A stretch of DNA of 61,439 nucleotides, the filler included, from Hausera hauseri (taxonomy: Eukaryota), in assembly GCA_046269625.1 (NCBI GenBank). It is 10 parts of 10 records of this genome, joined end to end, with 100 filler letters (N's around TTAATTAATTAA, not from the genome) between each part and the next. Parts side by side here need not be neighbours in the genome. Positions count along the whole stretch, not along the records: positions 13,404 to 24,271 come from JBJURY010146645.1; 9 more parts are not named here. The stretch is one strand, 5' to 3'. This document shows positions 1 to 61,439 of the stretch, one piece after another. How positions within the stretch are numbered: the first letter of the stretch is position 1; every line of letters begins with the position of its first letter. A program made the position numbers and the translations under genes. A model generated the notes under the pieces. That model was given only the letters and a program-made list of their open reading frames with translations. It did not search any database and was not told the DNA's origin.

Positions 1-10775: not shown

Positions 10776-11363
10776 TTATGAGGAAACTAACATAAATATA
10801 CATCTGAGTTGACTATCAGTCACGCTCTTTTCCGAGGGTCCTTGATCAGTACCATCATTAGCACCAAATGTCGATTGTGTAAACGAACCAGACATTGTTT
10901 GATTCGATCCATCGAGAACACATATAACATCCACAATATGAGATTTGTTACATCCAACATCATTTAATCCATTAACAATTTGATCGTATATCATACAGTC
11001 TTCCATATTTCCCATATTATTTGGTTGATTTGAACCCCAAAAACGCATTTCCACAAATTTCGATCCATCGAAATTCATCCATCCCATTCTTGCCATATCT
11101 TTTTCAACAACTAGGTCAGAAATTCCGACACTGAAGTTTATTGTTTGCAATCCCAGATGTTGAATGTTGGACAAATCGGGTCCCATTGGTAAATATCCTC
11201 CGACTTTTTCACAATGCTGAGCAGAACTCGCAACTGATTCCATACTAATGAACCCTCTCAAATAATATGTTTTGTTGTGGGCTTTGAGAAATGATGGACC
11301 GCTAGAATGTATGAAAGAGCAACAGAATGACATGACTATAATTATTGAACAGCAGAAGGCCAT
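10776..11363 (-). CDS. C-type lectin domain protein
   Basis: Signal peptide, then AQHCEKVGGYL, VGISD, FWGSNQPNN..EDC, LNDVGC and VIC, the standard CTLD pattern. Confidence 0.88.
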   Translation of the reverse strand: MAFCCSIIIVMSFCCSFIHSSGPSFLKAHNKTYYLRGFISMESVASSAQHCEKVGGYLPMGPDLSNIQHLGLQTINFSVGISDLVVEKDMARMGWMNFDGSKFVEMRFWGSNQPNNMGNMEDCMIYDQIVNGLNDVGCNKSHIVDVICVLDGSNQTMSGSFTQSTFGANDGTDQGPSEKSVTDSQLRCIFMLVSS

Positions 11364-11859
11364 ATATATTTTTGTATGAATTATATTTTTAAAAAATTCA
11401 TTGCATTTTCATTTATAGTTATATTATTACGATTCTCATTCCATTGGTTCATAATTATACTTGGATAACGATTTGTCGATAAAAGATGAAATTGTGAGGA
11501 CAAGAAGAAAAGGTTAAACAAGACAATTACAGTGCTTCATGGCGGCCTTTGATTTATTAAATATGCAATTGAAGTAGTTAAAGTTGCTTGGTTCAAAATA
11601 TATTAACAAGGAACAGTACCTTACTGCTAGTCGGAGTTTTGCGGATTCAACTGGTTCAACAAGATTTACGATCAGTTTGCCCTGCAAAATCGGCGTATCG
11701 AAATCCGAAGTATCACTGGACATTTTATCGCACATTTCATCAAAAGTTGAATTTAGAGTTAAAGTTGAAATATAATTTATTATTTACAGATTTTCAAACA
11801 AATTTTCGTTTAAGAAAAATAAATAATAATTTTACTAATTATTTATTTTTGAGCAATTA

Positions 11860-13303
11860 CTTTCCCTTCTCCTTTGCGATTCTTGTTCACTCTTCAACCA
11901 TTCTACACTTCGAATTATTCTACCATCTTCCATATTTTTCAGCTCCCACTGATGTTGCGAAATTTGTCGAATTATTTGATACGGTCCTTCGAATTAATAT
12001 GTGTCTTTTCTTCTTTCTGAGGCTCTAGTTTTACTAAAACTTTCTGCTAATTTCAAAAATTCGTTTCCCTCTCTCCTACCCCTCGAAATTTTCCATTCGG
12101 TTAGCTGCTTCTGTAGTATGTCTCGTAATACTTTGTGCCAGTGTGCCGTTATCGATCTCTCTTGTAACTCCTCCAGCTGCGTGCAAGTTGATTTCCCGTT
12201 GTCCTCTGTACTGTGGCAGTTATCGAAAATTCAATTTTCGGTAGTGCACTTGTTACCAACATATCCTGAACTGTTCGGATGACCCTTTCTGCAAACCCGT
12301 TAGATTGATGTTGAAACGGACTGGTGAATATTTGTTTAATTCCGTATTTCTTGCAAAATTCTCCAAATTTGCCTCCTGAAAAACACTTACCGTTGTCAGT
12401 CAAGACTGATTTCGGTTTTCCGAATCTGTAAATCCATTTCACCAGCATGCACTCAATGATTGTTTCTTCCCTCTGCGTGCGTATTTCTGTTAGACTCACC
12501 AGCTTTGAAAACTGATCAACAATAACCAACATATATCGATACATACTATCTTTGTCTCCGACATACGCAATATCCATTACTAATTGGTCCAGAAAATTGT
12601 CACTCTTAATAGGAATGAACATTTCTCTTGTCTTTTTTGTTGGGATTTTCCGGTGTAAGCATTCTTCACATTTTCCAATAACATTTTCTGCTTCTTTTGA
12701 TAAACCCAAAACAGCGAAGTGATGTTGAATATATCATTTTGTCTTCTTCATACCCAGATAGCATAGATCCACATGTATCTTCGGGATGAAATCTTTCTAA
12801 ATATTATTTTGAATAATTGGTAGTCTGTAGTTCAGATTTTATATACCAAAAAACCGCCTGTCATTTCCAGTTTATCGGTCATACTGAGAATCTCTTTCTA
12901 GAGTTGTACCTTTTCCACCGTTGAGCCGTCAATCGACATTTTACTTGTTGTATTTCTGTACATTTTTCCTTTCGGCTTTTATCCATTGTAAGGTTGACCT
13001 GACCAATAATGAATTAATGTGCTTTACACACCCCTTTTTATGTTTTGGATCAGCATGTTTTGTTTGACACTGAGCACACATATCCTCATACAACTGCGAC
13101 AATCCTTGTGCATTTCCATGTTGTTCGCCCTTCCTATATTCTAGTATAAAATTAAAATCTGTCATATTTTCTAGCCACGTCTGGGATTGCGGTGTTATTG
13201 GCTTGGTAGCGGTCTTCATATATACCAACGCATTATAATTTGTTCTAGCCGTAAAGTGCTTACCATACAGATACTGATTAAAATGCAGCATAAACTGTTG
13301 CAA
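11860..13303 (-). pseudogene. Ty3/gypsy pol 3' part (RNase H end, integrase), degraded
   Basis: HFNQYLYGKHFTARTNY, LEYRKGEQHGNA, CEEC zinc finger, MDIAY..VDQFSK, LTDNGKCF, SNGFAERVIRT and a GPY motif near 11980. Confidence 0.9.
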
Positions 13304-13408
13304 NNNNNNNNNNNNNNNNNNNNNNNNNNNNNNNNNNNNNNNNNNNNTTAATTAATTAANNNNNNNNNNNNNNNNNNNNNNNNNNNNNNNNNNNNNNNNN
13401 NNNATTCA

Positions 13409-14440
13409 ATGAACATTACACCGTACAGTTACAGTAAAGATTTTATCAATTTGATTTCCGAGATCGAAAACAATACCTCCGGTACTGCTACCAATATCAT
13501 TCGTAAATTGCGTCAATTCGAAATAATGAACACTTCCGATTCCAGCGAAATTCTGACGTTGTTCATGAATCAGTTGGAAAGTGAAGTCCAAGTGAAAAAT
13601 GATGATATCAAAAATTTCTGCAATTTCAATTATCATGGACTTGTAGAGTCGATCCATGAATTGTCGGAGTTGAAAAGGAGTTTTGGCGAAGCTAAACAAC
13701 CGTTGACAAGTACTGTGCAGAACTTTACAAGTGTTATTCAATTTTTGAATGGTATTGATAAAGCCATCGAAAATCTTCAAATGTTCTTACCTTTGTTTGA
13801 TCAGTATTTAAAGACTGAAGAGTATTATGAAGCAGATTGCAGAGAAATCTGGGATGTCAATTATTACCGAAGGTCCTATTAAAAAGTTGCTCGATAGCAC
13901 GTCCATTAAAAAGCAAAAGACGCAATGAACTCCAAGTAAGTGAGTTATGTTACTAACGAACCAGATATTATCGAAAAAGAATTGAAAGATTTGATTTCTG
14001 TCGATTCACATCAAAGCGAAGATGATTTTTCAAGCAGCGATACGAGTATAATGAATGTTGAAGATTTGGTGCAATTCGGTCCCGTGTATCGATGTTTACA
14101 CATTCATACTTTCCTTGGTGATAGGCACGAGTTTGAGAAGTGCTACAGATCACAGAGAAAAAGACAGTACTTTACTTCTGACTCTTACCAAACAGGATAC
14201 CTATCAAAATTATTTTGATTTCCTCAGTATCAAATGTCTATTGTAACTCGAAACTATCTAGACGAACTTTGGTAGCATACTGTTACTCGAGTTAATGATT
14301 TTGTGACCGAGAACACCGAAAAGATTATGGACATCGATACATTGCTAGAATTAAAAAACAATTGTTTACTTTTGCCAGGACAATGGGATTAGTTGGTTTT
14401 AATGTTGCCGGATTTACCGACCTTTTTTATGGCATTATGA
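13409..14440 (+). pseudogene. EXOC6: Exocyst component 6 (Sec15) N-terminal part, disrupted
   Basis: DIKNFCNFNYHGLVESIHEL and VEDLVQFGPVYRCLHIHTFLGDRHEFEKCYRSQRKRQ match conserved Sec15 blocks. Frame breaks and apparent deletions lie between them. Confidence 0.8.
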
Positions 14441-14964
14441 AGTGTAAAATTTTTTTGTTTAAATACAGCACAATTTTGCTATTTCAATTCGAATTTTATT
14501 ACGCCATATTTTTTTAAAGAATTTGCTCTTCAATTTCGATTTGTACAATTTTGATATTGAATCTGTTTATATATGAGTCGATTTAGAAATTCTTTATGGA
14601 ATGATATTTTAATTGTTGATCGGATTTCATGTTACATCCATTTATTACATGTCAATTTGCACGATAACGAAAATTTCGGATTATTCATTTGGCTATCCAA
14701 CTCAGCCTGACTCAATATTTTTAATTATCGAATTAAAAATCGAAGGAAAATTTCTGCCCGCTGCAAGTTTGATCGGCAATATGTTATGCGCATTCGATTT
14801 GCCTTTTGTCGAAAAACGAACCAAACAAGGTCTTGATTTTGTTCGTTCAATTAACATAATATCTAACAACCGTAGCCGTGCTTGTTTTAATTTTAAGCCT
14901 GGATAGTACATCGGCATCAACATGTTTGCTTCCGGGTTTGTATTGAAATTCAATATTATACCGT

Positions 14965-16990
14965 GAGATCTCTTCGATTCATCTGTTGAGTCTACATGTT
15001 TGATTATTTGCCCTACACTTCAAGGTTGTGACTGCTTGATGATCCGTAACAATTATAATTTTCTGTCCGTAGACGTATATGTTAAAGTGTCGCAGAGAGT
15101 CTTTTACAGCTAATGTTTCTAATCCGTGACCGAGTAATTATTCTCGGCCTTCTTTAGTGACGTCCTCCGTATGCGATTGGATGTCCTAGTTCTTCATCCT
15201 CTCGTTTCTGAGCTAACTCATATCCAATGCCTTTTTTACTCACATCCACTTTAATTATAATTGGTAGGTTAAAATCAGGATATCTTAAAAGGGGTTCGCT
15301 AGTTAAGATTTTCTTCATTTCGTCGAAAGCTTTTTGTTCAACATCCGTCCATTTCCACTTAATTCCTTTTTTAAGTAAGCGATACAAAGATGAATTTATC
15401 CTTAAATTATCTGGTACATAAGTTGTGTAATAACCACGAAAACCTAACCAATATCTCAACTCCTTTTGGTTCTGGAGTTCCATACATTCCGATATCTTAC
15501 TTAATAATGATTTATCGGGTTTCGATCCTCCTTCTCCAACTATATGTCCAAGATAAGATACAGCGTTTTGAGCCCATTTACATTTCTTGGGATTTAATTT
15601 CAATCCAGCTTGCTCCACTCTCATGAGCCTGTCTTCAATATCTTTTAAATGATCTTTGTCTGTCTTCGATGCAGTCATTACGTCGTCCAGATACGCAAAG
15701 GCGTGTTCCAGTCCCATTAAAATCTTGTTCATCATTCGGGTAAAATGGAGGGTCCAGTAATTATCCCGAATGGTATGACATTAAATTCGTATACACCGTC
15801 GTGTGTTTTAAACGCAGTTTTGTAGCGATCTTCTATTTCTACTTGCCAATATCCGGATTGCAGATCGAGCGTGGTAAACCATTTATCTCCGGAAAGTCTA
15901 TTTAGGGTTTCTTTTACTGATGGCAGTGGGAAAGAATCTTTCATCATAAGTGTGTTTAATGCTTGGTAATCGATACAAAATCGGTGCTTTGTAGTACTTT
16001 TCTTCTTAACCATGAGTATGGGTGAGTACCAAGATCTATAGCCCGGTCTAATTATGTCGGCCCTTAACATTCATTCGACTTCCTTAGTTATCTCAGGCCT
16101 TATTGAGTGCGTAGGAGGATATCATTTCGGCATCTTTAGATCCTCTAAGTCTATTTCATCATTAAAGCCAGTGTTTTTCTTGAGTGGAATTGTGAGTCTC
16201 AAAGCTTTAGCTCTGCCAATGTCTTCTTCGTCTCTCGTGATGACTGAGTCGTAAGGACAAAGTAATTCATAACATCGACATTATGCTTCAGGTGAAAATT
16301 TAGTTTCAATGTGAGGTTGGAATTCGGCACATTTGTAAGGTTTTTCTCAACTGTTATTGACGATACTCTATATGTATGTCCCAAAGTGGTATTGGAATAC
16401 AGTTTGATCGGAGTTGGTGCATTACTAGCTATCCTAATGGGCAGACGGCCCATCGATACTCTTGTTAATACATTATCGAGTACGATGCTTGGATTTAACG
16501 ATTCCTTTGGTTAAAATGCACTGGTTTGGCATCGGCTTGACGTATCTGAGCATATATTAATACCTCGGTTCTCGGTGGGATTTTCTCGTCCACCGGAATC
16601 TATACTTCTCCGAATTGCCTATCGTTGATGGTTTTAACCCCTTTTATCGGACCGAGCTCTATTTATTTCCCTTCATGAAAGTCTATTGCTATATTAGGTA
16701 ATTGTCTCAACAGATCGCATCCTTAGACTACATCATCTGTTAATTGTTCCATTACTGAAAATTCGTGATGAAATGATTGTTTCATTATGCGAATTTCTGG
16801 CTTTCATCGGAATTTGCTTTTCGACGACTGCCCAAAAGCCCCGATGCTTCCTGGGTCTGTTGTTGAAGGTGTATATAATTATTTTCGTAAGAACTACAGT
16901 ATTGAGTCATGTTTCATCAGTGATATCTCGGATCCTGTGCCTATCAATGCGTAAACTTCCCAGTCTTCTAACTAAATTTTCGCGAAGGGT
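14965..16990 (-). pseudogene. Ty3/gypsy pol: protease, RT, RNase H, degraded
   Basis: Protease ALI[G]TGSEISLM at 16933-16941. RT SPILMVKKK..RFCIDY..LDLQSGYWQV..KTAF..PFG and AYLDDV. RNase H VDVSKKGIG..PIAYGGR and NYSVT..VTDHQA. Confidence 0.92.
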
Positions 16991-17571
16991 CTACCTTCGA
17001 TTATCGTACCATAGTAATTTGGCGTTAACTTTGGATACTGAACCGTTGAAACCTTACAGCCGTTATTTCTAACTTCTGTGGTTGCAACTGGCTGGTCGAT
17101 TAACTGTCTTAATGCACCATTTGGGTACAGTTCATTGTTCGTGCAACTGACGTTTTCCGTTTCCTGATTTATAACTGGCGGTTGTATTTCTTGGTTCCTG
17201 AAATTCTGCATCTCATAGTCTCTTGAGAATGTTGATCGTATTTCGTTCGGTCTGGGTACTCTAGGTGAATAAACTATTCCATAGTCATTGACTGCTGGGC
17301 GACGATATGGGGCAGACGTTCTTATCGTTTAGCGTACCTTGCGCAATATTCCGTAGTGTTTTGTTTCCTCATAGGGATCCTCAAGGCTGAATGGTTTTCT
17401 ATAGATATCTGTTTGGTATGAACTCATAGATTGTTTCTCTCAATGTTCATATATAGGTGCATTTGGCAGTAATATTGGTAATGGTGGTTTCATAATGGAA
17501 TAGTTTTTGTATCTATTTATCTTCGAGACGCCGTCTCCTCCCTTAGGCTCGTCATCGTCAGATTTATTTCG

Positions 17572-19557
17572 TCATGTCTTAATATTCACAAATTTGCGTT
17601 TGTAATTGAATATGCGTCTCCTTTTACATTTTCGATTATGATAGCCAACATGTCGTTCCATATACTCTTTCCATCTACTTTCTTCGTAAGCTTTTAAGAA
17701 TTTGCCGAATGGTGTGATAACAGCCGTTAAGATTTTGCATGAGAATCCGGTCAAAGCGAATATCTCATCCATTTATAATCGCTTGATTTATCGCTTTAAC
17801 CAGTTGAATTAAGAAATAGATTGCTAAAAATCCGGATGCGGCTTGTTCGAATATCAGAAGTCTTTCCAAGATTTTATACAGTATTTCTGTCGTCACTCTA
17901 TGATAGTAGTTGATACCAAGGAACGATTCCCATTTCGCTTGATAACGTGAGTCTTCTAGTGTTGTGTGCATTGCTCTGTTTAATTCATGTGTGCGTTGGT
18001 GTGGAAAAGAAAGAAATTGTCTAAATGCCTCTACTTCTTTTGGCCGGTAAATACCCTTTTCTGCAGTGTCTTGAAACTTATCATCGGTTATTTCCTTTAT
18101 TAAATTCGTTCCCGTTAGCTTGGTGGGTGGCGTGATTATACCACCGTTTGGTAAACTTACCCAATCTGTTTCACTACGTCTAAACATAGGTTGTTCTAGA
18201 CTGGTCTTACAATCCTTTAGAATCTTTGGTTGGGTGGAGTTTGCCAGTAACGCGCTAGTAACTGGTGTCACTAATCTCGATATGTCCTGGTATATTACCG
18301 GAAGTTCTTGAGTGCACCTCTTCTCTTCCACGTTGGTAGGTGCATCCATCTTTGTACATTCATCTTCGCATTCGTAGGTCACTAAAACTTCTCCGGTCAC
18401 TCGTCTAAAAACGCCTTCTTTCACCGGAATTATTGATGATGTTAGCTCGGGATTGGCATATATTAAAGCCAGTTTAGTTCTCATGACTTCTAATTCTAGT
18501 TTGCAGTCGTTCGTTATAATTTTATGGTATAACTCAGCAATTCCAGCCTGTCCATTGTTGTAGAAATAATCGTCTCTATTTTTAAAATAATCTTCAATTC
18601 GAATATCTTGAGTCTCAAACTTGAACGTTCTGGTATTTATCTCTGTTTCAGCTACAAAGAATGCTTTATAATTAATGGCGTACATTACTACATCACACCT
18701 TGTGAGTACATCTTTCTTCACAAACTTTAACCCGTGAGTATCGGAAATTAATATGGTAGGTGTAGGCTGTTCCGCTACATCCTCTCGCGTTTTTGAGTTT
18801 GTATCCGTATTACTTACGTAGCGTTTTCCTGTCGTTTCGTTAAACTTAAGTTCTTTAATTTTAATAAAATTGCAATCGGTCTTGACTGGAGGTTCCAAAA
18901 TTACTACTGAACTTCTAAAAACACAAGTTACATGTTGGATGTGGCACTTTTGGTTTTCATTATAGAGATTAGTAACGCTATGAAACATGACCTTTTGTGT
19001 GCGCATCTCGGTTTCTTAGAAATCCACAACCACTATGTTTGAAGCCAATCCATTTCCAGTATCGTATTCTGCACCGTTACAGTGACTTGTATGCATATCT
19101 AATCTTCCTGCTGCTACTTTGTATACTCTGTGTATTTTCCCTTGCTGCATTTTCAGCTCCATACCGTCCCACGTCAGCCTGCCTGTCTCTCTAGTCTGCT
19201 TACAACGCTGGCGTTCTAAGTTCATTGGTCATCGGCTTGGTTATAGACAAATGTCCGTGTATTAATCCACAATGGAAAACACTGCGAGATCGTCGTAACA
19301 TGCATTCTATTCCATCCAATGAAACTAACTCTCGTTGCTAATGCAGTACATATCTTTTTTCTTTTGTTTCTAATTTGTGGCCTCGCATCTTCGCACATTT
19401 CCAAATCCATCAATGAATATCTTTGGCCAAGTCTGAATTTGTCACAATCACATATTGTAACCGCTCCAATTTGCCTTATTAACATCATCATGGTCAGGAA
19501 ATTGAGTAGCCAGTTGGGCTCATTTCCCCGATTATTCCAAGTTAAATTTCGTAACAT
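17572..19557 (-). pseudogene. Chuvirus-like (class III, gB-type) envelope glycoprotein with frameshifts and stops
   Basis: Signal peptide then ICDC..YSL..C; ELYHKIITNDC; GEVLVTYEC; CTQELPV..VTPVT; GIY..EVEAFRQFLSFP; TM ASGFLAIYFLIQLVK. Motif order follows chuvirus-type G as I recall it. Confidence 0.8.
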
Positions 19558-20862
19558 AATTTCGAATCTACTAATACTAAAGACAGGATATTAATCCGAT
19601 ATAATCACAAATGGTAGCTGAATGCATGACAATCAATTCATCCAACGACAAATCCAGAATTCAAAAAATGGAATCAAAATAAAGTTCTGAAATTTCAAGG
19701 CGTAGCAAATTTGAATCAAAACGGTAGATGTAAAAATGTAAATGAATAGAAAACTCTGAAGCAATATCAATAAAATCAATTCAAAATGTCGCCAAGAAAA
19801 ATTTTTATTTTTATATACTGCACAAACTTCTATACGATTATGTGCACATTTATTCACAAAAATCAAATAATATAAAATTGCCATTGAAAAATTTCGGAGA
19901 TATTTGATTTATTTAAACATAAAATCATGTTTATTAAATATACAGAAGAACGCAGTATTGGCAGTATTTACAGATTTCCATAAACACGGTAAAATATGAT
20001 TGTATAAAATAATTGCAACATTTCTTAACAATAAACCACAACGGTATAATATCTGGAGATAGACTAGATCCACCAGAACTCCTCTGCGACGATCGTCTTT
20101 CTTCAGAACGAGAGCGACTTTCATTTTTAGATTTGCTTTTTGATCGACTTTTGGCTGAATCGGACCTATGTTCGTTTTTAATCACTGGAGAGTTAGACAC
20201 ATTCTTTTCAAATGAATTTGACCGCTCTTTGTTCGATCAAGATCTGCGATAATTCGTGTCACCCTTATGAACTTTTTCAAAAATTTGCCACTTTATTTCC
20301 ACGGGGTTTCGCTGATTGCAAAATCCACTAAAATCGTGGGAATGTCATTCAACTTTTGCACAGTATCGGAAACAATCTGCAAACCATTTCGAAGATAGTA
20401 GATCGGAAAGATTATGCGTAGAACTTTCAGCGGATAAAACTGCAGATTTTCGGACATTTTAGCTGGATTTGGATATTGGTACAACCTTAAAAGGAGATTT
20501 AAATTTGTTGGATCTGCACTTTAAGGGAGACGATTTGCTATTCGTGTTTGGCTCTTTGTTTGAAGGATAACTTGCTTTTTGTTTCGACTGACTGTTTTTG
20601 AAAACTGATAAGTTTGTTGGCAATGTTTTTGACAATTTCGCTTTTCCATTAACTTGCCTATACAGATGAGATGTTAAACTTACATCTGAATTATAGATGA
20701 TGATGAATGACACAGCTTTTCAAACAAGGAAAAGTAACATTTTTTGACTGACTTAATGACATCATATGAAACTACGGTTGGTAGCAATTTAAGAGAAGGT
20801 TCTTGAGTTTGAACGTTATTGGCCACAAGAGCACGATTCATGATCGGCAAAATGTGATTTGT

Positions 20863-20979
20863 TGAAGTTTTCGAGGCAAAAGATCGGTGCCCCGCCTATG
20901 GGCCCGACGCAGCGGCAATGGAGGCCCGGTCGTATCCAACCAAATGGGCCAAAGGGCACCGGCCGCCGTAGTCACTACA
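20863..20979 (-). mobile_element. GC-rich dispersed repeat, probable LTR 5' end (copy 1)
   Basis: Colinear similarity to 59370-59484; begins TGTAGTG on the minus strand. Confidence 0.6.
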
Positions 20980-20989
20980 CGGGATCGTT

Positions 20990-22700
20990 TTGAAGTTCTT
21001 TTTCAAATATTTGGACCAGTTTACTTCTTGAGGTAACTTCCTGGCGGCTTTCCGCGCTAGACTACTGTCTGTTAAATTCCTTTTATCGAGCTGGATTTAT
21101 TTTAATGGCCAAATATAGTAGCACTTTTCCTAACTCTTATATGGTGTTCTCTACCATAATTCCCTCTATCACCCTTTCATCGCTGAAGGTGCTTTTCGAT
21201 AGTTTACAGCTGAAGTTTTTCGTTGTTCTGGCTGCATTAAATATAGATTTCTCTTTTCCGTCTAATATTTCGTCACACAGACTTGAGTGGTTTACTATGC
21301 GTATTAAATTTTTCATAAGTTAATTCAGCTTTTCGTCTTCTGTACTAAAGGTTGGTATAAACATTTGTCTCAATTCTTTAATTAAATCTCCATTAATATC
21401 AGTCTCTTCTTGTGTTTTGCGCGGTCTACCGACAGGGCGCTTCTGTTTCTCTATAACTAGTACGGTCTCGTTGGATGGTACTAAATTCTTATTATATTAT
21501 TCTTTCTCTTCGTCCATTTGCAAGTATTCGAAGTACATTGCTGCATCTCGAACTCCCACGATTCGTCCTACACACTGACAGGATTTAGCTTTCCTTGTGG
21601 TCTCTTCTTTTGTTTCCTCCATGGCGACCGTTACTACTATTCGATTCGTTTCACCTGGGATAATTTCGACGTCTACTAATTGGTCTAGTTCGTCCAATAT
21701 TCTACCTCTAAAGTAAAGTCTATAGTTCAGCTTGCTTGCGTAACCATTACCCATTAGTCCCTGTACCACGTCTCTTACAGAGGAGTGCGTAGTAAATTCG
21801 CATTCTTTCTCGTCCATCCTCTCCGACGATATCTTTACCTTAATCGACTCTTCGGGTCTAGCCCTTAAGATTTTAGCATACTCTTTTAATAAAAGCTTTT
21901 GCGCTGCACTATAGATTGTAATCTCGCTAGATAGTTTAGTAAGAGTGGGTACTAAGTGTCTCAACTGATTTTGAGTAAAGTTTACATTAATTAACTTAAT
22001 TAAATCTTTTTCAGTTTTCGCTGAATCTAGAAGCATTTCCACACTGAATCTCCGATACGGCGGACATGTCTCCGTTTGGTACAAATGTACGGGGGTTTTC
22101 GGATTCTCTGCAATAATTGCGTCTAAATATGCGTCCCATTCTGGATCGTTTTCATTGTATGGTGGTCTGTAATCAACTATTAATATGTCTACTTGTTAAG
22201 CCGAATTCTCATCCAGTGCTGATTCTCTTAGATCGCGTAATTATCGTTGCATTTTATCCATTTATATCGTTAGAAAACATCGTCCATTTCCGGAACGTTT
22301 GATGCAACAGTGTTAACAACTGACATAATTCTTCAACCTGGGTCAATCCTTTGTCTTTATAATTACTGAGTTCAGAGACTACGTTCCTTTGCCATCTTTG
22401 CACAAAATGTGACTTGTCGGCTTTTTCCGAGTCTGTGAGAGCATACTTAACTTTATAAATTTCGAGTTCTTTAGCTAGCTCGTCTAATCTTATCGCTCTC
22501 TGTTCTGTTTTAGTACAAGTTTCTTCGACTTGCCGTATCGGGGACATTAATTGTCTTATCTTCTTATTACTAATTTCTGCCATTTCCACCATTAGTAGTG
22601 CTAATTCATGCATCTCATTAATTTTTGAGTCTGGATCTATAGAATCGAGCAACCTCTTTATAAACTTGTGTTCTTCAAAGCTGAGGTGGTGGTCATTTCT
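20990..22700 (-). pseudogene. Disrupted ORF with coiled-coil, ubiquitin-like domain and AT-hook
   Basis: Helical segment at 22254-22652. IKVKI..SVRDVV..YRLYFRGRILDELDQLVDVEIIPGETNRIVV within 21497-22084. KRPVGRPRK near 21420-21445, in frame past a stop. Confidence 0.6.
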
Positions 22701-22859
22701 TATTTTGGTCAGATCAGCATAACACCTTTGATCCTTCCTGATCAGCCTCTCGGGGTTTGTGTAGGAATTCTACTGCTTCTTTTATAGCTGATCGATGTTC
22801 CGGACAAAAGTCCAAGATTTCAAGATCCCAAATTGTGATCTGTTCAATAAGTTTAGCTG

Positions 22860-23591
22860 TCAAATGTTGGATTCCTTCTAAGCGAATGTAGCGTTATTGA
22901 GCTAGATATTAATTGATATCGATCGCAGTAAGACAGAATAAACAGTTGTTGATAGTTATCGAGAGAATAAACAGTTGTATAGAAATTATAGATATTAATG
23001 TGCGGCAGAATGTAATGAATGTGTAAATTTAACTCTTGTAAATAGCGATAATGGTATTTTATCGTATTTAATTTGCAATAAAACAGCTGGTTATCCGAAA
23101 TTGTATTAAAGCAACCAGTATATAAACAGATGCTTAAACAAGGTAAAGGGACAAGTATTTTTGCGACTTAGGAGCGCAGCCAAGAAGCACCGAATCTTCA
23201 ATATTCTAATTTGGTAAAAGAGACTAATTCGGTAAAAGAGACTTTCGTATCATTGACGTGATTTGTGATATTGAATTCGGATGTAATAAAGGTTACTTTA
23301 ATTTGTTGATTTTTTAAAATCCATATAGATTTCCATCGTCCCTTAAGGACGATTTGTACGACCCTAAGGCTAAAACAATACTAAAAATCATATAGCTAAG
23401 ACTAGAAACTGTTAACCGAAAAGCATACACCGCATACAGTACCCGCAAGACAGATAAAATCTCTTTAAATTTTATTAATGCACAAGCAGATTACTCGAGA
23501 ACGAGTAATCCTAACCTGCTTGAAGAGCGATTCTAAATTGAAGTAAATATTGTTATAGTGGGAGAAGGTAAGAGCCACCCTAACTGTAACA
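22860..23591 (+). mobile_element. 5' LTR of a Ty3/gypsy element (left boundary uncertain)
   Basis: Ends TGTAACA directly before a PBS. Contains TATATAAA near 23119 and AATAAA at 23285. Confidence 0.6.
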
Positions 23592-23595
23592 TATT

Positions 23596-23613
23596 TGGCG
23601 ACCCTAGCAGGAC
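23596..23613 (+). promoter_or_regulatory. Primer binding site, probably tRNA-Arg
   Basis: TGGCGACCCTAGCAGGAC follows the LTR CA end after a 4-nt spacer and is complementary to a tRNA 3' end ...GGGUCGCCA. Confidence 0.75.
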
Positions 23614-23957
23614 AGTTTGTGCCTCGCTAGACTTTACTGTTGAGAAACCAAGTAACGACATACCGGCGAATAGCGCCAATTACATCAAGTAATCGATATT
23701 GTAAGAAGTAAGAATTAAAATTTGGGCTTATAAGTTGTTAGAGGGAAATAAATTAAATCAAACTGAAAGCAAATATTGACAGAGTTAATTCTCATCAAAA
23801 CCTATTAGTGAACGGTAGTCAAAGAGAAACTCGTAACAAGCTTTATACTGAAAACAAAATAATAGATAAAAACTATCTGTCCGATACCGAATTAAATACA
23901 GTTAAAGAATTTAAAGTTCCTCATAAAACTAAGATAGATAAATTGAATAAAACCAGA

Positions 23958-24271
23958 ATGGCAGCAGATAACCCAGCGGTAGCTCAGAAACTCGATATAT
24001 TCACGTTCGACTCGCTAAACTTACCTGCATACGACGGAGATCCGGATGGATTAAATGACTTTTTAAGGACGTACAAATTGCACGCAGAAGGTGCCGGCCT
24101 TGCAGCCGAAGTTATGATAAAACGATTATCATTATATCTGAAAAATTTAGCTGCAGATGCATATAGTGAATTAACTAACGACGAGAAGAAATCGTGGTCC
24201 TCTGTAGTAGGAGCCCTGAATCGTAAATTATTACCGACAGTTACGCCACAACAGAAGCTGATGGCTTTTCA
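23958..24271 (+). CDS. gag: Ty3/gypsy Gag (capsid N-terminal part), 3'-truncated
   Basis: LPAYDGDPDGLNDFLRTY..LSLYLKNLAADAYSEL..SWSSVVGALNRKL, downstream of the PBS. Confidence 0.85.
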
Positions 24272-24371
24272 NNNNNNNNNNNNNNNNNNNNNNNNNNNNN
24301 NNNNNNNNNNNNNNNTTAATTAATTAANNNNNNNNNNNNNNNNNNNNNNNNNNNNNNNNNNNNNNNNNNNN

Positions 24372-27300
24372 TCGGTGTTGTTGACTTTCGTGTAGTGGCA
24401 TTTCATGGTGTGGTCTTTCATAATTTTGTCTTTCATGGTGTGGTCTTTCATGACGTGGTCTTCAATCATGTGAACTGCCATGTTGTCTTCTTCGATGGGG
24501 TGGTCTTTTATGGTGTGTTCTTCCATGCTGTGGTCTTTCATGGTGTGGTCTTTCATAGTGTGGTCTTCCATGGTGTGGGATATATTGTTGTGATATTCGA
24601 TGGCGTAGTTTTTCATTGTTTGGTCTTTCATTGTGTGGTTTTCCATGTTGTGGTCTTCCATGGTGTGGCCTTTCATTGTGTGGTCTTTCATAGTGTGGTC
24701 TTCCATGGTGTGGGATATATTATTGTGATATTCGATGGCGTAGTCTTTCATTGTTTGGTCTTTCATTGTGTGGTCTTCCATGTTGTGGTCTTCCAAGGTG
24801 TGGCCTTCCATGGTGTGGTCTTTCGTGGTGTGGTCTTTCATGGTATGATCTTCCATGGCGTGTTCTTTCTTGTATTCGTCTTCCACGGTGTGGCTTTCCA
24901 TGGTGTGGTTTTTTATTGTGTGGTCTTTCATGGTGTGGTCTTCCTTGGTGTGGTCTTCCATGGTGTGGTGTCCTTGCTGTGGTCTTTCATGGTGTGGTCT
25001 TGTATGGTGTGGTCTTCAATGGCGTTGTCTTCCATGGTGTGGCCTTCCAAGTTGTGGTCTTTCGTGGTGTCGTCTTTCATGGTATAATCTTTTATTGCGT
25101 GGTCTTCCTTGTCGTCGTCTTCCACGGTGTGGCCTTTCATGGTGTGGTCTTTTATAGTGTGGTCTTTCATGGTGTGGTCTTCCTTGGCGTGGTCTTTCAT
25201 GGTGTGCTTTTCTTGCTGTGGTCTTTCATGGTGTGGTCTTCCATGGTGTGGTCTTCCATGGCGTTGTTTTCCATGGTGTGGTCTTCCATGGTGTGGTCTT
25301 TCGTGGTGTGGTCTTTCCTGGTATGATCTTCCATGGCTAGGTCTTCCTTGTCGTGGTCTTCCACAATGTGGTCTTGCATGGTGTGGCCTTCCTTGGTGTG
25401 GTCTTCCATGGTGTGGTTTTCTTGCTGTGGTCTTTCATGGTGTGGTCTTCCATGGTGTGGTCTTCCATGGCGTTGTCTTTCATGGTGTGGTCTTTCATGG
25501 TGTGGTTTTCGTGCTGTGGTCTCTCATGGTGTGGTTTACCATGGTGTGGTCTTTTATGGTATGGTATTCCATGGTGTGGTATTCCTTGTCGTTGTCTTCC
25601 ATGGTATGGTCTTCGATGTCGTGGTGTTCCATGGTGTGGCCTTCCATGTCGTGGTCTTACATGGTGTGTTCTTTCATGGTGTGGTCTATCCTGGTGTGGT
25701 CTTTCTTGTTGTCATCTTCCTTGTCGTTGTCTTCCATGGTATGGTCTTCCATGTCGTGGTGTTCCATGGTGTGGGTTTTCATGTCGTGGTCTTACATGGT
25801 GTGGTCTGTCATGGCGTGGTCTGTCATGGCGTGGTCTTCAGTCGTCTGAACTGCCATGTTGTGGTCTTCGATGGCGTGGTCTTTCATGGTGTGTTCTTCC
25901 ATGCTGTGGTCTTTCATGGTGTAATATTTTATAGTGTGGTCTTCCATGGTGTGGGATTCCATATTGTGGTCTTCCATGGTGTGGCCTTTCATGGTGTGGT
26001 CTTTTATGGTGTGGTCTTCCATGCTTTGGTCGTATATGGTGTGGTCTTTCATTATGTTGTCTTCTATGGTGTGGTCTTCCATGGTATGGTCTTTCATGGT
26101 GTGGTCTTCTTTGGTATGGTCTTACATATTATGGTCTTCCACAATGTAGGCTATCATGGTGAGGTCTTCCATGGTTTGGTCTTCCGTGGTGTGGTTTTTC
26201 ATCGTGTGGTCTTTCATTGTGTGGTCTTCCATGGTGTGGTTTTCTATGGTGTGGTCTATCATGGTGTTGTCTTTCATGGTATGGTCTTCCATGGTATCGT
26301 CTTCTGTGTCGTGGTCTTCCACAATGTAGTCTTCCATGGTGTGGCCTTCCATGGTGTGGTCTTTCGTGGTGTGGTCTTTCATGGTATGATCTTCCACGGT
26401 GTGGTCTTCCTTGTCGTTGTCTTCCACGGTGTGGCCTTCCATGGTGTGGTCTTTTATTGTGTGGTCTTTCGTGGTGTGGTCTTCCTTGGTGTGGTCTTCC
26501 ATGGTGTGGTTTTCTTGCTGTGGTCTTTCATGGTGTGGTCTGCCATGGTGTGGTCTTCCATGGCGATGTCTTCCATGGTGTGGTCTTCCATGGTGTGGTT
26601 TTCGTGCTGTGGTCTCTCATGGTGTGGTTTGCCATGGTGTGGTCTTTTATGGTATGGTATTCCATGGTGTGGTATGCATTGTCGTTGTCTTCCATGGTAT
26701 GGTCCTCCATGTCTTGGTCTTCCATGGTGTGGCCTTCCATGTCGTGTTCTTACATGGTGTGGTCTTTCATGGCGTTGTCTTTATTTGTGTGGTCTTCCAT
26801 GGTGTGTTCTTTCATGGTGTGGTCTTTCATGTTGTGGTCTTTTATTGTGTGGTCTTCCATGTTGTGGTCTTCCATGTCGTGGTCTTCGAAGGTGTGGTTT
26901 TTGATGTTGTGTCCTTTCATGGTGTGGTCTTTCGTGGTGTTGTCTTCCATGCTGTGGTCTCTTATGGTGTGGTCCTTCATCGTGTGGTCTTCCATGTTGT
27001 GGTCTTCGGTGTTGTTGACTTTCGTGTAGTGGCATTTCATGGTGTGGTCTTTCATNNNNNNNNNNNNNNNNNNNNNNNNNNNNNNNNNNNNNNNNNNNNN
27101 NNNNNNNNNNNNNNNNNNNNNNNNNNNNNNNNNNNNNNNNNNNNNNNNNNNNNNNAATTTTGTCTTTCATGGTGTGGTCTTTTATAGCGCGGTCTTCAAT
27201 TATGTGAACTGCCATGTTGTCTTCTTCAATGGGGTGGTCTTTCATGGTGTGCTCTTCCATGCTGTGGTCTTTCATGGTGTGGTCTTTCATAGTGTGGTCT

Positions 27301-30300
27301 TCCATGGTGTGGGATTCCTTGTTGTAATATTCGGTGGCGTAGTCTTTCATTGTTTGGTCTTTTATTGTGTGTTCTTCCATGTTGTGGTCTTAGATGGTGT
27401 GGCCTTTCATGGTGTGGTCTTTCATGGTGTGGTCTTCCATGCTTTGGTCTTATATGGTGTGGTCTTTCATTATGTTGTCTTCCATGGTGTGGTCTTCCAT
27501 GGTATAGTCTTTTATGGTGTGGTCTTCCATGGTATGGTCTTACATATTATGGTCTTCCATGGTGTGATCTATCATGGTGAGGTCTTCCATGGTTTGGTCT
27601 TCCATGGTGTGGGCTTCCATTTTGTGGTCGTCCGTGGTGTGGTCTTTCATCGTGTGGTCTTTCACTGTGTGGTCTTCCATGGTGTGTTCTTTCATAGTGT
27701 GGACTTCCATGGTGCGGTTTTCAATGCCGTGGTCTTCCATGGTATGGTATTTTATGGTGTGGTCTTTTATGGTATGGTCTTACATGGTATTGTCTTCCTT
27801 GTCGTGGTCTTCCATGATGTGATCTTTCATGGTGTGGTCTTCTATGGTGTAATCTTTCTTGGTGTTGCCTTCCTTGTCGTGGTCTTCCATAGTGCGGTCT
27901 TCCTTGTCGTGGTCTATCATGGTGTTGTCTACCATGGTGTGGTCTTCCATTGTGTGGTCTTTCATGTTGTGTTCTTTCATGGTGTGGTCTTCCATGCTGT
28001 GGTCTTCCATCGTGTAATCTTTCATGGTGTTGCCTTCCTTTTTGTGGTCTTCCATGGTGTGGTCTTCCTTGTCGTGGTCTTTCATGGTGTGGTCTATCAT
28101 GGTGTGATCTTCCATGGTGTGGTCTTTCATTTTGTGTTATTTCATGATGTGGTCTTCCATGGTGTTGTCTTTTGTAATGAAATCTTTTATGGCGTTGTCT
28201 TCCTTGTCGTGGTCTTCCATGGTGTGGACTTCCTTGAAGTGGTCGTTCATGGTGTGGTCTTCCATGGTGTGGTCTTCCATGCCGTGGTCTTCCATGGTAT
28301 GGTCTTTCACGGTGTGGTCCTTCATGGTATGGTCTTACGTGGTATGGTCTTCCTTGTCGTGGTGTTCCATGGTGTGGTCTTTCATGGTGTGGTCTTTCAT
28401 TGTGTGGTCTTCATTGGTGTGGTCTTTCATGATGTGGTCTTCCATGCCGTAGACTTCCATGGAATGGTCTTTCATGGTGTGGTCTTTCATGGTATGGTTC
28501 TACATGGTATGGTCTTCCTTGGTGTGGTCTTCCATGGTGTGGTCTTCCATGGTGTAAACTTTCATGGTGTTGCCTTCCAAGTCGTGGTCTTTTATGGTGT
28601 GGTCTTTCATGGTTTGGTCTTTCATTGTATGGTTTCCCTTGGTGTGGTCTTCCATGGTGTAGTCTTCCATGGTGTAATCTTTATTGGTGTTGCCTTCCTT
28701 GTCGTCGTCTTCCATGGTGTGGCCTTCCATGCCCTAGTCTTCCATGGTATGGTCTTTCATATTGTGGTCTTTCATGGTATGGTCTTACATGGTATGGTTT
28801 TCCTTGTCGTGGTCTTCCATGGTGTGGCCTTTCATGGCGTTGTCTTTCATTGTGTGTTCTTCCATGGTGTCATCTTCCATGGTGTGCTTTTATTGGTGGG
28901 GTCTTTTATGGTATGGTATTACACGGTGTGGTCTTCCTTGTCGTTGTCTTCCATGGTGTGGCCTTCTATGGTGTAGTCTTTTTTTGTGCGGTATTCATTG
29001 ATGTGGTCTTCCTTGTCGTTGTCTTCCATGTTCTGGTTCTCCATGTATTCGTCTTCCATGGTGTGGCCTTCCATGTCGTGTTCTTACATGGTGTGGTCTT
29101 TCATGGCGTGGTCTTTATTTGTGTGGTCTTCCATGGTGTGTTCTTGCATGGTGTGGTCTTTCATGGTGTGGTCTTTCATGCTGTGGTCTTCCATGGTGTG
29201 GTATTCTATGGTCTGGTCTTCCATGTCGTGGTCTTCTAAGGTGTGGTTTTTGATGTTGTGTCCTTTCATGGTGTGGTCTTCCATGGTGTAATCTTTTATA
29301 ATGTTGCCTTTTTTGTCGTGGTCTTCCATGGTGTGGTCTTTCATGGTTTGTTCTTTCATTGTATGGTCTTCCTTGGTGTTGTCTTCCATGGTGTGCTCTT
29401 CCATGGTGTAATCTTTATTAATGTTGCCTTCCTTGTCGTGGTCGCCCATGGTGTGGCCTTCCATGCCCTGGTCTTCCATGGTGTGGACTTTCATGGCGTG
29501 GTTTTTCATTGTGTGGTCTTCCTTGGTGTGGTCTTCCATGGTGTGGCTTTTCATGGCGTGGTCTTTCATGGTGTGGTCTTCCATGGTGTGGTTTTTTATG
29601 CCGTGGTCTTCCTTGGTGTGGTCTTCCATGATGTGGTCTTCCATGGTGTAATCTTTATTGGTGTTGCCTTCCTTGTCGTGGTCTTCCATGGTGTGGACTT
29701 CCGTGCCCTGGTCTTCCATGGTCTGGTCTTTCATGGTGTGGTCTTTCATGGCATGGTCTTACATGGTATGGTCTTCCTTGGTGTGGTCTGCCATGGTGTG
29801 GTCTTTCAAGGTATGGTCTTACATGGTATGATCTTCCTTGTCGTGATCTTCCATGGTGTGGCCTTTCATGGCGTGTTCTTTCATTGTATGGTCTTCCTTG
29901 GTGTGGTCTTTTATGGTATGGCCTTTCATGGCGTGGTCTTTCATTGTGTGGTCTTCCATGGTGTGATCTTCCATGGTGTGGTTTTCATGCTGTGGTCTTT
30001 CATGGTGTGGTTTTCCTTGGTGGGGTCTTTTATGGTATTGTATTGCATGGTGTGGTCTTTCTTGTCGTTGTCTTGCTACGTGTGGACTTTTATAATGTAG
30101 TCTTTTATTGTGTGGTCTTACATGGAGTGGTCTCTCATGGTGTGGTATTTCATGATATGGTCTTCCATGGTATGGTCTTCCTTGTCGTGGTCTTCCATGG
30201 TGTGGTCTTCCATGGTGTGGCCTTTCATGTCATGGTCTTACATGATGTGATGTTTCATGGTGTGGTCTTCCATGGTGTGGTCTTTCATGTTTTGTTCTTT

Positions 30301-31067
30301 CATGGTGTGGTCTTCCATGGTGTGGTCTTCCATCGTGTAATCTTTCATGGTCTTGCCTTCCTTTTCGTGGTCTTCCATGGTGCGGTCTTCCTTGTCGTGG
30401 TCTTTCATGTTGTGGTCTATCATGGTGTTATCTTCCATGGTGTGGTCTTTCATGTTGTGTTATGTAATGGTGTGGTCTTCCATGGTGTAGTCTTTTGTAA
30501 TGTAATCTTTTATGGTGTTTTCTTCCTTGTCGTGGTCTTCCATAGTGTGGTCTTCCTTGAGGTGGTCGTTCATCGTGTGGTCTTCCATGGTGTGGTCTTC
30601 CATGCCGTGGTCTTCCATGGTATGGTCTTTCATGGTGTGGTCCTTCATGGTATGGTCTTACATGGTATGGTCTTCCTTGTCATGGTGTTCCATGATGTGG
30701 TCTTTCATGGTGTGGTCTTTCATTCTGTGGTCTTCCTTGGTGTGGTCTTCCATGGTGTGGTTTTCATGCTGTGGCCTTTCATGGTGTGGTTTTCCTTGGC
30801 GGGGTCTTTTATAATATGGTATTGCTTTGTGTGGTCTTTCTTGTCGTTGTCTTGCATGGTGTGGCCTTCCATGGTGTGGTCTTACATTGTGTGGTATTCC
30901 GTGATGTGGTCTTCCTTGTCGTTGTCTTCCATGTTCTGGTCCTCCATGTCTTCGTCTTCCATGGTTTGGCCTTCCATGTCGTGTTCTTATATGGTGTGGT
31001 CTTTCATGGCGTGGTCTTTATTTGTGTGGTCTTCCATGGTGTGTTCTTGCATGGTGTGGTCTTTCAT
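24372..31067. repeat. 15-bp tandem repeat array, consensus CATGGTGTGGTCTT(C/T)
   Basis: Fills the whole contig. Reads (HGVVF)n on + and (MEDHT/MKDHT)n on -. Confidence 0.98.
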
Positions 31068-31272
31068 NNNNNNNNNNNNNNNNNNNNNNNNNNNNNNNNN
31101 NNNNNNNNNNNTTAATTAATTAANNNNNNNNNNNNNNNNNNNNNNNNNNNNNNNNNNNNNNNNNNNNGCTGATAAATCCAGGCCCGTGTCACCAGATAAA
31201 CACTTGCCAGTATTCCAGCCCATATTTAGTGTGGGATTTCTGTGAAACCGCTAACGCGTGTCGCCTCCGCAG

Positions 31273-32115
31273 ACATCGATCAGCTGATCACCATCAGCGG
31301 CATGGTGATCCGCACCTCGCAGCTCATCCCTGAGATGCAGGAGGCGTTCTTCCAGTGCCAGGTGTGCGCCTTCAGCACCCGCGTGGAGGTGGATCGCGGC
31401 CGCATCGCCGAGCCGGCCGTGTGTCGCCACTGCAACACCACCCACGGCCTGGCGCTCATTCACAACCGCTCGCTGTTCTCCGACAAGCAGATGGTGAGGG
31501 TTCGCTCGGGGTCGCTGCCGGGGCAGATTGCTCATCGCCGCCGCCGCCTGATCTCAGGACGTGTCGGGTGGTGATTAGCGAGGTGTTGCGGCCGAGGTCA
31601 TGACATCTTTTGATGTTTCTTCGCGGCAGATCAAGATTCAGGAGTCCCCTGAAGACATGCCAGCCGGCCAGACGCCCCACACGACCATTGTGTACGCTCA
31701 CAACGACCTGGTGGATAAAGTGCAGCCGGGAGACAGAGTGAACATCACCGGTAATAAATCTCTCTTCATTTCTGCAGCACTTCATCGGACATATATTCCT
31801 TATCTTTGATTTGTTAGCTATGACTTTAACACTCTATGATTTTGTCTATGTCCAGGTATCTACAGGGCCGTCCCGATGCGCGTCAACCCACGTCAGAGCA
31901 ACGTGAAGTCCGTTTACAAGACCCACATCGACGCCATCCACTTCCGCAAGACGGAGGAAAAGCGCCTGCACGGTTTGGACGAAGAGGCAGAGCAGAAACT
32001 CTTCACCGAGGACCGCGTGCAGACCCTGAAGGAGCTGGCGGCAAAACCCGACGTTTACGAGCGCCTCTCCTCTGCCCTGGCGCCGAGCATCTACGAACAC
32101 GAGGACATCAAGAAA
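31273..32115 (+). CDS. mcm4: DNA replication licensing factor MCM4, three internal exons (31273-31493, 31630-31750, 31856-32115)
   Basis: [37 protein letters not shown]|[21 protein letters not shown]|[16 protein letters not shown] with GT-AG boundaries that keep frame. Vertebrate-like protein with short introns, suggesting a teleost. Confidence 0.96.
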
Positions 32116-32374
32116 GTGGGTGTTGGGATGGAAATAGAGGGAGAAACTTGAGTTTGTATTCAAATTAAAACACATTGTCTTTCATAAGATTTGTCATTGC
32201 GTCCCGTCTGTTTCAAACTTTCAGTTTCTCTTTCCAATATAGTGTTTTATATAAACCATGCCATGGTGTAGGGCGCATTTTTGTGACTTTAACGGTGTCT
32301 TTCATCTTTGATGGAATTTGATATTTTTTAATGGAAAGAGTAACACTAGTCAGTTATACAGTATTGTATAACTA

Positions 32375-32580
32375 TACGTCGTCTTGGTCTTCCCTTGCCT
32401 CTTGCAATACCTTCCAATACTAGTTTCTCCAGGCTATCGTGACGTTTAACGTGGCCAAAATATTTCAGTTTTCGAGACATGATACTGTTGATGAGCCAGT
32501 TGTTCGTGATGTTCAGTTCCTGGAGTATATCTTTGTTTGTTCTCTTTTTAGTCCATGATATACTTTGGACTTTTCTGTAC
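32375..32580 (-). mobile_element. RTE-type LINE ORF C-terminal remnant
   Basis: RKLKYFGHVKRHDSLEKLVLEGIARGKGRPRRR. Confidence 0.75.
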
Positions 32581-33435
32581 TTTCTGGATAACCCTTGTAT
32601 ATTACCTTTAATAATTTAATAATATTTTTAATATTTACAATAAAATATAAAAATAATAACAGTTAGGTAAAAATGTACATTTGCGGAGGCAGATTAGGCT
32701 TTAAAAGTATCAAAGATACATAAATAAAAAAAGGTGAAAACACACATATGGAATCAAACAAATCATAAATGGTTATCTTAAAATCAAGATCCAGAGCACC
32801 GCTTGCTTACCTTTGACTCTGGATATTTAGTGTCCATTGAAAGCTTAACGGCGTCTTCTTGTTGTGCTACAGGCTTTGCATTTCTGTTGCCATGACGACA
32901 AAAGTGTAGACAATTTACTCGTGACGTAAAGTGTTTCAGTGTAAATTTGTTCTCGTCCCTTTAAGGCTGGGGTCCCAGATGTGGGCTGAATACTTTGAGA
33001 GCTTAGACTAAACTGTTGTGACAAGTAATCAACTGTTTGTTGAACATTTATCAGATCAGCATTAATTCTGTTTAAATAGTTATTGGCAAAAGTCGCTACT
33101 TCAACAATATAACTGTCTTGAACGTATTGTGGAGAAGCCATATACGCTATCATGGATGAGTCTAATCCTTGAAGTATGTTGTTGTATTTTATCAATTCCG
33201 TGTACACATTTTCAATGCTTGTCTGCGACTAGAAAGAAAAAGACTGATAAAAGAATAAAGAAATCATTCATACGAAATAAATGTTAAGTAGGGAGATAAA
33301 CAAACAGTGTCTATTGCTTACATTTATAAGAAGTTTATTCTTTGTAGGGAGATAAACAGTGTCTATTGCTTTCATTTATAAGACGTTTATACTTGTAATA
33401 TAAACTCAATTACATAATTTCACAGCAAGTATTTG

Positions 33436-33836
33436 TTTTTTTTTATTAGTTTAATTTAGTTTAGTTTTGTTGAAGGGTTTACATCATCGCACACGGATAT
33501 GTATCCATAAGTCCTCCGGTTGTCTCTATTTTCGAGGATCTCAACTCAGTGTGCTTACTCAGCTGCACAAGCGAGGACCCTGTAGGTTGTGTAGAATTTT
33601 CCTAGCCTTTATCCCGGACAGCGGCCGTTAGGCCTACTCTTTTTTGATTTCCAACTGCCAAGGATTTTTAACGTTCGCGACAATGTACACGGACGTCCGA
33701 TCTCACTACCCAGAGATCAGGGGAATTTCTTTACTAGAAGATCCAGGAGAATTAATCCCAAGTGCTTCCACCGGGATTCGAACCCCATACCTCTAGCACT
33801 CGAGGCGAACGTCGAAGCTCAATACAACTGAGCCCC
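33436..33836 (-). mobile_element. tRNA-derived SINE
   Basis: Minus strand starts GGGGCTCAGTTG with B-box GGTTCGAATCC (33774-33784) and ends in an (AAACT)n/A-rich tail near 33436-33468. Confidence 0.7.
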
Positions 33837-34577
33837 CTAAAGTTTGAAATTGAAACAAAAGAAGCAGACCGACAAAACAGAAGAAGGAAGACACAATAAA
33901 TAAAGACTGATAAAAAAGAATAATGATACAGTATATGGAGGCTGAAATACGGAAAGAATAATCATAAAACAAACTTGCATAACAGAAGATAAATGGTGCA
34001 AAAGAAGAAGAAAACCGACACTGCCGGAGGGAAGACAGAAATACAAAACGTAAATAACGCGTGGGTTAAAGGTTAAGAAACTTAAAACCAACAGTAGGCA
34101 CCAGTGATTTTTTTTTTAAGTGAACATCGTAGAAATAAAACTGAATCAGAATAAAATAAAAATATATTCAAGCTAGGAAACTTACCACATTCTGGGCATC
34201 TGAGAAACAAGGCTCTTTCATTAACAAGGCTGTTAAAGTTTCTCTGAAATGCAGGAAAAATAATGACTTGTGCCTTCATGTTTTGCAATATTTATAATGC
34301 TCACTAAAATATTTCAGATCGAATGTTATCAATAAATTGGAGTCATTATGTTTTAAAGGAAAAACATCGCAGCATTCGGGACAACCGGATATTTTTGTTC
34401 CTCTCCCCATTCCATCAGCCACAGAACAGCTTTCCTGTTAACCGCCCCTACAATTCTTTGATGTTGGGTCTTAATAATCTCGTCTTAGAACATCCATATA
34501 AAAAATACATATCAGCGTTACATGAATATTATATCTCAGTCCTAGTTTATTAACCTAAACGATTGCTTAGATTGTCT

Positions 34578-34720
34578 ATATGTGTGTTTGTGTGCGTGTG
34601 CTCGCTGGAGTTTACCTGTGTGGGTGTGCACGCAAAAATGTATACATGTATGTGTGTGGGTGTGCGCGTGTGCCTGTGTGGGATGAGCGCTCATGCATGT
34701 ATACGTGTATGTGTGTTCTT
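34578..34720. repeat. Degenerate (TG)n microsatellite (second one at 35110-35245)
   Basis: Directly visible. Confidence 0.9.
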
Positions 34721-36139
34721 GTCTGAACATGTAGTTTCCTCTATACATTATACTAGGCCAGATGTGTTCGTTGACCCCAATAGGAGACAATTTTATACTA
34801 TGCTTCAATCAACGAAGTGAGAAAATAAGACGCCAAACAGTATCACCTGTCTATGCTGCTTTTATATTTTGATTAAATAGTTAACGAATTATTGTATTTT
34901 TTTCGAAGTCAGTAATTTTACGTAACACCGTATAGTAAACATTAGTTTATGTTATAAAACAATGACACACCTGACATTTTTTATTTCCAAATTTAAACAC
35001 CATAATATAAATTGCAGATGCAAATAAGGAACATTGTTGTATGTGCCTTTCCGCGCATTCAATTAGCAATGCTAATGTAATATAAAAATAATTCGCAAAA
35101 GTGAAGATGAGTGTGTGTGTGGTGTGTGTGTGGGTGTATGTGTATGAGTGTGTTTGTTTGTGTGGGTGTCTGTATATGTGTGTGTGTATCTGTATTTGTG
35201 TGCGTTTGTATGTGTTTGTTTGTGTATGTGTGTTGTGTGTGCTTGCGCTATTACAGCGTCATATTACGTAAGTCTAATCCGAGGACAAATTTTATAACAC
35301 TCACCACCAAGAGGAGAAGATTTCTGTTTGACGAAGCTGACACTGTGATGTAGGTGCACACATTTTGCCTCACACTAAGATCTTGCTGGCACAGTTCACT
35401 CGAAAGCACTAAAGATCTTGTGGCTATCACAGCCAGAGAGGCCATCACTGAAACATTATATAGAGCAATTATTATCTAATATGTTAACGCAGAAACGCGG
35501 GTATAATGTTAGTTTCGTTAACTTGTTATAGTTTTGATATTTTTGTTTTATTATTATCATAATCATGTAGTTTGTTTTTTAGACCAGTAGGTATGACATC
35601 ATAGTAGGCCTAGGTCTACTTTCTCATATTGTGAATTGTTCATTTTATAGTTTCAGTATTTTATCACTTCATCTTTGTTTTAACGTAAATGTAAATATTA
35701 GTTTTTTGTTTTCTGTGTCAGATACTAGTTCCGGTACACCAAACACAAATGTGCTGTGTGAGAGACGATCCATGGCCGACCATGATACACAGTGCCAAGG
35801 CTGACGAATCATAGTCAAATAAGATCCTCTGCTCATGTCCTCATCGCCGTCCTCGGATAAGATACGATCTTGATTTAACCAGGGTTGATATATAGGCAGT
35901 ATTGCGTGTTTACATTTCTGTCCTGGTGGGGAAATTTAGTCTTTTTGAGGCCTTTGCTACCAAGGTATCAACATGTAATCTGTAAGTAATCTAATTTTAG
36001 TTGGAAATCTTTCATGGCTATCTGATTGCTGCAGGTGAAATATGTGTACACTGTTTTGCTTGAATTAATTATCAGTTTCCAGAGACTGCAATAGGTTGTT
36101 AGTGCAGCTAGGGCTTGATGTAGTTTTTTTTATGGAATT

Positions 36140-36525
36140 TGAGAGGTAATTTTTCTTCTGCCCACGTCTGCAAATAAGGCATTGAGCACATACTTATAGC
36201 TTGCCAGGTCGTTGATATAGATGAGGAAAAGGGTGCAGCTTAGGCTCGCGCCGCAAAGAATACCTTCTGTGATCGATGTTGTTCCATTGTATGTCGTACA
36301 AATGTTTCGATTCGTTAAAAAATCTTTGATCCATTTGTGCTGTCTTCCTTTCACTCATATCTTCTACGTCTTGTAGAAGAGGCTGTCTCCACACCGTGCC
36401 GTATCCCTGTTTGAGATCTGCAAACTCTGCTGCAAAATGACTTTTCTTTTGAAAAACATCAGTGATATTTTGTACCAGACGGATCAGCCGGTCAGTGGTC
36501 TGCTTTCCTATTCTAAAACCCGATG
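36140..36525 (-). mobile_element. Non-LTR retrotransposon RT remnant
   Basis: GFRIGKQTTD, FADLKQGYGTVWR, WIKDFLTNR, GASLSCTLFLIYINDL, LFADV. Confidence 0.85.
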
Positions 36526-36677
36526 TTTTTTTATAAATGCCAAATCAAGCAAGTCTTTCTTGCTAAAGTAAAAACAAATGTTTGCAAAATGGAAATTATA
36601 ATATCTTGAATGTAATAATGTATGCCAGCAACTCAATCAAAATAAAACTTCTGAGAACATGTATTTTCCTTGTGGCG

Positions 36678-36751
36678 ACCTATGGAAGTGAATCATAGAC
36701 TATCACACAAGCAATAACGAAAAAGATAAATGCATTTGAATTAAAGTGCTA
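36678..36751 (+). mobile_element. RTE-type LINE fragment
   Basis: YGSES*TITQAITKKINAFELKC. Confidence 0.6.
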
Positions 36752-36851
36752 NNNNNNNNNNNNNNNNNNNNNNNNNNNNNNNNNNNNNNNNNNNNTTAAT
36801 TAATTAANNNNNNNNNNNNNNNNNNNNNNNNNNNNNNNNNNNNNNNNNNNN

Positions 36852-37350
36852 GAGCAGGATCAACTTTGTGGCTTGCCATTGTCACATTTCGGAAACTCTC
36901 GAAAACATCAGCTAGAAGAAGCACATCAATTATTAGATATAAATCACTGTAATCACCCAGTGTCTTACAGTTGAATGAGCTCCAAACGTTTTGAACATGT
37001 GCATAATCTTCATCGCTAATGTCCGAATCCGAAAATTTGTTGTAAAACATTTCCAGAGGTGGCAAATTGGTTTCATCCAATTTGTTCATGACGTGATGTA
37101 GTCATAGGGACAAACACCCTTTTGTTTAACTAGATGGAATTTGTCATTCTGGAAGTATCTTCTGGTCTCCTTTAGTTCACTTTCTAGCAGATTTCTCACC
37201 AATTAATCCAAGCTACTGCTCATAAATTTTAGACTGTCTATAAAACGCAGCTGTATCGTTTCAAAATGCACAGTGAAAGTAATATACTTTTCTTTACTGT
37301 GTGGGATAACATAAATTTTTCCATTCACATTTCCAAGTTCTCTGATAATG
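36852..37350 (-). pseudogene. Polinton-type PolB fragment
   Basis: VIPHSKEKYITF..LRFIDSLKFMSSSLD, KGVCPYDY, TLGDYSDLYLIIDVLLLADVFESFR. Confidence 0.9.
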
Positions 37351-37799
37351 ACATCAATGGATCCATTGAATTTCACCTGCATTTCCACTGGCGCCACCTT
37401 TTCCTCTCTTTGACCGACTTTCCTACTTTTCCAAAAATATGCCAACCCCATGTTTCCAACATCATTCGAATGCCCATACTCTACTCTACACTTTCTCCTG
37501 TCCATCCCTGCTCAAGTTTTGCTTCTGAAAAAGTTCGTTTTATTCTTTTGCATTTCCCGGCTTTGTCTTTTGCGACACAGGAAATCTGACCACACCACTG
37601 AACTCGCCGTTGTCGAGTTGACCAATCAGCATGCGAGCCGCTTGCGATTGGTCAATAGGTGCGTGGGTTGAGCCTCTTTGGTCTAGAAGGCTCTTCTTTC
37701 CCCTACTGATTCCAAAGTACATGGCAACTTCCAAATGGACTCCTCTACTCCTTAAACAACTAAATAAACATACATATTATTTTTCCCTGGGCTTGCCTC

Positions 37800-40140
37800 G
37801 ACCTTGATTTGCAAATATGGGTATAGGCGTAGTCTATACCCACCATATCAAAGGATGTTAAGGGCTCTCGTAACTTAAACTCTGGAATAGGTGCCATCTT
37901 TACTTGTATTCCTTTTGCACTATGCCGTCTGCATGTTTTGCAGTAGGCGTTATAATTTTTGATCAGTCTCCTTAATCTGGAGATCCAATATCTTTTTGAT
38001 ACTTCAGCTATTTGCTGGTTTATCCCTCCAAAGTGCTTTAATTTCAGGTGGAGTAATTTTCTACGATGGGTTTAGCTAACTGACATCTATTTGATAGGAT
38101 TACCGGATATTTGAACTTCCACACTAAAAATTCACTCGTTACCAATCTGCTGTTACTACGAAGTAAACGATCTTCTGCGACTAACGGGTTAGCTCTTTTA
38201 GTCAGACTTTTCCATTTCAATTCTTTTTCTTTTTCTAGCATTCTTAACTCTGCAGACAACTGGTTATTTTGATCGTCTTTCAACAATTGTATCATGACTC
38301 TTAAATAGTTTTTTAAATAGTCATTCTGATCATCTATCTGAGTACTTCTCAGCTCTGTTACTCTGATATTTACGAGTTGGATCCATCTAGAGACCTCTTG
38401 CTGTGTGTCGTCTGAGCTATTTTGATCAGTCAAAAATCTCGTATGTAATACTAATTTCCTTGTTTCTTTATGAAAATTTTCTTCTGTAATTGTTGATTGT
38501 TGAGGCCAACTTTCTTTTGTTTTTATCAAAAACTCAGGTCCCTGCCACCACAGTTTATTCTAGGCTCGTTGAGTTGTCGTGGAGCGTCTAGTTAAAATGT
38601 CCGCAGGGTAAATTTTAGTCGAAACTTATCGCCATTGACACCCTTTTGACTGTTCCTGTATGTAGCTAATTCTGTTTGCCACAAAAATGTTATATAATTT
38701 CCTATGTTGCCTCATCCAGTGCAGTACGTCCATGCTATCAGTTCAAAAACACAAACTTCTTCTATCACGATCCAATGCAATCGAGATTTTTTGTCTAACC
38801 TTTATTCCTGTAACTACAGTTAACCACTCTAATCGTAGAACTGATACAACTTTTGTGGGTGATATTTTACTCTTTGCCACTATTATGTTACTAGCTCCCT
38901 TGTTTCCTGTAGTGACAAGGTAAGCCACTGCTCCGTACGCATTCTTAGACCCATCACAGAATGTGTATATTGAATTGCGACTGACCTGGTATTAAGACAC
39001 TGTCCCCTCGAATCCGTTCTAAATCTTGCTGTTCTGACACCCATTCTTTTATTCGCTTGATTGGATGGTCTGGAAGTTGCTCATCCCAATTCACACCATA
39101 TATCCACATTTCGTTGATGATTATTTTCTCTTTCATCAAATGACTACTGAAGAAACCCAATGGATCGAATATCCATGCATTTGAGCTCAAAAACTTTTTC
39201 TTCGTGGTTATTTCTTCTAGCTGGAGTTTTTATCGAAGAAAAACACATCACTGTTTGCATTTTACCTCATGATTAGAGTCTTTGTCTTCGTTTCCTACAA
39301 TTCGATAGCATCTGGATTTTTCATTTTCCGGTATTATTTCCCATAATTTATTGAGTTCGATACCCACTTTCTCGTTGAAATACTGGCTTGATCCCATAAC
39401 CATTTTAAATCATGGTACATCTTCACTGCTTCATCTTCTGTCCTAACAGACACCAAACTGTCATCCATGTAAGTAGCGTTTTGAACAACCCATTCCGCTT
39501 CAGGTACACGTTCCATATATCTCTCGGCATTTACGCGATTTACTAGCTGTACTAAGTATGGCGAAGCATTCAAGCCGAACACTAATGTCTGAAACTCATA
39601 CATTTTTCAACATTTCCTTCCCTCCACAGGAAACATAAATACTTTTAACCTTCTTTTGCAATTTCAATCTGGAGGAACATTTTTGTGATGTCGCATACCA
39701 TGAAAATCTCATATTTTCGGAATTTCATTAATATGTTCACAAAATCTAGTTGTAACTTTGGGCCTTGGTGGATCATATAACTTAAACTGAGACCAGTTGC
39801 GGATCGAGGGCTGGGCAACCGGGACATCTGCCCAAGACACAGAAAGCAGTGGGGCCCGGAAAATTTGTTTAACTCATCATTACACAATTAATAAGACGCT
39901 GGAAATGTCGTTCAAATATGTATTGATCTATAAACAATTAATACTGCTGGTTGCGGTTTGTAGTAATCTTGCAAGAATAAAGTAGTAATCAGGAGGAGCA
40001 CGGGATGCTACCTCTGCCCAGGGCACCGATTTCTCTGGATCCGCCTCTGACTGAGACACCTGCTTTTATAGACTGCGTAGAACACGATTCTAATCTTTGT
40101 CGTCTTTACGTCTCTCCTTACTATGCCAACGTGACGATTT
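37800..40140 (-). pseudogene. BEL/Pao LTR retrotransposon pol (RT, RNase H, integrase N-terminus), degraded
   Basis: GPKLQ..CDITKMFLQI, FGLNASPY, YMDD, FDPLGF, FCDGSKNAYGAVAYL, AKSK..VLRLE, WWQGPEFL, integrase CxxC near 37930. Confidence 0.9.
39794..40049. mobile_element. hAT-type MITE inserted in the BEL/Pao pol
   Basis: Perfect 8-bp TSD ACTGAGAC at 39786-39793 and 40050-40057. Imperfect TIRs CAGTTGCGGATCGAG / CTGGATCCGCCTCTG. Confidence 0.88.
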
Positions 40141-40574
40141 TAATGGCGAACAAAGCTAGATTTGCTTTCGCTCAATTTTAAAATAAAAGTAAAACTTTAA
40201 CACGTAATCGGCAGTAGTGAACCATTGTTCGTTAAATTTTGCAACAACCTTCAAACATAGAATTAATTTTTGTACCCCTCTCAGTAATTATGAGGATTAA
40301 TTCACTGGTCTTCATAATTAATTAATAATTCATTAAATCACTTACTCAGAGGGAAACAAAATGTCATCAGACAAAACGAATGGAACAAATGAAATGAAAA
40401 TTCTGAAATGTTCAAAATGACAAAAAAATCTAAATGCTATTTTGATTATTAATTCTTTTTGAATAATATTCGCAATAAATAAATAATAATCATTAGTAAT
40501 TGATTTGGAACTTAATGATAAAATTATGGACGGGTTAGAACAAATCGTGAAAAACAGAAATATACTAAAAATTA

Positions 40575-41480
40575 TACAGAGGTGGCCAAATTATTACAAT
40601 CAAGGCATAAAATAGCAATTATTGCAGATAGTTAGTAACTGATCACTAATAATTTAGTTACCATGCAAATTTTATTTTGTTTTGATTTCTAGCAAATGTT
40701 AATTAAATATTTAATGGAGATAAAATATTAGTATCTCACAGTTTTATTTTCTTTCTTGCTGAATAATGAGCAAATCTCATGATTTATCGGAATCTGAAGT
40801 CTCTAAAATTCACGTTTTGCTTTAACACACCAACAAAACACTCAAATTGCATTAATTGTTAATGTATCACAGTATTCAGTGTGTAAAGTCAAGAAAAGCT
40901 CGGATGAAAGGCTTTGCGTCAAAAGCGGAAGAAATGGAGCTTGTGGTAGAAAAAGGTTGTCAAATCCTCTTGATGATCGGATATTAAGAATGGCAGTGAT
41001 GAACAATAAAAGGCTAACGTCTACACAGCTTCAAAACAAATGGGCTGAACGTGGTTTTGTAGCCAACAAACGCACAATTCGTTGAATACTGTGTGAATTT
41101 GACATATTTGCTCGTAGACCAAGAAAGCAAACGAAATTAACAGCTGGAAAGATGAGAAAACAATATCAGTGGGCAAGAAATCTTTCCCACTGAAATTCTG
41201 ATAATTGGTCTAAAGCTCTCTTCACGGATGACTGTTATATTGGAGTAAACGATGAGCGAAGCCATTATGTAAGAAGGTTTCCAACAGAGGAGTAAAGCAA
41301 AAACTGTTACGTCTTTTTTTCAGCACAGTGGAATTCGTGTACTAGACTGGCCTAAAAACAGTCCAGACATGAACTCCATTGCAAAATTATGGCGCATTCT
41401 GAAGAATAAAGTCCACCAGAACAAAATTAATATCAAGCAGTTATTTGTTGAATCTATCATTCATTCGTGACATCGCGTTA
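40575..41480 (+). pseudogene. Tc1/mariner transposon, degraded and internally deleted
   Basis: TA|CAGAGGTGGCCAAA left end, ATG at 40766, CGRKR HTH region, WSKALFTDD, LDWPKNSPDMNSI..LW. Confidence 0.88.
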
Positions 41481-41593
41481 AAACAATTTCTCAGAAACGC
41501 ATGTCCATGATCCAATAGATGTTGATACGACATGGCCTAAGAACTGCACACGTTGCACGGCGGATCTGCATTTTTCCGCTTTAATTTAAACCC

Positions 41594-42045
41594 CTAAATT
41601 TCAAATAAATTTAATACACTTCTAGACCATTTAGATGGTTTGAAAAATCTTGTGAAAATATAGTTGTGTCGTCGATATATACCAGTGTGAGCACAATTCA
41701 TCATCATAGCTTCTGCGGCTTCTTGATATGTGGAACTACCATTACAGAGACCAAATGGTACTACATTAAATTCATATTGTCTCTTTCTAGTAGAAAAAGC
41801 TATTTTATATTTATCTTCCTCGTAAATTGGCATTTTCCAGTAATCAGTTTGTATATCCATAGTTATAAAATATTTCGAGTCAGTTAGTCGATCAAAAATG
41901 TCATCTTGTGTTGGTGAAGGATACTAATTTTTGACTGTCTGTTTATTTAACTTCTGAAAATTAACACAAATTCTAGATCCTCCATCTTTCTTCGCCACAA
42001 CAACTATTGGTGATAACCAAGCTAAGTTACTTTTTCGAATAACAC
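41594..42045 (-). pseudogene. Ty3/gypsy RT fragment
   Basis: WLSPIVVVAKKDGGSRICVNFQKLNK, EEDKYKIAFST..YEFNVVPFGLCNG, IYIDD with frameshift. Confidence 0.88.
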
Positions 42046-42145
42046 NNNNNNNNNNNNNNNNNNNNNNNNNNNNNNNNNNNNNNNNNNNNTTAATTAATTA
42101 ANNNNNNNNNNNNNNNNNNNNNNNNNNNNNNNNNNNNNNNNNNNN

Positions 42146-45100
42146 TGATGTCAAGTGATCTGTCAGTTTATATTATATGGTAGGTCACGTGATATGAAGT
42201 TATTTCTCACGTTTTATCATATGATTGTTCACGTAATGTCATGTGATTAGAGTTGTGAAATGACATTACTGCTCACGTGATGTAGTGTGATGGGTCACGT
42301 GATATCAAGTGATTTGTCACGTTATATTCTGTGATTGGTCACCTGATGTCATGTGATTAGAGTTGTGAAATTGCATTACTGGTCACATGATGTAGTGTGA
42401 TTGGTCACGTGATGTCAAGTGATTTGTCACGTTATGTCATATAATTGGTCATGTCATGGGAAGTGATTTTTCGCGTTATATAATATGATTGGTCCTTGAT
42501 ATCAATGATTTTTCGCGTTATATAATATGACTACTCACCTGATGTCAAGTGACTTGTCACGTTATGTCATATGATTGGTCACTTGATGTAAATGGTATTC
42601 CACGCTATGTCATATGAGTAATCAGGTGATGACACATAATTAGATTTGTGAAATTAAATTACTGGTCACGTGATGTATTGTGATTGGTCACGTGATGTAA
42701 ATTGATTTTTCACGTTCTGTCGTATGATTGATCACGTGAGATCATGTGATTAGAGTTGTGAAATTACATTACTGATCACGTGATATAGTTTGATTGGTCA
42801 CGAGATGTCAAGTGATTTTTCACGTTATGTCTTATGATTGGACACTTGATATCAATGATTTTCCACGCTATGTCGTATGAGTGGTCAGGCGGTGACACGT
42901 GATTAGATTTGTGAAATTACATTACTGGTCACGTGATGTATTGTGATTGGTCACGTGATTTCAAGTGATTTGTCACGTTCTGTCGAATGATTGATTACGT
43001 GATATCATGTGATTAGAGTTGTGAAATTACATTGCTGGTCACGCGATATAGTGTGATTGGTCACGTGATGTCAAGTGATTTGTCACTTTATGTGATATAT
43101 TTGCTCACGTGATGTCAAGTGATTTGACACGTTATGTCATATGGTTGGTCACTTGATGTCAATGATTTTACACGTTATATTATATATTTGCTCACGTGAT
43201 GTCAAATGATTTGTCACGTTATTTCATATGATTGGTCACTTGATGTCAATGATTTTCCACGCTACGTCATATTAGTGGTCAGGAGATGTCACGAGATTAG
43301 ATTTGTGAAATTATATTACTTGTCACCTGATGTAATGTGATTATAGTTGTAAAATTACATTACTGCTCACTTGATGTAGTGTAATTGGTCAAGTGATATC
43401 AAGTGATTTGTTACCTTATATAATCTGATTGGTCCCGTGATATCAAACGATTTTTCTCGTTCTCTCGTATGATTGATCATGTGAGATCATGTGATTAGAG
43501 TTGTGAAATTACATTACTGGTCACGTGATGTAGTTTGATTGGTCACGTGATGTCAAGGGATTTTTTACGTTATGTCTTATGATTGGACACTTGATATCAA
43601 TGATTTTCCACGCCATGTCATATCAGTGGTCATGTGATGATACGTGATTAGAGATGTGAAATTACATTACTGGTCACATCATGTAATGTGATTGGTCACG
43701 TGATTTCAAGTGATTTGTCACGTTCTGTCGAATAATTGATTACGTTATATCATGTGATTAGAGTTGTGAAATTACATTACTGGTCACGTGATGTAGTGAG
43801 ATTGGTCACGTGATGTCAAGTGATTTGTCACGTTATTTCATATGATTGGTCACTTGATGTCAATGATTTGCCACGCTATGTCATATTAGTGGTCAGGTAA
43901 TGCCACGTGATTGGAGGTGTGAAATTACATTACTGGTCACGCGATGTATTGTGATTGGTCACGTGATGTCAAGTGATTTGTCACGTCATGGCATATGATT
44001 GGTCACTAGATATCAATGATTTTTCACCTTATATCATATGATTGGTCACCTGATGTCATGTGATTAGAGTTGTGAAATTACTTTACTGGTCACGTGATGT
44101 AGAGTGATTAGTCACGTAATCTCAAGTGATTTTTCACTTGATCTCAAGTGATTTGTCACGTTCTGTCGTACGATTTATCACGTGATATCATGTGATTAGA
44201 TTTGTGAAATTAAATTACTGGTCACGTGATGTAGCGCGATTTGTCACGTGATGTCAAGTGATTTGTCACGTCGTGTCATATGATTGGTCACTAGATATCA
44301 CTGATTTTTCACCTCATATCATATGATTGATCAGCTGATGTCATGTGATTAGTGTTGTAAACTTACATTACTGGTCACGTGATGTAGTGTGATTCATCAC
44401 GTGATCTGAAGTGATGTGTCACGTTATGTCATACATTTGCTCACGTGATGTCAAGGGATTTGTCACGTTATGTCATATGATTGGTCCCTTCATGTCAACG
44501 ATTTTCCACGCTATGTCATATTATTGGTCTAGAGATGTCACGTGATTGGAGTTGTGAAATTATATTACTGGTCACGTGATGTAGTGTGATTGGTCACGTG
44601 ATCTCAAGTGATTTGTCACGTTATGTTCTATGATTGGTCCCTTGATGTCACTGCTTTACACGCAATGTCATACTAGTGGTCAGGAGATATCACGTGACTG
44701 GAGTTGTGAAATTATATTACTGGTCACGCGATATAGTATGATTGGTCTCGTGATGTCAAGTGATTTGTCACGTTATATTGTATATTTGCTCACGTGATAT
44801 CAAGTGATTTGTCACGTTATTTGATATGATTGGTCATTTGATGTCAATGATTTTCCACGCTATGTCATATTAGTGTTCACGTAATGCCACGTGATTGGTG
44901 GTGTGAAATTACATTACTGGTCACGCGATGTAGTGTGATTGGTCACGTGATATCAAGTGATTTGTTACGTCATGTCATATGATTGGTCACTAGATATCAC
45001 TGATTTTTCACCTTATATCATATGATTGGTCAGCTGATATCATGTGATTAAAGTTGTGAAATTACATTACTGGTCACGTGATGTAGTGTGATTGGTCGAG

Positions 45101-48100
45101 TGATCTCAAGTGATTTGTCACGTTATGTCATATGATTGGTCACTTGATGTCAATGTTTTCCACGCCATATCATATTAGTGGTCAGGAGATGCAACGTGAT
45201 TGGAGTTGTGAAATGATATTACTAAACGCGTGACTTAGTGTGATTGGTCACGTGATAGCAAGAGATTTGTAACCTTATATCATATAATTGGTCACGTGAT
45301 ATTAAGTGATTTGTCGCGTTCTGTCGTATGATTGATCACATCATATCATGTGATTAGAGTGGTGAAATTACCCAACTGGTGTCGAGATGTAGTGTGATTG
45401 GTCACGTGATATCAATTGATTTGTCACATTATGTAATATGATTGGTCACTTGATATCAATGATTTTGCACCTTATATCATATGATTGGTCACTCGATGTC
45501 ATGTGATTAGAGTTGTTAAATTACATTACTGGTCACGTGATGTAGTGTGATTGGTCACGTGATGTCAAGTGATTTGTCACTTTATGTTGTATGATTGGTC
45601 ATGTGATGTCAAGAGATTTGTAGCGTTATGTCATATATTTGCTCATGTGATACCAAGTGATTCGTCACGTTCTGATATATATTTGCTCACGTGATGTCCA
45701 GTGATTTGTCAAGTTATGTCATGTGATTGGTCACGTGACATCAAGTTATTTTTCACGTTTTTTCATATGATTGATCATGTGATGTCAAGTGATTTGTCAC
45801 GTTATATCATATATTTGCTCACGTGATATCAAGTGATTTGTCACGTTGTGTCATATGATTGGTCACATGATATCAGTGATTTTTCACTTTATGTCATATA
45901 ATTGGTCACTTGATATCAAGAGACTTGTCATGTTATGTCATATGACTGGTGGTTTTATGTAAGTGATTTTCCACGCTGTCATATTAGTGGTCATGTGATG
46001 AAACATGTTTGGATTTGTGAAATTTCATTACCGGTCACGCGATGTAGTGTGATTGGTCACTTGATATCAAGTGATTTGTCACGTTATGCCGCATTATTGC
46101 TCACGTGATATCAAGTGATTTTTCACTTTATATCATATGATTGGTCACCTGATATCATGTGAGGAGTTTTGGGAAATTACATTACTGCTCACGTGACGTA
46201 GTGTTATTGGTCACGCGACGTCAAGTGATTTGTCACGTTCTGTCGCATGATTGATCACGAGAAATCATGTGATTTGAGTTGTGAAATTACATTACTGGTC
46301 ACGTGATGTAGTGTGATTGGTCACGTGATGTCAAGAGATTTGTCGCGTTATGTCATATATTTCCTCATGTGATATCAAGTGATTTGTCACGTTCTGTCAG
46401 ATATTTGCTCACGTGATATCAAGTGATTTGTCACGTTATGTCATATGATTGGTCACGTTATATCAAGAGATTTTTCGCGTTATGTCATATGATTGATCAT
46501 GTGATATCAAGTGATTTGTCACGTTATGTCATATATTTGCTCACGTGATATCAAGTGATTTGTCACGTTATGTCATATGATTGGTCACGTTATATCAAGA
46601 GATTTTTCACGTTATGTCATATGATTGGTCATGTCATGTCAAGTGATTTGTCGCTTCGTCATATATTTGCGCACGTTATATCAAGTGATTTGTCACGTTG
46701 TGTCATATGATTGGTCACATGATATCAATGATTTTTCACGATATATCATATGATTGGTCACCTGATATCAAGTGACTTGTCACGTTATGTCATATGACTG
46801 GTCATTTGATGTCAATGATTTTCTACGCTATGTTATATTAGTGGTCAGTTGATGAAACGTGTTTGGAGTTGTGAAATTACATTACCGGTCACGCGATGTA
46901 GTGTGATTGGTCACGTGATATCAAGTTATTTGTCACGTTATACCATATGATTGGTCACCTAAAATCATGTGATTCGAGTTGTGAAATAACAATTCTTGTC
47001 GGGTGATGTAGTGTGATTGGTCACGTAATATCAAGTGATATGTAACCTTATATCATATGAGTGGTCACGTGTTATCAAGTGATTTGTCACGTTCTGTCGT
47101 ATGATTGATCATATCATATCATGTGATTAGAGTTGTGAAATTACATTACTGGTCACGTGATGTAGTGTGATTGGTCACGTGATTTCAAATGATTTGTCAC
47201 GTTATGTCATATGTTTGTTCACGTGATGTCAAGTGATTTGCCTCTTTATGTCATATGGTTGGTCACGTGATATCAAGTGATTTTCCACGTTATATCATAT
47301 GATTGGTTACATAATGTCATGTGATTAGAGTTGCGAAATTACATTACTGGTCACGTGATGTAGTGTGATTCGTCACGTGATCTAATGTGATTTGTCACGT
47401 TATGTCGTATGATTGGTCATGTGATGTCAAGTGATTTGTCGCGTTATGTCATATATTTGCTCATGTGATATCAAGTGATTTGTCACGTTATGTCATATGA
47501 TTGGTCACGTGATATCATGTGATGAGCTACGTTGTGTTATGTGGTTTGTCACATGATATCAAGTGATTTTTCAATTTATATCATAATATTGGTCACCTTT
47601 TGTCATGAGATTAGAGATGTGAAATTACATTACTGATCACGTGATGTAGTGTGATTGGACACCTGATCTCAAGTGATTTGAAACGTTCTGTCGTTTGACT
47701 GGTCAGGTGATATCTTGTGATTAGTGTTGTGAAATTACATTACTAGTCACGTGATGTAGTGTGATTGGTCACGTGAGGTCAAATGATTTGTAGCGTTATG
47801 TCATATATTTGCTCACGTGATATCAAGTGATTTGTCACGTTATTTCGTGTGATTGTTCACTTGATATCAATGATTTTTCACCTTATATCATATGATTGGT
47901 CAGCTGATGTCATGTGATTAAAGTTGTGAAATTCCATTACTTGTCACGTGATGTAGAGCGATTTGTCACGTGATGTCAAGTGATTTGTCGCGTCATGTCA
48001 TATGATTGGTCACTAGATATCGCTGATTTTTCACCTCATATCATATGATTGGTCAGCTGATGTCATGTGATTAGAGTTGTAAACTTACATTACTGGTCAC

Positions 48101-51100
48101 GTGATGTAGTGTGATTGGTCACGTGATCTCAAGTGATTTTTGACGTTATGTCATATATTTGCTCACATGAAGTCAAGTGATTTGTCACATTATGTCATAT
48201 GATTGGTCACTTGATATCAATGATTTTCCAGGCTATATCATACTAGTTGTCAGGAGATGCCACGTGATTGGAGTTGTGAAATTATATTACTGGTCACGCA
48301 ATGTAGTGTGATTGGTCACGTGATGTCAAGTGATTTGTCACGTTATGTCATATATTTGCTCACGCGATGTCAAGTGATTTGTCACGTTATGTCATATGAT
48401 TGGTCACTTGATGTCAATGATTTTCCACGCTATGTCATATTATTGGTCTAGAGATGTCACGTGATTGGAGTTGTGTAATTATATTACTGGTCACGTGACG
48501 TAGTGTGATTGGTCATGTGATCTCAAGTGATTTGTCACGTTATGTCATATATTTGATCACGTGATGTCAAGTGATTTGTCACGTTATGTCATATGATTGG
48601 TCCCTTGATGTCAATGCTTTACACGCAATGTGATACTAGTGGTCAGGAGATATCACGTGATTGGAGTTGTGAAATTATATTACTGGTCACGCTATATAGT
48701 GTGATTGGTCACGTGATATCAAGTTATTTGTCACGTTATGTCATATGACTGGTCATTTGATGTTAATGATTTTCTACGCTATGTTATATTAGTGGTCAGT
48801 TGATGAAACGTGTTTGGAGTTGTGAAATTACATTACCGGTCACGCGATGTAGTGTGATTGGTCACGTGATATCAAGTTATTTGTCACGTTATACCATATG
48901 ATTGGTCACCTAAAATCATGTGATTCGAGTTGTGAAATAACAATTCTTGTCGGGTGATGTAGTGTGATTGGTCACGTAATATCAAGTGATATGTAACCTT
49001 ATATCATATGAGTGGTCACGTGTTATCAAGTGATTTGTCACGTTCTGTCGTATGATTGATCATATCATATCATGTGATTAGAGTTGTGAAATTACATTAC
49101 TGGTCACGTGATGTAGTGTGATTGGTCACGTGATTTCAAATGATTTGTCACGTTATGTCATATGTTTGTTCACGTGATGTCAAGTGATTTGCCTCTTTAT
49201 GTCATATGGTTGGTCACGTGATATCAAGTGATTTTCCACGTTATATCATATGATTGGTTACATAATGTCATGTGATTAGAGTTGCGAAATTACATTACTG
49301 GTCACGTGATGTAGTGTGATTCGTCACGTGATCTAATGTGATTTGTCACGTTATGTCGTATGATTGGTCATGTGATGTCAAGTGATTTGTCGCGTTATGT
49401 CATATATTTGCTCATGTGATATCAAGTGATTTGTCACGTTATGTCATATGATTGGTCACGTGATATCATGTGATGAGCTACGTTGTGTTATGTGGTTTGT
49501 CACATGATATCAAGTGATTTTTCAATTTATATCATAATATTGGTCACCTTTTGTCATGAGATTAGAGATGTGAAATTACATTACTGATCACGTGATGTAG
49601 TGTGATTGGACACCTGATCTCAAGTGATTTGAAACGTTCTGTCGTTTGACTGGTCAGGTGATATCTTGTGATTAGTGTTGTGAAATTACATTACTAGTCA
49701 CGTGATGTAGTGTGATTGGTCACGTGAGGTCAAATGATTTGTAGCGTTATGTCATATATTTGCTCACGTGATATCAAGTGATTTGTCACGTTATTTCGTG
49801 TGATTGTTCACTTGATATCAATGATTTTTCACGTTATATCATATGATTGGTCACCTGATATCAAGAGACTTGCCACGTTATATCATATATTTGCTCAAGT
49901 GATGTCAAGTGATTTGTCACGTTACGCCATATTATTGGTCAAGTGATATCAAGTGACTTTTCACGTTATACCATATGATTGGTCACCTGATATAATGTGA
50001 TTAGAGTTGTGAAATTACATTCCAGGTCATGTGATGCAGTGTGATTGTTCACGTGATGTCAATTTACTTGTTACGTTATGTCATATGTTTCTTCACGTCA
50101 TGTAAAGTGATTTGTTACATTACGTTATATGATTGGTCATCTGATATCATGTGATTAGAGTTGTGAATTTACATTACTGGTCACGAGATACAGTGTGATT
50201 GGTCACGTGATATCAAGTAATTTTTCACGCTATATCATGTGATTGGTTCCTTGATGTCATGTAATCAGAGTTGTGAAATTCGATTACTCGTCACATGATG
50301 TAGTGTGATTGATCACGTTATCTCAAATGATTTGTCACGTTCTGTCGTATGATTGATCAGGACATATCATGTGGTTAGAGTTGTGAAATTACATTCCTGG
50401 TCACGTGATAAAGTGTGATTGGACACGTGATATCAAGTGATTTGTCACGTTATGTAATATTATTGGTCACTTGATATCAAGTGATTTTTCACGTTATATC
50501 ATATGATTGGTCACCTGATGTCAAGTGATTAGAATTGTGAAATTACATTACCGGTCAAGTGACGTAGTATGATTGGTCACGTGATGTCAAGTGATTTGTC
50601 ACGTTATGCAATATTATTGGTCACTTGATATCAAGTGATTTTTCACGTTATATCATATGATTAATCACCTGATGTCAAGTGATTAGAATTGTGAAAGTAC
50701 ATTACCGGTCACTTGACGTAGTGTGATTGGTCACGTGATATGAAGTGATTTGTCACGTTATGTCATATATTTGCTCACGTGATGCCAAGTCATTTGTCAC
50801 ATTATATCATATGATTGGCCACTTGGTATCTATGATTTTTCACGTTATATCATATGATTGGTCACCTGATGTCTTGAGATTAGAGTTGTGAAATTACATG
50901 GCTGGTCACATAATGTAGTGTGATTGGTCACGTGATGTCAAGTGATTTGTCACGTTGTGTCATGTGATTGGTCACGTGATATCAAGTGATTTTTCACGTT
51001 ATGCCATATTATTCGTCACGTGATATCACGTGATTTTTCACGTTGTAACATATGATTGGTCACCTTATGTCAAGTGATTTGTCACGTTGTGTCATGTGAT

Positions 51101-52082
51101 TGGTCACGTGATCTCAAGAGATTTCTGACGTCACGTCATACATTTGGTCATGTATTATTAAGTGTTTTGTCACGTTATGCCATATTGTTGGTCTCGTGAT
51201 ATAGAGTGATTTTTCACTTTATGTCATATGATTGATTACCTGATGTCATGAGATTAGAGTTGTGAAATTACATTACTGGTCACGTGATGTAGTGTGATTG
51301 GTCACGTGATGTCAAGTGATTTCTCACGTTGTGTCATGTGGTTGGTCACCTGATATCAAGTGATTTTTCACGTTATATCATATGATTGGTAACCTGATGT
51401 AATATCATTAGAGTTGTGAAATTACATTACTGGTTCCGTAATGCAGTGTAATTGGTCACGTGATATCAAGTGATTTATCACGTTATATCATGTGATTGGT
51501 CACCTGATGTCATGAGATTAGAGATGTGAAATTACATGACTGATCACGTGATGTAGTGTGATTGGTCACGTGATCTCAAGTGATTTGTGTCGTTATGTCA
51601 TATATTTGCTCACGTGATATCAAGTGATTTGCAATATTATATCGTATGATTGGTCACTTGATATCAATGATTTTTCACGTTATATCATATGATTGGTCAC
51701 CTGATGTCATGAGATTAGAGTTGTGAAATTACATTACTGGTCACGTGATGCAGTGTGATTGGTCACGTTATCTCAAGTGATTTTTCACGTCATATCATAT
51801 GACTGGTCACTTGATGTAATGAGATTAGTGTTGTGAAATTACATTACTGGTCCCGTGATATAGCTTGATTGTTCACGTGATGTCATGTGATTTGTGACAT
51901 TGTGTCATGTGGTTGGTCACGTGATATCAAGTTATTATTCTCGTTATATCATATGATTGGTCACCTGATATCAATGAGTTTACACGCTATGTCATATTAG
52001 TAATCATGAGATGACACTTCTGGAGTTGTGAAATTACATTACCGGTCACTCGATGTAGTGCAATTGGTCACGTGATGTCAAG
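42146..52082. repeat. Satellite of ~22-bp monomer variants with higher-order structure
   Basis: Alternating TGATTGGTCACGTGATGTCAAG, TGATTTGTCACGTTATGTCATA, TGATTAGAGTTGTGAAATTACA and TTACTGGTCACGTGATGTAGTG. Only one short ORF in 10 kb. Confidence 0.98.
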
Positions 52083-52959
52083 NNNNNNNNNNNNNNNNNN
52101 NNNNNNNNNNNNNNNNNNNNNNNNNNTTAATTAATTAANNNNNNNNNNNNNNNNNNNNNNNNNNNNNNNNNNNNNNNNNNNNAATTCAGATACGGTTAAA
52201 TCTAACGAAACGTTAGACAGTCAGGTGGACCAAGATATAATGGCCGCCGATAACATTTGGCCGAACATGGAACAGTCTGATGATGGCGATAATGAAAAGA
52301 GTGTACCGTCGTCGAAAAACCGTGTTAATCGATTCACGGAATAAACAATTGGCATCACTGACTGATAAACATATTCATATATGTTTCAACGAGGCGGTCG
52401 ATCCATACAAAACATTCTATACCGATTGCGGCGCTGCCCCTGTTTATTCGAATAGTTTCAAGAAATCCAAATCAGCACATAAATCGAAAAAGCAATCAAA
52501 TAATCATCATAATAACGAACTTAGTCAAACAGGTTTCTTTCCCAAATATCATAGCTTAAACGACTTATCTTCTCATAAATTTCACAAACGTCCTCGAAAA
52601 TCCGATTGTGATACTACCAATTTACCATGCAATCAACCACCGAACAAAATGTTAAAAACCGATAATTGTATGTACAATTCTTATCGTATATTCTCACCAG
52701 CTCTTTCGAAGTCCAACAAAAATTCTCATTCCTTTCCGACTGCCGTCTGTTTCGAATCAAACTCACCAAACGATCAGAAAGACCACGCGTTCAAATATTG
52801 CAAAGCAAAATTCGAAAATCATTCAAAAGGTATTGCATTTCCAATGATAAAATCCACAAAGCAACTGCTGGGGAGTTGTTTCAGTCTCGTTGCGGGCGAT
52901 ATAAAACACGAAATATTCGTCGATGAAATACCACCGGCGTGCTTGACCCCTAATGACCC

Positions 52960-53035
52960 CCGATGGGTCCCCAGGCAACCTGACTTTGTCAGTTGGGAGT
53001 TATGTGGTGCCCACATTGGCCCACCCAAAAATAAC
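52960..53035 (+). mobile_element. LTR retrotransposon 3' end remnant (PPT-like plus LTR start), related to 7230-7310
   Basis: CTTTGTCAGTTGGGAGTTA|TGTGGTGCCCACATTG..CCAAAAATAA. Confidence 0.5.
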
Positions 53036-53728
53036 TATATATGTAAGCATTTTTTGAAAAATGTGTTCTTTAAATATTCGTATTTACGATCATTGTACAA
53101 TTTCAAATGAAGTAAAAATTATGGCAGTTATTTTACACCCATGAATTTCGAAGATTCAGGTACTTTGGAAAATATTCGAAATCAAAACGAATCTTTCAGG
53201 AATGACTGGCCATCGGCAGTTTAAACTACAGAGATTATCTGATCGGTGAAGTGTTGAATACCACTACCGTGACGATAATCGATTGAGCTATTAGCAGATG
53301 ACGCAAGGTTAAGTGAGGAAAATCCATTGGCTGTACATGGTTGTCAGTAAGGATTTCGACGAACTCATTAGCATTAATACACTCTGTAAAGTCTTTAGTT
53401 TCCTCAAGATCATTAGACGATACGTACGACTCGACAACCTTAAGCGTTGGATCTGTTGTTCGCAGAAGGAAATTTTGTGCTTTCTTGTACGGATTGTTTG
53501 AATCAAAGATTTTTGTAATTCCATCAAGCTCCTGCAGAAAATGCACTAGTAGGAGGGAGAAGAACGATAGAGTTCTGTCTTTATGATTAAGATAATGACT
53601 GTCTCACCGTGTGGAGTGGATAAGGATCCATGATAATGCATTTCCGTTGTTGAGAAAGAAAGGCTTGCATGGAAAATGATGGTGGGTCCCAGGAACGACG
53701 GTCTCTGGAATCCCACTTCTGACACCAA

Positions 53729-53960
53729 TGTGAATTTCTTTCATTTCGTTTTTTGGTTTCGGTTAATTCGGTAATTTTCTTTTAGACAGAATTTGACTGA
53801 AGAATTAAATGAAACTTTTATAACTTCTAATTTTCTGGATCTCAGTCAAATTGTTCATACTGAATTTAATTATAAATTTATTCAATCTCCAGTGAAATTC
53901 AGTCTAAAAGAATATTACCGAATTAACCGAAACCAACAAACGAAATGACAGAAATTCACA
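53729..53960. repeat. Long inverted repeat (foldback/MITE-like)
   Basis: TGTGAATTTCTTTCATTTCGTTTTTTGGTTTCGGTTAATTCGGTAAT.. pairs with ..ATTACCGAATTAACCGAAACCAACAAACGAAATGACAGAAATTCACA; arms about 90 bp. Confidence 0.88.
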
Positions 53961-54780
53961 ATTAGTTTATAATTTTTATAATTTGAATTCATTTCAAAAA
54001 TTGAATGAGTTTAATTTGTAGTTTTGAATGTACCAATTAACATATAAAAATTACTGATATCCAAAAAATTACGTAAGACATGACAAAACGAAAATAACCT
54101 TTGACGAAATTAATAAGACACATTATTATAGAAATATACACTCGCATGTAGCCACACACAGAAAAATGTCTTGACACACTCGACTTTTGGGGCCATGATT
54201 AAGAAAACTAAATTTTGTTAGAAATTGCAAATATCACCATTTAAATAATGTGCTGATCATTGTTAATGAAAATTCTTGATATATTTTGTTGGCTTTTCAA
54301 CAATTTTCACATTGAAATTCTGTCAAATTGACTTCCAATGAAAAATGAAATATCAAAGTTATCACAAAATAACCATCATGAAATAGCTTGTTTGGAATAA
54401 CCCTGAAAAAATACATCGATCTCTGTTGAGATATTTTTCTTGAAGATCGTTTTCAACTTTTCGAATTTTGTCTACATCCTTGAGATATTGAATGTTCGAA
54501 ATTTTCCTATATTCTATTGATCATTCATATCATTGTCGCACAACACTTTAAATAGCAGTAACTCTGAAATGTAGACTACAAATTGTGTCACTTCATATAA
54601 AATGGAATGCATAAATAGCATGAGTTTCTGTTTAACTCTCACTTCCTCATTACTTACCGTTGAAATTTTTTATGCAGTTCAATTTAAACTGTTTGTTCAG
54701 CAAGCTAAATCTTTCTGCGTAGACTTGCATTTGTTGATATCTAATCACCAAGTCACATGCCCATTTGACATTACAATTAA

Positions 54781-54918
54781 TCAGAATTTGTGTTAATGAC
54801 CGAGATATTTATTTTTGCTTTCAAATTATTAACCAGAAATTGTGCTAATGACCGAGATATTTATTTTTGCTTTCAAATTATTAACCAGAAATTGTGTTAA
54901 TGACCGAGATATTTATTC
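54781..54918. repeat. ~52-bp tandem repeat, about 2.6 copies
   Basis: CAGAAATTGTG(T/C)TAATGACCGAGATATTTATTTTTGCTTTCAAATTATTAAC repeated. Confidence 0.9.
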
Positions 54919-56474
54919 TTGTCTTGAAAATCATCTGGATATTTGCATGTGATTATTTTATATGTTGGCAAATTCACATTTATTTTCTTTTCACATTCAT
55001 AACATAAATGAACAGTATATATACGTGTGTAAAAACTGTCAAAAAAAACTGAACTGATATACAAATTTACTTATTTACTTGCTTGTGTTCTTTCATTGAA
55101 GCTACTATGTATCATAACAATTGTAAGTACTATTTTTATTGTTTCTTTGTATAATATACATTTAGAGTAGACATTTTTCCTTTATATATTGTAAGAGTAA
55201 ATAAAGCTTATCAAACTTAGGGCCCTCCTTTTGGTATTCCGCCCATAAGGCGGTTGTTTAAACTCTTATAACTAAGGGGATACGACACTAGTGTACCTCC
55301 TAGTGATCGTTACACACTCATACACCAAACTAATTGATAAAGCAGACCCCACAGGCTGCTTTTAAGATTGAATAACAAGTAGAGTCTTGGGAGCGAATTA
55401 CCCTAGACTATTTTGAGTAGTATTGTATAGTATAAGTTTAGGGTTGAGAAAAACCCAAACTTCCTTTCTAACCTATAAACTTATTAATAATTTGACCCCT
55501 TCTTACCTTTGTCAATACTGTTTATATATTCTGGAAATTCAATACAAGTACACCAACTCTGGAAAAAGTGTCATTCCATTTTTCCAGCTAATAATCCTTT
55601 TAATATTCGACAGTGTATTGTTTTCTTCATGAACTCGCCAAATTATCAGTAGCGTTATATTTCAAATGTTCGTTTTGCTGGTGCACGAGAAACCACAGAC
55701 TATAGGCTGAATATTCGACGGATATTTTATTTCGACAGAACATTAAAAACCACTAAAAATCGAATATTTATAGACCATTAGTTTGAAAATTTTATCACAT
55801 TCTAAATTCCAAAGTGTTTTGTTGGAAAGGTTACCTTGAAACTGTTTGAACTTCTTTGTGAGAAAAGTGAGCAAACCATGCAGAGATTTTGTTTTGATGC
55901 GCCTTTAGCATCAGTTTTCTCAAACTAATGCAAGAAACACAAAGACTGAATATTCTTTATTTTCTCACCTGAACCTGGCGAGAGACCAGTGGGCTTCATT
56001 TCACTGCTTGTGTTTCTTGACACCAACATGTGAGAATCGCTGGTTGCCAGCCTGTGAAAGAGAGAATCTTGGTTCTTTTCCTTCTGAATCAGATTTATCT
56101 GCTTAAATATATGAGATCACACTAATATGTTTTAAGTAAAGTTAACTTTAACAAATCAATTGAAAAACTGTGATGGAAAACTACATTTTGTAACCCTCAT
56201 TTATTCATTACAAGCTTTTTTCTAGTTAAAAAAATGCTAATTTTATTGTGAATTAATTTTTTTGCCCACTCAATATGTTTTATAATTTAAAAAGTTGTCT
56301 CAAAGTTGAACAGTTTCTTAATTTGTTGGTCAAGATATACAGTTTTGTTACTTCCCAACCACAAAACGAGAACTNNNNNNNNNNNNNNNNNNNNNNNNNN
56401 NNNNNNNNNNNNNNNNNNTTAATTAATTAANNNNNNNNNNNNNNNNNNNNNNNNNNNNNNNNNNNNNNNNNNNN

Positions 56475-57122
56475 ACCATCTGCGTTTATTTCACATGTCT
56501 TTACGGCTAATGTAACCGTTTTCTTGACGTATTCACACAATTCCAGTTCCGCTTGCATTAATAAATGGTATGGTATAATATAATAGCGGAAGACAGATTC
56601 TGACTTAGTCCACTTTACTATAATATCGGATTCCGCATCGGATGAAAGGTCCAAATTTTTACCAAATATAACATGTCCACCTAGCCGTAGAAGTTTTGAT
56701 TGTACATTGACTGATTCAAAACCCCATGTCTGAGCATGAGCTATAGATTTAAACTGCAATTTCATGGGATTTCGATGCATTATTTTCATACGGTAGTTTG
56801 AAAAATAAGCATAAACCGAAAGATTTTCTCTCGAATAATTGCGACGAATATATCGGTTATTTTGTCGGATTGTCCGCAAACGACTTCAAACAGGGTACGT
56901 TTCCTGTTAGGTAAGGTAAATACCACTGTTCTGACGTATTGTCATTGGTGAAAATGTAAAAGTGAATTCCGTCAAAGCAACTTCCCAGGCTCCGTGGCGT
57001 AAATCGACCGGTTGGTCCAAGTGCATAGTAAACTGTTTAACGGTATTGCCGTCATTGTCGTCATGTTGTGATAATGATCTGTTACTATCAAGTATCAAGT
57101 AGGTGCTGCTGCTGCTGCTCAT
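56475..57122 (-). pseudogene. Polinton/adintovirus minor capsid (penton) N-terminus, disrupted
   Basis: TYLILDSNRS..NTVKQFTMHLDQPVDLRHGAWEVALTEF matches the Polinton penton N-terminal pattern. Adjacent to a PolB fragment. Confidence 0.7.
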
Positions 57123-57164
57123 TGAATCTGTGATGCAAATATCCAACTCGGTGTAGTGTATCAA

Positions 57165-57645
57165 TGCCACTTGAGTTCTACCCTGTTTAGCAGCACCACA
57201 AATAATCCATCAGCAATGTGCTTTGACCGCCGAAACTGCGCCTTACTCATGTACGTGACTAACCGCTTTTTGCAATTGCATAGGCGTACATTGAGCCACT
57301 TTTTCAGATTCTCCACTGTTTTTCCGTACAGGGAATTGCTTTTCAGTTTGCAGTAATTTTTTTTGAACTTTGCTCAAGCTTTGACTCGTTTCTCCTAATT
57401 TCTATCTATGTACGCCTTGAATATAGGAGCCTGAGCAAATCGGATTGCACGATGAATCTGTGTGACGAATACACCGAGCTGCATGTAGAACTGTAGCAAC
57501 GCAAATGGATCACGTAATTGAGCTTTAGTTCATGCGTCATGAGCAGTTTCTTCACTTTTGAGCCTGGTGGACATTGGTTCAATGGTGCGGCCAGTAAATC
57601 ATCCAAAATGTCATGCAGCTCATCTGGTACCATTGTAGTGAGCAA
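57165..57645 (-). pseudogene. Polinton-type PolB palm fragment
   Basis: PDELHD, KVKKLLMT..NYVIH, QIHRAIRFAQ, motif B KLKSNSLYGKTVEN. Confidence 0.85.
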
Positions 57646-58269
57646 TACAGATATTCAATGAATTTAGCGACGTCAAGCAATATGCACTATGTAACTGCCG
57701 AAGCAACCTCCGCAAATTCAACGGAATTCGAGCATAGTCATCCAATTCCTTAATAATACCATCAAAATGGGCTTTCAATTTGTGAGTAGAATTCATAAAT
57801 ATTAAAGTTGAATCTGTAAAAAAAACGGCGTATGCAAATTATCAATATAAATTCAAACGAGTACAAAAATTTGTTTGAATATTTAAACAAAAAAACAAAA
57901 AAACTTTTTACATATTTAACACGGCACTTCATAGAAAAACATTACCAATATTCCAATTCATAAACAGATACCAACTTGAACAGTGACAAAATATTCATTG
58001 GATATACGGAACATCGGCTATGGAATACTACCAAAATCGAACCATAGAAAACCTTTTCAAAATACAATACATTTCTCAATAATTGGAACAGAAAACAAAT
58101 CTATGGTTATATATAATCGAATATAGTACTTATATAGAATCGTCAAAGTGCTCTGTCACAAGTGTATGTGCAATCACAATATTCGCAACGCAATGTCGAT
58201 GATATGATTTGTAATGGCAACATTTTTTGGAATGTCCAGTAAGGAACTAAGATGTCCATTAAAATTGCG

Positions 58270-58760
58270 TATTAGAAATTGGCTATCGATGTTCGAAATC
58301 GAATCAGAAACCCTATATAAAAACTCTGACTTGAACCGGTAAGGACGTTAGCATTACTAAATCGAGGAGTAACGGGTAGAAATGCTTGGAATCATTATTA
58401 ACTCGCTTGTTTATCATGTTTGTATCGCATAACTTGGACAACACAGACAATAATTGGATTCCATGCTTCACAATGGTTTTCTGTAGATAAACTTCGATAA
58501 TACAGAAGACAATCGGTAATGACTTGCATCAATTTGTTTTCGATAGTCTCTATGTTCGGATTTGAATTTTGAGATATTCTAACGTCATCAATCATTTTGA
58601 ATAAAATTCGAATGGCGAGTGATATGCTGTGAGTTTCTTGTTTTATTAAATTTGGCTTTGCCTTTCCCTTAAATCAAGCTTCCCATAGTAAATTTTGCTG
58701 TTCTTGATCCGAATTGAAGTTTGCAGCTAATGTATGTGATTTTACAGACGGTGTGGTAGA
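58270..58760 (-). pseudogene. Brefeldin A-inhibited Arf GEF (BIG1/BIG2, ARFGEF1/2) C-terminus, disrupted
   Basis: [63 protein letters not shown] matches the BIG1/2 C-terminal block. In-frame TGA at 58674-58676. Confidence 0.8.
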
Positions 58761-59369
58761 TTCTGATGTGCAGGACAATGATGGTGACAACGTTTGAACA
58801 ACACTGGCATGGTTTGTGAATTTAATATCAACACTGAGACACACCAAATTAGACCGACAAAGCGAGTTGAGTAGAGTGTTGCTGTTTGGAGATGATTTGG
58901 AATGAGTGCTTAAGTCACTTTCTGTCTGATTTAAATTCAATGATTCTGGAGATGACGGATATACTTTTTAAAATTTAAAACAATCATTGAAAATCGGTCG
59001 CTTTCGTTTAACTTCAATGTTCAGTCCATTCGATTTAGTACTTTTCGATTCTAGTCGCATTAATTTTTTGATATCGTCCGATATTATATTACATTTCATT
59101 TTCGATCTTTTCAGATTTTTTACTCCCATCTTTGGATTTCTTAGATTTGCAAATGTTCTTTTTATCAGCGGCTATTGGACTTGATGGAGGAGATTTAGAG
59201 TCTAACCGTGACGGTCTCTTGCCAGCAGTAGATCGATTTGGATGCTTGACCGGAACCACTTTATTCCAATTAAAATTGATCAATTGCAAAAAATGCATGC
59301 CGTCAAAAACGGACGCATCGAAGTGAACAATTCTATTGTGACTGCAATTCATCTGACGAATGTTCCGCA

Positions 59370-59484
59370 TGAATTTTATGAGGCGGGAGATCGGGGCCCG
59401 CCATGGTCCCGACGCGGCAGCAGCGGACGCCTGGCCGTGCCTGACCAAATGAGGCAAAGGGCACCGACCGCTGTTGGCACCACA
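59370..59484 (-). mobile_element. GC-rich dispersed repeat, probable LTR 5' end (copy 2), interrupting PolB
   Basis: Starts TGTGGTG exactly after the PolB ExoII codons NFRGY; similar to 20863-20979. Confidence 0.6.
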
Positions 59485-60790
59485 ATAACCCCGAAAGTTA
59501 TAAAAAATTAACAGCAGGAATGGTCGCACACGCCTTGCCAAATTGCATGAATTGTATGCTGCGCCGAGATATCGACCTGTAAAATGGTCGTGATCCTGTA
59601 CGAGCCGTTCCAGTGCAACAAACGGTAATATTTTGTGGTACAGGTAACATCCATCGGTGGCTGCAAACATCAACGGTTTATATTCATCTGTCCACATCAA
59701 AGGTTTATTGCTATTTCTACTGTACCAGGGTCGACTTCCGTTTCTACTATTCTTTCCAACTGATGCAGGAGATCGTGTACACAGTTCCAGCCATGAAAAA
59801 CGTAATATTGCGGTTGACCTGCAGCTTTTGTTGGGATAACCAGCATGCCGATGGCAATTGGAATATGTTTTTGATCACATATGTTGTGCTGTGGTATGAT
59901 TGCCTCAATATCAGCATATACAACGTATGCAGGACTGTCAGTTTTCGACCAGTCACTGAACCTCAGCTCCTTTTTTGCTGGCATGACATACATTGTTGTT
60001 GTTTCTGTTGCATTTTGTCTGCACAACGTCACATGCTTTTCCCATGTCGTTTGTGATCTGAAGCCGTGCAGACACACATGCCACCATTTGCATCGTATTT
60101 GTTTTTTGATAAACTGATCATGATCCATATTGAGCAATCTATCCAAATATGTCACGGTCACGTAATGATACTTTCCCGTCCGCTCCAACAATAACACATT
60201 TACTGGGCTTCCGTTTGGATTTCGGGTTTTATAGATTATATCCACATGGGGATTTTTATAAATTTCTTCATCTACCGGTATTTTAACTATTGAGTTGTAC
60301 CGGAAAATGTTGACTGACAGCGTCGGATTACGCCGTTCAAACGTCGGAATGGTCTTTAGTTTCATCAGCATCCAGCTTTCATTGAAATCCAATTCGGAAA
60401 AATACTGCCGATACTTATTTGCACGATTTTCATGTTTTCTGTCCACTTTGTCATATTTTAATAATGCCAGAGTACTGTAAAGGAAACGGTATTCATCGTT
60501 CTTGTTTTGCACATTTACCACCGTCAGAGACTGCTTCAGAGCTGCAGGTGTCGGTATGAATGATCGTCCGGACAGGTAAATTATATCACGCGACTTTGTT
60601 ATAATAAAGCCGAAAGTGACAATTTTTATAATTCGCCATCCACTACCCTTTTCCCTGTAGTTGGCGATTTTTTTGTCGAGCTTTTCACATACACAGGCAA
60701 TAAAATCTTCGGAATAGGGTTCGGCTCGATGTGACAGGTACCATTGTTTCCTGTCACCATGCATATTTTCAAATTGTGCAAGTGCATAAT
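59485..60790 (-). pseudogene. Polinton-type PolB N-terminal half
   Basis: GSGW, FIPTP..VVNVQNKND, HYVTV, zinc finger, VVYADIEA, DHDHFTGRYLGAA..CN, FYNFRGY. Confidence 0.9.
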
Positions 60791-60837
60791 ATTGCACTTT
60801 GAGGTGGTGTTGATGTTAGAATTTTCTCATTTCTTAC

Positions 60838-61017
60838 CTTTGCCAGCTCTATTTCAAAGTTGACCATGTCATCAACATCCTTTTCAGCAACTTTTGGATC
60901 AGCTCCAAACATGATGGCAACATCTTGAGCATACTTTTTGTAAACTGGAAGCTTGGTGACGGCATCATCATGAAGAAAGTAGTCAGGTGAGGGCATGCCT
61001 AAATCTGCCTGGTCCAG
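60838..61017 (-). CDS. Neprilysin/M13 metallopeptidase internal exon
   Basis: TTTTCCTGCAG|LDQADLGMPSPDYFL..YKKY..FGAD..DVDDMVNFEIELAK|GTAAG; 180 nt, phase 0. Confidence 0.85.
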
Positions 61018-61439
61018 CTGCAGGAAAAAAGAATATTGATTATTTTAGACATCAATCAAAACTGACATTGATTCTCAAACAACAATTCCACACCACTCTG
61101 CTATCCTCATCCTCTCGTTTCTACGTGCCGCCGTACAGAAGATCAATGTGTCGACACAACAAAGCCGGGGTGTTGGCCTCCCTGCTGCATGACAAGGTGG
61201 GAAGATATTGAGTGCCTGGCCCCTGATCTCGGTGGTGAAGACGAGCCCTAGAGGGAGGGAAGAGGAAACGGAAGAAAGCCGACGGAGAGACCGCAAAAAG
61301 GCTGAGCTGTTGCTTTTTCAGTGGCTGAGCTTGGCAGCAAATTTCTTTCACTGGATTGTATTTTTCACTTCAGCGGCCTGACATTGTTCATTTTTATCAA
61401 ACTGGTGGACATCGAATATGTACTGCACTTACACACTCA

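Follow-up and report, generated by a model that had tools for sequence, protein, structure and literature searches.

Does a retrotransposon that carries its envelope glycoprotein ahead of its polymerase make the two as one membrane-anchored protein, and where does Gag stand in such a chain? The question is raised by a locus of Hausera hauseri within a window of 61,439 nt, the whole stretch of DNA that we analysed, in which N spacers separate a series of short, repeat-rich contigs. The element lies on a contig of 10.9 kb (13404-24271), on whose minus strand a signal sequence, a glycoprotein (G), one membrane segment, a linker, a protease, RT and RNase H follow one another. This is the order proposed in a first-pass annotation of the sequence, and it is borne out by PF24664, folds, hydropathy, a protease profile and RVT_1/RNase H matches. 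We conclude, with a probability of roughly 0.88, that a multi-copy Ty3/gypsy family left a decayed and truncated copy here, that its relatives encode everything from Gag to integrase as a single protein, and that the ancestor of the copy likely did so as well. The domain order, the homology and the one-chain layout of the relatives form the firm part of this best explanation.

A decayed gypsy copy with a chuvirus-type glycoprotein

The signal sequence and the start of the glycoprotein lie at 19378..19557 (minus strand), where tblastn of the relatives gave 29-40% identity and hydropathy placed the hydrophobic core near 19509-19477. An ATG stands ahead of the signal sequence at 19557; in the relatives this segment is internal to the chain. 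The class III (chuvirus/gB-type) ectodomain and its membrane anchor follow at 17768..19376 (minus strand), as assigned by PF24664 (Monjiviricetes_fusion, Pfam E = 1.1e-32 over 17768-19228), by folds and by the G tree, with a single membrane segment at about 17854-17798 by hydropathy. The glycoprotein is spread over three frames, with breaks near 19378 and 19230. Structure prediction, which the first-pass annotation had proposed for G, recovered chuvirus G and herpes gB folds: the model, built on a 15-row alignment (pLDDT 63, pTM 0.33), retrieved chuvirus and related glycoproteins first in a Foldseek search of viral structures (best 7.5e-16); in the PDB the leading match was herpes gB, at E = 7e-4 and with low TM-scores. 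Atlas matches agree with the chuvirus/gB-type assignment.

The aspartic protease, whose catalytic Asp is lost from the motif at 16941-16933, and the linker between protease and RT occupy 16342..16992 (minus strand), with profile matches at iE 5e-17 and 2e-4 (the former with the relatives' protease profile, at 16992-16506) and Pfam RVP at E = 0.05. Ty3/gypsy RT, connection and RNase H are distributed over three frames at 14860..16298 (minus strand), up to the end of the element, and were recognized by RVT_1, RT_RNaseH and RT_RNaseH_2, by tblastn and by the RT tree. Ty3-G Gag-Pol was the best PDB match of one relative, P0004 (5e-119). No Pao families were found in the window or in the fused relatives, and the RNase H families are gypsy-type. 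A short piece from the window matched a caulimovirus-type PDB chain, 8r0s, slightly above Ty3.

The first-pass annotation had located the element correctly but bounded it at 14965..19557; it extends upstream to at least 22027, and homology stops near 14860, before the integrase, which is missing from the copy. An integrase at 12152-12733 was considered as part of the element and rejected, since it lies on another contig, across an N spacer. Seven frameshifts (near 19378, 19230, 17767, 16480, 16300, 15745 and 15160) and 18 stops interrupt the coding path, and the copy is dead. For depth and junctions we used the contigs of X1, a single public sequencing run containing the stretch and perhaps made from the source sample itself. 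Summed X1 depth reached thousands-fold over G and Pol and tens on the flanks, and the element family is therefore highly repeated. No RNA runs containing the stretch were listed, and no matching locus was found with the window G among viral contigs or with alignment A2 among genome, viral and metagenome contigs; no intact copy from this genome came to light.

The G frame ends just past the anchor

The first-pass annotation described G as apparently fused to Pol. Such a fusion is not visible in the window copy, because the G frame terminates at a TGA (17767-17765) just past the anchor and the tail lies in another frame. Beyond the break, a post-anchor segment and a low-complexity linker at 17000..17766 (minus strand) run in frame with the protease, as indicated by their frame and the post-anchor profile. 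As had been noted, one frame runs from the tail at 17772 through the linker to the protease motif, broken by isolated stops, four of which stand ahead of the motif. The linker had been put at about 200 codons; the distance from the anchor to the protease motif is about 310.

When all 122,718 six-frame segments were compared with the relatives' post-anchor profile, the segment from 17763 ranked third. G joined to the tail frame scored 32.7 bits, versus 20.5 and 19.4 bits for the other two frames, and the tail piece by itself was not significant against the relatives' profile (iE 6). Judged by its sequence, the tail matches the relatives' post-anchor segment and appears to continue it in register. 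Read support across 16900-17800, a check proposed at the outset, is partial: X1 contigs identical to the window span 17221-17561, and the intervals 17370-17703 and 17674-17899 are bridged by further contigs. X1 depth is low in the linker at 17035-17397, and no listed X1 piece covers the whole stretch.

A spacer, a later insertion and an inverted Gag upstream of Env

The relatives' profiles identified, at 21631..22027 (minus strand), a helical and ubiquitin-like-looking domain that lies between Gag and Env in the relatives (iE 1.5e-8 with a profile of 5 relatives and 2.2e-13 with 12 segments). This domain had no Pfam match, the Atlas gave PF11976/PF00240 at 0.85-0.86 only, and a single-sequence model folded as beta-beta-alpha-beta-beta-beta with a pLDDT of 50, which makes a ubiquitin identity only a lead. 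The same frame contains an AT-hook-like GRP motif at 21416..21439 (minus strand; Pfam AT_hook E 0.045, below cut-off), and a GRP motif ahead of Env is also present in P0002, P0003, P0006, P0119 and P0151. Farther upstream, the ORF list contains a helical fragment of 171 codons (22257..22769, minus strand), with multi-copy X1 depth at 22480-22842. It probably belongs to the spacer that the element had between Gag and Env, and it had no BLAST match below E 2 among stored proteins.

The spacer ORF is parted from the signal sequence by a secondary insertion of about 1.4 kb at 19580..21005 (minus strand), delimited by X1 junctions and depth. X1 depth is 27-87 within this stretch, compared with thousands alongside, and two X1 contigs skip it, joining 19579/19584 to 21015/21005. 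The insertion starts with a GC-rich, TG-started head, and 20863-20979 is 76% identical over 117 nt to 59370-59484 on another contig. We take the stretch to be a later insertion because its depth is low, two contigs skip it and its head recurs at 59370-59484. Within 19580..21005 we found no TG..CA unit with a target-site duplication. Across the insertion, X1 contigs link the spacer ORF to the signal region.

The Gag profile matched only the plus strand of the contig, in keeping with the earlier observation that no Gag stands between G and the protease, and no capsid or zinc knuckle was found on the contig's minus strand. The plus-strand match (24009-24234, iE 2.6e-12) falls in a high-copy 5' end of a same-clade element, placed head to head at 23206..24271 (plus strand, depth 10,000-24,000), the Gag start of which (23931-24269) runs off the contig. 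All eight BLAST matches of this Gag start below 1e-4 were Env-fused relatives, as opposed to 0 of 96 Gag-bearing background proteins. The inverted Gag start represents either a second copy lying head to head or an inversion. The search for gag and LTRs suggested by the first-pass annotation located Gag, here in inverted orientation and in the relatives upstream of G, but no LTR pair: the contig contains no direct repeat of any length, and the copy is truncated at both ends.

Relatives carry Gag, Env and Pol in one chain

Longer G homologues did not emerge from a word-index search; an HMMER/phmmer search with the window G ORF as the query then found long chains. This search returned 227 proteins at E<=0.001 and 17 at E<=1e-20, with long chains as the top matches; all of the relatives described here are predicted protein chains. 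The anchor was reached by 13 of the 17, and the protease is in the same chain in 10 of these 13, including P0009, in which it is recognized by its motif at the very end only. In the remaining three (P0007, P0014 and P0016) the chain stops no more than about 110 residues past the anchor. The segment from G through the linker to the protease is thus continuous in the predicted chains of 10 of these 13 relatives, as the first-pass annotation had supposed for the ancestor, but not in the window copy, where it is broken at 17767. A second search, restricted to chains of 1444-4598 residues and therefore biased toward long chains, gave eight more relatives. Among 23 anchor-bearing relatives scored, the protease follows in 21 and RT in 14; the post-anchor segment is conserved among the relatives, and an integrase follows RNase H. 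The predicted chains, together with the register of the window tail, indicate that the ancestor very probably read Env and Pol as a single frame, and it is at this ancestral level that the proposed fusion holds.

The Gag profile matched ahead of G, in the same chain, in 11 of 24 relatives, and Pfam Retrotrans_gag and zf-CCHC support the Gag calls. In six of them (P0023, P0157, P0159, P0160, P0163 and P0164) a single chain comprises a Gag N-terminal domain, a zinc knuckle, G, protease and RT. Many relatives have a helical and ubiquitin-like-looking domain between Gag and the signal sequence. The predicted chains of P0001, P0002, P0008 and P0013 are without Gag, yet carry extra sequence ahead of the signal; these Gag-less relatives may be cut or broken. 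P0007 matched Pfam Bcl-2 (E 1e-3) and P0151 matched Ank_2. After the integrase, at least two further hydrophobic segments were present in 11 of the 13 integrase-bearing relatives, including P0004, but not in P0161, and P0023 is cut. These segments suggest a second membrane protein in the relatives.

G and RT group with the same relatives

In a FastTree phylogeny that compared the window G with 16 fused G proteins and with every third of 68 stand-alone ones (23 sequences), the window nested among the fused G and apart from the stand-alone set (support 97-100). For RT, we used a quick IQ-TREE run on 43 RT/RNase H domains: the window, 14 G-fused domains and, once near-duplicates had been removed, 28 others. 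A search with P0004 supplied the background, which consists mostly of pseudoscorpion elements. In this RT phylogeny, a step that the first-pass annotation had suggested, the window RT falls within the G-fused clade (SH-aLRT 97), a clade that also includes P0297, which is without G. Eight of the nine best RT matches of the window are G-fused. The agreement of the two trees means that the env-in-frame layout is common to a broad clade. In each phylogeny the window sits on a long branch.

Other readings of the locus

One possible explanation for the stop at 17767 is that Env was its own ORF ending there, with Pol made separately or through programmed frameshifting at that point. The G frame does stop directly after the anchor, P0007, P0014 and P0016 end shortly past theirs, and the X1 contigs over 17300-17900 list no majority indel, none reaching a 40% share. 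This contig-based table is insensitive, however, as the clear break at 15160 is visible in only 3 X1 contigs. The stop lies within a segment that is continuous in the relatives, and the register resumes in the next frame; six other frameshifts occur in the copy, two of them within RT/RNase H, and no classical slippery heptamer is visible at the 17767 break. We regard a separate Env ORF as very unlikely. Slightly less credible still is an ancestral Env-Pol protein that began at its signal peptide and either had no Gag or drew on Gag made by another source, which is how the first-pass annotation saw the ancestor. Same-strand Gag is indeed missing on the contig, the ATG at 19557 precedes the signal sequence, and the chains of P0001, P0002, P0008 and P0013 show no Gag. 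The relatives speak against that view, as their signal is internal and eleven of their chains have Gag upstream of G; the four Gag-less chains have their own pre-signal sequence and may be incomplete. In the window, a spacer domain lies upstream, and in other copies it is next to the signal region.

The least probable reading in our estimation is that an endogenous chuvirus glycoprotein came to lie beside an unrelated gypsy pol by chance or by mis-assembly. The contigs are short, joined and filled with repeats, the linker is thinly covered and no listed X1 piece spans the stretch, all of which would fit such an artefact. By contrast, one set of fused relatives groups with G in one tree and with RT in the other, the tail continues the G family profile, and X1 contigs cover part of the linker identically, with others bridging onward to 17899.

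A possible route for Pol into particles

In the single-chain reading, G is preceded by a signal-like segment and followed by one anchor, so that the ectodomain would face the lumen and both Gag and Pol would be cytosolic; we infer this topology, and the cleavage of the chain, from hydropathy. Gag would be translated first and remain cytosolic. The internal signal sequence would then thread the glycoprotein into the ER lumen and the membrane anchor would bring the chain back to the cytosol, so that protease, RT, RNase H and integrase would hang from the Env tail. Signal peptidase may cut at the internal signal, setting Gag apart from Env-Pol; the two would meet on one membrane at budding, and the element protease would free the enzymes. 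Because cleavage at the internal signal would separate Gag from Env-Pol, it is plausible that Pol rides on the Env tail, and putative packaging of Pol through that tail, within a Gag-Env-Pol chain, is a reasonable proposal. The first-pass annotation had envisaged an ancestral membrane-anchored Env-Pol with Pol on the cytosolic side; the single frame and the cytosolic side are retained here, but the chain would not have started at Env, as Gag lies upstream. After its insertion, the window copy would have gained its 7 frameshifts, 18 stops and 1.4-kb insertion and lost its integrase and same-strand Gag.

A more tentative extension, which we think somewhat doubtful, is that the relatives are a diverse, mostly unnamed clade of gypsy viruses with a single Gag-Env-Pol ORF, in which Pol forms a cytosolic loop between the fusogen and a post-integrase module of signal plus anchor. 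If true, this two-membrane-protein loop would package Pol by tethering at both ends and not as a Gag-Pol fusion, and the post-integrase module could be an attachment protein. The excerpts of PMC6431247 and PMC13524379 contain no mention of a second membrane module after the integrase. For the study of how a membrane-threaded single chain builds particles, the dead copy is a poor object and the intact relatives are useful.

Relation to known elements

Placing env between gag and pol in a shared frame is a known, if uncommon, layout that has been published for flatworm elements, and the window brings one more high-copy family to the few gypsy elements that have it. NERVs, which Sacco et al. are said to have described in 2022, reportedly have a continuous gag-env-pro-pol ORF. 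As far as their description goes, they resemble the window in having Env before Pol and an RNA-virus glycoprotein in a metavirus. The first-pass annotation had treated env after integrase as the norm and chuvirus-like G as best known from BEL/Pao elements. From the excerpts of two papers, this premise of novelty is out of date: an in-frame env was reported in 2019 (PMC6431247), and gB/chuvirus-type env is widespread in gypsy elements (PMC13524379).

An env that lies between gag and pol without a change of frame is reported for the giant planarian gypsy elements Burro/GYPSM1 (Arkhipova and Yushenova 2019, PMC6431247). As excerpted, that paper describes a single Burro ORF with retrotrans_gag, CCHC knuckles, a Ubi2/SUMO-like domain, env, protease, RT, RNase H and integrase, and an env that matches mononegavirus fusion proteins. 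Six relatives share the Gag-Env-Pol chain with Burro, a likeness by description, as the trees contain no named Burro sequence, and some relatives have BCL2-like and ankyrin modules (P0007 and P0151). The Ubi2/SUMO-like domain of Burro may correspond to the domain at 21631..22027, for which ubiquitin identity is a lead only. Unlike Burro as described there, the window copy shows no MATH, BIR or ankyrin, and Burro exceeds 30 kb with LTRs, whereas the window contig has 10.9 kb and a copy cut short at either end. Profiles from 4 and 5 relatives gave no match to a BCL2-like domain in the window where one would be expected before Env; decay may hide it. We do not file the copy as a strict Burro because this domain was not found and no named Burro was in the tree.

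GAG-ENV-POL errantiviruses with an HSV/gB-type ENV occur in Nematoda, Bryozoa and Platyhelminthes (Chary and Hayashi, eLife 2026, PMC13524379), and supplementary file 1 of that paper, as excerpted, contains at least 9 flatworm and at least 10 bryozoan rows of such elements. The likeness, as far as the excerpts describe them, consists of a Ty3/gypsy pol and a gB/chuvirus-type env upstream of pol, all present in the window. GAG upstream of ENV is found in the relatives, whereas the window keeps the spacer and has a Gag fragment on the opposite strand; the errantiviruses are intact and the window copy is dead. The excerpts give the gag-env-pol order and contain no statement on a shared env-pol frame, and a motif search in supplementary file 2 had no match.

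Envelope proteins within a single polyprotein are also found in BEL/Pao elements, judging from the excerpts of two sources. Atlas virus, a BEL/Pao element, has a single polyprotein that includes a class II envelope, in the order Gag-Pol-Env (PMC9094657), and a Chuviridae-like G occurs in mosquito BEL/Pao elements, as cited in PMC13524379. The window differs from these in that its Pol is Ty3/gypsy and its Env precedes the protease instead of following the integrase.

Accessory domains in related polyproteins

Among the related proteins retrieved in searches with the glycoprotein, 11 of the 13 that bear an integrase (P0002, P0004, P0013, P0151, P0154, P0157–P0160, P0163 and P0164) continue past it into a signal-like segment, an ectodomain and an anchor. 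One of them, P0004 (HBK71150.1), is a full Env–Pol gypsy polyprotein entered in the database under a Flavobacteriaceae MAG, where it is probably a eukaryotic contaminant of the bin.

Several relatives (P0151, P0006, P0157, P0160 and P0161) carry multiple tandem aspartic-protease domains, located between Env and RT and 3′ of integrase. The count is highest in P0151, with up to seven, and this protein also has ankyrin repeats and one C2H2 finger. In P0001, P0007, P0016, P0119 and P0159, a BCL2-like segment with a shared profile lies immediately 5′ of the Env signal sequence, and that of P0007 matches Pfam Bcl-2 (E = 1e-3). Similar to these relatives, the planarian Burro elements (PMC6431247) have a BCL2-like segment ahead of Env.

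Insertion and possible LTR end around the element

The decayed gypsy copy is interrupted at 19580–21005 (minus strand) by a low-copy secondary insertion, for which we looked for a target-site duplication and found none. The insertion opens with a repeated, GC-rich head that starts with TG (20863–20979; a second head lies at 59370–59484), followed by coding-like serine/arginine-rich sequence. On the plus strand, a CA closely followed by TGG at 23590–23615, 5′ of the plus-strand Gag start, looks like a candidate LTR end with its primer-binding site.

Other features of the window

A match to the N terminus of Vps51/Exo84 or Sec15 (13409–13879, plus strand; E = 1e-5) flanks the 3′ end of the gypsy copy, and a C-type lectin domain lies on another record (10779–11408, minus strand); both fragments are host-like. 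Domain matches also identified two MCM exons (MCM_OB and the MCM P-loop; 31230–32168, plus strand) on a record of higher GC content. It is possible that these exons are host or prey DNA within the assembly, because the encoded protein has what we take to be a vertebrate-like look.

Gene fragments of the protein-primed DNA polymerase B type at 4961–7277 (plus strand), 36796–37511 and 59697–60815 (both minus strand) are Polinton-like, with a DNA_pol_B_2 match at 6165–6914 (E = 3e-4). A separate record holds four consecutive ORFs of 172–420 codons each (1284–4804, minus strand), which had no match in a Pfam search. Two of the four have membrane segments or signal-like starts together with cysteine-rich parts, and the row could be an endogenous viral segment. 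Finally, a strongly AT-skewed 15-nt unit is repeated in an extended array at 24320–31067.
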